Assembly (NCBI GenBank): GCA_018335585.1
Contig: JAGXRZ010000001.1
Span: forward strand, 6,281 to 70,280
Origin: Selenomonadales bacterium
GTDB lineage: Bacteria; Bacillota; UBA994
Direction: 5' to 3'
DNA: 64,000 nucleotides
Part shown: positions 1-64,000 of the stretch, piece by piece
Position numbering within the stretch: the first letter of the stretch is position 1
Layout: each line of letters starts with the position of its first letter
Notes under the pieces: generated by a model
Told to the model about the DNA's origin: nothing
Seen by the model: the letters and a program-made list of their open reading frames with translations, nothing else
Database searches by the model: none
Program-made: the position numbers and the translations under genes

Positions 1-263
1 TGCACGTAGTCTAAGGTGCCCGACAGCTTAATAACCAAGCCTCTAATCCCGCCGTCACGCACAAGCAGGTTGCTGCCGTTGCCGATGACGGTTACCGGAA
101 TGTCAAGCTTCTGCGCCGATTTCAGCGCCTTCCTCAGCTCGCCGGCGTCGCGCGGAATAAACAAGGCATCCGCCGGTCCGCCGATGCGAAACGAAGTATG
201 CCTGTTCATCGGCTCGTCGAAACTAAGCGCGCCCCCTAAGCTCTGGTTCAGCCTGTCGAGCAT
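1..263 (-). CDS. murB: UDP-N-acetylenolpyruvoylglucosamine reductase MurB, N-terminal part (gene runs off window start)
   Basis: Not in the ORF track. Minus-strand ATG at 261-263 gives [68 protein letters not shown], a MurB-type FAD-binding N-terminus. Confidence 0.7.
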
Positions 264-265
264 AG

Positions 266-1357
266 CTATTTAACCACTTTAACCGCGCGCGGATAAGTCG
301 TCAGGCTTAAGGCGCCGGTAGCCGTGACACACACGTCGTCTTCAATGCGCACGCCGCCGACGCCGGGCAGATAAATCCCCGGTTCAATCGTAAACGTATG
401 CCCTATCTGCAGTCTCTCCTTGCTGCCGCCAACAATGTATGGCTCCTCATGTACCTCTAGGCCTAGCCCGTGGCCGGTGCGATGCGTAAAGAACTGCCCG
501 TATCCTGCCTGCGTAATGCATTCTCGCGCTACATCGTCTATGTAGCCAGCCTCTACATTTACGCCCACGGCTTCGCTCGCTAACCGGTTTGCCTCAAAGA
601 CAACCGCCCCAATTCGCTCAAGTTGCGCCGGAGCACCCTCTAACAGGAAGGTGCGCGTAATATCGCTTGTGTAGCCATCCACCACACAGCCAAGGTCTGC
701 GACCACCACGTCCCCAGGATGAAGCGGCCGACTACCGGTAGAGGCGTGCGGTAGCGCCGTGCGCTCCCCCGCGATAATGCTCACAAAAGACATGCGCCCG
801 CCCCGCGCTTTGACATATGCCTCGACCGCCTCGGCAATCTGTATTTCGGTAACACCTAGCGCGATGTTTCGTTCCACCACAGCCATAGCGGCGTCGGCGA
901 GCTGCGCTGCTTGCTGCAGCTTGTTAATTTCGGCCGGCTCTTTGCGCATGCGCTGCGCAGCTAAAATCGGCCGCAGGTCCGTCAGGTCCGTAACACCGCA
1001 AGCACTCTCTAAGAGCTTATACTCTAACAACCTCGCCGCCTGAAACTCCATAGCCACGACTTTAATCTGCGGAAGGCGCGCAGCTAACCGCGCAAACCCG
1101 GCTGCCCCGCCCTCTTCGTCTGTATAGGTTAATAGCTCCAGCACGCCGGAGTCTCTACGCACGCGTTCCGCCTCAAAGGCCGGGCACACCGCCATAGCCT
1201 CGCCCGCTGCCGTAAAAACGAAGAGCAGAGGACGCTCGCTTAAGGTAGCCGACATACCTGTGAGATAAAACAAGCCCGCGCTCGGCAAAACTGCCGCGGC
1301 AGAGATGCCTCGCTGCCGCAAGTTTGCCGCTAACGTCTCGATACGGTTAATGTGCAT
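266..1357 (-). CDS. M24 family Xaa-Pro aminopeptidase/dipeptidase
   Basis: 363 aa. C-terminal [15 protein letters not shown] and [14 protein letters not shown] metal-ligand motifs of the creatinase/prolidase fold. Confidence 0.8.
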
Positions 1358-1372
1358 AGCTTGACCTCGCTT

Positions 1373-1789
1373 TCAACACTCCGAAAGGTGCCGCCGCAGT
1401 TCTTCATAGGCTAAAACTAGTTTCTCACGGTCTAGGTCGTAGGTCAACATGCGCTCCGCCTGCTCGAGGGTGACGTATTGTCCGGCGATTATTTCGTAGC
1501 CATCGCACTTGATAAAGTTCGTTTCCGCCTGCATCAGAAACCAATACACCGTCTTTTGATGGCGCGTTCTGTCTTTAGGTGAAAAGACGGTATACTCGGT
1601 AGTGCCTAACGGAGCTAAGAGCTGCGGGCGAATGCCCGCTTCCTCAAACACCTCGCGCAGCGCCGCTTGTTCAGGCGTCTCCCCACGCTCAAGGTGCCCT
1701 TTGGGAAAGACCGCGTCCCCGCGAAAGTTGGTGAGGACTAAGACCTGCCTGCCCCAAAAGACGATACCTCCCGCACTCCACTCAGGCAT
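1373..1789 (-). CDS. NUDIX hydrolase
   Basis: Nudix box [23 protein letters not shown]. 138 aa. Confidence 0.8.
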
Positions 1790-1814
1790 TAAGACCCGTC
1801 CTTTCGAGTTATCG

Positions 1815-3509
1815 CTACATTTTGTCTACTGCGGTCACACCTAGGAGATACAAGCCGCGCGCTAGTATCCGCTGCGTCGCGCTCACAATCGCGAGACGCG
1901 TCCTCGAACTGTCTTTATCCTCCCCGATAATGCGCACATGGTGGTAATAGCGGTTAAAGAGGGAGGCGACATCTAGCACGTAGCGCGCGACCACCGAAGG
2001 CTCAAATTCTGCGGCGCTGCGGGCTACCACTTGTGGGAACTCCCCTAGGAGTTTAATGAGCGGCAAGGCGTGCTCGTCCGTGAGCGCGGCCTCGTCGCTA
2101 AGAGCCGGGTCAAACGCAGCCTTACGCAAAACCGAGCAAGCACGCGCGTGTGTATACTGCACGTAAGGTCCGGTCTCGCCGTCGAAGTTAAGTATTTCGT
2201 CCCAGTCAAAATTAACATCTTTAATGCGCCCGTGTTTAAGGTCGCCAAAGACCACCGCTCCCACGCCGACATGCTGCGCGATGTCGAGCTTGTTCTCTAG
2301 CTCAGGATTCTTGGCGTGAATCACCGCGGCCGCAAGTTCAATCGCGCGCGTGAGCACGTCCTCAAGGAAAATAACGTTGCCGCGACGCGTAGACATCTTA
2401 CCTTCCGGGAACTTAAACAGCCCAAACGGCACGTGTACGAGCTTGTCGCCCGCCGGAGCCCCCATCTTTAAGAGAACCTGCTTTACCTGCCTAAAGTGCA
2501 GCGTCTGCTCCTGCCCCACTACATAGAGCATAAGCTCGGGGTGGTGCTTTTTGTCGCGGTATAAAGCTGCCGCAATATCCCGCGTGGCGTAAAGCGTCGC
2601 GCCGTCAGTCTTGCGCAAGAGGCAGGGCGGCATGCCTGCTTCGGTTAAGTCTACAACGACCGCGCCTTCTGAGACGGTCGTAAGCCCTTGTGCCTCAATC
2701 GCCGCGACGGTTGAAGCTAACAGGGGCTCATAGTAGCTCTCGCCGAGCCAGAAGTCAAACTCTATGCCTAGGAGGTCATATACCCGCTGGTACTCTTTAA
2801 GACTTACTTCCACAAAGCGCTGCCACAGCGACCTAGCCTCATCGTCTCCCGCTTCCAGGCGCTTAAACCACACCCGCGCTTCCTCTAATAGCTCAGGCTG
2901 ATTCTCGGCGCGGCGGTGAAACTCCACGTAGATTTTAAACAGCGTACTTATGGGATCATGCGTAAGGTCTTCGTCTTTGGCCAATAGCTTGTAAGCTACG
3001 ATAAGCTTGCCAAACTGCGTTCCCCAGTCGCCAAGGTGGTTAACGCGTACTACGCGGTAGCCAAGCTCGCCGTAGATGCGCGAGAGGCTGTGCCCGATGA
3101 CCGTAGTGCGCAAATGACCGATGCCAAACGGTTTGGCGATGTTAGGCGAGGAGAAGTCGATAACTACGGTTTTTCCCGCGCCCGCGTTAGTGAAGCCAAA
3201 GGACGCCCCCCCATGAAGGATACCCTCCATAATGTGGCGCGCTACGGCCGCCTTTTCTAGCGTAATGTTGAGATACCCTGCCCTAGCCTCGACATTATCG
3301 GCTAAGCCGCGCAGGTCCAGCATGTTAGCCAAGTCTGCCGCAATGGCGGTAGGAGCCTTGCGCAGCACCTTGGCTAAGGAGAAGCACGGTATGGCGATAT
3401 CGCCCCACGCGGGGTTAGGCGGCACCTCCATCAGCGCGCGCGCGGCTTCGCTACTCATATTAAGCAGCGGCGCAAGTTTTTCGGCTATCGCTTGCCTGAA
3501 CTTTTCCAT
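1815..3509 (-). CDS. argS: arginine--tRNA ligase
   Basis: [10 protein letters not shown] (HIGH-like), [10 protein letters not shown] and KMSTRRG motifs, anticodon-binding C-terminus. Start set to ATG 3509 behind GGAGGAAGG (the track start 3524 is TTG). Confidence 0.9.
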
Positions 3510-3556
3510 GCGGCCTTCCTCCAATCACGGAAGTGGGAGAGCGTAGGTTGGTATAC

Positions 3557-4669
3557 TTAGGCGTTAGTAATAAGCGCTAAGGTCAGCCGAGCCACAGTCT
3601 CGAGGTCACTAATGGCCATGCTCTCCTCTGTAGTGTGCACCTTCTTATAGCCGACGCCGATGTTAGCCGTAGGTATGCCGTGCGCGTTAAAGATATTGGC
3701 GTCGCTGCCGCCGCCGGAAGGGATTAGCTCGCCCCTAAGATTCACTTCGCGGCAAGCGCGCTTAAACAAAGCAATGACAGGCATGCTTTCATCTAGGCGA
3801 AACGCCGAGTACATGCGGCTTATTTTCACCTCAGCGCGGGCGCCGACCTCTGCCGCTCCCCGCTCTAGGCACTCTCGCATATGCTGCGACTGGCGCTCTA
3901 GTTTCTCGTTCTTTAGACTGCGCGCCTCAGCTTGGATTACTACTTTATCGGTCACAATGTTCGTAGCTGTACCGCCCTTGATCGTGCCGATATTAGCCGT
4001 CGTCTCGTGGTCTAAGCGACCTGTCTTCATCTCTGCTATGCCGCGGCTGGCGGCCACGATGGCGCTGATGCCGTCTTCGGGGTTAACACCGGCATGCGCT
4101 GCTTTGCCGTAGATGACGGCTTCTATTTTGTCTTGAGCCGGGCCCTGCACAATGGCCGAGCCTACGGGGCCGCTGCTGTCGAGCGCAAAACCGAAGTCGG
4201 CTTTAAGTGCGCCGTAGTCTAGGTTCTTGGCGCCGTGCAGTCCGCCTTCTTCGACAATGGTAAAGACGAACTCCAGCGGCCCGTGCGTCGCTGACTTCTC
4301 TTTTAGGACATGGATAGCCTCGATAATCGCGGCTATGCCCGCCACATCGTCGGCGGCGAGAATGGTGCTCCCGTCGCTGTAGATTACGCCGTCTTTGACG
4401 ACAGGCTTAATATTAAGCCCGGGCTCTACTCTATCCATGTGGGCCGAGAACATAATAGTCGGCTTGCCGGCGTCACCTGGGAGCCTAGCGATAACATTTC
4501 CCGCGTCCCCGCCTACTTTCGCCCCGGCGTTATCCATCTCTGCCGCTACGCCTAAGCCTGCGAGTTGCCGGATAATCTCTGCCGCGATTTTCGCTTCCGC
4601 GCGCGGTGCGGAGTCAATCTGCACTAGTTTAAGAAAGTTGTCAACGAGTCTGGCTGAGTTAATCTGCAC
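3557..4669 (-). CDS. M20/M42-type metallopeptidase (PepT-like tripeptidase family)
   Basis: SAHMDRV, ADDVAGIAAI and EEGGLHGAK metal-site motifs. GTG start behind AAGGAGGA. Confidence 0.7.
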   Translation of the reverse strand: MQINSARLVDNFLKLVQIDSAPRAEAKIAAEIIRQLAGLGVAAEMDNAGAKVGGDAGNVIARLPGDAGKPTIMFSAHMDRVEPGLNIKPVVKDGVIYSDGSTILAADDVAGIAAIIEAIHVLKEKSATHGPLEFVFTIVEEGGLHGAKNLDYGALKADFGFALDSSGPVGSAIVQGPAQDKIEAVIYGKAAHAGVNPEDGISAIVAASRGIAEMKTGRLDHETTANIGTIKGGTATNIVTDKVVIQAEARSLKNEKLERQSQHMRECLERGAAEVGARAEVKISRMYSAFRLDESMPVIALFKRACREVNLRGELIPSGGGSDANIFNAHGIPTANIGVGYKKVHTTEESMAISDLETVARLTLALITNA

Positions 4670-6205
4670 TAATTTTCCTCCTTAGAAATGCACGGACTTG
4701 ACAGTTTTGCTGAACGGAAACATGATAACATATGTTGACCGAGTTGTCGCATGTGCGAATTGACTCGCTCTAGCATAGTATAATCTATCTTTGGCGCGAC
4801 ATCATAAAAGGAAGGGAGGCGGGAGGGCCACCATGAATACAGAGATCCTACATACCCCACGACGCATCCACTTCATCGGCATAGACGGCATCTCCATGAG
4901 CGCGCTGGCGTTAATCATGCAGAGGCGAGGCTGGCAGGTGTCCGGCTCAGACCTAAAACAGTCGGACCTCACGCGGCGCCTGATTAAGGACGGAGCAACG
5001 ATTTACCTAGGCCACGCCAAAGAGCATGTACTGGGTGCCGAAGTAGTGGTGTTTACTGCTGCCATAAAACCCGATAACCCAGAACTCGTGGCGGCGAGGG
5101 AGAGTAACGCCACCGTTCTTTCGCGTGCGGAGTTCCTTGGCACCCTAATGGGAGAAGCGCGGTACGGCATTGCCATAAGCGGCTCGCACGGCAAGACGAC
5201 GACCACGGCCTTAGTGGGCCTCTTGTGTGAACACGCGGGCCTTGACCCGACCGTATTAATAGGCGGCGAACTCGACGCGCTCGGCGGCAACGTCAAAGTA
5301 GGGAGCAGCGACTACTTTGTGGCAGAAGCCTGCGAATATGTCGAGACGTTTCTGGCTCTGCGCCCGATGCTCGGCGTGATTCTTAACATCGACGCCGACC
5401 ACCTCGACTATTTCGGCGACCTCGATCACGTCAAAGCCGCATTCCTGCGTTTTGCTAAGCTTATCCCAGCAGAGGGCCTCCTAGTCGCCTGCCGCGACGA
5501 CGCAAATGTGCGCGAAATCCTGGCTAACGCAAAGTGCCCAGTCGCCACCTATGGCCTCATGCAAGGTGCCGACTGGTGGGCGACAGAGATAGAACTCCGG
5601 CCCTCGGGCGAGAGCCTGTTTACGGTTTTCTTCCGCAATGCGCAACTTGGGCGCGTAACCTTAGGTGTACCCGGGCGGCACAACATACTAAACGCATTGG
5701 CCGGCCTCGCGGTAGGCAGCCACTTAGGCATTCCCTTTGCGACTATGGCCAAAACGCTACAGGCATTTCGCGGGACGCACCGACGCTTTCAGACTAAGGG
5801 TATGTTCGGCGGCGCGACGATTATTGACGACTACGCGCACCACCCCACCGAAATCCGCGCCACTCTAGCTGCCGCACGGGCGCTTGCCCCTAAACGCGTG
5901 ATTGTCGTGTTTCAACCGCACACCTACACCCGCACCAAAACTCTGCTTAACGAATTCGCAGTCTGCTTTGGTGACGCAGACGAGGTTATTATTACAGATA
6001 TTTACGCCGCGCGCGAGCGAAACACGCACGGCATAAGCTCAAAGGACTTAGTCGATAAAATTAAGGCCGAGCGGTCTTCGGTACATTACATCGGTTCTTT
6101 GGAAGACGCCACCGCTTTTCTTAGCACGCGCCTACGCGCAGGCGACCTGCTCCTGACGATGGGAGCAGGCGACGTGCATTACGTGGGGGAAGCGCTGTTG
6201 GCTCT

Positions 6206-6326
<121 letters not shown>

Positions 6327-6329
6327 ACG

Positions 6330-6719
6330 CTATAAGCCCTTAGCGCTCTTCCTCGCAAGGTAGTCCTTCACCGCTGCGTGCAATGCATCGGCGGCCAAGT
6401 TAGAACAGTGTAGCTTTAGGGGTGGCAGTCCGCCGAGGGACGTGGCCACCTCTTTGTTTGTCATGGCGAGCGCCTCTTCTACAGTTTTGCCGATAGCCAT
6501 CTCGGTAACGATGCTGCTTGTAGCTACAGCAGCTCCGCAGCCAAAGGTCTGGAACTTAATGTCGGTAATGCGCTCGTTTGCGTCAACCTTAATGTACATG
6601 CGCATAATGTCGCCGCAGCTGATGTTGCCTACCTCGCCCACGCCGTCGGCGTCTTCGATACTGCCGACGTTGCGCGGCCGCTGAAAGTGGTCCATTACTT
6701 TGTCGTTATACATACTCAT
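6330..6719 (-). CDS. iscU: Fe-S cluster assembly scaffold IscU/NifU N-terminal-domain protein
   Basis: GNISCGDIM, FQTFGCGAAVATSS and LHCSNLA give the three conserved scaffold cysteines. AGGAGG RBS. Confidence 0.9.
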   Translation of the reverse strand: MSMYNDKVMDHFQRPRNVGSIEDADGVGEVGNISCGDIMRMYIKVDANERITDIKFQTFGCGAAVATSSIVTEMAIGKTVEEALAMTNKEVATSLGGLPPLKLHCSNLAADALHAAVKDYLARKSAKGL

Positions 6720-6745
6720 TTATAAGTCCTCCTGTCAATTTGGGA

Positions 6746-7115
6746 GTGTCGCTTGTAGCTTGGGGAGGGAGCCGCCGGCCGCCAGGCGCCAGCCGCCAGC
6801 TTTATACGGAGAGCTTTTGGGCTTTAGGCGTTAGGCGTTAGGCGTTAGGCGTTAGGGGAACGGGCTATGAGCTTTGAGCTCTGAGCTGTGAGCGACGAGG
6901 GGTAATTGGCTCCTGGAACCAAGAGCCCCATCCTCCGCTGAGCACGAAGCACGAAGCACGCTCTCCTCTACTAGCAGCCAGGAGCTAGCAGCTAGGAGCG
7001 CTCCGTTCTACTGGGCACTGAGCACTGAGCACTAGGCACCTCCCTACCAGTAGCCAGGAGCTAGCAGCTAGGAGCCCCCCGTTCCCCTGGCGGCTGGCGG
7101 CTGGCGGCCGGTGGC
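6746..7115. repeat. Composite array of tandem heptamer blocks (array II, downstream of nifS)
   Basis: Blocks in order: GTCGCTT, GCCGCCA-type, GGCGTTA x4 (6819-6855), GAGCTnT x4 (6863-6892), GCACGAA x3, AGCCAGGAGCTAGC, GGGCACTGAGCAC (7008-7040), AGCCAGGAGC (7047-7075), CTGGCGG x3 (7087-7115). Confidence 0.9.
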
Positions 7116-7120
7116 ACCTC

Positions 7121-8275
7121 TCACCGGTACAGCGGCGACATCTTCCGCAGCCGCTCCACTATCGCGGGCATCACCGACAGCACATAGTCTACATCTGCCT
7201 CGGTGTTATCGATGCCTAAAGTAAGGCGAAGCGACCCGTGCGCCTGTTCGTGAGTTAAGCCCATGGCCAGGAGCACGTGCGATGGCTCAAGCGACCCCGA
7301 TGTGCAGGCCGAGCCGCTAGACACCGCTATCCCCTGCATATCGAGACTTAAAATCAAAGACTCGCCCTCTACGTAGCGCACGCTTACGTTTACGTTGCCG
7401 GGCAGGCGCTGTGTGGGGTGGCCGTTAAGCGTTACTTCGGGCAAGGCCAGAAGACCCGCGGCAAGCTTGTCGCGCAGCGCCGAGATTTTCGCCTGTCTTT
7501 CCGCCAAGTCAGCCGTCGCAAGCTCAAGCGCTTTCGCCAAGCCGATGATGCCGACGTGGTTCTCGGTGCCCGGCCTGTACTTGCGCTCTTGCCCGCCGCC
7601 GTGGTAAAGCGGCTTCACCCGCGTGCCTTTCTTAATGTAGAGCACGCCAATCCCCTTCGGGCCGTAGAACTTGTGCGCCGAGAAGGACATCATGTCTACG
7701 CCGAGGTCCTTTACGTCTACAGGAATACTCCCGACTGTCTGCACGGCGTCGGTATGAAAGCTTATCTTCTTGGCGCGAGCAATCGCCGCCATTTCTTTGA
7801 TTGGCTGAATCGTGCCCATCTCGTTGTTAGCGTGCATAATCGTGGCGAGAATGGTGTCGGGCCTCAGCGCGGCTTCAAAGTCTGCCACGCTAACCAAGCC
7901 ATGCTCGTCGACAGGCAGATAGGTAACCTCATAGCCCTGCGATTCGAGGAAATGGCACGTGTCGAGCACGGCGTGGTGTTCGATTTTACTCGTGATGATA
8001 TGTCGCCCATCCTTGTTGCGGGCAAGGGCTAAGCCTTGAATGGCAATATTGTCGGCTTCCGTGCCGCCCGACGTAAAGAATATCTCGCGTGGGTCGGCCC
8101 CTATGGCCGTAGCCACCTTTTCGCGTGCCTCGTCTACCGCTTTGCGCGAATCCCTCCCAAAGCTATGCACGCTCGACGGATTGCCAAAGTGGTTGTGAAA
8201 ATAAGGCAACATAGCCGCAATTACCTCCGGATGCACCGGGGTCGTAGCGGCATGGTCTAAGTAAACTCTTCTCAT
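7121..8275 (-). CDS. nifS: cysteine desulfurase (NifS/IscS type, PLP-dependent)
   Basis: MRRVYLDHAATTP N-terminus, SFSAHKFYGPKGIG PLP-lysine motif, SSGSACTSG active-site Cys loop. Confidence 0.9.
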   Translation of the reverse strand: MRRVYLDHAATTPVHPEVIAAMLPYFHNHFGNPSSVHSFGRDSRKAVDEAREKVATAIGADPREIFFTSGGTEADNIAIQGLALARNKDGRHIITSKIEHHAVLDTCHFLESQGYEVTYLPVDEHGLVSVADFEAALRPDTILATIMHANNEMGTIQPIKEMAAIARAKKISFHTDAVQTVGSIPVDVKDLGVDMMSFSAHKFYGPKGIGVLYIKKGTRVKPLYHGGGQERKYRPGTENHVGIIGLAKALELATADLAERQAKISALRDKLAAGLLALPEVTLNGHPTQRLPGNVNVSVRYVEGESLILSLDMQGIAVSSGSACTSGSLEPSHVLLAMGLTHEQAHGSLRLTLGIDNTEADVDYVLSVMPAIVERLRKMSPLYR

Positions 8276-8317
8276 GGTGAGAACCTCCTCTTGAGTTGGT
8301 TAGTAACTGAATGGAGG

Positions 8318-8556
8318 GCTGCTAGCTCCTGGCTGCTGGCTGCTGGTAGGGGGGTGCCTAGTGCTCAGTGCCCAGTAGAGCCGTGTCGCGGTAGTGCCCG
8401 GTTTCCCTTCTATCATAGCTCACAGCTCAAAGCTCACAGCCCTTAAAGCCTAACGCCTAGCGCCTAAAGCCTCAATGCTCACCGCTCACCGCTCAGAGCC
8501 CTCTCCCTCAAGCGACAAGCGACAAGCGACAAGCGACAATCTCCTGGCGCCTGGTG
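8318..8556. repeat. Composite heptamer array (array III, upstream of nifS), an inverted counterpart of array II
   Basis: Blocks 8318-8346, 8353-8378, 8414-8441 and 8441-8470 are reverse complements of 7047-7075, 7008-7040, 6863-6892 and 6819-6855, in nested antiparallel order. GCGACAA x4 and CTGGCGC blocks follow. Confidence 0.85.
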
Positions 8557-8558
8557 TC

Positions 8559-8972
8559 TCACATCTTCTCTCGCGCCCATGTCGCTAGGTCGCGGAGGGT
8601 AGCGCCATCCATAACCTGGCGCATGCTCTCGGATACCTTGTTCCATAGCTCGCGAGTAGCACAGACATGCACGCGCTCACACCCGCCGGCGTGGTCGCAA
8701 TCCACTAACTTAATGGGCCCTTCCACGGCGCGCACTATGTCGCCCGCGGTTATGTCCTCTGCCGGACGGGCTAGCGTATAGCCGCCTTTTGCGCCGCGCT
8801 GTCCGCTCACTAGTTTGGCACGTCGCAGCTCCATAAAAATTTGCTCCAGATACTGCGCCGAAATGTCCTCCATCTCGGCGACAAAACGCAGCGGCACCGG
8901 TCCCTGCTCTTCGTGCATGGCTACTACCGTCATCGCTCGCACTGCATATTGCCCTTTAGTAGATAACCGCAT
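8559..8972 (-). CDS. Rrf2 family transcriptional regulator (IscR/CymR-like)
   Basis: MRLSTKGQYAVRAM N-terminal wHTH signature, and it is the first gene of the nifS-iscU cluster. Start set to ATG 8972 (an alternative ATG is at 8990). Confidence 0.85.
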   Translation of the reverse strand: MRLSTKGQYAVRAMTVVAMHEEQGPVPLRFVAEMEDISAQYLEQIFMELRRAKLVSGQRGAKGGYTLARPAEDITAGDIVRAVEGPIKLVDCDHAGGCERVHVCATRELWNKVSESMRQVMDGATLRDLATWAREKM

Positions 8973-8991
8973 GGGTCTCACCCCTAGCATA

Positions 8992-9045
8992 CCCGATAGA
9001 ATTACTCGGGATTAGCCCGATAAAAAAACCGAGTATTTTCCTCGG
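8992..9045. promoter_or_regulatory. Nested palindromes upstream of the Rrf2 gene (candidate operator)
   Basis: CCCGA(8992-8996)..TCGGG(9006-9010)..CCCGA(9016-9020), plus CCGAG-N7-CTCGG (9029-9045), in the 5-prime region of the Rrf2 gene. Confidence 0.35.
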
Positions 9046-9058
9046 ATTAATTGTACGC

Positions 9059-9991
9059 CTAGCGAGAGTTAGTGTCAAGAGGCAAACGCCCTCCCACGAC
9101 GCGGTCGCGCCCGGCCAGGTCTTGTCGCACGAACAGCTCGGTGAAGTGCGCCGAGGCAAGGAGTGACTTCACTTCGTCCGCTTGGGTACAGCCTATTTCA
9201 AGCAGTAACCAGCCGCCCGGGGTAAGAAAGCCAGGAGCCAGAGCGGCAATGCGCCGATAATACGCCAAGCCGTCCTCCCCGCCCTCTAGAGCTATACGCG
9301 GCTCACTTTGCACGTCCGATGCTAGTATTGGAATTTCTGCGCTTGGAATATACGGCGGATTCGCTGTAATCATGCTAAAGCGCATACCCTCTACCGGGGC
9401 AAACAGATCCCCTTGCCTAAACTGCACGCGGTCGCTTACCCCAAGGCGCGCGGCATTTTCTGCAGCCACGGCTAACGCCGCGTCCGATATATCCGTAAGA
9501 TAGACCTGAAGCTCCGGCACCTCCGCCGCTAGCGTCAGCCCGATACATCCGGAACCCGTACATAGATCAAGCAATACATTCTCCGCAGTGCCGCTAACGC
9601 ATTCCCCAGTGCGAAGTGCGAAGTGCGAAGTGCTAGTGAGTTTGCGTGTTCTGGCAAATTCACCCCTACACACCCGCAGCGCTTCCTCGACTAGCGTTTC
9701 CGTATCAGGGCGCGGAATAAGCACCGCAGGCGTCACGCGAAACTCTCGCCCAAAAAACTCTGTATAGCCTATTATGTACTGCAGCGGCACACCGAGCGCG
9801 CGCTGCCGCAAAGCTTCGCGGTAGCGCTCTACCACATGCTCGTCCACCTCGCGGCTAGGGTACGCCAGGAACGCGGCGCGACTTAGGTCAGTTACCGAGC
9901 GCAGCAGTAGCTCCGCCTGCCAGCAGGCATCGGCAACACCCGCTAAGCTAAGCTCGGCCGCGCCGGCATCCCACAGGGCTTTTACCTTCAC
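9059..9991 (-). CDS. prmC: peptide chain release factor N5-glutamine methyltransferase
   Basis: [14 protein letters not shown] motif and ITANPPYIP (NPPY). GTG start overlaps the prfA stop (GTGA). Confidence 0.9.
9608..9640. repeat. Heptamer array (GCGAAGT x3) lying in frame inside prmC
   Basis: agtgcgaagtgcgaagtgcgaagtgctagtgag encodes part of ..[12 protein letters not shown].., in the variable linker before the SAM-binding motif. Confidence 0.8.
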
Positions 9992-11052
9992 TGCGGAGAA
10001 CCTAGTTTCTCCATCTGGTCGTGCGTAGTTAGTGCCTGGACTATCTCGGTGATATCGCCATCCAAAATCCCGGTCAAGCGGTGCGTCGTCAGGTTAATGC
10101 GGTGGTCGGACACGCGGTTCTGCGGGAAATTATACGTGCGAATGCGCTCGCTGCGGTCCCCTGTACCTACCTGCCCGCGCCTAGTCTCCGACAGCTCCGC
10201 ATCGCGCTTGGCTTGCTCAAGCTCAAGCAGCCTTGCCCGAAGCACGCGCATGGCCTTTTCGCGGTTCTTTATCTGCGATTTTTCATCCTGCATGCTTACG
10301 ACTACTCCCGTGGGGTTATGCGTAATGCGCACCGCGGAGTACGTGGTGTTTACTGATTGCCCGCCCGGCCCGCTAGAACAGAAGGTGTCGATACGCAGGT
10401 CGTTTTGGTCAATCTCGATGTCTACTTCCTCGGCCTCCGGCAACACAGCTACGGTAGCCGTCGAAGTGTGAATGCGGCCGCTCGCCTCTGTTTCCGGCAC
10501 GCGCTGCACGCGGTGTACGCCGCTCTCGTATTTTAGCTGGCTGTAGGCACCTTTGCCTTCAATCATAAAGACTACTTCTTTGTAGCCGCCCATGTCACTT
10601 AGCGAAGCAGACAGCAACTCCGTCTTCCAGCCCTGCCGCTCGGCAAAGCGGCTATACATGCGAAAGAGGTCGCCCGCAAAAATTGCGGCCTCGTTGCCCC
10701 CGGCACCGGCGCGCACTTCTACGATGACGTTCTTTTCGTCGTTAGGGTCTTTGGGCAACAGCAGAATTCTTATCTCTTCTTCTAGGGCGGTTGCCGCTGT
10801 CTTTAACGCGTCGATTTCCGTCTCCAACATAGAGCGAAAATCCGGGTCGCTCCCGGTAAGCGCAGCCTTAGCTTGCTCTAGCTCCTTAAGCGTCTGCTCG
10901 TAACGGTTAAAGGCGTCGACAAGGGCGTTTAGGCCCGCCTGTTCCTTGACATATGTGCGCCACTCGCTCTGGCGAGCGATGACCGCGGGGTCGCTGACCA
11001 GATCTGTCAGCTCGTCGTAGCGCTTCTTAATCGCGCGCAGTTTCTCTAGCAT
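9988..11052 (-). CDS. prfA: peptide chain release factor 1
   Basis: GGQSVNTT (GGQ) and [17 protein letters not shown] (PxT type). Start set to ATG 11052 behind AGGTGAGGTGAG (track start 11064 is GTG). Confidence 0.9.
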
Positions 11053-11083
11053 CCGTATGCTCACCTCACCTAGGTCCTGTTGT

Positions 11084-11944
11084 TTATCCGTTTGGGCTTA
11101 TGGCCTGCAGTGCCGCAATAGCGACTTCGATTTGGCCGTCGTCTGGTTCGCGGGTAGTCGCCCGCTGCAGCGCCATGCCGGGCGCCGTCAGTACGCACTG
11201 CCATGCACCGCGGCCACGCGCCGAGAGCTTAATTATCTCATAGGCCAACCCTGCCACTAGCGGCAGGAGGAGCAGCCGCGTGGCCATGCGCACCCACACG
11301 TTAGGCCAGCCAAAGAACGAGAACACGAGCACGCTCGTGAGCATTACCACGAGCAAAAAAGACGTGCCGCAGCGCGCGTGAAAGCGCGAGTGACGGCGGA
11401 CGTTCTCAATCGTCAGCTCCTGCCCTGCTTCAAAGCAATTAATCGCCTTGTGCTCAGCGCCGTGGTACTGAAAGAAGCGGCGCATGTCGGGCATATACGA
11501 GACGGCGGCTATATATATAGTAAAGATACTGAGGCGAATCGCGCCCTCGACGAGGTTTGCCACTAGCGGCTGCGCGTCTATTAAGCCAAACAGACGCAGC
11601 AACACGGTAGGGAGCAACATAAATAGCCCTACGGCTAGCGCTAACCCAAGAAAGACCGCGAAGCCGACCGCGCCCTTAGAGAGCTCGACTTCTTCGCCGC
11701 CCGATTCGTTAGCGCTGTAGAGCAGCGCGTCGATTCCTACCGTTAGCGTGTCCACTAGTGCCACGCCGCCGCGAATTACGGGCAAGCGAAACACCGCATA
11801 CCGCGACGCGAGGGATGCGGCACTTTGGTGCCTTACACTGCATGTTCCGTCCGGGCGACGCACGGCAATAGCCTGCTCTCCGCTCGCACGCCGCATGAGC
11901 ACGCCTTCCATTACCGCCTGTCCGCCGATAGCCTTCTCAGGCAC
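11084..11944 (-). CDS. DUF1385 domain-containing membrane protein
   Basis: N-terminal [14 protein letters not shown] signature, several TM segments, conserved position between rpmE and prfA. Confidence 0.7.
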
Positions 11945-11978
11945 ATCACTTGCCCCTTTCCAGAGCCGTATAGTACTG

Positions 11979-12005
11979 CGAAGCAGAGCGCGGCGCTCTG
12001 CTTCG
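11979..12005 (-). terminator. Hairpin downstream of rpmE (possible terminator or processing site, no U-tract)
   Basis: cgaagcagagcg-cgg-cgctctgcttcg, a perfect 12-bp stem. Confidence 0.3.
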
Positions 12006-12012
12006 TGTGCTA

Positions 12013-12219
12013 CTACTTATCAGTTAGGCCGTATTTCTTCTTAAAGCGGTCTACTCGTCCGCCCGCATCGACAAACTTCTGTTTGCCGGTGAAGAAAGGG
12101 TGGCATTTCGAGCAGAGCTCAACCCGAAGTTGCTTCTTTATTGAACCCGACTCGAAGGATTCGCCACATGCGCAGGTAACTAAAGCCTTCTGGTAATTCG
12201 GGTGAATCTTCTCCTTCAC
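12013..12219 (-). CDS. rpmE: 50S ribosomal protein L31
   Basis: (V)[38 protein letters not shown] with the CxxC Zn motif. Start set to GTG 12219 behind AAGAGGTG. Confidence 0.9.
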
Positions 12220-12290
12220 GCTACACACCTCTTTTCTGAAACTACTTGAATAGTATAGCACGCACAAGTGACGCGAGCAACAAAAACGCT

Positions 12291-12321
12291 TGAAGCAAAA
12301 GGGACGGAGCTTTTTGCTTCA
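12291..12321. repeat. REP-like hairpin (GAAGCAAAAG-N9-CTTTTGCTTC family)
   Basis: tgaagcaaaagggacggagctttttgcttca. Confidence 0.85.
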
Positions 12322-12510
12322 TTCGGGCAGCGGAGCTTTTGAACTGCTTGCAGGGAACTCCTCTAAGTTTGGCGAATACTTTGTTAACTGCGCTCATATG
12401 AATCTACGTGAACGAGCAAACTTACATCTTGTCAGAAGGACGTAAGTTCATCTCAATTTGCGCCAAACAGATTCATGGAGCACAGAAATATAAAGGAGGA
12501 GGGTTACTCA

Positions 12511-13764
12511 GTGAAGCTTGCCAATCGCATTCTCTACGGCCTCATTGCTGGTATCATCATCGGCCTGCTCTTGCACTTTGTGCGCGAAACCGCCTTCGTC
12601 AAGAACCTCATGACGTACCTCATTTCTCCTGTCGGTGATGCTTTTATCCGCGCTATTCGTATGCTCGTAGTTCCGTTGGTGCTCGCTAGCTTAGTGCTTG
12701 GCACTGCCAGCCTTGGCGACCTAAAGAAGGTAGGTCGCATCGGCGGCAAGATTATGTCGTTCTATCTCGTGACGACTGCCATTGCGATTATCCTTGGCAT
12801 TACGCTTACGGTCATTTTCCAGCCGGGACTCGCGGTTGACGTGGCAAAAGAAGGGAAATTCACCGCTACCCCTGCTCCCCCCATTATGACCACGATTATT
12901 GAGATGATTCCCGTTAACCCGTTTGACGCCCTTAACCGCGGTGCTATGCTGCAAATTATCATCTTCGCAGTGCTAGTTGGCGTTGGCATAGCCGCAGCCG
13001 GCGACGTAGCCAAGCCTCTACTCAACGTCTTCGAGGGGCTCAACCAAGTCATGCTCTGGCTCACAGGCTTAGTGATGCAAATTGCCCCCTATGGCGTCGC
13101 TGCGCTGATTGCGCGCACCGTCATTAACGTCGGCCCGGCCATACTGGTGAGCCTCGCCATGTTTATTGTGGTCGTCTACCTCGGGCTAATCATCCACTTG
13201 GTCGTCGTCTATGGCGGCATAGCTAAGTTCTTTGGCGGAGTTAGTCTCATTGAGATGATTAAACGCATCTCGCCCGCGATGCTGGTCGCCTTTACTACCG
13301 CTTCTTCCGCCGCTACACTTCCGGTTACCCTACAGTGCAGCGAAAAGAACCTAGGCGTTAAGAAAGAAATCGGCGCCTTCACCCTGCCGCTTGGCGCGAC
13401 TGTCAATATGGACGGCACGGCGCTGTATCAGGGCGTTTCCGTAGTGTTCCTCGCGCAACTCCTTGGCGTAGACCTCACCTTTAACCAAATGCTTATGGTC
13501 ATTGTGTCTGCGACCCTAGCCTCCATTGGCACGGCAGGCGTCCCCGGTGCCGGTATGATTATGCTGGCTATGGTGCTTGAGTCTGTGGGCATGCCGGTCT
13601 CGGCAATCGGCATTATTATGGGCGTTGACCGCATCGTCGACATGGGTCGCACTTGCATGAACGTCTCGGGTGACCTCATCTGCACACTAGCCGTAGCCCG
13701 CAGCGAAAACGCGGTGGATATGCCGGCTACAATACAGGCCACCCCAGGGGGGCATGCGGTCTAG
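12511..13764 (+). CDS. dicarboxylate/amino acid:cation symporter (DAACS/GltP family)
   Basis: Polytopic membrane protein. SSAATLP and NMDGTALYQG motifs typical of the sodium:dicarboxylate symporter family. Start set to GTG 12511 behind AAGGAGGA. Confidence 0.8.
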   Translation: MKLANRILYGLIAGIIIGLLLHFVRETAFVKNLMTYLISPVGDAFIRAIRMLVVPLVLASLVLGTASLGDLKKVGRIGGKIMSFYLVTTAIAIILGITLTVIFQPGLAVDVAKEGKFTATPAPPIMTTIIEMIPVNPFDALNRGAMLQIIIFAVLVGVGIAAAGDVAKPLLNVFEGLNQVMLWLTGLVMQIAPYGVAALIARTVINVGPAILVSLAMFIVVVYLGLIIHLVVVYGGIAKFFGGVSLIEMIKRISPAMLVAFTTASSAATLPVTLQCSEKNLGVKKEIGAFTLPLGATVNMDGTALYQGVSVVFLAQLLGVDLTFNQMLMVIVSATLASIGTAGVPGAGMIMLAMVLESVGMPVSAIGIIMGVDRIVDMGRTCMNVSGDLICTLAVARSENAVDMPATIQATPGGHAV

Positions 13765-13775
13765 TCGGTCTCCTT

Positions 13776-13827
13776 GTAGGGACGTGCCTCTGGCACGTCC
13801 ACGGACGTGCGAAACGCACGTCCCTAC
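13776..13827. repeat. 52-nt double-hairpin palindromic element (copy 1)
   Basis: gtagGGACGTGCCtctGGCACGTCCacGGACGTGCGaaaCGCACGTCCctac. A reverse-oriented copy is at 22694-22745 and a half copy at 23615-23645. Confidence 0.85.
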
Positions 13828-13834
13828 ATCTTAT

Positions 13835-13865
13835 GAGGGCGGCCACGCGCCGCCCTCTTTCTTTC
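13835..13865 (+). terminator. Rho-independent terminator of the symporter gene
   Basis: GAGGGCGGC-cacgc-GCCGCCCTC followed by TTTCTTTC. Confidence 0.7.
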
Positions 13866-14070
13866 GCCATTATTGCCCGGGAAATGACAGATGTAAGCGC
13901 ACTAGACAAGATTCGACACAAAAAGGCTCGCAACTTGTCGAATTGGCGCAAATGACACCCAGTCAGCTGCCGCCGTCGCCCGCGGAACCACTCTTGTCCC
14001 GCCCCACTTGCCATTCTTGCATGTTGTACTATACAATATAGCAAGAAACTTGGCTAGGGAGCTGATTATC

Positions 14071-15468
14071 GTGAGCTTTCTGGAGGACACCCAGGTACTC
14101 CAGGTACTGCGCGGCTTTAACCCGTGGTGGCGTAGCGGCGGTTGGGCTAATCCCCCACCCGCGTTCAGGCGCACTGCGTTTCACCGCACGTGGCGCCTAC
14201 TCACACAGGCACAGGTTCGCCGCCCCGTATTTCTTAGCGGCTCGCACCGCGTCGGCAAGACAACTATACTCCGGCAACTAGCAGAAGCGCTGCTTGCCGA
14301 CGGCCTCGCCCCCTACCAGCTGCTTTATGTCCCCCTAGACCACCCCGTACTTGAATTGACGCCACTTAACCGCCTAATTGAAATCTACCGCACGCAGATT
14401 CTCGGCGGTGCCGAGCAGGGCGTGCTACTTCTGGACGAAATCACACATGCCGAGGACTGGTCGGCCTGGCTAAAGCATACCGCTTTGCTCTGGCCTAATT
14501 ACCGCATCGCCGCATGTGGAAGTGTCTCTGCCGAAGCCTCGCTCCAATACGGGGGTTTCACAACGATTGCCGTCCCGCCGCTTTCGTTTGCGGAGTACGC
14601 TCATATGCGGGGCATGGCGCCTTCCGTGCCATGCGCGCTCCTAGAGCTCCCCGCACTGCCGCGCACATCACAGCAGCAACTCCTGCACTCACTGGCGATG
14701 CTTGAGCCGCACTTCCTGCGTTACCTGCTGCAAGGCGGCTACCCCGAGACTGCTCTGCTAGACGATACCGCCCTCGCACACGAACTCCTGCGCGAGCAGT
14801 GCGTTGACCGCGTGCTCCGGCACGACATAGCCCGTAACGCAGGCATTCGCAACGTGCGCGACCTCGAGAAAGTATTTGTCTACCTGTGTGTGCATGCGGG
14901 GGAGAGCTTAGGGCAGGAGGCCATGGCCCGGAGCCTGCAGCTTTCGCGCGTAACCCTTTCTAGCTACTTGCACGCGCTTGAGTCCGCGCAGCTTATTTTG
15001 CCTGCCCACCAAGTAGACCACTTGAGCCATCGCGTGCCTAAGTCGCGCAGCAAATACTACGTCGCCGATGCGGCGTTGCGCAATGCGGTGCTTCTGCGCG
15101 GTGAGGACTGCTTATCTGACCCAAACTATCTGGCGTCGTTGGCTGAGGGATGCCTGTTTCGCCATCTTAGCACACACTTTAGCCGCGCGGTAATCGGCTA
15201 TTGGCGCACGCCGCGCCGCGGCCTAGAACTGAGCATGGCGGTTATGCTGCCGGAGCGGCCGGCCTTAGCCGCGCAGCTTAAGTTTCGCGAGCGCCCGGAG
15301 ATTCTCGGCAGCGACCCGTTGCTTGAGTTTGCTAAGCTTCACCCCGACACCCCTTGCTTCTTTGTCACCAAAAGTAGCCTAGACTACGGACCATACGCTA
15401 ATTCCGCGCGCTACTTCCGACTGCCGGCCTACATGTTGCTCTACATGTTAGGCTTAGGGCAGGGGTAG
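14071..15468 (+). CDS. AAA+ ATPase of the AAA_14/DUF4143 type
   Basis: Walker A LSGSHRVGKTT, Walker B LLLDEI, C-terminal DUF4143-like region. Start set to GTG 14071 behind AGGGAG. Confidence 0.65.
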   Translation: MSFLEDTQVLQVLRGFNPWWRSGGWANPPPAFRRTAFHRTWRLLTQAQVRRPVFLSGSHRVGKTTILRQLAEALLADGLAPYQLLYVPLDHPVLELTPLNRLIEIYRTQILGGAEQGVLLLDEITHAEDWSAWLKHTALLWPNYRIAACGSVSAEASLQYGGFTTIAVPPLSFAEYAHMRGMAPSVPCALLELPALPRTSQQQLLHSLAMLEPHFLRYLLQGGYPETALLDDTALAHELLREQCVDRVLRHDIARNAGIRNVRDLEKVFVYLCVHAGESLGQEAMARSLQLSRVTLSSYLHALESAQLILPAHQVDHLSHRVPKSRSKYYVADAALRNAVLLRGEDCLSDPNYLASLAEGCLFRHLSTHFSRAVIGYWRTPRRGLELSMAVMLPERPALAAQLKFRERPEILGSDPLLEFAKLHPDTPCFFVTKSSLDYGPYANSARYFRLPAYMLLYMLGLGQG

Positions 15469-15470
15469 GT

Positions 15471-16691
15471 GTGCTTATGTTTAAGCTTATCTACGCCGAT
15501 AAACACGGTCAAGTCTTTGAGGACGAAAACTACGGTGCCGTCATGCGTACAGGCGGTATGCTTGTCGAGCCAGAGCAAGAAGACATGATTCCCCTGCCGC
15601 CGGGAGCGAGTTTTGTCGTGCTGCCGGGAAGAGAGGCGGCGGCCATCGACCGCCGCGGGCGCATCGTGCCCTATGCGCGCATGGGTGCCCAGGCCGTTGC
15701 CGCCCTGCTGCCGCAGGGTTATTTGCGCACGCTCCTCCCGGGGTATCGCAAAACGCAGGAAACACTTCCCCTGTTTGGTTACACAGGCGTGGCCTGGTCG
15801 CGCGGGCGGTTCTATGTGGCGGCCGTGCCAGCTGCTGCTAGCAACGACCTTACGCGGTGGGACCCAAGCCTGTTTAACACCCCCGAGCTGGCAGAGCTTA
15901 TCGCTAAGCGCCGAAAGGAGTTTGGCTCTAACCGCGTTCTGGCGCAGCTTATCCACTGTGCAGAGAGCTACGGCTGTTTTACCGCGCAAAACATGCTGTA
16001 TCGCCGGTTTGAGGCCGGGCTCCCTATCTCGCCCCGCTGCAACGCAAACTGCGTCGGCTGCATCTCACTGCAGGCATCCGAGTGCTGTCCAGCCCCGCAG
16101 GCGCGCATCGACTTTGTTCCCACCGCAGATGAAGCGGCGGCCTTGGCCGTCGGGCATCTGACAGGCGGAGGCGACACCGTTAGTTTCGGCCAAGGGTGCG
16201 AGGGTGAGCCGCTGCTTGAGAGCACGCTAGCCGCTAAAATTGTGTGTGCGGTTCGCGGGCAAACTAAGCTCGGCCGCATAAATATGAACACCAATGCAGG
16301 AAATTTTGCCGGCCTGCGCGAAGTCGTAGATGCAGGCATCGACTCGCTGCGCGTAAGCTTAAACTCCCCGCGTCCGGAGTATTACGACCCCTACTACCGG
16401 CAGCAAAGCTACGACCTTGACGACGTGGTGCAGGGCATCAAGTATGCGCGAAGCCGCGGCGTGTATGTCTCGCTTAATCTTCTTGTTATGCCCGGCGTAT
16501 CGGACCGCAGCGAAGAGGTTGCGGCTCTGCAGCGGTTTGTCCGGGAGACCGGCGTCAACCAGGTGCAGTTTCGCAACCTTAACATCGACCCTGACTTGTA
16601 TCTTGGGCTACTGCCCGAGGCTAAGGGAGAGCTTCTGGGCATGCGGAGCTTATTGCAGGCGGTGCGGGAAACCGGGGTTTCCGTGCGCTAG
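15471..16691 (+). CDS. radical SAM protein, function unknown
   Basis: CNANCVGC (CX3CX2C) at about residue 190, after a ~180-aa N-terminal domain. It starts 3 nt after the ATPase stop. Confidence 0.7.
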   Translation: MLMFKLIYADKHGQVFEDENYGAVMRTGGMLVEPEQEDMIPLPPGASFVVLPGREAAAIDRRGRIVPYARMGAQAVAALLPQGYLRTLLPGYRKTQETLPLFGYTGVAWSRGRFYVAAVPAAASNDLTRWDPSLFNTPELAELIAKRRKEFGSNRVLAQLIHCAESYGCFTAQNMLYRRFEAGLPISPRCNANCVGCISLQASECCPAPQARIDFVPTADEAAALAVGHLTGGGDTVSFGQGCEGEPLLESTLAAKIVCAVRGQTKLGRINMNTNAGNFAGLREVVDAGIDSLRVSLNSPRPEYYDPYYRQQSYDLDDVVQGIKYARSRGVYVSLNLLVMPGVSDRSEEVAALQRFVRETGVNQVQFRNLNIDPDLYLGLLPEAKGELLGMRSLLQAVRETGVSVR

Positions 16692-16725
16692 CTGCCCGCT
16701 CCGCTCGGTTGCTTGGGTCGCTAAG

Positions 16726-17733
16726 CTATGGAAGAAAATTAAGCGGGTCCTTAAAGCGGTCGTCCACACGCACTTCGAAGTGCACATGCGGCCCGGTCGA
16801 GTTTCCGGTGCTGCCCACGCGCGCTATCACTTGTCCCTGCACTACGCGGTCGCCGCGCTTAACTAGCAGGCGCGAGGCGTGGGCGTAAAGCGTTCTTACC
16901 CCGTTGCCGTGGTTAATAATCACGCAGTTGCCGTACCCGCCCCACCAGCCGGCCTTTTCTACCCGCCCGGCGCGCACGGCGCGAATCTCGGTGCCTGTCG
17001 GGGCGGCAATATCAAGCCCGGTGTGGCGCGTGCCCCAGCGCGGACCAAAATAGCTCGTAATCTGGCCAGTAACCGGCCAAATCATGCCGGAGGCGCTACT
17101 TGGGCTGCGCGCCTGCCCTGTTACCGCTGCCGCCGCCGGGATGTTCAGAACTTGCCCGATACTTAAGTGATCGACCTCCCTGAGGTCGTTTAGATCAACG
17201 ATGGCCGCCACCGTGACGCCGTGGTTAGCGGCAATAAGAGAGAGGTTTTCACCCGAACGTACTCTATGCCGGCGCGGCTCAGGCGGCTTCTCCACTAAAA
17301 GAAGCGTCTGACCAGGGCGCAGCATGTGGGGGTTTGTCAGCGAATTGAGCGCCCTGATGCGCTGTACGGTCGTGTTATACCGCGCCGCAATGCCGGACAG
17401 AGTGTCTCCGCGCGCCACCACATGCGTCAGCGGTGACGGGCCGCCTACACCGGCTGCCGGTTCTGGGGTGGGTTTGCTCTGGGAGGGACTCGTAGGCGTA
17501 GTGGGCGCAGTAGGCGTAGTAGGGGTAATGGTGGTAATGGTGGTCATGGGGGTAGTGGTGGTAGTCGGTGCCTCGCTCGCAGGGGTTGGGGCTTGTACAG
17601 CGGACAAGTCTTGGTCGTAAATCACCAAGTAAGCCGTGCTGTATTCCGGCGCCAGTGCAGACAGTGGCAAAACGCTGCTAAGCGCCACAAAAACCGAGCA
17701 AGCTAATACCCTACGCAAGTGTGAACTCGACAA
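16726..17733 (-). CDS. LysM domain-containing M23 family metallopeptidase
   Basis: Signal peptide, Pro/Thr linker, two LysM repeats (GDTLSGIAARY, GENLSLIAANH), and M23 motifs HTGLDIAAP and GSTGNSTGPHVHFEV. Confidence 0.85.
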   Translation of the reverse strand: MSSSHLRRVLACSVFVALSSVLPLSALAPEYSTAYLVIYDQDLSAVQAPTPASEAPTTTTTPMTTITTITPTTPTAPTTPTSPSQSKPTPEPAAGVGGPSPLTHVVARGDTLSGIAARYNTTVQRIRALNSLTNPHMLRPGQTLLLVEKPPEPRRHRVRSGENLSLIAANHGVTVAAIVDLNDLREVDHLSIGQVLNIPAAAAVTGQARSPSSASGMIWPVTGQITSYFGPRWGTRHTGLDIAAPTGTEIRAVRAGRVEKAGWWGGYGNCVIINHGNGVRTLYAHASRLLVKRGDRVVQGQVIARVGSTGNSTGPHVHFEVRVDDRFKDPLNFLP

Positions 17734-17850
17734 TTTGTTGTCACCTCGCCTAAAAGTACGGGCAAGTTCTTCTCTATTCTTACCTGACTAGAGGCGAGGT
17801 ATGCGTCAAGAGGGACGGAGAAATGTCTTTGAGGGACGGAGGATTGCGAC

Positions 17851-19488
17851 ATGAGGTTAACTTTTGTCGGTGGCTGTGACACGGTCACCGGGTCATGCTA
17901 CTTGCTTGAGGCAGGCGGAACGCGGCTGCTTATTGACTGTGGCATGTTTCAAGGAGGCAAGGACGAGAGATCGCGCAATGAGGAACCTTTTCCTTTTGCG
18001 CCACAGTCGCTTGATGGCGTGCTGCTGACCCACGCTCACATCGACCACAGCGGCCTTCTGCCAAAATTAGTTAAAGACGGTTTCGCAGGCCAGATAATTA
18101 CCACGCGAGCTAGCGTCAGCCTCGCTCAACTTATGCTGAGGGACTCCGCCCATATCCAAGAATCTGAAGCAGAGTGGCTGAACCGCAAGGGCAAGCGCGC
18201 CGGTTCTGTGGACGTAGAACCCCTCTACACACTAGAGGACGCCGAACGCTGCCTAGAGCGCTTTGCGGGCGTGAGTTACGGCGCCTCCCGCGAAGTCGCG
18301 CCCCACATAACCGTGCGCTTTCTTGACGCCGGGCACATTTTGGGTTCGAGCATTATTGAGCTCTATGTGCGCGAGGAAGGCCGCGAGCGAAAACTTGTGT
18401 TCTCCGGCGACCTTGGGGAAGAGGGCAGGCCTATTGTTGCCGACCCGACGATAGTTGAATCAGCAGATTATCTGGTCATGGAGGCCACTTACGGCAATCG
18501 CCTGCACGAAGAGACCGAGAAGCGCCGCGAAAAAATCCGCGACATTATTTTGCTGGCTGTTAAAGACCGCGAAAAAGTGATTATTCCGGCCTTTGCCGTC
18601 GGCAGGACGCAAGACGTGCTGTACGAAATAAATGGTCTGTACCGCGACGGGCAGATTCCTCTCATACCGGTGTATATTGACAGCCCGCTGGCTATATCCG
18701 CAACTCTGGTCTTTCGCCAGTACCAAGAGGATTACGATGAGGAAACGCGTGCGCTGCTTAAGCGCAACATGTCCCCCTTTGATTACCCCGGGCTCCGCTT
18801 TACGCGCACGGTGGAAGAGAGCAAAGCGCTAAACGAGTCGACCGAGACCTGCGTCATTATCTCCGCTAGCGGCATGTGTGAGGCCGGTCGCATTAAACAC
18901 CACCTAAAGCACAGTCTGTGGCGTGAAGGCGCGCATATTCTGTTTGTCGGCTACCAAGCCGAGGGCACGTTAGGCAGGCGCATCAAGGACGGAGCAAACA
19001 AGATTAACATTTTGGGCGAGGAAATAGCCGTGCGCGCTAACATCCATAGCATTGAGGGCCTGTCGGCGCATGCAGACCGGGCAGGGCTCTTCAAATGGGT
19101 GAGCGGCATAAAGAATCAGCCGCAGGCCGTCTTTATTACACACGGTGAGGCGACCCCAAGAGCCGAGTTCGCCGCGCTGCTGCACGCTGAACTGGGGCTG
19201 AGAGCCCTCGTGCCGAGCTGTGGCGAGCAGTATGACCTGCGCGAGGCAGCGGTTCTGGTTACTACAGGCACGCGACAGGCTGTACCGCCCAAAGCAGCGG
19301 ATGACCTCGAGCGGCTGTGGCGCCGTGCTCGAAAGTCTTTAGCGCGTGCTTTGCAGGCAGGCACTCGCAGAGAGGCGCGCGAGGCACAGCGCCTGACCGA
19401 AAAGCTCGAGAATCTCCTCCGCAAGATTGTGGCAGATGAAGCAAAAGGGACGGAGCTTTTTGCTTCACACAAAAGGCGATCCCCATGA
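17851..19488 (+). CDS. MBL-fold beta-CASP hydrolase (RNase J/CPSF-like family)
   Basis: THAHIDHSG motif, beta-CASP and RMMBL-like C-terminal region. The last ~15 codons are read through a REP hairpin. Confidence 0.75.
   Translation: MRLTFVGGCDTVTGSCYLLEAGGTRLLIDCGMFQGGKDERSRNEEPFPFAPQSLDGVLLTHAHIDHSGLLPKLVKDGFAGQIITTRASVSLAQLMLRDSAHIQESEAEWLNRKGKRAGSVDVEPLYTLEDAERCLERFAGVSYGASREVAPHITVRFLDAGHILGSSIIELYVREEGRERKLVFSGDLGEEGRPIVADPTIVESADYLVMEATYGNRLHEETEKRREKIRDIILLAVKDREKVIIPAFAVGRTQDVLYEINGLYRDGQIPLIPVYIDSPLAISATLVFRQYQEDYDEETRALLKRNMSPFDYPGLRFTRTVEESKALNESTETCVIISASGMCEAGRIKHHLKHSLWREGAHILFVGYQAEGTLGRRIKDGANKINILGEEIAVRANIHSIEGLSAHADRAGLFKWVSGIKNQPQAVFITHGEATPRAEFAALLHAELGLRALVPSCGEQYDLREAAVLVTTGTRQAVPPKAADDLERLWRRARKSLARALQAGTRREAREAQRLTEKLENLLRKIVADEAKGTELFASHKRRSP
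19437..19467. repeat. REP-like hairpin inside the 3-prime end of the MBL gene
   Basis: tgaagcaaaagggacggagctttttgcttca, translated as [10 protein letters not shown]. Confidence 0.85.
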
Positions 19489-20474
19489 AAGTCCTTCACT
19501 TCGGCAGCTACTGGATGGGCGAAAACGATATTGTCGCTCTAATGGCCAAAGACCTCGCCACTATGTGCGAGGCCAAGCTTGTCGATACTCGACTGTACAC
19601 TGGCCAGCCCTCGCCGTGGGTGGCCAAAGATGCCGACCCGCACTTTCACAGCGTAAATTGGCTGCGGGATGACCGCGTGCGCGAGGTTGTCGCGTCTTTT
19701 GAGCCCGCTGTCGTCGTCTGCAACGCCGGCGCGATGAGCCTAACGCCTAGTATGCACCTAGAGCTACGCGCGCAGGGCATCGTCACCGTGGGAATTGCGT
19801 TGTCAGACCCTGATGTCTTTGCCGCACAAGGCAAGCTCTACGCTAATCTCTTTGACCTATACTACACTAATGCAGCCGCGTCGATTCAGGATTATGCCCA
19901 GATCGGGGTTAAGGCCAGACTGCTGCCGTTTGCCGCCTCTGCGGGGTTTCACCGCCCGCTGCCGGATGTCAAGCGCAAGTACGATGTAATTATCGTAGGG
20001 CACGCCCGCGCCGACCGCCTGCCCGTGGTCGCCGAGTTGGACAAGCACTTTAGGGTCGGCCTATACGGCAAGGGGTGGCGTCGCTGGGGCATACTGCCGC
20101 GCGGCCGCCAAGTAAACGGCGATGAGCAAGTGCGCGCCTTAAACAGCGGCAAAGCATACGTTTCATTTGCGCAGACCGTCGCCGGTTACACCAACGTCAA
20201 AGTAGGCCTGTTTGAAGCGGTCGCCTGCGGCACGCCGGTTTTTACGCAGGTGTTCCCCGAAATGGAGAAATACTTTGCTTATGAGAGAGAGATTATCGGA
20301 TTTAGCTCCCTGCCGGAGCTGGTAGAAAAGCTACGCTACTATTTGTCCCGCCCAGTCGAGCTCGCCCAAGTAGCCCAAAACGCCCGCGAACGCCTGCTCT
20401 GCGAGCACACCTGGGTACACCGCTGGGAACAAGTTTTGGCCGACGTAAGGGCCCACGCGGAGGGATGTCGTTGA
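19485..20474 (+). CDS. CgeB-like glycosyltransferase family protein (Glyco_trans_1_2 type)
   Basis: C-terminal ..VGLFEAVACGTPVF..EKLRYYLSRP..ARERLLCEHTWVHRWEQVL resembles the CgeB/DUF3880 family. ATGA overlap with the MBL gene. Confidence 0.55.
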   Translation: MKVLHFGSYWMGENDIVALMAKDLATMCEAKLVDTRLYTGQPSPWVAKDADPHFHSVNWLRDDRVREVVASFEPAVVVCNAGAMSLTPSMHLELRAQGIVTVGIALSDPDVFAAQGKLYANLFDLYYTNAAASIQDYAQIGVKARLLPFAASAGFHRPLPDVKRKYDVIIVGHARADRLPVVAELDKHFRVGLYGKGWRRWGILPRGRQVNGDEQVRALNSGKAYVSFAQTVAGYTNVKVGLFEAVACGTPVFTQVFPEMEKYFAYEREIIGFSSLPELVEKLRYYLSRPVELAQVAQNARERLLCEHTWVHRWEQVLADVRAHAEGCR

Positions 20475-20494
20475 GGGACGGAGGAGCGCGACAT

Positions 20495-20526
20495 TGTGAA
20501 GCAAAAGGCTCCGTCCCTTTTGCTTC
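20495..20526. repeat. REP-like hairpin (opposite orientation) between convergent genes
   Basis: tgaagcaaaaggctccgtcccttttgcttc. Confidence 0.85.
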
Positions 20527-21858
20527 TCACACCCGCAGGGTGATTGTGAACACGGCGCCGTGGTCGTTGGTTACCGTGATAGTGCCGCTGTGGCTAACGA
20601 CGATGGCCTTGACAATCGCTAATCCGAGCCCTGTCTGCCCGCCTTCGCCGCGACTAAAGCGCTCGAAAGCCTGCTCCCCTAGCGCGGGGTCTATGCCGGG
20701 GCCGTCATCACGCACAGTGATAGTCACCGCACTGCCTTTTACACCCGCGGAGAGCTCAATTCTTTGCCGCGCGTAGCGAGTAGCGTTGGCTATAAGGTTC
20801 GTCAGCGCGCGCACTAGCTTGTCGAAGTCTCCGGCGAGCACAATATCGGGCGGTTCGGTTACCAAAAGCTCGCGCCCTGCCTCAACCACAATGCCACGCG
20901 TCGATTCCTCGGCCGCGCCAAACAAGTCGCAGAGACGCACGTCTTCTTTTACTAACCGCTCCGGGCGCGAGGTAATGGTAGAAAGATAGATCATGTCGTT
21001 GACAAGCTTCTGCATCCTCACTGTTTCGCGCGCGATGACGTCTAGGCACTTGGCCGCTTCGTCTCCGCTGTAGATGCCGTCCTTTAGCGCCTCGGCATAC
21101 CCCTGAATGTTCATCAGGGGTGTTTTTAGTTCGTGGCTGGCGTTTTGCACAAACTCGCGCTGCGCCTCTTCGCCCGCCTGCAGCTGCAAGGCCATGGCAT
21201 AGAGCGCATGCGAAAGCTCGGCAATCTCGTCGTCCCCCGCCAGACGCGGGACAGCGCGGTAATTGCCGTTAGCTACTTGATGTGCAGCAGAGGCTAAGCT
21301 TTGCACCGGCTTTGAAATCTTGCCTGTCCAGAAGCTCCCAAGCAATGTCCCCGCCAACACAACCACAACAGAAATCGGAATAAATATGGACATAATGCCG
21401 GCCGTAATCGCCCGCAGTTCTCGTAGAGGTGCTACGGCCATCAGAAAACCGCGCGTACCCGGCAGTTCCGCCAAAGCGTAGACGTGCTCGTCGGTTTGCA
21501 GATGCCAGCGCTCTGCCCGCGTCATGCGTGCCAAGTCTTTAAGGGGCACGTTAACAAATGCCCCCACAGGAAAAGCCACACTGCTGCTGGCCAGAATGCG
21601 CCCCTGCAGCGACACCCACACCAGCTCAGCCCCCACCATGCGGTGCGCCGCCCGAAAGCGCATCACCCCATGCATGGGCATAGGCGCGTCAAGTGTGCCT
21701 GCCATTATGGTGGCGACGCGGTGGAGTTCAGTCTGCGCGCTCTGAATCAAGTAGCGCCGCAGCATGACGTTGGCGCTTAAGGCGAGCATCAGGCAAGCTA
21801 GCAGCGCAAACACCGTATTCGTCAGTGCGATTTTCTGCGCCAGGCTGAGTCTACGCAT
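20527..21858 (-). CDS. sensor histidine kinase (2 TM, HAMP, HisKA, HATPase_c)
   Basis: H-box ASHELKTPL, N-box LIANATRY, G-boxes DDGPGI and GLGLAIV. Confidence 0.85.
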   Translation of the reverse strand: MRRLSLAQKIALTNTVFALLACLMLALSANVMLRRYLIQSAQTELHRVATIMAGTLDAPMPMHGVMRFRAAHRMVGAELVWVSLQGRILASSSVAFPVGAFVNVPLKDLARMTRAERWHLQTDEHVYALAELPGTRGFLMAVAPLRELRAITAGIMSIFIPISVVVVLAGTLLGSFWTGKISKPVQSLASAAHQVANGNYRAVPRLAGDDEIAELSHALYAMALQLQAGEEAQREFVQNASHELKTPLMNIQGYAEALKDGIYSGDEAAKCLDVIARETVRMQKLVNDMIYLSTITSRPERLVKEDVRLCDLFGAAEESTRGIVVEAGRELLVTEPPDIVLAGDFDKLVRALTNLIANATRYARQRIELSAGVKGSAVTITVRDDGPGIDPALGEQAFERFSRGEGGQTGLGLAIVKAIVVSHSGTITVTNDHGAVFTITLRV

Positions 21859-22522
21859 TGACCCTATACCCGTAGCCCCACACGGTCGTCACTTCCACTG
21901 CCGAGACGCCGTCGAGCTTCTTGCGAATGCGCCGCACCAAGTCGTCGACGGAGCGGCTGTCTCCTACATACGAGTACCCCCACACCGCCGTCAGAAGCTG
22001 CTCCCGCGTAAAGGCGCGCCCCTTGTTCTCGATTAAGTACTTGAGGAGCTCAAACTCCTTGTTCGTTAATTCGAGGGTAACTCCGTCTACCCGCGCAACA
22101 CGGGCGGCAAGGTCAAGCGTGAGGTCAAGGTGCTGGGTCGTGCCCGGCTCCGAGCCTTGCTGTTCGATGCGCCGAAAAATAGCCTTTATGCGGGCCAAAA
22201 GCTCGCGCGGGCTAAACGGCTTTACAAGATAGTCGTCGCCGCCAAGCTCAATCCCCAAAATGCGGTCGAACTCTTCGCTGCGCGCCGAGACAAAAATGAT
22301 AGGGGTGGAATGCTTGGCGCGTATGCGTTTGCAGAGCTCGAGCCCGTCTATCCCGGGGAGCATGATGTCCAGCACGATTAAGTCTGCGCCGTGTTGCGCA
22401 ATCGCCTCTAGGACGCCTTCGCCACTGGCATGTGGAAAAACGCGGTACCCCTCATGCTCGAGGTACCGCATTAGGAGCTCGCGTACTCCCTGTTCGTCTT
22501 CAACCACGTGAATCTTGCGCAT
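21851..22522 (-). CDS. OmpR-family response regulator
   Basis: Receiver MRKIHVVEDE..DLIVLDIMLPGIDG plus winged-helix C-terminus (VWGYGYR). Start set to ATG 22522. Confidence 0.85.
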   Translation of the reverse strand: MRKIHVVEDEQGVRELLMRYLEHEGYRVFPHASGEGVLEAIAQHGADLIVLDIMLPGIDGLELCKRIRAKHSTPIIFVSARSEEFDRILGIELGGDDYLVKPFSPRELLARIKAIFRRIEQQGSEPGTTQHLDLTLDLAARVARVDGVTLELTNKEFELLKYLIENKGRAFTREQLLTAVWGYSYVGDSRSVDDLVRRIRKKLDGVSAVEVTTVWGYGYRVNA

Positions 22523-22693
22523 ATCTTGTACCACCTCGTGCGCGACGGTCTGTGGGCTGTGTGGGGCGCAGTTCATGAATTTGCATGAACACGCAAATTC
22601 ACTAGCACTTGGCACTTAGCACTTAGTAGAACGAGGGGGCCGCTGGCTCCTGGCTCCTGGTAGAGGGAGAGCACGCACGCTCTCCACAACGAC

Positions 22694-22745
22694 GTAGGGA
22701 CGTGCGTTTCGCACGTCCGCGGACGTGCCAGAGGCACGTCCCTAC
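22694..22745. repeat. 52-nt double-hairpin palindromic element (copy 2, inverted)
   Basis: gtagggacgtgcgtttcgcacgtccgcggacgtgccagaggcacgtccctac. Confidence 0.85.
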
Positions 22746-22798
22746 GCCCACTAGTCAAAGCCCTCCCGGCGGCCGGCGGCCGGCGCCTGGCGGCAGGT

Positions 22799-23482
22799 CT
22801 ATTGCCCTGCGTTCTGCTTGTTTTGCCTGCGCTGGCGCATTTGCCCGATGCGGCGCTGCGCGTTCTCACGGATAATGTCTAGCCCTTCGCCGGCTTCAAT
22901 GCGGGCGCGAATCTCTGCTGCGTTCGCGAGGACAGTCTCGGCATGCTTGATCATTCTTTCGGCTATCTGTGCGGCGTTCTTCTCGGTGGCGGCTAGGACG
23001 CGGGCCTGGCGCTCCTGCAGTGCGGCTAGGCGCTTCGCTGCTGCCTCTTGGTCGGTTGCGCTCTTAGCTCTTTCGGTAGCCTCGGCTAGTATACGTGCCT
23101 GAGCTGCCTTTAGGTCGGCCACAATTTTGGCGGGGAGGTTAGCCTTGTTGGCTAATGTCTCTTCTGCGCGAGCTACCATGGCATCGTGACGCTCTAGCAT
23201 GCGTGCCTTAAGCGCTTCCGGGTCAGTTTCGGCTAGTTCTTTGCACTTGGCAAAGCGTTCTTTAGCTTGGTCGGCAGCTTGGCCTACGCGCTTGCGTAAT
23301 TGGCCTGCTTGGGGAGGTGCATTTAGCCCAGCACGGATTTGGCCAAAGCCTAGACCCATGCCGTTTCCTGCGCCGGGGCGCGGCGCTTGGGGTTGTGGAG
23401 TGGCCGCTGCGGCTACTTGAGCTGCTAACGCCAGCACAACGACTAGTAGCAGTATTCTTTTCACTGACTTCACCTCTTTCAT
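22799..23482 (-). CDS. secreted Ala/Gln-rich helical protein, function unknown
   Basis: Signal peptide MKEVKSVKRILLLVVVLALAAQVAAA, then a long predicted helical region. Upstream of, and co-oriented with, the RR/HK pair. Confidence 0.5.
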   Translation of the reverse strand: MKEVKSVKRILLLVVVLALAAQVAAAATPQPQAPRPGAGNGMGLGFGQIRAGLNAPPQAGQLRKRVGQAADQAKERFAKCKELAETDPEALKARMLERHDAMVARAEETLANKANLPAKIVADLKAAQARILAEATERAKSATDQEAAAKRLAALQERQARVLAATEKNAAQIAERMIKHAETVLANAAEIRARIEAGEGLDIIRENAQRRIGQMRQRRQNKQNAGQ

Positions 23483-23583
23483 AGGATGGTTTTAGTATAT
23501 CCTGCATTTGCCGCGCATTGGAGCGGTAATTGTGAAAAAAGTGTAGGAATGAGTGTGGGAACGAGTGTGGGGCGTGTCGCTTG

Positions 23584-23645
23584 TGAAGCAAAAAGCTCCG
23601 TCCCTTTTGCTTCCGTCCGCGGACGTGCGGAACGCACGTCCCTAC
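23584..23645. repeat. REP-like hairpin fused to a half copy of the double-hairpin element
   Basis: tgaagcaaaaagctccgtcccttttgcttc, then gtccgcggacgtgcggaacgcacgtccctac. Confidence 0.8.
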
Positions 23646-23646
23646 A

Positions 23647-24612
23647 TCAACTACGCTTTAGGAAGGTTTTGCGTTCGAGGACGTGGGTGGCTTCTACCAG
23701 GCGGACGGTGCCAGTCTTAGAGCGCATGACAATCGAGTGCGTGGTGGCTTTAGGGCCGCTGTAGCGCACGCCGCGCAGGAGGTCGCCGTCGGTAATGCCG
23801 GTGGCGGCGAAAATTACGTCGGCGCTCTTGACTAAGTCGTTTTGCGTCAGCACGCCAGAAATATCTTTAAGGCCCATCGCGCGCGCACGCTCTACTTCTT
23901 GCTGACTGCCCGGCACGAGCCGCCCCTGCATCTCGCCGCCCAAACACTTAAGCGCCGCGGCCGCGAGCACACCCTCCGGTGCGCCGCCGATGCCTAACAG
24001 CACATCCACGCCGCTTTGTCCAAAAGCCGTAGCCACGGCCGGAGCCACGTCGCCGTCGCTAATTAGTTTAATGCGCGCCCCGGCTTCCCTTACCGCCCTG
24101 ATTATCGCGGCATGGCGCTCGCGGTCTAAAATAACGACAGTAAGGTCTTCTACTTTAACGCCTTTAGCCTGCGCTATACGTGCCAGATTATCGGCAATCG
24201 GCGCCTCTATATCTATGCAGCCCTTAGCTTCCGGCCCGACCGCAATCTTGTCCATATACATATCCGGCGCATGTAGGAGGCCTCCCTTTGGCGCAACGGC
24301 CAAAACGGAAATTGCGTTTGGCAGGCCCTTCGCCACCAAGCTTGTGCCTTCTAACGGGTCTACCGCAATATCTACCTCCGGAAATTGCGCACCGCCTACC
24401 TGCTCGCCGATATAGAGCATGGGCGCTTCGTCCATTTCGCCTTCGCCGATGACGACCGTGCCCTTAATCTGCACCGTGTCGAGCATAGCGCGCATGGCGT
24501 CTACCGCCGCTTTATCCGCAGCGTCCTTCATCCCGCGGCCCATTAAGCGGCCACTAGCGATAGCGGCAGCTTCGGTGACGCGGACGAATTCGAGAGCGAG
24601 TTCGCGTTCCAT
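23647..24612 (-). CDS. glpX: class II fructose-1,6-bisphosphatase
   Basis: [27 protein letters not shown].. N-terminus and [15 protein letters not shown] are typical GlpX. Start set to ATG 24612. Confidence 0.85.
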
Positions 24613-24637
24613 GGGGGTTCCTCCTTGCTTGGTGGAT

Positions 24638-25170
24638 TCGCACTTAGCACTTCGCACTTTGCACTTAGGAGAGTTGGAGCTTGGCTATGCGCAAGTAGAA
24701 AGTACCTATGGGAGCGTGGCGTGCCGCGCTACTCTGATCTGGCGTTTAGTAGCTTCTATTAATCCGCTCAGCATCGCTCCTACGGTGTTGCACGTATCGC
24801 GGAGGCGTTCTGACTGTTCTCCGGTAAGAAACCCTAGGTCTTTGGACAGCGTTACGAGACTTCTTACTTCCATCAGTGAGCCCTTCGAAACGTACAGAAA
24901 CCGTAACAGCTCCGGCCTGCTGTGTCTTCCGTGCCCTTCAGCAATATTCGACATTACCGACACCGCTGCACGCCTAACCTGAGACGTTATACCGTACTGC
25001 TCTTTTAGTGGGAACGAGTCAGTGAGGCGGTACACATCTCCTGCTAATCTCCGCGCTTCCTGCCACACCTTAAGTTGCTCAAACCCCGCCATCTCACTGC
25101 TCCTTCCTAGCAAGGTCGTTCCAGCATCGCGTCGTCATATTCTTCTACGAAGTGCCAAGTGCCAAGTGCT
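24638..25170 (-). other. IVS-like cassette 1: four-helix-bundle gene bracketed by inverted GCACTTn heptamer arms
   Basis: Arm 24638-24669 (tcgcacttagcacttcgcactttgcacttagg) against arm 25148-25170 (cgaagtgccaagtgccaagtgct), which is its reverse complement apart from the 7th positions. Confidence 0.6.
24706..25092 (-). CDS. four-helix-bundle protein (23S rRNA intervening-sequence protein / Avd-like family), copy 1
   Basis: QVRRAAVSVMSNIAEGHGR..LRFLYVSKGSLMEV signature. ATG 25092 behind GGAAGGAG. Confidence 0.8.
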   Translation of the reverse strand: MAGFEQLKVWQEARRLAGDVYRLTDSFPLKEQYGITSQVRRAAVSVMSNIAEGHGRHSRPELLRFLYVSKGSLMEVRSLVTLSKDLGFLTGEQSERLRDTCNTVGAMLSGLIEATKRQIRVARHATLP

Positions 25171-25174
25171 ACCC

Positions 25175-25819
25175 CTACTTACCCACCTTGCGCCAATCGT
25201 CAAGGAACCTCTCAATCCCCGCATCGGTAAGCGGGTGCCTCGCCATCTGCTTGATAACGCTAGCGGGGACGGTGGCGATGTGGGCGCCGGCGAGGGCGGC
25301 TTCGTGCACGTGCTGCGGGTGGCGGATAGAGGCGGCAATAATCTCGGTTGTGATGTTGTGGATGGCAAAGATTTCGGCGATGTCGCGTACGACCTGCATG
25401 CCGGGGGTGGAGATGTCGTCTAAGCGCCCGACAAAAGGCGAGACGAAGCTTGCACCGGCACGGGCGGCGAGCAGGGCTTGATTGGCGGTAAAGATAAGCG
25501 TGACGTTTGTCTTGATCCCCTCCTGCGCTAAGGTGTGCACGGCTTCTAGCCCGGCTTCGGTCATGGGGATTTTCACTACTACGTTTGGGGCGAGCGCCGC
25601 GAGCTCCCGCGCTTCTCTAAGCATACCCTCTACGTCTAGGCTAATGGCTTCGGCGCTGACAGGGCCGGGGCAAAGGGCGCAAATCTCTTTGATGGTCGGG
25701 AAAAACTCGCGGCCTTCTTTGGCGATAAGCGTGGGGTTCGTGGTTATGCCGGCGATAACGCCGAGTTTAACAGAGCGGCGAATCTCGTCTATGTTAGCGG
25801 TGTCGAGAAAGAATTTCAT
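25175..25819 (-). CDS. fsa: fructose-6-phosphate aldolase / TalC-type transaldolase
   Basis: [13 protein letters not shown].., VVKIPMT (Schiff-base Lys), SPFVGRLDD. Start set to ATG 25819. Confidence 0.85.
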
Positions 25820-25844
25820 GCGGAGTCCTCCTTGTGTGAATGTG

Positions 25845-26015
25845 GCTTGTCGCTTGTCGCTTGTCACTTGTCCCTTGGGGAAATGCGTCGGTCGCTTGTC
25901 CCTTGGGGAAATGCGTCGGTCGCTTGTCGCTTGTCGCTTGTCCCTTGTGGATAGCGGAAAGCGGACAGCGTAAAGCCTCCTCTCTGCTGGTGGCTGGCGC
26001 CTGGCGGCCGGCGGC
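25845..26015. repeat. Composite heptamer arrays (CTTGTCG, AGCGGAn, CTGGCGG) plus a 28-nt direct duplication
   Basis: cttgtcgcttgtcgcttgtc.., then cttgtcccttggggaaatgcgtcggtcg repeated at 25867-25894 and 25895-25922, then gatagcggaaagcggacagcg and ggtggctggcgcctggcggccggcggc. Confidence 0.85.
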
Positions 26016-26672
26016 TTAAAAAGGCATCACCGCGACGTCGCTGACGACTAGATTGGCCCCGGTTGCCGCTACCACTGCTTCAATCGTGGTATCTGGTGCC
26101 ACTTCTTTAAGCACCAATCCCATCGGCGTAACCTCAATCACGGCCATCTCGGTGACGATTAAGTCTACCTGCTCCTTGGCCGTGAGGGGCAGCGTGCACA
26201 GCGGCAGAATTTTCGGTGCGCCCTTGGCCGTGTGCTCCATCGCCACAATTACTTTGCGCGCGCCAACGGTTAAATCCATCGCCCCACCCATGCCGGGCAC
26301 AATTTTGCCGGGCACCATCCAGTTGGCGAGGTTGCCGCGCTCGTCTACCTCAAGCGCGCCGAGCACCGTCACATCGACGTGCCCGCCGCGGATAATGGCA
26401 AACGACATGGCGCTGTCAAAGCAGGCTCCGCCCGGGACAATCGTCACCGGCTGCCCACCGGCGTTTGTGGTGTCGCGGTCCTCCGTCCCTACATCCGGAG
26501 CCTTCCCCAACCCCACAAACCCATTCTCCGACTGGAACAACACGTCTACCCCGGGGGGCAAGAAGTTAGCTACCATGGTCGGCATGCCAATCCCTAAGTT
26601 CACTACCATACCGTCTGAAAGTTCAAGGCCGACGCGGCGCGCGATGCGCTCGCGTTTGATGTCTTTGCTCAT
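26016..26672 (-). CDS. atoA: 3-oxoacid CoA-transferase subunit B
   Basis: [14 protein letters not shown].., [15 protein letters not shown] motifs. Start set to ATG 26672. Confidence 0.85.
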
Positions 26673-26699
26673 GGACGTTCCTCCGTTTCGTGTGGGGAT

Positions 26700-26805
26700 G
26701 GTGGATTTCGCACTTTGCACTTGGCACTTAGCACTTAGTGGGCTCAAAGCTCAAAGCTCACGGCCCAAAGCTGGCGGCCGGTGGCTGGCGCCTGGCGGCT
26801 GGAAG
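26700..26805. repeat. Composite heptamer arrays (GCACTTn, GCTCAAA, CTGGCGG)
   Basis: tcgcactttgcacttggcacttagcacttag / ggctcaaagctcaaagctcacgg / ctggcggccggtggctggcgcctggcggctgg. Confidence 0.85.
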
Positions 26806-27462
26806 CTAACTCCCCGCTCGCACCACATACGTCACAAACAACCCCGGCGTCATTACTTCGTCGGGGTCGATAGCGCCGACGGGGACTATTTCTTCTGCTT
26901 CGGCGACAACAACCTTGGCCGCCATGGCCATCAGGGGGTTAAAGTTGCGCGCCGCGCGGCGGTAAACGAGGTTGCCCTTCTCGTCGGCCTTGTATGCTTT
27001 AATCAACGCAAAGTCGGCGTGAAGCGGCAGTTCGAGCAGGTACTCTTTGCCTTCTATCGTCAGTTTCTGCTTGCCTTCTTCTACTACGGTGCCTACCCCG
27101 GTGGGGGTGAGGACTCCGCCTAGACCCGCGCCTGCCGCGCGCACCTGCTCGGCGAGTGTACCCTGCGGCACAAGCACGACCTCGGTTTCGCCTGAGTGCA
27201 TCTGCCTGCCGGTCTCGGGGTTCGTGCCGATATGCGAGGCCATGGCCTTCTTTACGCGCTTGGCGACAATCAGCTTACCTATGCCCCGCTCAGGAAAGCC
27301 GGTGTCGTTGCCGATGACGGTTAAGTCTTTGCTGCCCTTCGCCAGCACCTCATCTACTAGCCCTTCCGGCGTCCCTACGCACAAGAAGCCGCCGATCATT
27401 ACTGACATGCCGTCCTGCAGCGAAGCGAGGGCATGTGAGGGTGATGTAACTTTACTCCTCAT
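26806..27462 (-). CDS. atoD: 3-oxoacid CoA-transferase subunit A
   Basis: [10 protein letters not shown] and the GIG/ETEV region are typical of CoA-transferase A subunits. Adjacent to subunit B. Confidence 0.85.
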
Positions 27463-27892
27463 TTGTGACCATCCTCCTGTTGGATTTGCTGCCAGCCGCC
27501 AGCCGCCGGGCGCCAGCCCTAGGAACGACCGTCGGAGGCGAAGCTAACGCTTTAAGTAGTCCATTTAGCATTCTGGAGACCGTGCGCGCTTCCGCGTCAA
27601 GCCTACGATATTCCTGCTCGGGGAGCAAGCCGAGATCTTTAGCCAGCAATAGCAGGTACTCTAGTTCACCACAAGAAGCGCGAGATATGTAAAGAAACCT
27701 AGCGTAGTCTGCGTCGGATCCCCTGTTCTTCCCCTCCGCAATGTTGGTCGGCACGGACACAGCAGCGCGCCTTATCTGCGAGGTCAAGCCGTATAACTCG
27801 TCGCGCGGGAAGTTCGCTGTAATCTTGTAGGCGTCAAGAACAAATGCGTGCGCCTTCTGCCACACTAGTAGCGTTTCGTGTCCTCCCGTCAT
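27452..27892 (-). CDS. four-helix-bundle protein (23S rRNA IVS / Avd-like family), copy 2
   Basis: [37 protein letters not shown]. Its ATG overlaps the kce stop (ATGA). The C-terminal ~30 aa are read through a heptamer arm and overlap the atoD start by 11 nt. Confidence 0.8.
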
Positions 27893-27930
27893 ACACTACT
27901 CCTGGAGGCTGGCGGCTGGCGCCTGGCGGC
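27488..27930 (-). other. IVS-like cassette 2: four-helix-bundle gene bracketed by inverted CTGGCGG-type arms
   Basis: Arm 27488-27519 (gctgccagccgccagccgccgggcgccagccc) against arm 27904-27930 (ggaggctggcggctggcgcctggcggc). Confidence 0.6.
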
Positions 27931-28737
27931 TATCCCAAGCATCTCCCTCGCCTCAGTTGGCGTCGCTATTTCGCGGCCGCACTCGCGGGCAATGCGCACT
28001 ATGCGCGCCACAAGTTCGGCGTTGCTCTTGGCGAGCACACCTTTTGAGTAATAGATGTTGTCCTCAAAGCCAACGCGCACGTGCCCGCCCAGGACAATGG
28101 CCATTACGGCTAGCGGCAGCTCGGCGCGCCCGATGCCGGCGACGGTCCAAGTGGCACCCGCAGGCAGGCTTTCCACCAAGTGCATTAGGTTCTTGGCCGT
28201 ACCGGGCATGGCACCGGGCACACCTAGCACCAAGTCAAAGTGGAGCGGTTCACTTAGCAGGCCTTTTTTAAGCAGAGCAAGTGCGTTTTGAATCATGCCT
28301 GTTTCAAGGACCTCGACCTCGGGTTTAACGCCGTGCTCCTGCAGCGCTTTTGCGATGCGCTCCATGTACTGCGGCGAGTTCATAAAGACATCGTCGCCAA
28401 AGTTGCAGGTGCCCGCGGTAAGCGTGGCCATCTCGGGCCTCAGGGTAATCGGCGCGATGCGCTCCTCGATTTTCGCCGTCACCGCCCCGCCGGTAGAGAG
28501 CTGCACGATTAGATCGCACTTCTCGCGCATCAGGCGCATCGTCTCGCGGAAAATCTCCGGGTCCTGTGAAGGCTTACCGTCTTTGTCGCGCACGTGAATA
28601 TGTGCTATTGACGCACCGGCTTGCCAAGAGCGATACGCCTCCTCGGCGATCTCCGCCGGAGTAAGGGGTAGGTATGGGGTTTGCGCGCGGGTAACTTCTG
28701 CGCCGACTAAAGCGGCGGTGATGATGAGTTTAGTCAT
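27889..28737 (-). CDS. kce: 3-keto-5-aminohexanoate cleavage enzyme (BKACE/DUF849 family)
   Basis: MTKLIITAALVGAEVTRAQTPYLPLTPAEIAEEA..ASIAHIHVRD is the DUF849 TIM-barrel N-terminus. Neighbours are kal and atoDA. Confidence 0.75.
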   Translation of the reverse strand: MTKLIITAALVGAEVTRAQTPYLPLTPAEIAEEAYRSWQAGASIAHIHVRDKDGKPSQDPEIFRETMRLMREKCDLIVQLSTGGAVTAKIEERIAPITLRPEMATLTAGTCNFGDDVFMNSPQYMERIAKALQEHGVKPEVEVLETGMIQNALALLKKGLLSEPLHFDLVLGVPGAMPGTAKNLMHLVESLPAGATWTVAGIGRAELPLAVMAIVLGGHVRVGFEDNIYYSKGVLAKSNAELVARIVRIARECGREIATPTEAREMLGIAARRQPPASRSSV

Positions 28738-29177
28738 GTGGGAAACCTCCTTCTGGGGCTTTCCGCTGTCCGCTTTCCGCTTAATTGGTTCGTGCGAACG
28801 CTGCGTTGCTCGCTCAGCGTCCTCCTAACAGCTGTATTCATCTTACTAATCATCGAGGCGATGTCATCTAGGTCACTTTCAATTTTGCGATACGTGTCGG
28901 GACCCCAATATCCCAAGTCCTTACTTAATAAGGTTAGGTAGCGCACCTCAAGCAAAGATGCCCTGGCAATAGCAAGGAACCGCAGGAACTCCAAGTCGCT
29001 TCCCCGTCCCTTCCCTTCACAGATGTTGGTTGGTATCGACACAGCCGCCCTTCGTATCTGACTCACAATCCCAAACTGCTCGGCCTTGGGGAAACTCTCG
29101 GTGGCTCTATATACCTGCATCACCAAACCATGCGCTCTAGACAAAACCTCGAGTCTGTTCATCAACTCAAAACCCAC
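28734..29177 (-). CDS. four-helix-bundle protein (23S rRNA IVS / Avd-like family), copy 3
   Basis: [37 protein letters not shown]. Its stop overlaps the kce ATG (ATGA). GTG 29177 behind AGGGGGA. Confidence 0.8.
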   Translation of the reverse strand: MGFELMNRLEVLSRAHGLVMQVYRATESFPKAEQFGIVSQIRRAAVSIPTNICEGKGRGSDLEFLRFLAIARASLLEVRYLTLLSKDLGYWGPDTYRKIESDLDDIASMISKMNTAVRRTLSEQRSVRTNQLSGKRTAESPRRRFPT

Positions 29178-29246
29178 GTGGTTTCCCCCTATTCATCCTA
29201 CAGCTCGGCACCCTCCAGATCAGCGGATAGCGGAAAGCGGATAGCC
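28757..29246 (-). other. IVS-like cassette 3: four-helix-bundle gene bracketed by inverted GCGGAnA arms
   Basis: Arm 28757-28783 (ggctttccgctgtccgctttccgctta) against arm 29221-29246 (cagcggatagcggaaagcggatagcc). Confidence 0.6.
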
Positions 29247-29248
29247 AC

Positions 29249-29638
29249 CTACACTCTCCCCCGCTGCTTCGCAGCGGGAACGACACACGTCCCACTCGCG
29301 CGGCACACTAACAGCGGTTCGGGCAGCACTTCGGCGGCAGAAGGGTTGGCGGGGTCGTTAAGCGCGCGGATTACTTTGTAGGCGGCGAACGTCATCTTGC
29401 GACTGGTATTGCCTACCTTAGTAATCTCCCCGTGCGCTTCGATATAGTCTCCGGCGTAGGTTGGAGCCTTAAACTCCACGCTGTCGTAGGCCACAAACAG
29501 CCCCTCGTCTCCGTCGTGGCGGATGAGGAGCTCGGTCGCTAGGTCGCCAAACAGCGCCATTATGCGCGCGCCGTCCACTAAGTTGCCGCCGTAATGCGCG
29601 TCGTGATTGCTCATGCGCAGTCTAATCATGGTCTTCAT
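29249..29638 (-). CDS. kal: hotdog-fold protein, probable 3-aminobutyryl-CoA ammonia-lyase
   Basis: 129 aa and hotdog-like (..[27 protein letters not shown]..). Size and its position next to kce and atoDA match the lysine-fermentation kal gene. Confidence 0.55.
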
Positions 29639-29641
29639 AAA

Positions 29642-29700
29642 GGAAAACCCCCCTGTCGCTTTCTTTCGCTAGTCAATTCGCGAAGCGCAGGGGGTTTTCC
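29642..29700 (-). terminator. Large hairpin between the S41 peptidase gene and kal (terminator-like)
   Basis: GGAAAACCCCCCTG ..32 nt.. CAGGGGGTTTTCC. On the minus strand the stem runs into TTTTCCTTTAT. Confidence 0.4.
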
Positions 29701-29763
29701 TGTTTGTAATGGAGAGTGTGGTCGCTTGTCGTTAGTCGCTCGTCGCTCGGGGAGCGCACTGCT

Positions 29764-31137
29764 TCATGGCCTTCGCGGGGGGTTCCTAAGGATGTTGACA
29801 GCACGATCTAGTTGGTTATCGACTATGCTTGGAGGAACATGTAACCTCTGGTTGAGCAGACGGATGTCCTCTACCGCTGCAACGCCATCTGCTGCGAGCC
29901 CCTCTCGCTGCTGGAATCGACTAACCGCGCTGGCCGTATTGGTGTCGTATATGCCGGTGATCTCACCCACATAGTAGCCAAGGAGCCGCAGGCCTTTCTG
30001 CAATTTCACCACTTCAGCGCTCTTGGTGCCATACCGCAATGTGGACTCCTCGGAAACGCGCTCGGCAGCTTGCGGCATGCGTGTAAACGTATTCCCGACG
30101 ATGACATTTGGAGTGAGTCCCCGCCCATCGATACGTGCTCCAGTAATATCTAGGTAATTGCCTACGGTGTAGATAATGCCCCCTAACTCGGGGCCGAGGT
30201 CGTGCCAGCGTTGAGCTGTACCCTTGCCATAGGTAATCTCCCCCACAAGCAAAGTGCCGCTATACTTCATGCCTGCGGCTAGTATCTCCGCAGCGCTGGC
30301 TGTGCCTGCGTTGACAAGGGCGACAAACGGTTTGGCAGGACCAGGCCCGGGGCTCCGTAAGGGTTGCCTTTGGCCGCGGCTTTCGACAAAACCCATTAAA
30401 CCTTGTGGCACAAAGTACTGTGTGACAGCCATAAGCGATTGCATAGAGCCGCCTTGGCAATCTCGTAAATCGAGAATGATCCCAGGGGTGTCCTTCAGGG
30501 CCTCTAGAGCGTCTTTTACGTCAGCGGCAAGGTGCTCGCCGAAGGTAAGAATTCTAATATAGCCATAGCCTTGGTGCACTCCCCAAGCAGCGGAGGGCGG
30601 GGTCACCCACTGGCGAGTCAGCGAGACTGTTTGGACGCTAGCGGGATCACCGCTGTAATAGGTGAGCCGAACTAGGGTATTTACCTCGCCGTCTAGTTGG
30701 CTCATCACCTGCGCAATGCCCAGACCCTTAATAGCCCTCCCGTCCACAGCGGTAATCACGTCGCCAATCTTTAGGCCTGCGGATAGGGCAGGGCTAGCCC
30801 TGTACAACTGCGCTATCTTGGCTCCGTCTGGAGCGATTTCAATCTTGACACCTATCCCTGGTTGCGTCCTTGTTACTTGCGACAACAACAGCCCGTAAAC
30901 CTCTGGTGGTATGTAATAGGCATGTTCGTCATCTAGAGCGTTAACGATGCCTTGCAGGGCTCCCTGGACTAAGGTCTTGCCGTCGATGTCTCTCCAGTAT
31001 TCCCTTTGCAACATATCCATGACCTGTGTTAGTACGCTATAGAGGCTGCTAGCCGTGGCCCTAGGTTGCCACAAGAAACTTGCCAGCAATAATACCAGTG
31101 CGATGCTGGCGATTAGAACTCTTGATAGTCTTCTCAT
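29764..31137 (-). CDS. S41 family C-terminal processing peptidase with PDZ and C-terminal peptidoglycan-binding domain
   Basis: N-terminal anchor, PDZ (GLKIGDVITAVDG), S41 core (NAGTASAAEI), PG_binding_1-like tail (VVKLQKGLRLLGYY..SRFQQREGL). ATG 31137 behind GAGGGGAG. Confidence 0.8.
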   Translation of the reverse strand: MRRLSRVLIASIALVLLLASFLWQPRATASSLYSVLTQVMDMLQREYWRDIDGKTLVQGALQGIVNALDDEHAYYIPPEVYGLLLSQVTRTQPGIGVKIEIAPDGAKIAQLYRASPALSAGLKIGDVITAVDGRAIKGLGIAQVMSQLDGEVNTLVRLTYYSGDPASVQTVSLTRQWVTPPSAAWGVHQGYGYIRILTFGEHLAADVKDALEALKDTPGIILDLRDCQGGSMQSLMAVTQYFVPQGLMGFVESRGQRQPLRSPGPGPAKPFVALVNAGTASAAEILAAGMKYSGTLLVGEITYGKGTAQRWHDLGPELGGIIYTVGNYLDITGARIDGRGLTPNVIVGNTFTRMPQAAERVSEESTLRYGTKSAEVVKLQKGLRLLGYYVGEITGIYDTNTASAVSRFQQREGLAADGVAAVEDIRLLNQRLHVPPSIVDNQLDRAVNILRNPPRRP

Positions 31138-31255
31138 CACAAACACTCCCCTCGCTTACTGTTATTCGCGCCGATACGCTTAATTCCTTGTGTTATGCAA
31201 ATAATCCGCTAGAACTGAGTAACGAAGCAGCAACCGCCCTGCCCTAACCCAGAGT

Positions 31256-31292
31256 GCAAAAAGGAGACCCCCTCGCGGGGGCCTCCTCTTTT
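31256..31292 (-). terminator. Rho-independent (bidirectional) terminator after the 1015-aa surface protein gene
   Basis: AGGAGaCCCCC-tcgc-GGGGGcCTCCT, flanked by an A-run on one side and a T-run on the other. Confidence 0.7.
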
Positions 31293-31303
31293 GAAGCGCT
31301 ACC

Positions 31304-34300
31304 TTATGGCCTTACGGTAAAGGTTACTTCGTCGTTGACGGGGTTCCAGTTCACGATATAGCCGAAGGTCTCAGCCAAGAAGCGGGCAGGCACCAAGGTG
31401 CGGCCGCCGGTGGCGAACGGAGCTACATCGAGGGCTACCGGGACTCCGTTTACCTTGGCAATGGTGCTATTGAGGGTGAGCTCAACATGCATGTTGCCGC
31501 GGTGGAGGGTGACGATCTCAGCGGCGCCGACAACTCTGAAGTCGACGGTGGCGTTTAAGATGCGCTCACCGAACCAGCGGAAGGGCACCATGAGGCGGCC
31601 GTTGCGCACGTTAGCGGGCACATCGAGGCCGATAGCAGGGTTAGCTCTGCCGATGGTAATGGTGTGCGCTACCGGAGCGGGGATTCTGCGGTCAATGACG
31701 ATGATGCGGTCAGTTACGTTGCCAGCTGCGTCGGTGACAGAGAGGGTGAAGGAGTTGAGGCCTTCGCGCAAGGCAACGGTGCGCATAATCGTTACGGTTG
31801 CGCCTGGGAACATCGCCACGGGTGCGCCCTCGAAGATTATGCCGGTAACCGCAACGTTGTCGCGAGCCACGATGGTGATCATCGCGTTAGCGTCGGTTGT
31901 TACGGAAGGAGCAGTTACTTCGATGGTTGGGCGAGCGGTGTCGCGTGGAGGAGCCGGGGGAGCCACAACAGGAATCGTTGCGGTTAGTGCAGTGGCTACT
32001 GCACGGTCAGGAGTAACCGAGATTCCAATCTCGGAGGCAGGCATTACGCCGGTTGTCGGGAACGACGGGACTACAACCACCTCAAGTATGCCACCGGTCG
32101 GGATGACAGGGCTAAACGTGGTTGTGCCACCAGCTACATTAGCTGGAACCGTCACACTCACAGCCCTACCGGTCAGAGCAACGCCGTGCGCGTTGTTCAA
32201 GCGAACGGTAACTGTACCGCTGCTGTCACGCACGAGGCTAGCTGGGCCGACAACCAAAGTGGCTGCATGCAAGGTGAGGTCAGTCGGAGGGGCGCCGGCT
32301 ACGGTAATGCGTACCTGCGGAGCCTGTGCTACGCCACCAACCGATAGTGCCGCAGTGTGAGCTAAAATCTGGTATTGCTGTGCGCTAGCAGAAGTAGCTG
32401 CAACATACGCGCCCCAAGCAGGAGTCGGTGTAGCTACAGCGCGCTGCTCAATAGAGGCGATGGTGGTTGTCGGAAGAGCTGCACCGTTAGGGGCGGTGAT
32501 GTTCCGAGGAGCCACGGTGATAGCGCGGGCTACTGGTACGTTAGTCCGCGGGTCGGTTACGGTCACGGTAATGACATCGCGGAACTCAGCAGTGAGTCTG
32601 CCGCCAGCGGGAGTCACGGCGACAACCGGAGCAACGGCGGTAATGGTGGTGGTGCCAATTATTGTGGCATCAGCCAACACAGCATTGTTCGCGGCAGTGA
32701 TCGTGAACGTGCCTGCGGCTGCTGCCGACAGCGATACGTTCCATACGTTCGGAGTTGCGGTAGGTACTGCGGTGACTGGCGTTGTGCCGATGAAGAAGCT
32801 CGGGGTTACGCCTGCGGCAAGACCGGTTACTGTTACCGGTACGGCTTCAGCAGCGCCACCTGCAAGCAGGGTATGGGCCAAAGTGACGGTGTAGCCAGCG
32901 GTTGCCGTAACAGCAATCGCTTGCAGTCTCTCTGGGCCAGGAGCATACACGAATGCCGTTGCTTCAGCATCCCACACTAGGTCTCTGACAGAGATGTCGA
33001 TTTGACCGATAGAGTTGAGGGTCACTTCAACGGAGTACTCACCGTTGACTACGCTTTGGCCGTGTCCTAGCGGGGTGCCGCCGCGCATCACAATGCTGTT
33101 ACCAGCAGCAGCCGCGTCCTCAAACGTGCCTGCAGTTGCCAGCCTACGGCGGAACATGGCGGGCTGACCAGCAGCAGGAACTGCGGTGAAGGTCACTTCA
33201 GCGTTGTTAATGCGGTTGCCGAGTGCATCGGTGATGATGGCGCTCAGGGCAACTACGTCGCCTCTCCGATGAGCAGTCACCGGGACAGTGATGCGGTGGA
33301 GCGGTACGGTGATTTCGCGTGTTACAGTCCCCACAAGGGCATGTGCCGCACTGTAGAACTCTACCGTTACGGTAATCACGCCAGGAGCGTTCGGGGTGAC
33401 TGTGCGGGAGCCATGATCGACCAGAGCAGTTGTAGCGGCAATTGGGCCCGCAAAAGTCGTGCGAGTGTACGCGAATGTCGGGGACACCCCGCCAACGCCT
33501 GCACCAATGCCTAGACCTGCTGCATCGAAAGCTGAGGTTAGGAGTATGGTCAGCGGCTGATGCGCAACCGGTGGATCAGGTATCCACATTACGCTGGCGT
33601 TAAAGGCAGCGCGCGGCGCAACGGTGATATGGGCGACTCCTTCCCAGTTGTCGTCAGTGTGACGTACCGTAAAACTAATCGTGCCGCTGGTTACAGCCGG
33701 GGTAGGATTCGTGACCGTAAACTGCCGGATATTGCCCGTAACGGTTGATACTGGGCCGATTGCTGCCACAGGGAGACCGTTAAAGGTTGCAGCCACGATT
33801 TGCAGGTCACTTAGGGGGACATGCGTTGTCGTTCCGCCAACAACACGCGTTACAGTCATTGGAATGTCGAGCGCGTTGTCAAGACGCCACACAACCGACG
33901 GGACGGTGGGAGTTACGGCTAGGGCTGAGCGTGCGACCGTGCCAATAGTGTGGACAAGGATCGGGGTAGCAATGCCACCGGTGGCGTTGAGCGCTGCTCC
34001 GGCGCTGTCCGCTACAATAACGCGATAGTCGCCATGTCCAGTCAAGCGAATAGCTGCATGGAAAGAGCGGTTCGCAGGCGTCTGTACGGCGGTAGCAATT
34101 GTGGCAAATGCCCCCCATGCTCCACCAATCGGCCGACGCTGCACAATAACACTGTACATCGCAGTAGGAAGAGTTGCACCAACACCGCCTACGGGGAGCA
34201 ATGCGCCCTGTAGGATGATATCGGCGTTTAAGGCAGCGGTGCCTGTCTGGGTTACCTGTAGGGTAGCAGTTGGGGTAGCAGCAAAAGTTACTCCGACGAA

Positions 34301-34351
34301 CAGAGTCGCCAGCATAGCTATGCTTAACGCAAAAGCAAGCAGTTTTTTCAT
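31304..34351 (-). CDS. large secreted cell-surface protein with Ig-like repeats and C-terminal Cu-amine-oxidase-N-like 'stalk' domain
   Basis: Signal peptide MKKLLAFALSIAMLATLFVGVTFA, T/A/V-rich beta-repeat body, C-terminus ..RLMVPFRWFGE..VNGVPVALDVAPFATGGRTLVPARFLAETFGY. Confidence 0.65.
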   Translation of the reverse strand: MKKLLAFALSIAMLATLFVGVTFAATPTATLQVTQTGTAALNADIILQGALLPVGGVGATLPTAMYSVIVQRRPIGGAWGAFATIATAVQTPANRSFHAAIRLTGHGDYRVIVADSAGAALNATGGIATPILVHTIGTVARSALAVTPTVPSVVWRLDNALDIPMTVTRVVGGTTTHVPLSDLQIVAATFNGLPVAAIGPVSTVTGNIRQFTVTNPTPAVTSGTISFTVRHTDDNWEGVAHITVAPRAAFNASVMWIPDPPVAHQPLTILLTSAFDAAGLGIGAGVGGVSPTFAYTRTTFAGPIAATTALVDHGSRTVTPNAPGVITVTVEFYSAAHALVGTVTREITVPLHRITVPVTAHRRGDVVALSAIITDALGNRINNAEVTFTAVPAAGQPAMFRRRLATAGTFEDAAAAGNSIVMRGGTPLGHGQSVVNGEYSVEVTLNSIGQIDISVRDLVWDAEATAFVYAPGPERLQAIAVTATAGYTVTLAHTLLAGGAAEAVPVTVTGLAAGVTPSFFIGTTPVTAVPTATPNVWNVSLSAAAAGTFTITAANNAVLADATIIGTTTITAVAPVVAVTPAGGRLTAEFRDVITVTVTDPRTNVPVARAITVAPRNITAPNGAALPTTTIASIEQRAVATPTPAWGAYVAATSASAQQYQILAHTAALSVGGVAQAPQVRITVAGAPPTDLTLHAATLVVGPASLVRDSSGTVTVRLNNAHGVALTGRAVSVTVPANVAGGTTTFSPVIPTGGILEVVVVPSFPTTGVMPASEIGISVTPDRAVATALTATIPVVAPPAPPRDTARPTIEVTAPSVTTDANAMITIVARDNVAVTGIIFEGAPVAMFPGATVTIMRTVALREGLNSFTLSVTDAAGNVTDRIIVIDRRIPAPVAHTITIGRANPAIGLDVPANVRNGRLMVPFRWFGERILNATVDFRVVGAAEIVTLHRGNMHVELTLNSTIAKVNGVPVALDVAPFATGGRTLVPARFLAETFGYIVNWNPVNDEVTFTVRP

Positions 34352-34653
34352 CGTTTACCTCCTAGAAATACTAGGTAATCTTGCCCGGTGCTTCCCCCAG
34401 CGGCTAACGACGCTCGACCATTCTACCCAAATAGGGTCGCCTTAGTGCAGGGTCTGTGAAAGGGCATGCTGCTAATGCACCGTAGCTGCCTTGAGTTTAT
34501 AGGACAGTGTGAGGAAACCATAGCAGCATTCGTCTTTTGTAAGCGATTTGTAATGAAATCTACGCTAGGGAACATAAGCCCCCGACCACGCAATTCAACT
34601 TGCGCGGCCGGGGCAGCTGCCGACTTCAATGTCGGCTAGGGTCTAGGGAGAGT

Positions 34654-37600
34654 CTAGGGAATCGCAGCCGTAACTACTACCGTAACCACAGCTGTGCGGC
34701 TCCCGTCCACTGTGGTAACCACGATATGGGAGAGCCCAGGAGCCACTGCCGTAACAATGCCGTTCGCACATACCCTAACCGCAGCCGGGTTAGTCGATAG
34801 CCACGTGACGGCGCGGTTAGTGGCGTGCAGTGGCAACACAACAGGAACCAATGTAACTGTACCGCCAACAGCTAGGGTATGCATGGCTGGTGTAAGTGTT
34901 ACACCAGTAACACGCACAACCCCAACCGGGGCTAGGACGGTAATAACCGCCGTAGCCGTATGGTTGCCGTCAGCGGTGGTCGCTGTGATTGTTACCGTGC
35001 CTGTGGCCATTCCAGTGACTAAGCCTGTCGCGCTGACAGTAGCCCATGCGGTATTGCTGGAGCTCCACGTGACGGTTCTGTTTGTGGCGTTAGCAGGTGC
35101 AACAGCTGCGGTGAGCTGGACAGCGCCGCCAACAGTGACGGTGGCAGTTGTCGGGGTAAGGCTAACACCTGTTACGGGCACAACCCCATCTGCTGGCGTC
35201 ACTACGACTGTAGCCAACGCCACGTGCCCACCATCAGCCGTCATAACTGCAATCTGCGCGGTGCCGGGGGCTACTGCCGTGACCAAACCGACTGCAGAGA
35301 CCGAAGCGATGGTCGGGGCGGTAGATAGCCAAGTTACTGCGCGGTTAGTGGCGTTAGCGGGGAGAACCGTGGCCGTCAACTGCGCTGTTGCCCCCACGGC
35401 GAGAGTAGATGTAGTGGGAGTTAATGTCACTCCGGTAACGCGCACACCCGCGGCTACTGGCGTAACGACGATGCTAGATACAGCGCTGTGCTGGCCGTCT
35501 ACGGTTGTGACTGTTATCTGGGCGCTACCGGCAGCAATCGCTGTGACTAAGCCCGTGGCATCTACAGTAGCGACCGCCGCGTTAGTGGAGGCCCAAGTCA
35601 CAGCTCTGTTAGTAGCGGTGGCGGGCAGAACAGTGGCCGTCAGTTGCACGTTCCCGCCGATGGAAAGAGTAGCGGTGACAGGGGATACCGTTACGCCTGT
35701 GACGGGGATAACCCCTGCGGGCGGAACCACGGTTATCGTGACAACTGCTGTGCGGTGTCCGTCGACCGTAGTAGCGGCAATATGTGCTACGCCAGGCGCG
35801 ACCGCAGTCACCAACCCGGTGCCACTCACGGTAGCTACCGACGTGTTAGTCGAAAGCCATGCCACAGCGCGGTTTGTGGCATTAGCTGGCAGGATGGTGG
35901 GTGCAAGTTGCACAGTCGCTCCACGTTCTAGTGTGTGGGCAGCTGGCGTCAGTGTAATGCCCGTTACCCTTATCGGCGGCACGACAGTAACAACGGTGCT
36001 GGCGGTGAGGCCCCCGTCCGCTGCTCTGGCCGTGATGGTGGTAGTGCCAAGCGCCACAGAGGTGACCAGGCCTGTTGCACTGACTGTAGCCACTGCCGGG
36101 TGGCTAGAAGTAAAGGTCACTGCCCGATTGGTGGCGTCGGCTGGTGTCAGTGTCGCGGTCATTTGCAGGGTTAGACCGCGGTGTAAATTGGGCGTCAGCG
36201 GTGCGATGCTGATCGCGGTGACAGGCGTTGGTACTACGGTAATACTGGCATTTGCAGCAAGGTTACCGTCAGTCGACCTAGCAGTAATTGTAGCTGTACC
36301 GAGCCCTACTGCCGTGACTAGCCCAGTTGGGGAAACAGTGGCCACTGCGGTGTCGCTTGATAGCCAGGTCACTGTTTGTACTGTAGCCGTGGGAGGGGCA
36401 ATTGTAGCGGTTAGTTGTACGGTGCCGCCTACGCGCAACTCTGCGGAGGGCGGGGTCACCATGATCCCCGCAACCGGAATTGGGCGCTCTACAGTGAACT
36501 GCCGGCTGATGGGGGTGAAAGCCGCGCCCCAAGCAGGCACACCGGCTGTTACGGTAAAGGTATTTGTGCCGAAAGTAAGCGGCAGCGTAACGTCGAATCT
36601 GCCGAATGCGTCATATGTGGCAGGGGCGCCGTTAATGGTCAGAGTCATGCCCAGCACGACAGTTCCTTGCACCCGTACTTCCGTCGTGGTGGCAAGAACC
36701 GTTGTTGCCGTAGGATTGTTGACCACGAGCCCGGTAAAGTTAAGGGTTTGCGTGCGCTCGTTGCCGGCGGCGTCACGCGCGCGCAAAGTGGCTGTGTTGT
36801 TGTCGGCGAGAGTTGCCGTTATGGACTGCGACTCAAACGTCGCCCAATCCCAGACCGCACCAGCGGGAGCCGGGGGTATGGGCATGTTTCCGCTGCGGAT
36901 GGGGACGAGCTGGTCGTTCACCCACACCGAGCCGCCGTCACTCATTACGTTGCTAATCAAGAGGTCGTCTACCGCGCCGCGAACTCGCACGCGGTTAGCA
37001 GTTGTGGTGTCGATTGCGGGGGTGACGTTGTGGAATGCTGGTGGGGTAGTGTCTATCTGGAGGCGGGCAAACCCGGGGGAAATGGTCGGGCTCGCGCTGA
37101 GGGCGGGCGTCCAGGCTGCACCCGATGTCGGTTGTACCTGAACATTGATTTGGCCAAACCGATCCGGCGAAGTGAAGCCAGTTGGTGCGGCCCCGTTCCA
37201 GACAAACGAGTACCTGCCGGGCTGCAGCGGGCCGAAGGTCGCTATCGCGACATGATAGGTGAATCCATCCGGAACTACCGGCAGGAATCCATTTAACATG
37301 ATGCGCGTGGCATGAGCCGCACGGCCTAGTACAAACGAGATGGTAGTCGTATCCTGAACACCGTCACCGTTGGGCGAGAAGGCGTCAGGCGTCGCGGTGA
37401 CTTGGCTGACCACTTGCCCGTTGACGAAGAAGAAGGGCACACGGTAGCTATCGGCAGGGTTGGCGACATTCTCCAAGACAATGTAGCCAGTGTAGTCACT
37501 GGTGCCGGGCACACTAAGTGGCAGTGCCGCGTCGACAAATAACGCCACAGGTACATTGACCCGAGCTCCTGCGCCGACTGTGACTTGAGTGGGCACAAGC

Positions 37601-39606
37601 ACTTCATAGGCGTGCGCGGGGTTAAACTTCTCCACCCGCGTGCGGAATACCGCGCTCGTCGTGCGCAGACTTTCAAGGTTAAGCATCGCCTGCGTTTCGC
37701 CCACGGTCACCTCGCGGAAGTTGAGCATGCCGGGGGCAACGCGTAGGCCCGCCGTTATGGCGTGGTGGATGTTAATCATCCCTGCACCTTGGTCAATCGG
37801 GCGGAAGGAACGTCCGTCGATGTTCACCATATTGCTCGCCGTGTTCATTAGCCCTAGGCGGATTTGTTCAGGCGTAAGCGTCGGCCTAGCCTGGAGCATC
37901 AGCGCCGCAGCACCGGCGACGTGCGGGGCGGCCATAGAAGTGCCGCTGATAGTGCCAAACCACGGGTTGCCGGGGCCTGCCACGCGCTGGAAGGCACCGC
38001 TTACGTGGCTGCCGTCAGTGCCGGGGAAGGGGTAAGCTGCAGTTATGTTCTGCCCGGGTGCCGACACATGCGGCAGAATGCCGAGCAGAGCGTCAGGACC
38101 GCGCGAACTTGACGGCGACATCAGGTGATGCTCTCCCATAGAGAAAGTCACAAACCTAGTGCCTGCAGCCATGGCGCGCAGCACCAAGCCGTCTTCGCGG
38201 CTTAGCGACAGGGTCGGGATATCTCCCAGCTGGTTATCACCTAAGGTGCCTCCAAATGTCCCGGCCACGTTGTTAAAGATAATCGCGCCGATTGCACCGG
38301 CATCACGAGCGTTGCGCGATTTAACCGCAAACGCTGCTCCGCCGCGCTCCATCAGGGCAATGCGGCCGGTGACTAAGCTGTTGCCGCCTGCATCCCTAAA
38401 ATCTGCGGGGACATTCCCTAAGCCGACCGACACGAACTCAACCGGCGTGCCTAAGGGCGCAAGAGCCGGGGAGAAGGTCATCAGCCCGCCGACAAAAGGC
38501 GCTGTGCCCCCCTGCGGCAGAACCAAAGGCTTGGGCGTGGTATCCGCCCAGCCGACGGCAATGCCGAGGCGGGTATTAGCGTATGTGCCGGTTGTACGTT
38601 CGCCAGGGCCGCTGTTGCCAGCAGAAACTGTAAACACCACGCCAGCACGGACTGCGTTGTCGACAGCGCGCGCCCATGGGGAATCCGGGTGAGCTAGCGC
38701 AGCGCCTAGACTCATGTTGGCGACATCTGCGCCTACTTGTACCGCGCGCTCAATGCCTGCCATTACGTCGGAGGAGGAACCGCTACCCCCGCGCCCGAGG
38801 ACGCGGATTATGTATAAGCTAGCCTCAGGCGCTACTGCGACCACCGTAGCGGCCACATGCGTGCCGTGCGAGGTGTTCCAGTCACGGCCTGTGGCAGGGT
38901 TGATGCCTGGGTCGTTTTTTCGCTCCATAGGGTCGTTGTCGTCATCGACAAAGTCGGTGCCGCCGATGACCTTAAATGTGGGGCCGATACCGCCACCGAG
39001 GTCGGGGTGCATGTAGTCGGCACCGGTGTCAAGCACCGCCACTAAAATGCCGCTACCCGAAAGCCCGGGCGGGATGGCCCACGCTTGCTGCGCACGTATC
39101 GCAGGAAGGCTGTGTTCTAGCCCCGTGGCCTGCATTTCGATGTCTGGGAAGACATCAATGATACCAGGTATGCTCAGAAGCTTTTTCACCTGGTTAGCAG
39201 GAACTTGCATCGCTATGCCGTTAAACGTCAGCGCGTAGCTATGACGAGTAGTAGCCGCTATTCCTGCGCCGCGCAGGGCGTCCATAACTTGCGCCCTCTT
39301 CGTATCAAGGCGCTGCAAGAGACTTCCTTGCATCGCCTGCGTCACGACAACCCCTTGGTTGTGCAGGCTTTCCTCGATGACCGCGAGCGGCTCCCCCGCC
39401 AGCTCAACGATGACTGAGATGGGTTTGCTTGATGTTAAGTCGTAGTCTACAAAGCGAGTGCGGAGAATGTCGGCCGTAGCTTGAACCTCTGCGTAGCCCA
39501 AAGGCACTGCGGCTGGCACAGCCGCGATAGCAGGTGCTATAAGGCTTGGCACTAGCACCAAAGCTGCAAGTACAGACCACAATTTTCTCCTGAATGTCTT
39601 CATCAA
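34654..39606 (-). CDS. S8 (subtilisin-like) serine protease, 1650 aa, with propeptide, PA-like insert and 7 C-terminal Big_2 domains
   Basis: Signal peptide. Catalytic VAVLDTGADY (Asp), HGTHVAATV (His), GTSMAAPHVAGAAAL (Ser). Seven copies of V(T/S)L(T/S)P..L..G..QLTATV.PA.ATN(R)AVTW.S. Confidence 0.85.
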   Translation of the reverse strand: MMKTFRRKLWSVLAALVLVPSLIAPAIAAVPAAVPLGYAEVQATADILRTRFVDYDLTSSKPISVIVELAGEPLAVIEESLHNQGVVVTQAMQGSLLQRLDTKRAQVMDALRGAGIAATTRHSYALTFNGIAMQVPANQVKKLLSIPGIIDVFPDIEMQATGLEHSLPAIRAQQAWAIPPGLSGSGILVAVLDTGADYMHPDLGGGIGPTFKVIGGTDFVDDDNDPMERKNDPGINPATGRDWNTSHGTHVAATVVAVAPEASLYIIRVLGRGGSGSSSDVMAGIERAVQVGADVANMSLGAALAHPDSPWARAVDNAVRAGVVFTVSAGNSGPGERTTGTYANTRLGIAVGWADTTPKPLVLPQGGTAPFVGGLMTFSPALAPLGTPVEFVSVGLGNVPADFRDAGGNSLVTGRIALMERGGAAFAVKSRNARDAGAIGAIIFNNVAGTFGGTLGDNQLGDIPTLSLSREDGLVLRAMAAGTRFVTFSMGEHHLMSPSSSRGPDALLGILPHVSAPGQNITAAYPFPGTDGSHVSGAFQRVAGPGNPWFGTISGTSMAAPHVAGAAALMLQARPTLTPEQIRLGLMNTASNMVNIDGRSFRPIDQGAGMINIHHAITAGLRVAPGMLNFREVTVGETQAMLNLESLRTTSAVFRTRVEKFNPAHAYEVLVPTQVTVGAGARVNVPVALFVDAALPLSVPGTSDYTGYIVLENVANPADSYRVPFFFVNGQVVSQVTATPDAFSPNGDGVQDTTTISFVLGRAAHATRIMLNGFLPVVPDGFTYHVAIATFGPLQPGRYSFVWNGAAPTGFTSPDRFGQINVQVQPTSGAAWTPALSASPTISPGFARLQIDTTPPAFHNVTPAIDTTTANRVRVRGAVDDLLISNVMSDGGSVWVNDQLVPIRSGNMPIPPAPAGAVWDWATFESQSITATLADNNTATLRARDAAGNERTQTLNFTGLVVNNPTATTVLATTTEVRVQGTVVLGMTLTINGAPATYDAFGRFDVTLPLTFGTNTFTVTAGVPAWGAAFTPISRQFTVERPIPVAGIMVTPPSAELRVGGTVQLTATIAPPTATVQTVTWLSSDTAVATVSPTGLVTAVGLGTATITARSTDGNLAANASITVVPTPVTAISIAPLTPNLHRGLTLQMTATLTPADATNRAVTFTSSHPAVATVSATGLVTSVALGTTTITARAADGGLTASTVVTVVPPIRVTGITLTPAAHTLERGATVQLAPTILPANATNRAVAWLSTNTSVATVSGTGLVTAVAPGVAHIAATTVDGHRTAVVTITVVPPAGVIPVTGVTVSPVTATLSIGGNVQLTATVLPATATNRAVTWASTNAAVATVDATGLVTAIAAGSAQITVTTVDGQHSAVSSIVVTPVAAGVRVTGVTLTPTTSTLAVGATAQLTATVLPANATNRAVTWLSTAPTIASVSAVGLVTAVAPGTAQIAVMTADGGHVALATVVVTPADGVVPVTGVSLTPTTATVTVGGAVQLTAAVAPANATNRTVTWSSSNTAWATVSATGLVTGMATGTVTITATTADGNHTATAVITVLAPVGVVRVTGVTLTPAMHTLAVGGTVTLVPVVLPLHATNRAVTWLSTNPAAVRVCANGIVTAVAPGLSHIVVTTVDGSRTAVVTVVVTAAIP
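34670..36484 (-). repeat. Seven tandem ~255-bp coding repeats (Big_2 domains) in the S8 protease gene
   Basis: Recurring ..ATNRAVTWLST..GLVTAVAPG.. modules. They also generate long spurious antisense ORFs. Confidence 0.8.
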
Positions 39607-39822
39607 ATCATCTCCTACCCCCTAATTTGTTGGCTCGTCCGTACAGCAACAACCAAAACAGCCTTCCTGCGTTCACCCCTTTCCTCAACAACTACATTAC
39701 TCCGTTGTGAAGTGTTGTCTTCTGTAGTATGATGATACCAAAATATTCTGCATTGCACTAGTGTTTCAGTAAATTCTCGCGCGATCATCCCTCTACAAAA
39801 TGAGTTAGGAGGCGAAGTAATA

Positions 39823-40944
39823 TTGAAACATGCCAGCCGTTTGTGGAAGTGCTTTTTGATGCTAACCCTTATACTTCCGTTGGGAGTCATTCACGCGGGC
39901 GCACCAGAAATCGTCGTCGTCGAGGCTAGCCCGCTCATGCCAACAATTATCAGCTTTGAGCAGCCCACCGTTTCGGTTCAAGTCCACGCCATGCCGCTTG
40001 GCACTGTGCTGACATTACAGACTGCTAATGCCACTGCCGTGGCAGGGTTGACGGGCAACAACCGACTCATCGGGAATCCGTTTCACTTTTGGGTTGAGCA
40101 GGCTGGCGCTCGTCTGCCAGAGCTCGATACCAAGTACACACTTAGCGTCATGGTGCCTAGCGCCGGAGTATTACCGAGTGCACTTGGGCTTTACTATTAC
40201 CATGCGTCTGAGGGCGTCTGGCAACGCGTCTTGACAGATTTTGCATCAGACACCCACACCCTAACGGGCAGATTTACGCACACGGGACTTTTCGCGCTAT
40301 TGGTGGACACGACGCCGCCAGGGCGCCTGACCAGTATCGGGGTCGCAGTAAACGGACAAAACGTCACACTTTCCGGCATGGCCGAGGCCCTAGCCACCAT
40401 TCAGCTCTTTGTGGGGAACCAGTTTTTGGGCGATGTGCAAGCTGACCTGCGGGGACAGTACAGGATGCAAAGGGATTTTGTGCCGGGCCAACACGTATTG
40501 CGCCTGCGCCAGCTTGACCAGGCAGGCAATGTCAGTGAACAGTCCTTAGCGCTCACGGTCACGACCGACTGGCGGGTGCATATCGCGCTCGTTCCCGGTA
40601 GCACAACGGCAACGCTTAACCGCACCCTACTTATGCTGGAAGTTCCCCCGCGCATTGTGCAGGGGCGCACTGTGGTTCCCGTACGGTTTGTGGCCGAGGC
40701 CTTGGGGGCGACGGTCACTTGGCAAGAAGCGACTCAAAGCGTGACGGTGACCTACGGCGCGACTGCCGTCCATTTGACTATCGGTTCAACGATAGCCACA
40801 GTGAACGGTAACCGTGTCTCGCTGGACGTAGCCCCCTTCGTCGAGCGCGGCCGCACTTTGGTTCCGCTGCGCTTTTTGGCCGAAACACTAGGGTTTGAGG
40901 TGCTCTGGCACGGGCTCACTAACAGCATAGAGGTGCGAAAGTAA
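39823..40944 (+). CDS. secreted protein with two C-terminal Cu-amine-oxidase-N-like 'stalk' repeats
   Basis: TTG start behind AGGAGG, signal peptide, C-terminus ..GRTVVPVRFVAEALGATV.. and ..GRTLVPLRFLAETLGFEV. Confidence 0.6.
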   Translation: MKHASRLWKCFLMLTLILPLGVIHAGAPEIVVVEASPLMPTIISFEQPTVSVQVHAMPLGTVLTLQTANATAVAGLTGNNRLIGNPFHFWVEQAGARLPELDTKYTLSVMVPSAGVLPSALGLYYYHASEGVWQRVLTDFASDTHTLTGRFTHTGLFALLVDTTPPGRLTSIGVAVNGQNVTLSGMAEALATIQLFVGNQFLGDVQADLRGQYRMQRDFVPGQHVLRLRQLDQAGNVSEQSLALTVTTDWRVHIALVPGSTTATLNRTLLMLEVPPRIVQGRTVVPVRFVAEALGATVTWQEATQSVTVTYGATAVHLTIGSTIATVNGNRVSLDVAPFVERGRTLVPLRFLAETLGFEVLWHGLTNSIEVRK

Positions 40945-40949
40945 ATAGA

Positions 40950-43211
40950 CTATCTGATTGCTAGCCGTAAAAACCCCATGTAGTCTGCGAGTCCTGCGGC
41001 TGTACTGTACTTAGCTATAAGTGCCAGTGCCTCGTGGCTCCGCCCCTGCAGCTCATACACCCGCGCCAGCACGAGCCCAGCCCGTGCCGCGATTTGCGCA
41101 TCGCGGCTTCTTTCTGCAGCGACAAGATGCGGCAGCGCAGCCGCTTGGTTGGCGCGCAAAAGGTAACCCTCGCCTAGGGCTAACTGCAACGCAGGCGTCA
41201 AGGCAAAAGGCACTGCGCTTTTTGGCAGGAGGTGTTCCGGTATGGCGGCACGCACCTGCTCAAACTGCTGATGCACGGAGAAGACCTTGTCTACGTAAGA
41301 TTGCCACCCCTCTTGCCCCCTTGCCCGATAGGCAAGCGCCGCCGAGGCTGCGGTCAAGGCTAGTGTTTCATAGTTTTGGATATTGCGTGGCTGTAGCGCC
41401 ATGCTGCGCTCGTGGTAACGCACAGCCGCAGCGTGATTAGCACGCGCAGCATGCCAGTGCCCAAGCAGGTTGGTGGCACGTGGGTCAAACGGCTCGTGCC
41501 GCAGAAGTGCCTCTAGGTTCGCGCGCTGGGCGGCATCTGGGAGCGAACGGTGCTGCATCATGTTGTCCAGCTCACGCCGCGCGTCAGCATGCCATGGGTT
41601 AACACTGAGTGTGCGCTGGAGACTGGCCATGATTTCGTCTACTTTCCCTGCCTGCGCTAAAGCTGGCACGCGCGCCATCTCCAGCTCAGCTAAGTAGAGA
41701 GCACCGCCTAGCAAGAGCAGCAGACCAAGGGTCGGTGCCAGCACAGGCCTCATGTCAAACCGGAAAGCGTAGCGATTGCCCTGCGCGGAAAGCGCCCCTA
41801 GCGCGGCAAAAAGCAGCAAGTACATAGAGGGGAAGGCCAAGAGCGCTTCTCCTACGGAATGGAAGAGCACCGCAAAGGCTAAGATGCCGATCGCCGCAGC
41901 CGCAGGTTCAGCGCGCCGCTTCCATGCCCAGTACATGTTAACGAGCATAAAGGCAAGATAGATGACCAACCCCAGAATACCAATCTCAAGCGTTATGTCC
42001 AGCGGATCCGAATGGGCACGCAATGTACCGTAATGAAAACTCTGATAGCGAGGATAGACAGCGTTCCACGCCCCACCGCCAAAACCTAAGAGCGGAGACC
42101 CGCGCAGTGCATGCAGCCCGTCTTCGAAAAAGACAAAGCGACCGTCGTCAAGCAGCCCGCGCAGGGTAATACGCGAAAAATAGCCTGCAACTTCCGCAGG
42201 CACAACGCGCGTTGCGCCAAAAACCGTTAAGGCCACACCCAAGGCGAGGGCCAAGGCGAGTATGGCTTTGCCTGCCGTGCGGGCATGTTTTTGCACCAAG
42301 CCCGCCTCCGCAAGCGCCGTCAGCCCCGCCAACACAGGGACGGCAAGAAGCACGGTGAGCCCCGACTGCGTTACCATCAAATACGTTGCTATAAGCCCCG
42401 GCGCACCCATAAACACCAGGAAAGAGAAGAGCTCGAAAAAGCGCCTGTAACAGACGACAACAGTCAGAAGCACACCTGCCGCCAAGGCCAAGTAGCCTCC
42501 CCGCGAAAGCGTAAGCAAAAATGCGGGGATAGTTACTGCCCCTGACGCACTCCAAAGCACACGCCACGGTAGGCTAGTTTCCTGAAAGCCCAAGACTATG
42601 CTGATTAAGAGACTCGCCATGAACAGGCTCGCGGTGGCATTTGGGTACTCGAAGCCGGCGGAGATGCGCCCACCCACTAACTGCGCGGGAGCATCGTAAA
42701 CACCGCTGTATACGGCAAGACCTACTAGGGCAAGCACTGCTCCGCCTGCCACTACGCCTCCAAGCAGCAGTTTTCTTTCCCGCTCACCCAGTTCTAAGGA
42801 AGAGACCAGCCAATAGAGGGCCACAAAGCCCGCCCAGAGCACCAACCCGCGCAGTGCTCCGTTCATAGACGCAGGGCGAAACAGCCCCATGGCATACAGG
42901 AGCACCAGCAGACTTCCTAGCGCGTGCCCTAAGGACCATGGGAGGGGTTTTTTACCCACACCAAACACTAGAGCTCCACAAGCTAGGGCCAAAACCACGG
43001 CACTAACTAACAGCTTGTCCTGTGGCCAATAAAGCCCTTGGACAAAAGGAGACAGCACGACGACAGCTACCACCACTGCAAGCAATGCGCGCCTTGCGGT
43101 TAGTGCCGAGCCGCCCTTTTCCCCTGTTGGGTTACCCGCTGACTTATTCGTTGGTTTGCTCGGCGCAGGCTGCTTCCTCTTGCCCATTGTTTGCCTCCCG
43201 TTGCTTGTCAA
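40950..43211 (-). CDS. O-antigen ligase (Wzy_C) family membrane protein with C-terminal TPR-like region
   Basis: At least 10 hydrophobic segments, ..LTLSRGGYLALAAG.. loop typical of Wzy_C, and ~250 aa of helical repeats at the C-terminus. Confidence 0.55.
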   Translation of the reverse strand: MTSNGRQTMGKRKQPAPSKPTNKSAGNPTGEKGGSALTARRALLAVVVAVVVLSPFVQGLYWPQDKLLVSAVVLALACGALVFGVGKKPLPWSLGHALGSLLVLLYAMGLFRPASMNGALRGLVLWAGFVALYWLVSSLELGERERKLLLGGVVAGGAVLALVGLAVYSGVYDAPAQLVGGRISAGFEYPNATASLFMASLLISIVLGFQETSLPWRVLWSASGAVTIPAFLLTLSRGGYLALAAGVLLTVVVCYRRFFELFSFLVFMGAPGLIATYLMVTQSGLTVLLAVPVLAGLTALAEAGLVQKHARTAGKAILALALALGVALTVFGATRVVPAEVAGYFSRITLRGLLDDGRFVFFEDGLHALRGSPLLGFGGGAWNAVYPRYQSFHYGTLRAHSDPLDITLEIGILGLVIYLAFMLVNMYWAWKRRAEPAAAAIGILAFAVLFHSVGEALLAFPSMYLLLFAALGALSAQGNRYAFRFDMRPVLAPTLGLLLLLGGALYLAELEMARVPALAQAGKVDEIMASLQRTLSVNPWHADARRELDNMMQHRSLPDAAQRANLEALLRHEPFDPRATNLLGHWHAARANHAAAVRYHERSMALQPRNIQNYETLALTAASAALAYRARGQEGWQSYVDKVFSVHQQFEQVRAAIPEHLLPKSAVPFALTPALQLALGEGYLLRANQAAALPHLVAAERSRDAQIAARAGLVLARVYELQGRSHEALALIAKYSTAAGLADYMGFLRLAIR

Positions 43212-43363
43212 TCCCTCCTGGTGCTAGGAGACTACACCACAGAGCATGGTACATGGCATTCACTCGTCTAAGAAACCCCATAACCCACCACCCTTTACTC
43301 TCTTGCCTTATCTCCTACAGTAATACTCATTCTATACCAACTGCGGTTATCCTGCCGCACTTG

Positions 43364-43645
43364 CTAACCATACAAACCCCCAACGCCGCCGACGCCCTGC
43401 CCTTCCCGCAAAGACCACTCCATGTACATCTTGTACTGCTCTCCTTCATCTAGGCTGAAAAAACGCCGCTTTTGTTCTGCGCTGAGAGTCGCAATGAAGG
43501 AGTCGTAGTACTGAGCCTTTCGCCAGCTAAGCCCGCGCCGACGCAAGCTGCGTTCCCTAGCTACTTGTAGGCGCAGCCAGTAGCCGAAGGTCACCACCGC
43601 TACCCCCGTTGCCATTAATAGGTACCACACCAGACTATCGCCCAT
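43364..43645 (-). CDS. small single-TM protein, paralog of 58830..59081
   Basis: MGDSLVWYLLMATGVAVVTFGYWLR..SWRKAQYY..LSAEQKRRF..MEWSLREGQ aligns along its full length with the 83-aa product of 58830..59081. Start chosen by that alignment. Confidence 0.5.
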   Translation of the reverse strand: MGDSLVWYLLMATGVAVVTFGYWLRLQVARERSLRRRGLSWRKAQYYDSFIATLSAEQKRRFFSLDEGEQYKMYMEWSLREGQGVGGVGGLYG

Positions 43646-43770
43646 TCCACCCCACACCTTTTCTTTATTTTTAGGCTGCATATCAAATTCTCTCGCTATT
43701 CTAACACTAGAACATTCACCATTTAGTCGAAGTATGTCGAACGCGAAAAAAATCAAAAGGAAAGGAAAAG

Positions 43771-43909
43771 GAAGCAAAAGGGACGGAGCCTTTTGCTTCA
43801 CCCGTTGCTTCACGGGCTGGCGCAGGAACTCCCAGTACTTGCCGCGAACATTCCTATACGTTACTGGACACCGCTAGAGTGAAGCAAAAGGCTCCGTCCC
43901 TTTTGCTTC
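43771..43909. repeat. Two REP-like hairpins in opposite orientation upstream of pmm
   Basis: 43771-43800 gaagcaaaagggacggagccttttgcttca and 43880-43909 tgaagcaaaaggctccgtcccttttgcttc. Confidence 0.85.
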
Positions 43910-43925
43910 GAAAGGGGATATTCTT

Positions 43926-45365
43926 GTGCCAATAAACCCACAGATCTTTCGTGAATACGATATTCGCGGCAACGCCGAGCGGGACTTTGCTGAGCCCGAC
44001 CTGCGCCGCCTGACCCAGGCCATCGTTACATATTTTGAGTCCCACGGCAGGAGAGAGATGCTCGTCGCCCACGACTGCCGCCTGAGCTCGCCCCGCATCG
44101 TGGCTACCATTCTTGACGTGGCGCGTGAGCGCGGCATGCGGGTCGTTAACATCGGCATGGTTACCACGCCTGCCTTCTACTACGCCGCCAAGCACCTCGG
44201 CATTGACGCCGGGCTTATCGTCACCGCCAGCCATAACCCCCCGCCCGACAACGGCATGAAGGTGCTGCTTGGCCCCTCCACCATCCACGGGGCGGAGATA
44301 AAGCAGATAGAGCGAATTGCCGCCAGGCTCCAGCCGCCAGCCGCCAGCCACCAGCCGCCAACAGCCGGCAGCAACCACCTGCAAGCGACAAGCGACAAGC
44401 CACAAGCGACAATCCATTATGACATCCTCACCCCCTACGTCGCTATGTTGGCCGAAAAAATAAGGCTCGGCCCGCGCCGGCTTAAAGTGGTGGTCGACTG
44501 CGGCAACGGCACCGCCGGCCCGGTTACGGAACGTTTCTTAGAGGCACTAGGCATCGACTACATACCGCTCTATTTTACGCCCGACGGCACCTTCCCCAAC
44601 CACGAGGCCGACCCCACCAAGCTAAAGAACCTTGTGGACCTCCGCGCGCGCGTGCTCGCGGAGAAAGCAGACCTCGGCATCGGCTTTGACGGCGACGGCG
44701 ACCGCATTGGCGTGGTGGACGACCTCGGCAACGTCATTTGGGGCGATTTGCTTATGGCCCTCTTCTGGCGCGAGATACTGCCCAAGCACCCGGGCACCAC
44801 CTGCCTGGTGGAAGTAAAGTGCTCACAAGGCTTAGTGGACGAAATAGTGCGCCTCGGCGGCCGGCCCGAGTTCACCAAAACCGGGCACTCCCTAATCAAG
44901 GCGCGCATGCGCGAGCTTGGCGCCGTCTTCACCGGCGAAATGAGCGGACACATCTTCTTTGCGGACGAGTACTACGGCTTTGACGATGCTCTCTACGCCG
45001 CGGGTCGCTTGCTTAGGCTGCTTTCGCACAGCACTGACAAGCTTTCTTCGCTAATAGCCACGCTCCCCACCTACTACAGCACGCCCGAAACGCGCATCCC
45101 CTGCCCCGACGAGCTAAAGTTTGGCGTGGTCGACGAGCTTACGCAAGTCCTCGCCCGGCAATACGCTACCATTACCGTCGACGGCGTGCGCGTGCAGTTC
45201 CCGGAGGGTTGGGGATTGTTTAGAGCATCAAACACCGGGCCGGTGATTGTCACCCGCTGCGAAGGAAAAACTCCCGCGCTAAGGCAGGAGTATATGCGTA
45301 TACTTGATGAGGCATTAGCCAAGGTGCTGCCCGGCGTTGCGATACCTTGGGAAGTGGGAAACTAA
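43926..45365 (+). CDS. phosphomannomutase/phosphoglucomutase (alpha-D-phosphohexomutase)
   Basis: Active-site TASHNPPPDNGMK, Mg loop GFDGDGDR, GEMSGH, C-terminal RASNTGPVIVTRCEG. Confidence 0.85.
   Translation: MPINPQIFREYDIRGNAERDFAEPDLRRLTQAIVTYFESHGRREMLVAHDCRLSSPRIVATILDVARERGMRVVNIGMVTTPAFYYAAKHLGIDAGLIVTASHNPPPDNGMKVLLGPSTIHGAEIKQIERIAARLQPPAASHQPPTAGSNHLQATSDKPQATIHYDILTPYVAMLAEKIRLGPRRLKVVVDCGNGTAGPVTERFLEALGIDYIPLYFTPDGTFPNHEADPTKLKNLVDLRARVLAEKADLGIGFDGDGDRIGVVDDLGNVIWGDLLMALFWREILPKHPGTTCLVEVKCSQGLVDEIVRLGGRPEFTKTGHSLIKARMRELGAVFTGEMSGHIFFADEYYGFDDALYAAGRLLRLLSHSTDKLSSLIATLPTYYSTPETRIPCPDELKFGVVDELTQVLARQYATITVDGVRVQFPEGWGLFRASNTGPVIVTRCEGKTPALRQEYMRILDEALAKVLPGVAIPWEVGN
44322..44412. 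repeat. Heptamer arrays (GCCAGCC-type, then GCGACAA x4) lying in frame inside pmm
   Basis: gccaggctccagccgccagccgccagccaccagccgcc...caagcgacaagcgacaagccacaagcgacaa encodes ..ARLQPPAASHQPPTAGSNHLQATSDKPQAT.., in a variable loop. Confidence 0.8.
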
Positions 45366-45406
45366 CGATAGATGACCAGAGCCTGATTAGCCTTATTGCC
45401 AACCTG

Positions 45407-45435
45407 TTGACTCCAAGCTGCTGTATGGCTATACT
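45407..45435 (+). promoter_or_regulatory. sigma70-like promoter for the first island cassette
   Basis: TTGACT (45407-45412), 17-nt spacer, TATACT (45430-45435). Confidence 0.45.
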
Positions 45436-45483
45436 AAATCTATGTTTTGGAATCGCCACATCATCCGGTGGGGAGGAGTTAGC

Positions 45484-46737
45484 TTGTACATTACGCGGGC
45501 TGTAGAGCCCGTAATCAAGCGATTGGCGGGCATGTTTGGCGTTTTGCTGGTCACAGGGCCGCGACAGGTGGGCAAAACAACCATGCTGCAAAGCTTATCC
45601 GGCCCCGAACGCAAGTATGTCACGTTAGATGACCCCGATCTAAGGCGCTTGGCCAAGGCGGACCCAAGCCTCTTTCTGCAGCGTTTTACGCCTCCCGTCA
45701 TCATCGACGAAATTCAGTACGCCCCCGAACTGCTGCCTTACATCAAGATGCATGTAGATTCCACGCGGCGCACAGACGAGTTTTGGCTGACGGGCTCGCA
45801 AGTCTTTCAGACTATGCAGAACGTCAGCGAATCCCTAGCCGGGAGAGTAGGCATCGTCAATCTGCTTGGCTTGTCTACCCACGAGATACACGGCACTCAC
45901 TCTGAGCCATTTCTGCCTGTGCCCGAGAAGCTCTTGGCCAAAGCCGCGCCACAGCAAGCGAAACTCGGACTCCACGAGCTGTATGCCCGCATATTTAAGG
46001 GCAGCATGCCGGCCCTCTACGCCCATGCCATCGACCGCGAGGCCTACTACCGCGCTTACGTTAATACCTATCTGCAACGAGACATCCGCGACCTTACACA
46101 AGTAGCGGACGAAATGTCGTTCTTCAACTTTATGACGGTGGTTGCCGCCCGCACGGCCCGACCTATAGTCTACGAGGAAATCTCTAAGGATTGCGGCATT
46201 AGCGCGCCCACAGCCAAGAAGTGGCTCTCCATACTGGTTTCGTCCGGCCTTGTGGCGCTCGTGCAGCCCTATCACAACAACATCCTAAAGAGGGTCGTTA
46301 AGTCGCCGCTTCTACACTTTCTGGACACAGGGTTGTGTGCGTATCTACTTAAGTGGGCCAGCCCCGAAACGCTAGAGCGCGGCGCGATGTCCGGCGCCTT
46401 TTTTGAGAGCTTCGTGTTCGCGGAAATCTACAAGGGGTGGCTTAACGCCGGCAAGGAACCCCCTCTCTACTACTACCGCGACAAAGACCAAAAGGAAATC
46501 GACCTGCTTATCTACTGGGACGGCACCCTCTACCCCATCGAAATTAAAAAAACCGCGTCCCCCGGGCGAGATGCGGGTAAGCACTTCCATCTATTGCAGC
46601 CGCTCGCCGACTCTCTGCGAACCGAGGCGCACCCGCACCTTAAAGCAAGCATCGGCCCGGGCGCGGTTGTCTGCATGGCTAACAACCTCTTGCCCATAGA
46701 CAGACACGTCTGGGCTGTCCCGGCGTGGATGATCTGA
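45484..46737 (+). CDS. AAA+ ATPase of the AAA_14/DUF4143 type (island cassette 1)
   Basis: Walker A TGPRQVGKTT, Walker B VIIDEIQ. Start set to TTG 45484 behind GGGGAGGAG, giving (M)YITRAVEPV (track start 45442). Confidence 0.65.
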   Translation: MYITRAVEPVIKRLAGMFGVLLVTGPRQVGKTTMLQSLSGPERKYVTLDDPDLRRLAKADPSLFLQRFTPPVIIDEIQYAPELLPYIKMHVDSTRRTDEFWLTGSQVFQTMQNVSESLAGRVGIVNLLGLSTHEIHGTHSEPFLPVPEKLLAKAAPQQAKLGLHELYARIFKGSMPALYAHAIDREAYYRAYVNTYLQRDIRDLTQVADEMSFFNFMTVVAARTARPIVYEEISKDCGISAPTAKKWLSILVSSGLVALVQPYHNNILKRVVKSPLLHFLDTGLCAYLLKWASPETLERGAMSGAFFESFVFAEIYKGWLNAGKEPPLYYYRDKDQKEIDLLIYWDGTLYPIEIKKTASPGRDAGKHFHLLQPLADSLRTEAHPHLKASIGPGAVVCMANNLLPIDRHVWAVPAWMI

Positions 46738-46740
46738 AGT

Positions 46741-47189
46741 GGAGGATAACCAGAGCCTGATTGACCTTATTGCACTGATTAGGAGTTGACCTCAGGGGCC
46801 TGCATAGGGGCCTATATAAGCGTCTCTCCTTCTAATCAGGGTAATCAGTGAAATCAGGCTCTAAACTACGGGGGTTACTCAGGATAACCAGAGCCTGATT
46901 AGCCTTATTGCCCTGATTAGGAGTTGAGCACAGGGGCCTTCACCTCAGGGGCCTTCATAGGGGCCTATACAAGCGTCTCTCCTTCCAAATCAGGGTAATC
47001 AGTGAAATCAGGCTCTAAATTACCTGGGATACTCAGGATAACCAGAGCCTGATTAGCCTTATTGCCCTGATTAGGAGTTGACCTCAGGGGCTTTCACCTC
47101 AGGGGCCTTCATAGGGGCCTTTATAAGCGTCTCTCCTTCCAATCAGGGTAATCAGTGAAATCAGGCTCTAAACTACCGGGGATACTCAG
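46741..47189. repeat. Tandem island hairpin units (~153-bp period, ~2.9 copies) with no cargo between them
   Basis: Units at 46834-46918, 46988-47072 and 47141-47189 (truncated), plus a solitary right arm starting at 46744. Confidence 0.9.
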
Positions 47190-47245
47190 ATCCTAGCGCA
47201 GTTGCCTGCCTTGCTAGGGCCTATTTATCATGCTATTGTAGTATT

Positions 47246-47626
47246 GTGGAAGAGCATTGGGGGTGGCAATTTGCTATGTGGTCAACCCATATCCTAGACA
47301 GCGCGCGTGCCAAGAAAAAGCAAGCGCGGGAGCAACTTCGCGTTCGATTGCTAGACGCTGCCATGCAAGCCCTAGATAAGCTGTCCCTGTTGCTTCAGTT
47401 TGATAAAGCCTATGTATTTGGTTCCGTGGCAAGGCAGCAGGGGTTCGACGAGCTTTCGGATTTGGATATAGCCTTCGCAGGGCTGCGGGACGAAGATTAT
47501 TTTACCGCTGCGGCTTTTCTCTCAAGAGAAGTGGGCATAGACGAAGTGGATGTCGTGCAATTAGAGGGACATCGCCTGGCTAGTACAATAGTAAAGGAAG
47601 GGATACCGTGGAAAAGGAAAGGGTAG
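47246..47626 (+). CDS. nucleotidyltransferase-domain protein (MNT-type antitoxin)
   Basis: VFGSVARQ..SDLDIAF (GS..DxD Pol-beta NTase motif). Alternative ATG at 47276. Confidence 0.7.
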   Translation: MEEHWGWQFAMWSTHILDSARAKKKQAREQLRVRLLDAAMQALDKLSLLLQFDKAYVFGSVARQQGFDELSDLDIAFAGLRDEDYFTAAAFLSREVGIDEVDVVQLEGHRLASTIVKEGIPWKRKG

Positions 47627-48090
47627 CCTTACTACAGGCAGAACTGCAGTCACGCACCCAAGAGATTGAGAACATATACTTGAAGATTGACGAACGTAAA
47701 GGGCGGAGGGGCAAAATAGCCGTCGAAAGCCTTGCCTATCAGCTCCACAACCTGTACTGCGCATTTGAAGACCTCTTTAAGGCCGTATCTGTTGCCTTTG
47801 AAAACAACATCGACCACAAGTCGCGCTATCACACCGAACTGCTAAAAAGAATGACCTACACGATTGAAGGCGTAAGGCCCGCTCTCCTGACGCAGGATAG
47901 TTACATGTTGCTAGATAATCTGCGTGCGTTCAGGCATGTGTTCCGGCACGCCTATTCCTATGACCTAGATGAACGAAAGGTGCGAATTGTCTTAGAAGAT
48001 GTGGCCAAACTGCGGGCGTTGTACGCTAGGGATGTGCAGGCCTTTTTGCAGGGACTAGGGAGTCGCAATAGCAGTGACAACGGCAGGTAA
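47608..48090 (+). CDS. HEPN-like putative RNase toxin partner of MNT
   Basis: RHVFRH (Rx4H) motif in a helical 160-aa protein. GTG start overlaps the MNT gene by 19 nt. Confidence 0.5.
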   Translation: MEKERVALLQAELQSRTQEIENIYLKIDERKGRRGKIAVESLAYQLHNLYCAFEDLFKAVSVAFENNIDHKSRYHTELLKRMTYTIEGVRPALLTQDSYMLLDNLRAFRHVFRHAYSYDLDERKVRIVLEDVAKLRALYARDVQAFLQGLGSRNSSDNGR

Positions 48091-48201
48091 TCAGTGAAAT
48101 CAGGCTCTAAATTACCGGAGATCCTCAGGATAACCAGAGCCTGATTGACCTTACTGCCCTGATTAGGAGTTGAGCACAGGGGCCTTTGAATCAGGCTCTA
48201 A
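48088..48201. repeat. Island hairpin unit (left arm 5-prime truncated, starts in the HEPN stop codon)
   Basis: taatcagtgaaatcaggctctaaattaccggagatcctcaggataaccagagcctgattgaccttactgccctgattaggagttgagcacagggg.. Confidence 0.85.
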
Positions 48202-48261
48202 CACGCACTGGCACATGCTTTCGCTTATGTGTTAGCGATGAACCAAAATTGAGCACTAATC

Positions 48262-48336
48262 CTACCTCAAGACCGTTGGCGTGCGCGTGCACTTAAGGAA
48301 AAACTCCCGCCTAAGGCAGGAGTATAAGCGCATGTT
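48262..48336 (+). pseudogene. remnant of the pmm 3-prime end with an internal deletion
   Basis: accgttggcgtgcgcgtgca|cttaaggaaaaactcccgcctaaggcaggagtata matches pmm 45176-45196 joined to 45262-45298. Confidence 0.7.
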
Positions 48337-48427
48337 CAGCGTCGGTCGTTAGTCGCTGCGGCAAGCGGACAGCCTCCCAGCAGCTAGTGTAAAGCAAAAG
48401 GCTCCGTCCCCGGTGCTTCCCGGTGCT

Positions 48428-48646
48428 TTACCTCGCAATTAGCTCAGTTCTAGCGTAGCGCACACCCGTCTTACGGAGGACACCGGCATCTCTTAGCCTG
48501 TCAATGCGTCTTTTTACGTCATCGTCATCAAATCCGAGCTGTTTTTTCTTCACCTCAATGAGGATCTGGTCGATGGTGAACGGCTCACTCTTTGATAAAA
48601 CAATTTGCACAAGCTCGTATATGGGCGACTCTTTAACTGGAACCAT
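48428..48646 (-). CDS. small winged-helix-like protein coupled to the HD protein
   Basis: 72 aa. Its ATG follows the HD gene TGA directly (TGAATG). ..IDRLRDAGVLRKTG.. resembles a wHTH wing. Confidence 0.45.
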   Translation of the reverse strand: MVPVKESPIYELVQIVLSKSEPFTIDQILIEVKKKQLGFDDDDVKRRIDRLRDAGVLRKTGVRYARTELIAR

Positions 48647-50488
48647 TCATTCTCCTCCTTTTGCTCCATTATATCCGGGCACAAAGTGTTTTGACAGACC
48701 TTTTCCTAATTCTTCTCCTATTTGTTTTCTGAGTGAAGTGAGATTTTTATGTTCCCCGGTGAAGTACAGAAAAAACACTGGGAACAGAGACCAGTTCCTG
48801 TCCAGTTCTGCATTAATTGAAGACACCTCTGACAACGGCACCGCCTCTCCTTGGCAGTGCACATATGGGTCTAACACGGATGCCTTATTCTTGTTAAACT
48901 GCACTAGGTACTTACCTAGGACTGCGCGAGCAGCATGGTGGACAATCTCTTGGAACTTACTGCTATCGTCTACATCCATAAGTGCCTTCGCAGCCCCTAA
49001 GAAGAATCCCCCGCTTTTTACCTTCTTAGCCTGCTCAAAGGATGCCCTAAGCGGTTCCGGCAGCCACTCGCTGGCTGCGTTCATGGCCTGCACGCAGGCC
49101 TGGTCTATTTGACGAAAATCATTAGTCCGTTTGACAAGCGAGCTATAGCGTTTCTGATTAGATAGGAGTTCTTCTAGCTGGAACTTCAACTCGTCCTGAC
49201 CATTGTGGTACTCCTCGTAGTAATGGCGGCGCAGCACGGTAAGCATCCAAGCGTCGTCCCACTGCACAAGGTCATCAAAATACACCTTGTCAGCATCACG
49301 GTCACCATTAGCCACTGCTCGCCACAGCCCAGAAATATCCATGGGAAGCGCGCGGCCCTTTTCGGTTAGAACGGCACCTTGGTCCATTAAATACCTGGTC
49401 GCGAGGCCTGTTACAGTTTGTGTCAAGAGGGCGTCTGTCTTCCTTACTCTGTGGTGGAAGACTACATACTTGTAGAGAAACCACCGTAGCTTGAAAAAAT
49501 CCTCTATCGCGCTTAGCGCTCGAATGTCAGGGCAGAAGTAGAACCTTTCTTCAACTTGCATAAGACGCATAGATGTCAATAGGCGTTCATCGGCTGCCCT
49601 GCTCTTCATAAAGCCTGAATTCTCAAGGTCTCTTACAACATAGTCTAGTCTATCACCGTCCATGGGGCCGGAGATAATGCCATGTATATCAGCGCACAGA
49701 AAATCACCTTCGTTCTTCCCTGTTTCTTTTAGGATATCCAAACATAAACTATGTACGAGTTTATAGAGCATTTGGCAGCACGCTTCTTCGCGGTTAGGGT
49801 GCACATTTAGCTGAGCCTTGCGCGCTACATGCTCTAATAGCCTATCAGCAATCCTAATACCTAACGCCTCATGCAGTTCATCTGTGCCATTAACACCCAA
49901 GCTGTTGCTAAACTCCGCAACCCGCGTGGTCATCGTTGGGGCACACGACAGGCCGTGGTTAATGTCGTTTAGTGCCAACTCTGTGACGTGGCTGAATGGC
50001 GGGTGGCCGATATCATGTAACAGAGCTGCGCATCTGACAGCTTGGTATAGGATAACGTAAACCCAGACCTGCTCCTGCTTGAGCGAGGGCCGGTTAGTAA
50101 TGTACATCCTGTCACAATCGGCAATCACAGATGGGTGCCTCATAAGCTCTGTAATGTGGTCGCCTAACTTCGTCCGCCATATCTCCGCCTGCCCCGTACT
50201 AAGGTAGCCTCTTATTCGCTGCTCGACTTTACCAAGAAAATCATCCTTGGTCGTAGGTACTGCGTTCTCCACTGCATACCGCAAAATCCGGCTACAGAGG
50301 TGCATGGCCCCAATCGAGTGCGTAAAGCGAGAGGTTTTGTTCGCCGGATATGTTAAGTAGGCCGTAGAATTCTGTAAGACGGAATGCAGACGGTTAAAAG
50401 CCTGCGTCGATATTATGAGCTTCTCCATTTGACTCAACTGGACTGAGCCATGGACAGAGTCTGCTATCTGGAATATCTTGTCGTTCAT
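48647..50488 (-). CDS. HD-domain phosphohydrolase of the dGTPase/SAMHD1-like type
   Basis: FTHSIGAMH .. LLHDIGHPPFSH .. DGDRLDYVVRD gives the H..HD..D metal motif set. ATG 50488 behind GAAGGAG. AT-rich gene. Confidence 0.7.
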   Translation of the reverse strand: MNDKIFQIADSVHGSVQLSQMEKLIISTQAFNRLHSVLQNSTAYLTYPANKTSRFTHSIGAMHLCSRILRYAVENAVPTTKDDFLGKVEQRIRGYLSTGQAEIWRTKLGDHITELMRHPSVIADCDRMYITNRPSLKQEQVWVYVILYQAVRCAALLHDIGHPPFSHVTELALNDINHGLSCAPTMTTRVAEFSNSLGVNGTDELHEALGIRIADRLLEHVARKAQLNVHPNREEACCQMLYKLVHSLCLDILKETGKNEGDFLCADIHGIISGPMDGDRLDYVVRDLENSGFMKSRAADERLLTSMRLMQVEERFYFCPDIRALSAIEDFFKLRWFLYKYVVFHHRVRKTDALLTQTVTGLATRYLMDQGAVLTEKGRALPMDISGLWRAVANGDRDADKVYFDDLVQWDDAWMLTVLRRHYYEEYHNGQDELKFQLEELLSNQKRYSSLVKRTNDFRQIDQACVQAMNAASEWLPEPLRASFEQAKKVKSGGFFLGAAKALMDVDDSSKFQEIVHHAARAVLGKYLVQFNKNKASVLDPYVHCQGEAVPLSEVSSINAELDRNWSLFPVFFLYFTGEHKNLTSLRKQIGEELGKGLSKHFVPGYNGAKGGE

Positions 50489-50630
50489 ACTTACCGCTCC
50501 TTCGTGACCCATCGCCTACTACCGTGGCTGCTCAGGCCAAATGTAGACCTTTAAGGATACATTCTCCACAAACGAGAGCATTTCCTGCACCCCCGCGCGT
50601 GAAGCAAAAGCTCTGTCCCCAGTGCTTTCG

Positions 50631-50873
50631 TAATCAGGGTAATCAGTCAAATCAGGCTCTAAGCTTACGGGGGATACTCAGGATGACCAGAGCCTGATTA
50701 GCCTTATTGCCCTGATTGAGAGTTTGCCCTCAGGGGCCTTCACCTCAGGGGCCGTCATAGGGCCTTTATAAGCGTCTCTCCTTCCAATCAGGGTAATCAG
50801 TGAAATCAGGCTCTAAATTACCGGAGATCCTCAGGATAACCAGAGCCTGATTGACCTTATTGCGCTGATTAGG
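50631..50873. repeat. Two island hairpin units with linker
   Basis: Units at about 50631-50720 and 50788-50873. Preceded by a degenerate REP at 50598-50630. Confidence 0.9.
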
Positions 50874-50970
50874 GCATAGATTTAGAATCTGTGCGTCCCG
50901 GACAGCTGCACTTTTATGCTCTATTTTGATACACTTTGAAGCATAAACGTACAAACGCGAGGTGACTGGC

Positions 50971-51570
50971 ATGTCAGTTGATGAAAGAACGTCCATTTAC
51001 AGGCTCTTGAAAGATGGCAACGGTTTCGTGACAGCAACGCAAGTTACGGCAGCCGGAATTCCGCGACGCTGCCTAACCGCCATGAGTAGGTCTGGGTTAA
51101 TATGTAAGGTCGAACGCGGTATCTACGCCCTACCTGAGGTCTGGGAGGACGATCTGTTTTTCACTCAGTATCGCTTTAGCAGAGGCATTTTCTCGCACGA
51201 AACGGCATTGTCATTGCACTCACTAACAGACCGCACTCCCGTCAAGTATACCATGACCTTCCCCGCTGGGTACAATACTGTAAACGCTAGGCGCAAGGGT
51301 ATCATTGCTAAATGTGCGACAGCGGATACTTATGCATTAGGAGTGACAGAAGTGCCTTCTCCTAACGGAAACCCACTGCGGGCCTATGACATTGAACGTA
51401 CTCTGTGCGACATTGTAAAGACTAGGCATCAGGCTGACATTCAAGTCATCAACCAAGCCATGAAGGCCTATGCCAGCTCAAGGGATAAGGATATGGCTAA
51501 GCTCATTGACTATGCCAGAAGGCTACGTGTGACACCCAAGGTGCTGCACTACATGGAGGTGCTGCTATGA
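50971..51570 (+). CDS. AbiEi-family antitoxin (type IV TA)
   Basis: N-terminal ..VTATQVTAAGIPRRCLTAMSRSGLICKVERGIYALPE. ATGA overlap with AbiEii. ATG 50971 behind GAGGTGA. Confidence 0.7.
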   Translation: MSVDERTSIYRLLKDGNGFVTATQVTAAGIPRRCLTAMSRSGLICKVERGIYALPEVWEDDLFFTQYRFSRGIFSHETALSLHSLTDRTPVKYTMTFPAGYNTVNARRKGIIAKCATADTYALGVTEVPSPNGNPLRAYDIERTLCDIVKTRHQADIQVINQAMKAYASSRDKDMAKLIDYARRLRVTPKVLHYMEVLL

Positions 51571-52451
51571 CGACACGCAATCCTGCACAGCTTAAAGCCT
51601 TGTTCAAGAAAATGGCTACCGAAAAGAACTTATCCGCACAGCTGATCATGCAGAATTACATGATGGAACGGTTTCTAGAACGTCTTTCACTGTCTAATTA
51701 CAGGGAAAACTTCATCCTAAAGGGCGGCTTTCTTATCGCAGCCATTGTCGGGCTTGATTCTAGAGCTACGAGGGATCTCGACGCTACAGTTAGAGGTCTC
51801 ACGCTCACGCATGATTCTATTCGTTCGGTGTTTAGCAGCATATGTGGGGTTGACGCAGGGGACCAGGTCACATTTTCGGTTTCTAGAACAACGGATATCC
51901 GTGAAGCCGATGATTATCCCGGCATACGTGTTAGCCTGACAGCCAGCTTCCCACCCCTAATTGTCCCCATGTCCGTTGACGTAACTGCTGGCGATAAGAT
52001 TACGCCCCGCGCAATCGAATACACTTTTAGCCTTATGTTTGACGCCCGCTCTATATCTGTTCTAGCCTATAATCTAGAGACCATCTTAGCGGAAAAGCTC
52101 GAAACTATCTTGTCGAGAAACATCGCCAACACAAGGCCTAGGGATTTCTATGACGTATACATCCTCTATACGTTGTGTGGATCAGAGTGCAACCGGGCAG
52201 TCCTTCAAGCGGCCTTAGGAGAAACTGCCGTGAAGCGCGGCAGCGTAGCTGTGCTGAGGCAGTACGAGAGCATTGTCACTAACATCAAAAGCAGTTCAAG
52301 CCTGCGGGCTTTCTGGTCACGCTACCAGAAGGATTTCGACTATGCCAAAGACATCAGCTTTGACGACGCTTGTGATGCCATCCTGACGGTCCTAACTGAA
52401 GCATGTGCAGCCGGGCGGTCGCCTTTCCCTCCAAATCAGGGTAATCAGTGA
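51567..52451 (+). CDS. AbiEii/AbiGii nucleotidyltransferase toxin (DUF1814)
   Basis: ILKGGFLIAA..SRATRDLDATV NTase motif. The last 6 codons (PNQGNQ) and the stop come from the hairpin unit. Confidence 0.7.
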   Translation: MTTRNPAQLKALFKKMATEKNLSAQLIMQNYMMERFLERLSLSNYRENFILKGGFLIAAIVGLDSRATRDLDATVRGLTLTHDSIRSVFSSICGVDAGDQVTFSVSRTTDIREADDYPGIRVSLTASFPPLIVPMSVDVTAGDKITPRAIEYTFSLMFDARSISVLAYNLETILAEKLETILSRNIANTRPRDFYDVYILYTLCGSECNRAVLQAALGETAVKRGSVAVLRQYESIVTNIKSSSSLRAFWSRYQKDFDYAKDISFDDACDAILTVLTEACAAGRSPFPPNQGNQ

Positions 52452-52846
52452 AATCAGGCTCTAAACTACGGGGGTTACTCAGGATAACCAGAGCCTGATT
52501 AGCCTTATTGCCCTGATTAGGAGTTGACCTCAGGGGGCTTCACCTCAGGGGCCTTCATAGGGGCCTTCATAAGCGTCTCTCCTTCTAATCAGGGTAATCA
52601 GTGAAATCAGGCTCTAAACTACGGGGGTTACTCAGGATGACCAGAGCCTGATGGACCTTATTGCTCTGATTAAGGCGTGTAGGAGTGCTGTGAAGCAAAA
52701 AGCTCCGTCCCTTTTGCTTCCACCTCAGGGGCCTTCACAGGGGCCTGTATAAGCGTCTCTCCTTCCAATCAGGGTAATCAGTGAAATCAGGCTCTAAATT
52801 ACTGCGGATACTCAGGATAACCAGAGCCTGATTAGCCTTATTGCCC
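52434..52846. repeat. Three island hairpin units with an embedded REP hairpin (52691-52720)
   Basis: Units at about 52434-52520, 52586-52672 and 52768-52846. The last right arm is cut at ccttattgccc|acgag. Confidence 0.9.
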
Positions 52847-53056
52847 ACGAGCCACCTCAAAATGGGTGACAAACACCTCGCCGCGCAGGCGCGACACCAT
52901 TTCTTCCGGATGAGCCGTTTCGAAGAACAGCTCTACTGCTTCCCGTAGGTTGAACCTCGCTTGTTCCACTGTGTCCCCTTGGCTGGCGATATCGAGCTCT
53001 GGGCACAAGGCTACAAACCCACTACCTTCACGCTCAATCACAGCGGTAAATACCAT
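52838..53056 (-). CDS. hicB: HicB-family antitoxin, orphan copy (hicA replaced by repeat)
   Basis: MVFTAVIEREGSGFVALCPELDIASQGDTVEQARFNLREAVELFFE, near-identical to 56134..56364. Its stop codon is supplied by the repeat arm. Confidence 0.75.
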   Translation of the reverse strand: MVFTAVIEREGSGFVALCPELDIASQGDTVEQARFNLREAVELFFETAHPEEMVSRLRGEVFVTHFEVARGQ

Positions 53057-53093
53057 TGCGATCATCCTCCACTTCGAACAATCATGTGTCTAC

Positions 53094-53122
53094 AGTTTAC
53101 ATGATATGTCTAGCAGTGACAA
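53094..53122 (-). promoter_or_regulatory. reused promoter module, copy 1 (drives orphan hicB)
   Basis: Minus strand TTGTCA, 17 nt, TAAACT. Same module at 55792-55820 and 56402-56430. Confidence 0.45.
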
Positions 53123-53194
53123 CGGCACGCAAGACTGGCTCATCTTTGTCGTCCGCTGCGAAGAAAAAACTCCCGCGCTAAGGCAGGAGTATAC

Positions 53195-53740
53195 CTAGTC
53201 CAACTGCTCTGCAAAAATGTCGCCTAGGCAAACAGTAATCCCTGAAAGAACACAGGAGGAGATCTCCCCTGCTTCCCCTACTTCCTGATCTAGAACAAGC
53301 TTGCCGTCTTTTAGAGCAAAAACCTGCACCGACTTGTCATCCGGATCCACAATCCAGTATTCCCTGACCCCGCATCGTTCGTAGACTTTGAATTTCTTCC
53401 GCAAATCGTAATAGGCGGTGGCCGGAGAAAGAATTTCGACCACCAGATCAGGTGCTCCGTTGATCCGGGCCGGCTCGACTATTTCCATTCGCTCTTTGGA
53501 GATAAACAGGATGTCCGGTTGGAAGGTTTCTGTTTCACCTAGACAAACATCTACCGGAGCATCCAAGATCAGCCCCAGCTTTTGCTTAGTCACAAAGGAG
53601 CGCATCTGGAACCCTAGGCGCCCGGAAATAATCTGGTGATAAATAGACGGCGCAGGCGTCATAACAAGCTCTCCTCCGATTAACTGATACGGTGCACCTT
53701 CCGGGAGATTTTGATAGTCGGCGTGAGTATAGATCGTCAT
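53195..53740 (-). CDS. Uma2 family (DUF820) endonuclease
   Basis: ..YQLIGGELVMTPAP..PDILFISKER..APDLVVEILSP..REYWIVDP. Start moved to ATG 53740 behind AGAGGGGGG (the track N-terminus is repeat-derived). Confidence 0.7.
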   Translation of the reverse strand: MTIYTHADYQNLPEGAPYQLIGGELVMTPAPSIYHQIISGRLGFQMRSFVTKQKLGLILDAPVDVCLGETETFQPDILFISKERMEIVEPARINGAPDLVVEILSPATAYYDLRKKFKVYERCGVREYWIVDPDDKSVQVFALKDGKLVLDQEVGEAGEISSCVLSGITVCLGDIFAEQLD

Positions 53741-53852
53741 AATCACACCCCCCCTCTTAGCGCGGAGATTCCTTATGTCAATCGCCACGGTTTCGCTATC
53801 ATCATAGCACCGCAGACTGCTTCCCGCAACGGGAGTCTGGCTTCCACGTTCA

Positions 53853-54030
53853 CTCAGGATGACCAGAGCCTGATGGACCTTATTGCCCTGATTAGGAGTT
53901 GAGCACAGGGCCTTCATAGGGCCTTTTTACGCGCCTTTCCCTCTAAATCAGGGTAATCAGTGAAATCAGGCTCTAAATTACCGGGGATACTCAGGATGAC
54001 CAGAGCCTGATGGACCTTATTGCCCTGATT
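53853..54030. repeat. Solitary right arm plus one full island hairpin unit
   Basis: ctcaggatgaccagagcctgatggaccttattgccctgattaggagttga.. followed by the unit at about 53944-54030, then REP 54051-54080. Confidence 0.9.
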
Positions 54031-54580
54031 AAGACGTGTAGGAGTGCTGTGAAGCAAAAAGCTCCGTCCCTTTTGCTTCGCTAGCGGCTGGCGACTTACC
54101 TAGGACAAATCTGGCCCCTTCACGACGCAGCATTTGGTACGGGCTAATGCAGGCAATGCCTATCCCTTGGCATACGTTAGGGATCTTTATGCGCTTCAAG
54201 GAATTCGCCGGAATCTCGTGCGTGACAACGATGTGGCGCCCCGCTAATGCGTGTGCTATTAGGTAGTAATCGGCCACTTGCATAAAAGTGTTGATTGCAG
54301 CTGCTTCGTACTTCTGCCTCGTTACCCAGTCGGCAACTTTCCCAAGCTGCACAAAAACGTCAGCGTCAGTGTCACGGAAGAGGCTGCCACCCGTGTTCCG
54401 TACCCAATCCGACAGCTCATCAGCACCGCCAGCTATTTCGTCGGCAATTTTGTCTACACTCCAAACACGGCCCTTGGCATTGCTAACAAGCAGCCAATCC
54501 CAGAATGCAGGGCAAAAGTCTAATCCGTAGTGTAGGTTTTTAGCCTGAATGAACACATTGGTATCCAGCAAATAAGTCAT
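54029..54580 (-). CDS. DUF4411 PIN-like nuclease
   Basis: MTYLLDTNVFIQAKNLHYGLDFCPAFWDWL N-terminus. ATGA overlap with the upstream ImmA gene. The C-terminal tail is read through a REP hairpin. Confidence 0.65.
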   Translation of the reverse strand: MTYLLDTNVFIQAKNLHYGLDFCPAFWDWLLVSNAKGRVWSVDKIADEIAGGADELSDWVRNTGGSLFRDTDADVFVQLGKVADWVTRQKYEAAAINTFMQVADYYLIAHALAGRHIVVTHEIPANSLKRIKIPNVCQGIGIACISPYQMLRREGARFVLGKSPAASEAKGTELFASQHSYTS

Positions 54581-55776
54581 AGCATCACCCCTAATGCACG
54601 GGCAGCCTCATAGAAGGTAGCGGTTTTACGTATTCCCAACATGCGAAAAGCGTCGCGAAACAATGTCTGCCCTTCTAGGGTGCTAGAGATTACTGCCCGA
54701 GCAAAGAGCTTGCCCGTGCGCGCCGCAAGTGTGCGGTAAAAATCACCGCCGCTGCCACCACCACGATCGTAGCTTAAGATGCGTTCCGCTTCTGCATTGT
54801 AGGCCTGCCAGTAAGTATCCTGATCGATAGCGCCAATGTCCAGCAGTCGACGCAATATCACCAGCAGGCTCACCTTGAACACGCGGGCCAAATGCTGTAC
54901 CTCCTCTTCGAGCGGAAGATCTGGCCGACGTCGACCATGCAATTCTTCCACAGGCACGAGCACCTCTGCTGCTATCGCATTGCACCACCGCTCGATTGGC
55001 TGCGCGGGAACTGCTCCCGCAACCGGATCGGACACTCCACTTTCCCCAATCCACAAGTGTGCCAATTCATGGCATAGGGTAAACATTTGCGCAGACTTGC
55101 TGTCGGCTGCATTCAAAAAGATCACCGGAGCGAAGCGGTCAGCAAGGGCGAATCCACGGAACTCGGCAACATCAAGCTTGCGACGAGTGTTGCTCCCAAC
55201 TATTGAACTCGCCATAACAAGAATACCCACATCTTCGGCTTTTTGTTTAAGATAGCGTAACGCCTCCGCCCAAGTCGGAAGTCTCATTCTTGCTTCTGTA
55301 GAAAGCCCTAGCGTGCGCGCTATCGACCCCGCCACTGCGACAGGATCCTCTTGCGGGCTGACGCTCTGTATGAAGCTCAAAGGTGTTAAGCCATGTAAGT
55401 GCGCGTACTCGACAAACCAGTCTTGCCTCTGTTGGCACATGTACACCGTGTCAAGCAAGTTTAGGCTGGGGCGTGTGTCTATTCGACCGGCAAGTGTTCG
55501 CAAATCAGGTATCGGCAACTGCAGATCCGGAGGCACGGATAGGAACAAGTACCCAATCGGAAGATGCACAGCTTGCGCGTACTCCTCCAGCTGACGCAGA
55601 GTCGGCTGAACTTTGCCTAACTCCCAATCTCGCAGTTTTGGGAAGCGCCGGCTAAGGAACATGCTTTCTAGTCCCGCGCGTTCGCGTGCCCAACGCAGCA
55701 CCTCGGGCTTGACCGCGACCCTAGCCAATCCGACCACGTCCCTTTCTAGGTTAAATCTCGCTTGTTCCACTGCCAC
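54577..55776 (-). CDS. HTH (XRE-like) plus ImmA/IrrE-type zinc metallopeptidase
   Basis: HELAHLWIGE (HEXXH) with an N-terminal ..PEVLRWARERAGL.. HTH region. The first ~10 codons are a hicB fragment, so the true start is uncertain. Confidence 0.65.
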   Translation of the reverse strand: MAVEQARFNLERDVVGLARVAVKPEVLRWARERAGLESMFLSRRFPKLRDWELGKVQPTLRQLEEYAQAVHLPIGYLFLSVPPDLQLPIPDLRTLAGRIDTRPSLNLLDTVYMCQQRQDWFVEYAHLHGLTPLSFIQSVSPQEDPVAVAGSIARTLGLSTEARMRLPTWAEALRYLKQKAEDVGILVMASSIVGSNTRRKLDVAEFRGFALADRFAPVIFLNAADSKSAQMFTLCHELAHLWIGESGVSDPVAGAVPAQPIERWCNAIAAEVLVPVEELHGRRRPDLPLEEEVQHLARVFKVSLLVILRRLLDIGAIDQDTYWQAYNAEAERILSYDRGGGSGGDFYRTLAARTGKLFARAVISSTLEGQTLFRDAFRMLGIRKTATFYEAARALGVML

Positions 55777-55791
55777 TTCTCATGTGTCTAC

Positions 55792-55820
55792 AGTTTACAT
55801 GATATGCCTAGCAGTGACAA
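55792..55820 (-). promoter_or_regulatory. reused promoter module, copy 2 (drives ImmA/DUF4411)
   Basis: TTGTCA-17-TAAACT on the minus strand. Confidence 0.4.
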
Positions 55821-55937
55821 CGGCACGCAAGACTGGCTCAGCTTTGTCATCCGCTGCGAAGAAAAAACTCCTGCGCTAAGACAGGAGTGCTGTGAAGCAA
55901 AAAGCTCCGTCCCCGGTGCTTCCCCGGTGCTTCACGC

Positions 55938-56156
55938 CTACTCGAATAGTTCTCGGGACAATCCTGATTGCCTGATGATCGACTGAAGCGTCCCAATGCG
56001 AAGCTCATCGTGATCCGGAACGGGAACGGTTAAAGAACTTTGGAGAAGCTTCTTTTGCATGACAATATGGCTACCGCGCCGTCGTACTTCGACGAACCCA
56101 TGCGCAGAGAGAATCGTGCACACCTGTTTGCCACTAAGAACGCGCAGTTTGCCCAC
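55938..56156 (-). CDS. hicA: HicA-family mRNA interferase toxin
   Basis: (V)GKLRVLSGKQVCTILSAHGFVEVRRRGSHIVMQK. GTG 56156 preferred over the track TTG 56168. Confidence 0.7.
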   Translation of the reverse strand: MGKLRVLSGKQVCTILSAHGFVEVRRRGSHIVMQKKLLQSSLTVPVPDHDELRIGTLQSIIRQSGLSRELFE

Positions 56157-56364
56157 GAGACACCTCAAAATGGGTTACAAAAACCTCGCCGCGCAGGCGC
56201 GACACTATTTCTTCAGGATGAGCCGTCTCGAAGAACAGCTCTACTGCTTCCCGTAGGTTGAACCTCGCTTGTTCCACTGTGTCCCCCTGGCTGGCGATAT
56301 CGAGCTCTGGGCACAAGGCTACAAACCCACTACCTTCACGCTCAATCACAGCGGTAAATACCAT
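56134..56364 (-). CDS. hicB: HicB-family antitoxin
   Basis: MVFTAVIEREGSGFVALCPELDIASQG.. Overlaps hicA. GGAGGA RBS 8 nt upstream. Confidence 0.75.
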   Translation of the reverse strand: MVFTAVIEREGSGFVALCPELDIASQGDTVEQARFNLREAVELFFETAHPEEIVSRLRGEVFVTHFEVSRGQTARS

Positions 56365-56401
56365 TGCGATCATCCTCCACTTAGAACAATCCTGTGTCTA
56401 C

Positions 56402-56430
56402 AGTTTACATGATATGCCTAGCAGTGACAA
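56402..56430 (-). promoter_or_regulatory. reused promoter module, copy 3 (drives hicBA)
   Basis: TTGTCA-17-TAAACT on the minus strand. Confidence 0.45.
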
Positions 56431-56531
56431 CGGCACGCAAGACCGGCTCATCTTTGTCGTCCGCTGCGAAGAAAAAACTCCCGCGCTAAGGCAGGAGTGC
56501 TGTGAAGCAAAAAGCTCCGTCCCCGGTGCTT

Positions 56532-56728
56532 CTCAGGATGACCAGAGCCTGATTGACCTTATTGCCCTGATTAGGAGTTGAGCGCAGGGGACTTCACCTG
56601 AGGGGCCTTCATAGGGCCCTTTATAGGTGCCTTTCCCTCTAAATCAGGGTAATCAGTGAAATCAGGCTCTAAATTACCGGGACACTCAGGATAACCAGAG
56701 CCTGATTAGCCTTATTGCCCTGATTAGG
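56532..56728. repeat. Solitary right arm plus one full island hairpin unit
   Basis: Flanked by degenerate REP copies at 56502-56532 and 56742-56785. Confidence 0.9.
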
Positions 56729-56781
56729 GCGTGTAGGAGTGTTGTGAAGCAAAAGGCTCCGTCCCCGGTGCTTCCCGGTGC

Positions 56782-57432
56782 TTACTCCCTCTGACCCACC
56801 TGCTCCAAAAACTCCACAAAGGGGCCAAAACATTGCGGGCAGCGCTCTGCAATCTCTTTATACCCAACTCTAGACAACACCGCCGGTGCATCTACTGTCT
56901 CTTTATATCTTCGTCCCTCTTGCATGAAGAGCTCTTCTACCACTACCTTAGGGGGGCGGTCATGGTTCTGGTCTTCCACTGGCACAACCCAAGATCGCTT
57001 TAGCTGCTTCTTGCCCAAACGCCAAGCCAGAGCATCCTCGGCAGCTAGCACTAGCGCCTCTAAATCATGCTTGAGGCAGAAAACAAAAAACCGATCCAGA
57101 AGACGCATATCATCGACGTTGCTGTGCTGCAGTGCCCGCCTAAAAGCGCTGACAATGCCCTGCTGGAGTTGCGTCGTCGTTTCATGCTCAAGCCCTTTAT
57201 TCTTTGGGTACAGGTCTGGCAAGGCTACCACAACTGTATCAGCACTATGCCGCAGTATATTTGCGGCCCTCACCGGCACCTTAAAGACCATAGACTTCTT
57301 CTTATCCCCGTTTGGCGCCTCAAAAAACTCGATGGTGACCCCGCTCTGACGTTTACTTTCAATTACTGGGCTCAATAAAAGCTCTAACGCAGCTTTATCT
57401 GACGGTCCCTCAACATAAACAATTATCCTCAT
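56782..57432 (-). CDS. DUF4276-like (Toprim-related) protein
   Basis: MRIIVYVEGPSDKAALELLL.., ALPDLYP, KHDLEALVLA. ATGA overlap with the upstream ATPase. Confidence 0.55.
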   Translation of the reverse strand: MRIIVYVEGPSDKAALELLLSPVIESKRQSGVTIEFFEAPNGDKKKSMVFKVPVRAANILRHSADTVVVALPDLYPKNKGLEHETTTQLQQGIVSAFRRALQHSNVDDMRLLDRFFVFCLKHDLEALVLAAEDALAWRLGKKQLKRSWVVPVEDQNHDRPPKVVVEELFMQEGRRYKETVDAPAVLSRVGYKEIAERCPQCFGPFVEFLEQVGQRE

Positions 57433-58595
57433 GGTAGCCTCTCCAACTCGTCGCTACGATGCATTGCTTCAAGCTCATCTATGCCAAATTCCAGCAGGTT
57501 CGCCTTTAGCATCTGAGAGGTGCTCGGCTTAATAAATTGAGCCCCTCCGTCTACTTTGCGAAATACGGCAAGACGCTCTAAGTCAAAATGCACGAGGAAA
57601 TAGGAGGCATGGGTAGCCAAAAATATCTGCGTGCGATCACACGCCTTTTCGAAGAGCCCTGCGAGAAGCGGGAGGGTGCGGGGGTGGACGCCTTGGTCAG
57701 GCTCATCAATGCATATCAATGAGGGAGGTTTTGGTTGGACGCAAAGGACAATCCAACAGATTAGTCGTAATATCCCATCCGAGAGGTCCGCTAGACTTAG
57801 TTCTTGGTCAACGCCTTCTTCTTGCCAGAAGGCAATGACCTCGCCTCGTCCCCCGCGGGCCTTCACCGCTAGTCCCTTAAAGCCAGGCACAACCGCTCGC
57901 AGATGCAACTCCAGCTCTTCAAACGCCTCCCTGTGTTCTGTCATCAGATAATGCATCATAGAGCTCAGGTTGCCACCGTCTTCATGCAGGACCGGCTCCT
58001 GCTCGATGGGCACAGACTTGCGAATCTTCTCGTGATTAATGTTAAAGGAGCTATAGAAGCGCCATTCACGTATGTACTCCCTGAGTTGAAAGAGCGTCTT
58101 TTGGTTGGGGTTGGTCATGGTGCTGAGCGCCAGCTGGTTGGGACGCGACAGGGTGATCTCCTGCCGCTCTAACTTCTTGGACTCACCCTGAACTACGCCC
58201 ACCCGATCCTTAAAGTCCATAAAAACGTACGGCTTGTCATGCTGCGGGCCGAACGGTCTTCTGGATACCACCTTCTCGAAAGAGACCCGTGTGCGGCCGA
58301 TAGGGCCCGTTAACTCCCCTTGATAGCAGATAGGAACGGGCTGCCCACTGTCTATTTCTAGGCTCCACGAAAAGCGTTCGGGGCCCGGCATATGGAATAT
58401 CTGCTGCCCGACTGAGCCCGCTATAATCTCCGGCGGAATCTCCTGGTACACACTATTGCGCAGAAACTTCAGGAACTCAAAGAAGCTCGATTTGCCCGCG
58501 CCATTTGCACCAACAAGTATCTCCAGCGGCCCGAGCGGTGCCACCAAATCCTTAAAAGGTCGGTAGCCCATAATCTGCACGGAGTTCAACTTCAT
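57429..58595 (-). CDS. ABC-type/AAA_21-like ATPase
   Basis: Walker A VGANGAGKSS, Walker B LICIDEPDQGVHP, H-loop LATHASY. Start set to ATG 58595 (MKLNSVQIMGYRPF). Confidence 0.7.
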   Translation of the reverse strand: MKLNSVQIMGYRPFKDLVAPLGPLEILVGANGAGKSSFFEFLKFLRNSVYQEIPPEIIAGSVGQQIFHMPGPERFSWSLEIDSGQPVPICYQGELTGPIGRTRVSFEKVVSRRPFGPQHDKPYVFMDFKDRVGVVQGESKKLERQEITLSRPNQLALSTMTNPNQKTLFQLREYIREWRFYSSFNINHEKIRKSVPIEQEPVLHEDGGNLSSMMHYLMTEHREAFEELELHLRAVVPGFKGLAVKARGGRGEVIAFWQEEGVDQELSLADLSDGILRLICWIVLCVQPKPPSLICIDEPDQGVHPRTLPLLAGLFEKACDRTQIFLATHASYFLVHFDLERLAVFRKVDGGAQFIKPSTSQMLKANLLEFGIDELEAMHRSDELERLP

Positions 58596-58660
58596 CCGCA
58601 TATGCGTCCACCCCGTTTCACAACTTTGCTCCAGTATAGCATGCCGGCGCGGCCCTGTGG

Positions 58661-58813
58661 GCATCTCTCTTTCCAATCAGGGTAATCAGTGAAATCAGGC
58701 TCTAAACTACGGGGGTTCCTCAGGATAACCAGAGCCTGATTGACCTTATTGCCCTGATTAGGGCATGTAGGAGTGCTGTGAAGCAAAAAGCTCCGTCCCT
58801 TTTGCTTCGCATT
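58661..58813. repeat. Terminal island hairpin unit plus REP hairpin (right island boundary)
   Basis: Unit 58675-58762, then gtaggagtgctgtgaagcaaaaagctccgtcccttttgcttc (REP 58782-58813). Confidence 0.9.
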
Positions 58814-58829
58814 TCTTAACAAGCGCATG

Positions 58830-59081
58830 CTAGCACCCCTCGCGCAAAGACCAATCCATGAACTGCTGAAACTGCTCGTCCTCAGCTAGGTCTAAGAAGC
58901 GCTGCCTTTGTTCCGCACTGAGAGCCGCGAGGAAGCGGTGGTAGTATTGTGATTTACGCCAACTCACTCCGTATCGGCGTACACCGCGTGCTCTAATGGC
59001 CCGCACGCGTAGCCAGCAACCCAGGATAACTGCCCCTGCCCCCGCTGCTATCACCAAGTACCACAATAAGTTGGCGTACAC
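58830..59081 (-). CDS. small single-TM protein, paralog of 43364..43645
   Basis: (V)YANLLWYLVIAAGAGAVILGCWLR..SWRKSQYY..LSAEQRQRF..MDWSLREGC. GTG start. Confidence 0.5.
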   Translation of the reverse strand: MYANLLWYLVIAAGAGAVILGCWLRVRAIRARGVRRYGVSWRKSQYYHRFLAALSAEQRQRFLDLAEDEQFQQFMDWSLREGC

Positions 59082-59186
59082 CCCACCCCATACCCTTCTC
59101 TACTCAACTTATTCGCATGAGTTCTCTGGGTATTCTAACACCGCGAGATGGAAAAACAAGTCGAAGCGTGTCGGACGGGAAAGAAA

Positions 59187-60353
59187 TCAATCCTTCGCAT
59201 ACAAGTCGCGAGTATAGACTTTGTCGATTACGTCTGCCAATTCCGAGGTCATCCTATTGCTTATAATCACGTCCGAGATTCGCTTAAACTCGTCTAAGTC
59301 GCGTACAACGCGCGAACCGAAAAAGTGAGTGTCCCGCAATAGAGGTTCGAAGACAACCACTTCTATGCCCTTGCCCTTGATACGCTTCATGATGCCTTGA
59401 ATAGATGAGGCCCTGAAGTTGTCGGAGTCTGCCTTCATGGTTAGACGGTAGACCCCGACGACTTTTGGTTTTCTGGCTAACACCATCTCGGCTATGTGGT
59501 CTTTTCGGGTTCGATTCGCTTCGACGATTGCACAGATAATATTGTTTGGCACCTTGTCGTAGTTGGCCAGGAGCTGCTTGGTGTCCTTGGGCAGGCAATA
59601 CCCACCGTAGCCAAAGGAGGGGTTGTTGTAGTGAAGGCCAATTCTTGGGTCTAACCCTACCCCCTCGATGATTTCCCTTGTATTAAGGCCCTTTACTTCA
59701 GCATAAGTGTCCAGCTCATTGAAGAAAGCAACCCGCATTGCGAGGTAGGCATTGGCAAAGAGCTTAATCGCCTCTGCTTCTTCTGGCCCGGTAAACAGCA
59801 CCGGCACGTCTTGCTTAGCGGCTCCATCGACTAGGAGTTGGGCAAACCCCTCTGCGCGGGCGCATTTCGCTCCTACGATAATACGCGAAGGGTATAAACT
59901 GTCATGCAAAGCTTTCCCTTCGCGCAGGAACTCCGGCGAGAATATGATATTGTCGCAGTCGAACTGGCGACGCATCCTAGCGGTAAAGCCAATTGGCACC
60001 GTTGACTTAACTACGATCGTTGCGCCTGGGTTCTCAACTATGGTAGCAGATATCGCATCTTCTACCGTGGAAGTGTCAAATCCGCCATTTGAAGCATCGT
60101 AGTTTGTGGGCGTAGCAATCACAACATAGTCCGCATCACGAACGGCTTCTTGCATATCCACCGTTGCATCTAGCAGAAGGTCTTTAGCGGCTAAGTATTG
60201 CTCAATATCTACGTCTATAATGGGCGAAAGCTTCCTCTGTACCATGTCGACTTTTTCGGCTACGATGTCGGATCCAACTACGTTGTTGCGTTGAGCAAGC
60301 AAAATCGCCATCGAGAGTCCTACATAACCCAAACCTATAACAGCTATCTTCAT
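59187..60353 (-). CDS. ugd: UDP-glucose 6-dehydrogenase
   Basis: [14 protein letters not shown] Rossmann N-terminus, [10 protein letters not shown] catalytic Cys motif. Confidence 0.85.
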
Positions 60354-61390
60354 AGGCAGCCCTCACGCTTGAACCACTCTAAAGTCTTACGCAATCCGGT
60401 ATATAGATCCACAGTCGGCTGCCAGCCAAGCAGGGCTCTTGCTTTCGCTATGTCAGGTTGACGAACATGCGGGTCGTCCTGGGGCAGGGGCAGGTGCACT
60501 AGCTCACTACTGCTTCCTGAGGCCTCCAAGACAGCCCTAGCAAACTCCATTATTGTTATTTCGCTCGGGTTACCGAGATTAAAAACGCAGGCTAGCTCTT
60601 CCTTACCGGCTAGCGCCCCTGCCGTATCGGACGCGTGCGCACAAGGCTCCCAGTAAAGAAGGCGCATCAACCCCTCGACCAAATCATCGACATAACAAAA
60701 GCTTCGCGTCTGCAATCCGCTACCATATATTGTTAACGGGTGGCCTTTCAGGGCTTGTGCAATGAAGTTTGGTAAAGCACGTCCGTCGTTTGGGCACATG
60801 CGCGGCCCATAGGTATTAAAGATGCGCGCTATACGGATGGGCACTCCATGCACACGATGGTAGGCGAGAGTCATGGCCTCTGCATATCGTTTGGCCTCGT
60901 CATAAACGCTGCGCGGACCAATAGGGTTCACATTGCCCCAGTAGCTCTCAGGCTGTGGGTTTATCATCGGATCCCCATATACCTCCGATGTAGAAGCCAG
61001 GAGAAAGGTTGCGCCAGTAGCTCTTGCCAAATTCAGTGCGTTATAGGTGCCAAACGCACCCGCCTTGAGCGTGTCTATCGGATATGCTAGGTAATCTTTT
61101 GGGCTGGCGGGGCTTGCGAAATGGAGGACGTAGTCTATTCGGCTTTCGGGGAGCCCTAGGTCTGCTATATCAATGCGTTCAGAGATGTCGCGTTCCACGA
61201 AGGAGAAGTTGTTGTGCCCAACCAGATGCGACAGGTTTTCTAATGTTCCGGTGAGCAGGTTATCAAGGCATAGGACTAGGTGACCGTCTTGCACTAGCCG
61301 GTCGCAAAGGTGAGAGCCCAAGAACCCAGCTCCGCCTGCTAGTAGGCTAATGGTTTGACGTTTGGACACTTGCATCGGTAACACCTCCAC
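60350..61390 (-). CDS. UDP-glucuronate decarboxylase (UDP-xylose synthase-like SDR)
   Basis: [20 protein letters not shown] (YxxxK). Follows ugd with a 4-nt overlap. Confidence 0.75.
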
Positions 61391-61398
61391 CTAATGAA

Positions 61399-62367
61399 TT
61401 ATCGGACAACCCCACCTTTTGCCACAGCGTGGAGTCTATGTCGTAAGGCATGGGGGAGTCTTCGCACAATCTCAACCGCTAGGCGCGGGTCGCTAGCAAC
61501 ATGCTTACACAAGCCTATGAAATTGCCTTTCCTAAGCGCAGAGGCGACCGGGGCGAAACGCTGCTCAAGCTTTGCAGTAGAGGCATGCTTTCTTATTACA
61601 TCCTTTTCTTCGTGTGAAAAATCCGAACGCAAAAGCAACCGCCCATAGAGATGCAGGAGATCCGCCCATCTACGGTCTTGCGTACTAAACGACTGTGGAG
61701 TCAGGCGGTAGTAATATAAAGCAGGCTCAATAAGTATCAGCCGTAGCCCCGCCTTGAAAAGCTCGCAATAAAACTCCAGATCCTCGCCGTATCTGCGGTC
61801 AATATTGTATGTAAGCTCATGTTGGCGGATAGCATCCAAAGGGATGAGTGGCTTAATCATGGGTGCACTAAGTGTCAGGTACTGCAGGAGGTCTAGCTCC
61901 AGTCTGCCATCAGCATCGTAAGGCACTCTGTGAAAGAGCTGAGACCCGGTGCCAAACGGGCGCAATCCCCTGGGCGTTTCAAAACACACCAGATGATCGT
62001 CCGCCACAAAGAACTCGCTTCCGGCAGCCTCGGCTAGTAGCACCAAGATTTCAAGTCGATTCGGGGCCCACTCGTCGTCTGCGTCGAGGAGTGTGACATA
62101 CTTGCCCCTTGCCTGCGCCAGGGCGGTGTTGCGCGCCGCCCCAGGCCCACCGTTAGAACTGTGAGCGATTAGGGTTATTCGCTTGTCCGTAAAGTAGCGC
62201 ACAGCCTGCGCCGAGTTATCGCGGGAGCAGTCGTCAACCACTAATAGCTCAAAGTTTGTGTACGTTTGTGCAAGTACCGAAGTAATTGCGGCGGCAATGT
62301 ACTTTTCTGCGTTATAAGTGGGAACGATTATTGAGACTAAGTGCCCAGTGAGCACACCATTGCCCAT
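61399..62367 (-). CDS. glycosyltransferase family 2
   Basis: VSIIVPTYNAEKYI..LLVVDDCSRDNS..LDADDE (DxD). Confidence 0.8.
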   Translation of the reverse strand: MGNGVLTGHLVSIIVPTYNAEKYIAAAITSVLAQTYTNFELLVVDDCSRDNSAQAVRYFTDKRITLIAHSSNGGPGAARNTALAQARGKYVTLLDADDEWAPNRLEILVLLAEAAGSEFFVADDHLVCFETPRGLRPFGTGSQLFHRVPYDADGRLELDLLQYLTLSAPMIKPLIPLDAIRQHELTYNIDRRYGEDLEFYCELFKAGLRLILIEPALYYYRLTPQSFSTQDRRWADLLHLYGRLLLRSDFSHEEKDVIRKHASTAKLEQRFAPVASALRKGNFIGLCKHVASDPRLAVEIVRRLPHALRHRLHAVAKGGVVR

Positions 62368-62372
62368 GTTGA

Positions 62373-63524
62373 TTACCCCTTTACCGAAGTTTTGCGCGAC
62401 AGCATATCAAAATACACCATTTCCCATCGAGCAACGACCGTGCCTAGACTATAGTTGTCCTCCACATGACGCCGGCCAGCCTCACCCATTGACTGGCGCT
62501 CCGCAGCCGTAAGAGCCATAACTCGGACCATGGCCTCGGCTAGTGCCTCTGCGTCGCCGGGAGGAACGAGATACCCGCCGTCTCTTGGCACCGCTTCGCT
62601 GTTTCCGCTTACGTTAGTGGCGACAATAGGCAGCCCGCTAGCTGCAGCCTCAAGCAGGGCCATCGGCAGCCCTTCGTAAACTGAAGACATAACATAGGCA
62701 TCGGCGACATTCATGAGCGCAGGCACATCTCGCCGCACGCCTAGAAACAGCACCTTCTGCGACAAGCCTAGTTTGGCGGTAAGTTGTATCATATCCGGCA
62801 TTAACGGACCATGCCCGGCTACAAGCAACTTTGCGCTCTGACTCGCCGCGTTGGCAATCTTGAAAGCAGACAGCAGCGTAGGATAGTCCTTTGGCGATTC
62901 AAGTCGTCCCACCGCTAGCCAGACGAACTCGTTAGTGACCCCTAGGCTGTCCAGCAGTGGCCGCGCTAGGGCCGGGTTGAGTGCGAATTTGGCGATGTCT
63001 ACGCCGTTAGGCACTGTCATAATCTTAGCCTCTGGAGCTACGCCTATCCGGATGTAGCGCTCGGTTGCCGCATGGCTTACATTAGTGGTTACGTCTGCCA
63101 AACCATCTGTTAGTCGATAAGCGACTTCGCGCCATCTGCCGCCCTCATTGATGCTGTGGGCAGTGGAGATCAGCACCGGCACATTCTGCAACAGACGCGT
63201 AATCCGCCCGAGAATATTCGCGTGCACCATATGGCTGTGCAGTACATCTGGCTTCCACTGGCGAAGGATTCTCGCTAACGCCCAGACGGCGCGTGGGTCT
63301 GGAACCCCTCGCCGCATATGAAGCGTTTCAACAACGACCCCTGCGTGACGCAGGTCGTCAGCTAACGCTTTTAGCGGCAGCAAGGAGATTACACCAACTT
63401 GCCATCCGCGCAGTCTGAGAGCGACAGCTAGGTTTACGACCTGTTGTTCGGCTCCACCGACATCGAGCCCTGTAAGCAAAAACACTACACGAAGGGTCGA
63501 CGGGTTGTCTACGCCTAGTACCAA
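62373..63524 (-). CDS. glycosyltransferase family 4 (GT-B)
   Basis: N-terminal ..LTGLDVGGAEQQV and C-terminal SVYEGLPMALLEAAASGLPIVAT (EX7E). TTG track start, true start uncertain. Confidence 0.8.
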   Translation of the reverse strand: MVLGVDNPSTLRVVFLLTGLDVGGAEQQVVNLAVALRLRGWQVGVISLLPLKALADDLRHAGVVVETLHMRRGVPDPRAVWALARILRQWKPDVLHSHMVHANILGRITRLLQNVPVLISTAHSINEGGRWREVAYRLTDGLADVTTNVSHAATERYIRIGVAPEAKIMTVPNGVDIAKFALNPALARPLLDSLGVTNEFVWLAVGRLESPKDYPTLLSAFKIANAASQSAKLLVAGHGPLMPDMIQLTAKLGLSQKVLFLGVRRDVPALMNVADAYVMSSVYEGLPMALLEAAASGLPIVATNVSGNSEAVPRDGGYLVPPGDAEALAEAMVRVMALTAAERQSMGEAGRRHVEDNYSLGTVVARWEMVYFDMLSRKTSVKG

Positions 63525-63543
63525 AGGACATCGCCCCTCCGCA

Positions 63544-64000
63544 TTACTGCAATAGAATCTCTAGGTACTTCTCGGCCACGGCATTGACCTCAAACACCTG
63601 TGCACGCTCTGCCAAACCAAGCCTTTCCTGAGGACATATAAGCTCGTTTGTGATTGCGTCAGCAAGTGCTTTGTGGTCGCCTACGGGGACAAGCTGGCCC
63701 CATTTGCCATCTTCTAAAATCTCTGCCGGACCGGATGGGCAATCAGTGGCGATAACCGGGGTGCCCAAAGCCATCGTCTCCACTAGCACGGTGGGAAGTC
63801 CTTCCCACATTGATGACAGAACAAACAGCGACGCACGCGCCATATAGGCGTAGGGATTGTCGACATAGCCAGGCATTGAAACGTAGTCTTGGATTCCTAG
63901 CTCGCTTGCCAAAGCCGCTAATCGCGCGCGCTCATCGCCCTCGCCCAGGACAACCAGCCTGGCCGAACAAGTCGGACGCACCAAGGCAAAGGCCCGCAAA
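63544..64000 (-). CDS. glycosyltransferase family 4, C-terminal part (gene continues past window end)
   Basis: SSMWEGLPTVLVETMALGTPVIATD (EX7E motif). The ORF is open at the window edge. Confidence 0.7.
   Translation of the reverse strand, partial: LRAFALVRPTCSARLVVLGEGDERARLAALASELGIQDYVSMPGYVDNPYAYMARASLFVLSSMWEGLPTVLVETMALGTPVIATDCPSGPAEILEDGKWGQLVPVGDHKALADAITNELICPQERLGLAERAQVFEVNAVAEKYLEILLQ

Follow-up and report, generated by a model that had tools for sequence, protein, structure and literature searches.

The 64,000-nucleotide stretch of DNA that we analysed (hereafter, the window) contains a 13-kb island of anti-phage and toxin-antitoxin genes. It lies between pgm and a gene for UDP-glucose dehydrogenase, and its G+C content is about 0.50, as against about 0.58 outside. 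Nearly all of the cargo matches known or candidate defence systems, and the borders of the gene cassettes are occupied by a unit of ~90 bp built from inverted triplets of the hexamer AATCAG. The island, its genes, and its flanks are as follows:

43926-45365, + strand: pgm, left flank of the array
45371..58762, + strand: whole island, a cassette array, as given by the arm map and the flanking genes
45442..46737, + strand: AAA_14/DUF4143 ATPase (PADLOC candidate PDC-S01)
47246..48090, + strand: MNT (Polbeta)/HepT toxin-antitoxin pair (family match)
48428..50512, - strand: 72-aa ORF and 621-aa HD-domain protein (weak dGTPase-like match)
50962..52451, + strand: AbiEi/AbiEii (family match)
52838..53917, - strand: 75-aa ORF and Uma2 nuclease-fold protein (PADLOC candidate PDC-S03)
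54029..56373, - strand: DUF4411 and M78 peptidase (RmrA/capP-like), then HicA toxin at 55938-56168 (family matches)
56782..58676, - strand: DUF4276 and AAA_21 ATPase (PADLOC HEC-01)
59187-60353, - strand: UDP-glucose dehydrogenase gene, right flank of the array

Two of the small ORFs gave no family match. These were the 79-aa partner of HicA (56134-56373) and the 75-aa ORF of the Uma2 block, which is a near-copy of this hicA-adjacent ORF and is antitoxin-like by position only.

A scan of the window located 12 left arms (AATCAGGGTAATCAGTGAAATCAGGCTCT), each with three AATCAG iterons at a 9-nt period, and 15 right arms in inverted form (AGAGCCTGATTAGCCTTATTGCCCTGATT). All are on the + strand, in a single orientation, between 45378 and 58759, with zero elsewhere in the window; likewise, a search of the window with the 100-nt consensus unit returned zero copies beyond 45375-58762. 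In shuffled sequence, 0.01 matches to the three-iteron pattern and 0 to the right-arm pattern were expected, against 24 and 14 observed, and the arrangement of three 9-nt iterons per arm described in an earlier, sequence-only reading of this DNA is thus borne out. That reading also had the arms as inverted copies with mismatches in mid-arm, and we reproduced its pairing exactly, with 24 of 29 positions Watson-Crick, one further T:G pair, and the mismatches at positions 13 and 16-18. The spacer, given there as 27-31 nt, measures 26-28 nt, and this joint is conserved at both ends, although its CTAC (reverse complement GTAG) is inconstant, with TTAC and TAAC variants. Separately, the host genome has a REP-like hairpin that, unlike the island-confined units, is dispersed through housekeeping DNA. 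Altogether, there are 15 sites in one orientation, 85-100 nt each and spaced 137-2553 bp apart, which map with their linkers as follows:

45375..45400, + strand: array left edge, a GATGACC spacer tail and a right arm cut after TTGCC, without left arm (unit positions 64-89)
46743..46785, + strand: half site, AGGATAACC and right arm 46752-46780, without left arm (unit positions 58-100), starting directly 3' of the DUF4143 stop codon
46781..46833, + strand: type A linker of a gene-free cassette, holding 1-3 copies of the 15-nt motif ACCTCAGGGGCCTTC; further linker copies at 46919-46987 and 47073-47140
46824..46923, + strand: full unit, with polypyrimidine lead, left arm 46834-46862, spacer 46863-46889 (AAACTAC, N8, CTCAGGATAACC), right arm 46890-46918, then AGGAG
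46978..47077, + strand: full unit, left arm 46988-47016, right arm 47044-47072
47131..47189, + strand: left-arm-only unit, left arm 47141-47169 and spacer to CTCAG, then the MNT/HepT cargo
48086..48169, + strand: unit without first iteron, right arm 48136-48164, followed by a 13-nt left-arm fragment at 48189-48201
50631..50873, + strand: two full units with one gene-free linker between them, left arms 50632 and 50786, right arms 50689 and 50842
52424..52846, + strand: three units, left arms 52434, 52587, and 52767, right arms 52490, 52643, and 52823; the AbiEii stop codon (52451) falls within the left arm at 52434, and the right arm at 52823 is cut after TTGCCC, a 6-nt microhomology with hicA sequence (52846)
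53852..54031, + strand: right-arm-only half site (CTCAGGATGACC and right arm 53865-53893), type A linker, and full unit (left arm 53946, right arm 54002)
56532..56728, + strand: right-arm-only half site, type A linker, and full unit (right arms 56544-56572 and 56697, left arm 56642)
58665..58762, + strand: last full unit, left arm 58675-58703, right arm 58731-58759

The stretch at 46741-47189 holds four gene-free copies, some of them half sites. Here, the proposed recurrence every ~153 bp agrees with Tandem Repeats Finder (period 154, 2.6 copies, 93% matches), except that the first period is 138 bp. The description of these copies as empty cassettes holds in that their longest ORF is at most 26 aa, which led us to drop a small-ORF reading. 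The last copy is interrupted at 47189, just past CTCAG. Moreover, we found no promoter-like or terminator-like site inside the gene-free units and linkers. Gene-free cassettes are therefore present as had been claimed, and some cargo takes the place of the linker. A right arm on the left and a left arm on the right bracket AbiE (50842-52434), the DUF4276/AAA_21 pair (56697-58675), and, only roughly, the HD gene (48136-50632). Half sites, rather than such a bracket, adjoin DUF4143, MNT/HepT, Uma2, and DUF4411/M78/HicAB.

Incomplete units follow a pattern. Four of the 15 right arms have no left arm, one left arm has no right arm, and of the 10 ends of partial units, five fall together at CTCAGGA/TRACC in the spacer (unit positions 54-64). 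In right-arm half sites, TRACC and the arm are always retained, and divergence sets in within the 7 nt before them. The spacer also carries a short inverted repeat, GGTTA-CTCAGGA-TAACC (7-nt centre), at which most half sites end; GGTTA and TAACC are paired in 84% of cells, with one-sided changes and a poorly conserved left half.

When the folding check suggested earlier was carried out, the full unit 46824..46923 folded well, both as DNA (-25 kcal/mol, z -5.9) and as RNA (-51.9 kcal/mol, z -7.1). Both strands fold about equally, into a hairpin of 12 bp, one mismatch, 2 bp, a 3x3 loop, 11 bp, and a 27-nt top. The right-arm/linker/left-arm element also folds (-24.3 kcal/mol, z -4.5). In contrast, the left-arm-only site 47131..47189 and the right-arm-only site at 53852 do so at chance level (z -0.05 and +0.89), and since the former is nonetheless an excision partner (see below), folding appears not to be required. 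Between the arms, zero pairs have changed on both sides and 22 of 25 are invariant, which gives the idea of a selected imperfect stem no backing, though with arms this invariant the covariation test is uninformative. As for the attC-like hairpin proposed for the unit, only the folding stands, as compensatory changes and the RYYYAAC/GTTRRRY motifs are both absent. Iteron spacing, on the other hand, is kept in all copies, and substitutions touch 3 of 36 hexamer positions versus 5 of 12 in the inter-hexamer triplets (Fisher p=0.017). Together with a 9-nt period kept across phyla, this favours the earlier view that the AATCAG iterons, judged by their sequence, look like a protein-binding array. 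Three readings of the unit were tried and dropped, namely an HUH nick site in the loop or an IS200/IS605-like YTAC with a small hairpin, this hairpin being unconserved, and lambda-like integrase arm-type sites, which we rejected on geometry because the arms abut the core.

Evidence of excision comes from one event in one metagenome assembly (ENA sample ERZ27300245). Its contig k141_9795 (L359; 11,675 bp) begins and ends with an identical run of 141 nt, the k in its k141_ name, and corresponds to window positions 47137-58723, an 11.5-kb cassette block closed through a left arm. In contig k141_9105 (L367) of the same sample, the chromosome carries the reciprocal deletion, with a single hybrid unit in its place. 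The partners were the left-arm-only site 47131..47189 and the last full unit 58665..58762, and the crossover maps to the 36 nt formed by the left arm and AAACTAC, the partner at 47141 having no right arm. In fact, the crossover lies in 36-43 nt of identity, the longest identical stretch between the partners, so that RecA-type homologous recombination could give the same products. Alternatively, the contig with the circular signature could reflect a tandem duplication. A crossover at the 7-nt CTCAGGA between GGTTA and TAACC had been favoured, as half sites end there, and was then rejected for the mapped event because a polymorphic base beside CTCAGGA comes from the right-hand partner; the cluster of half-site ends thus differs in position from the mapped crossover. 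No single-cassette circles were found among the short contigs checked, and L472 may be a chimeric assembly across a duplicated hicB region. With the circle and the deletion, the array behaves as excisable cassettes, which supports the cassette reading made from sequence alone.

Unit-bordered arrays occur at three chromosomal sites with different cargo. One adjoins rpsT (loci L001 and L012) and another has a Fic gene on one side and an NTP-transferase gene on the other (L005 and L064), and the cargo at these two comprises Uma2, Fic, HepT, and DUF4143. A pattern scan of metagenomes yielded four true loci out of 112. Linkers of two or three families are interspersed across the arrays, and between the window and L022 a type A linker is swapped for type B between identical arms; cassettes common to both are 97-98% identical, and others are absent or replaced in L022. 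Some junctions use microhomology, as with TTGCCC at 52846 and CAGGG slippage in L064 (a 96-nt unit), and another lies at an unrelated REP-like hairpin. The integrated array with the arm map of the window recurs in other samples, identical in several. Relatives of pgm, followed as a route to orthologous arrays, were at most 54% identical and carried no units, the best of them being from Bacillota, and no similar DNA turned up in plasmid and phage collections.

Beyond this lineage, among 120 genome stretches matched by the three-iteron pattern, 25 had both arm types, and among 120 viral stretches matched by the same pattern inverted arms were found in 0. In 23 of the 25, the register runs from right arm to left arm, which fits the alternative register (right arm, linker, left arm) in which the sequence-only reading had also considered the element. 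These relatives, from Bacteroidota, Desulfobacterota, Verrucomicrobiota, and Chloroflexota, share the hexamer (CTTATT being a common variant) and its 9-nt period but differ in their triplets and in how many iterons they have. Their arms can be unequal (7 versus 4 iterons, 4 versus 13), which argues against a required stem. Those in Chitinophaga are dispersed, with copies inserted at the apex of others, and solitary ones there and in Desulfobacteraceae resemble classic MITEs. Kinship with these elements is suggested by a short motif that served as the search query; a looser pattern (AATCAGGCTCT...AGAGCCTGAT) retrieved only chance terminator-like hairpins. Rfam gave the relatives only sub-threshold microRNA-precursor matches, typical of any long hairpin, and the literature searched gave no description of the repeat sequence, of Chitinophaga MITEs, or of the foldback-repeat family.

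Searches for an enzyme were negative within their scope. With approximate IntI1 and XerC queries, tblastn found nothing in the window or five related loci, and Pfam identified no recombinase or transposase gene among about 45 ORFs of the window; the contig flanks gave none either (about 88 kb of contig in all). Among about 20 ORFs of the related loci, the sole such match was an IS3-type ORF 4 kb from the L022 array. The neighbourhood check proposed earlier for a cognate recombinase produced no candidate either, as 110 ORFs beside solitary relatives included no recurrent recombinase or transposase. Rfam 15 gave no match at E<=1 over 43000-60000, and no direct repeats of the target-site duplication kind flank the elements. 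A scan of the island for RYYYAAC/GTTRRRY returned two chance pairs per strand at 55615-55756 and none at the units, whose stem base reads YYYAAT...ATTRRR instead of RYYYAAC...GTTRRRY.

An 11.5-kb block that appears as a circle beside its matching deletion points to an integron-like, though non-canonical, cassette system. We would put at about even the chance that recombination in a cassette array takes place at these units, as double-stranded sites, through a putative trans-acting enzyme. On this reading, the unit would be the repeated border element of an array that banks anti-phage and toxin-antitoxin genes, and recombination between two same-orientation units would release the intervening DNA as a circle, with a single hybrid unit remaining in the array, and cassettes would be inserted by the same reaction in reverse. 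The AATCAG hexamers, three per arm, would be bound as double-stranded DNA by a recombinase or transposase whose gene lies at another place in the genome, with hairpin extrusion possible but unneeded. Judging from the solitary relatives, the ancestral element may have been a foldback of right arm, linker or cargo, and left arm, in which case the left arm/spacer/right arm unit would be the joint of adjacent elements. Our fuller proposal is more tentative, short of an even chance. It holds that this is a non-integron gene-cassette system, probably of a Bacillota-like host, in which a putative trans-acting recombinase assembles, shuffles, and excises anti-phage and toxin-antitoxin cassettes at inverted AATCAG-iteron double-stranded sites, these being one specialised offshoot of a family of iteron-armed foldbacks that spans several phyla. 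Against the reading of the units as recombination sites stand the half sites, in place of complete units, at the edges of several cargo blocks, the junctions at microhomologies or the REP-like hairpin, the clustering of half-site ends away from the mapped crossover, the negative recombinase searches, and the short searched-for motif behind the kinship with other phyla.

The main rival is homologous recombination alone, with the units as passive or relic repeats that have no dedicated enzyme, and the array changing through RecA-type recombination, slippage, and microhomology joining. This we regard as unlikely, though a serious contender. It would account for a crossover in the longest identical stretch of the partners, for the other junctions (the 6-nt microhomology at 52846, the CAGGG slippage in L064, the REP-like hairpin), for an array identical across several samples, and for the lack of a recombinase gene in the window, flanks, related loci, and relatives' neighbourhoods. 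It sits poorly with the same unit at three unrelated chromosomal sites with differing cargo, with hexamers and polarity conserved across phyla, with hexamers more conserved than the triplets between them, and with the non-random clustering of half-site ends. Moreover, were recombination over 36 nt rare, its non-replicating circle would be unlikely to assemble over its whole length in the same sample as the deleted form. Improbable, in our estimate, is a CALIN, in which an IntI integrase from another locus would act on the unit as an attC site folded from single-stranded DNA. A ~90-nt imperfect hairpin with conserved mismatches that folds on both strands, a single orientation for all sites, gene-free cassettes, toxin-antitoxin and defence cargo, and a stop codon within a site would all suit it. 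Likewise, integrons and CALINs exist outside Proteobacteria and sedentary integrons carry defence genes (PMC4889954; bioRxiv 10.1101/2024.07.02.601686). However, no unit has the RYYYAAC...GTTRRRY pair (YYYAAT/ATTRRR stands at the stem base) or, in the predicted fold, an unpaired central spacer beside a 7-bp R box, and tblastn with the approximate queries found no integron or Xer-type tyrosine recombinase in the window and related loci. The missing arm covariation, the right arms without left arms (4/15), the recombined site without a right arm, and the opposite register of the solitary relatives speak against it as well, as does the placement of the best pgm relatives in Bacillota, a phylum reported without complete integrons (PMC4889954).

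Hardly more credible, and if anything less so, is a non-autonomous MITE (~125 bp with 29-bp terminal inverted repeats) mobilised by a DDE transposase through cut or copy and paste, the element targeting the end of resident copies, so that tandem arrays build up and cargo is trapped. The register of the solitary foldback relatives, the scattered Chitinophaga copies inserted into the apex of others, and right-arm half sites that always consist of TRACC and the arm with divergence in the preceding 7 nt agree with it. Against these stand the lack of target-site duplications, of dispersed copies in this lineage, and of a related autonomous element or nearby transposase save the IS3-type ORF 4 kb from the L022 array; also, a random target would not give a 26-28-nt joint conserved at both ends. 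Least probable by far is a structured RNA, with transcribed units acting as processed RNAs, protein sponges, or terminators or insulators between cassettes. While the hairpin is very stable (-52 kcal/mol, z -7), with a conserved CUCAGGAU at its apex, and the units are intergenic, there is no Rfam match, no promoter-like or terminator-like site in the gene-free units, and no covariation, and the two strands fold about equally well.

Among known systems, the units recall REP/BIME/REPIN elements with their RAYT in that short inverted repeats make ~100-nt hairpins that are near-identical within a genome, alternate in orientation with two kinds of spacer, and, being non-autonomous, are served in trans. 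REPINs, however, are scattered intergenically, whereas the units are confined to three cargo-bearing arrays; BIMEs do not bracket genes as the units do; and, unlike in REPs, the spacer CTAC is inconstant, the dispersed REP-like hairpin of this genome being a separate element. Foldback MITEs are similarly small and non-coding, with internal short repeats in their terminal inverted repeats, but the units show no target duplication or dispersal in this lineage, are arrayed strictly head to tail with the joint conserved, and have cargo genes of up to 2.5 kb lying between their arms. Tandem accretion at tyrosine-recombinase att sites and Xer-dependent pdif modules also have direct-repeat sites and modules lost or gained as circles, and the unit spacer has an inverted repeat around 7 nt. 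Here, though, the left half of that repeat is poorly conserved, the reconstructed crossover lies elsewhere, to the left of GGTTA/TAACC and so not at such a core site, and the modules have no dif-like sequence or integrase gene.

A functional parallel lies with integrons. An attC site is defined by R'' (5'-RYYYAAC) and R' (5'-GTTRRRY) at the stem base, with conserved AAC/GTT triplets (PMC4889954). Its imperfect hairpin comprises an R box, an unpaired central spacer, an L box with extrahelical bases, and a variable terminal structure. Like attC sites in sedentary chromosomal integrons and CALINs, which are ~60-140-nt imperfect palindromes in one orientation with short cassettes, the 15 units of 85-100 nt share one orientation, which agrees with the criterion of at least two such sites of 50-150 nt within a few kb. 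In integron arrays, too, many cassettes are gene-free or hold toxin-antitoxin or defence genes, sites within a host are highly similar, recombination from site to site makes circles, and the array can be far from any integrase. The units differ in having neither AAC/GTT triplets nor, in their predicted fold, the layout of R box, unpaired spacer, and L box, in arms of three direct hexamer iterons, and in common half sites. They differ also in a crossover mapped to the 5' arm with one partner unable to fold, and in that tblastn with the approximate queries found no IntI for the array in the window and five loci.

Integrons are essentially Gram-negative and tied to IntI and folded attC sites, and to our knowledge they are the only well-understood store of promoter-poor cassettes behind repeated recombination sites. 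The array described here does an integron-type job, being a store of defence and toxin-antitoxin cassettes that varies between strains and appears in both integrated and excised forms, with a different site grammar of hexamer iterons, no AAC/GTT triplets, and no need of folding. The iteron motif is a concrete search key for a widespread foldback-repeat family. If a dedicated enzyme exists, the array would represent an invention of cassette capture independent of the integron, and would offer a new handle for locating defence islands in poorly studied phyla.

In the window, the left arm AATCAGGGTAATCAGTGAAATCAGGCTCT of the repeat unit is present 12 times and the right arm AGAGCCTGATTAGCCTTATTGCCCTGATT 15 times, always on the plus strand within 45378-58759, and no copy of the 100-nt consensus unit lies beyond 45375-58762 in the window. 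The three-iteron pattern gave 24 matches against 0.01 expected, and the right-arm pattern 14 against 0. Here, the architecture put forward in the sequence-only reading is confirmed, and the same arm-to-arm pairing was obtained, at 24 of 29 positions plus one T:G, with fixed mismatches in the middle (position 13, C/T; positions 16-18, TGA versus AGC). The spacer measures 26-28 nt rather than the 27-31 nt first proposed, with AAAYTAC and CTCAGGATRACC as its conserved ends and a variable octamer between them. The original description of the stretch 46741-47189 holds (Tandem Repeats Finder: period 154 nt, 2.6 copies, 93% matches), and its gene-free copies, which had been taken for empty cassettes, indeed contain no ORF of more than 26 aa and no promoter-like or terminator-like site. 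The linker of type A between neighbouring units (47081-47111, 50728-50757, 52527-52571) carries the 15-mer ACCTCAGGGGCCTTC once or in up to three tandem copies, a variation that yields the period lengths of 137, 138, 153, and 154 bp; CTCAGG within this 15-mer is the same hexamer as in the spacer. In addition, CCCAGGATAACTG at 59020-59032, within an 83-aa ORF 260 bp past the last unit, resembles the spacer end CTCAGGATAACC, a likeness that may have arisen by chance or mark a relic or secondary site.

The island marked out by the units is 13.4 kb long and lower in G+C, has a phosphoglucomutase gene (pgm) on one side and a polysaccharide gene cluster on the other, and contains the following cargo.

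Cargo of the island
DUF4143 ATPase (PADLOC PDC-S01)
MNT/HepT
HD protein
AbiEi/AbiEii
Uma2 (PADLOC PDC-S03)
DUF4411 and M78 peptidase
HicA toxin, an adjacent small ORF with no family match, and a truncated second copy of this ORF
DUF4276 and AAA_21 (PADLOC HEC-01)

A right arm on one side and a left arm on the other bound the AbiE and HEC-01 cassettes and, roughly, the HD gene, so that the earlier placement of HD and AbiE between such arms stands for AbiE and approximately for HD. The remaining cargo adjoins half sites, in which one arm is missing. Four right arms without a left arm (45378, 46752, 53865, 56544) begin within the spacer at (CTC)AGGATRACC, and one left arm without a right arm (47141) ends after CTCAG. 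No recombinase gene was found in the window or in the visible remainder of the ~88-kb contig. A second AAA_14/DUF4143 ATPase gene, of the family that makes up the first cassette and is also present near the array of metagenome contig L064, lies among housekeeping genes at 14008-15468 with no unit near. Part of the 3' coding region of pgm (48 nt, 45247-45294) recurs in the island at positions upstream of minus-strand cassettes (53146-53193, 94%; 55833-55885; 56450-56490; 48290-48333). These copies, which adjoin a repeated promoter-like module (TTGTCA, 17 nt, TAAACT, minus strand), might have been left by earlier insertions at the end of pgm or represent a common cassette leader. Moreover, the hicA-side region is segmentally duplicated (52841-53190 versus 56100-56450; small partner ORF and promoter), and a right arm truncates the copy at 52846, with a TTGCCC microhomology at the cut; an uncut version stands beside Uma2 in the short contig L472, which may be a chimeric assembly.

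Other contigs with the exact unit are two small ones binned as Bellilinea sp. (L001, L002) and four from metagenomes (L005, L012, L022, L064), and together with the window they give three genomic contexts.

Genomic contexts of the arrays
pgm site: window, L022, and L002 (matching window 53790-54031)
beside rpsT: L001 and L012
between a Fic gene and an NTP-transferase gene: L005 and L064

Toxin-antitoxin or defence-type cargo is present in every one of these contexts, and the suggested search for a recombinase beside other copies found none adjoining the array in any of the three. Arrays at rpsT have a period of 124 nt and a distinct ~40-nt linker (type B), L064 mixes both linker types, and between the window and L022 linker A is swapped for B with identical flanking arms. 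These two loci share cassettes at 97-98% identity, L022 being without 48136-53140 and having a different AbiE cassette where the window has HEC-01. Some array junctions are plainly illegitimate or made through other repeats, as with the TTGCCC microhomology at 52846, CAGGG slippage in L064, and a REP-like hairpin at the HepT-to-Uma2 junction of L022. The only species-representative genome with the unit is Bellilinea sp. OMB012, binned as Chloroflexota, on 2.3- and 2.7-kb contigs, and is an uncertain guide to the host. The closest relatives of the window pgm in the genome collection are from Bacillota (≤54% identity), a phylum that the copper-amine-oxidase-like wall-protein domain also fits. 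This leaves either wrong binning of the Bellilinea contigs or movement of cassettes between phyla.

In several metagenome samples the array is integrated, and its arm map is the same as in the window. Sample ERZ27300245 (ENA) documents one excision event. Its 94.8-kb contig k141_9105 is a chromosome with a shortened array (pgm, DUF4143, one gene-free cassette, one hybrid unit, dehydrogenase gene), in which window 45313-46921 is fused to 58661-59253. The same sample contains k141_9795 (11,675 bp), corresponding to window 47137-58723 at 99.97% identity, the terminal 141 nt of which are identical at both ends and equal the k in its name; MEGAHIT prints a closed cycle with identical ends of length k. 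At the closing junction, the HEC-01 cassette end continues via a left arm into the spacer and the MNT/HepT side of unit 47141. Assuming an ancestor with a single gene-free unit and not three, the two contigs are the exact reciprocal products of one crossover. In a de Bruijn assembly, junction k-mers must derive from reads when, as here, the common repeat is much below k in length; the alternative to a circle would be a tandem duplication in a second strain. For the excision, the crossover fell in the left arm, within 36 identical nt formed by that arm and AAACTAC, and since partner 47141 is without a right arm, hairpin formation was not required. A polymorphic base beside CTCAGGA comes from the right-hand partner and thereby excludes a crossover in the small GGTTA-CTCAGGA-TAACC palindrome. 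Separately, this palindrome (unit positions 54-64) holds 5 of the 10 partial-unit ends of the window (probability ~0.003 under a uniform model, by our own arithmetic), and another cluster of ends, with three independent cases, precedes the third iteron of the right arm.

On either strand, a full unit folds into a long, imperfect hairpin, with -24 to -27 kcal/mol (z -5.6 to -7.0) for DNA and -48 to -52 kcal/mol (z -5.8 to -7.1) for RNA; the folding of half sites is no better than chance (z -0.05 and +0.89). A comparison of 22 units, taken from the window and from five related loci, showed no pair with changes in both bases; of 25 arm pairs, 22 are invariant, and shuffles score as well as the data, so that covariation is unable to support a selected stem. 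Right-arm substitutions turn G:C into G:T in 3 of 18 distinct sequences and break the pair in five. Of the two features that arm substitutions were expected to keep, the iteron spacing is never disturbed, and for complementarity the almost invariant arms offer no compensatory change by which to judge. Variation affects 5 of 12 inter-hexamer positions versus 3 of 36 in the hexamers (Fisher p=0.017, one spurious match removed) and 0 of 10 in the clamp (AGAGC/GCTCT); the evidence of constraint sits in the iterons, not the stem. We give an even chance to a dedicated trans-acting enzyme that would act on the units. The main rival, host homologous recombination alone, is considered less likely.

A scan of species-representative genomes for AATCAG-N3-AATCAG-N3-AATCAG matched at least 120 stretches. 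Both arm types occur in 25 of the 120 matches listed, and among these a CTGATT arm precedes an AATCAG arm by 20-300 nt in 23, an order that is the same whichever strand is read. No inverted arms were seen among 120 viral stretches listed for this pattern.

Examples of probable relatives with inverted arms
Chitinophaga: scattered 190-330-bp foldback elements, ends TTGTCTGACTCAGGATTAAA then CTGATTAYR repeats
Desulfobacteraceae: 110-230-bp elements, ends TTGTCTGAACCG then CTGATT repeats
Saprospiraceae, Luteolibacter, Leptofilum, Promineifilaceae: 80-100-bp hairpins

Hexamer and period are retained in this family, the triplets differ, and iteron number is unequal between the arms of some members (7 versus 4, 4 versus 13). 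CTTATT, the odd middle hexamer of the window right arm, is a common variant, and CTCAGGAT beside the arm, outside the search pattern, is also shared; on this and the searched motif, kinship with the window units is probable. By comparison, the ancestral element would be right arm, interior, left arm, and the unit the joint of two neighbours, which agrees with the alternative MITE-like register of the sequence-only reading. Arms in other phyla expand microsatellite-like, up to 13 hexamers and unequally (related contigs L127, 3097-3230 and 4003-4180; L196, 1912-2169; L216, 1802-2077). In Chitinophaga, older copies have others nested in their apex (central palindrome AAGCGGATA...), a pattern suggestive of a hairpin apex that is targeted by the element itself. 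No recurrent transposase or recombinase family was found among genes adjoining family elements.

A separate REP-like hairpin, GAAGCAAAAGG-N8-CCTTTTGCTTC, is scattered in housekeeping intergenic DNA of the window, L005, L022, and L064, which places these loci in one lineage.

Other repeats of the window
REP-like hairpin: 12292-12320, 19438-19466, 20498-20526, 23585-23613, 43771-43801, 43879-43909
REP-like hairpin, inside the island: 48391, 52692, 54051, 55894, 56504, 56746, 58780
short tandem heptamers in intergenic DNA (ACTGAGC, GGCGTTA, CAAGCGA, AGTGCGA, TGTCGCT): 6287-6326, 6820-6856, 8509-8539, 9608-9633, 25841-25948, 44382-44416

Fusions of this hairpin occur at cassette starts, where A[AG]G[GA]C[AG]TGTAGGAGTG precedes it, and at minus-strand cassette ends, and in the L022 variant it acted as a junction. 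It is dispersed in the same genome in which the AATCAG units, in contrast, are array-bound.

The units have no Rfam match and no similar DNA in plasmid or phage collections. A repeat-specific literature search found no published description of such a repeat or iteron foldback family, and a wider one on integron-like and cassette systems returned only integron or unrelated papers. The units had been likened to folded single-strand sites such as attC. An RYYYAAC...GTTRRRY pair defines attC (PMC4889954). This likeness does not extend to the motif, as no such pair coincides with any unit and the stem base is instead YYYAAT/ATTRRR. The reading we favour for the unit is a recombination site in a cassette array that functions like an integron array, with a site that falls outside canonical attC.
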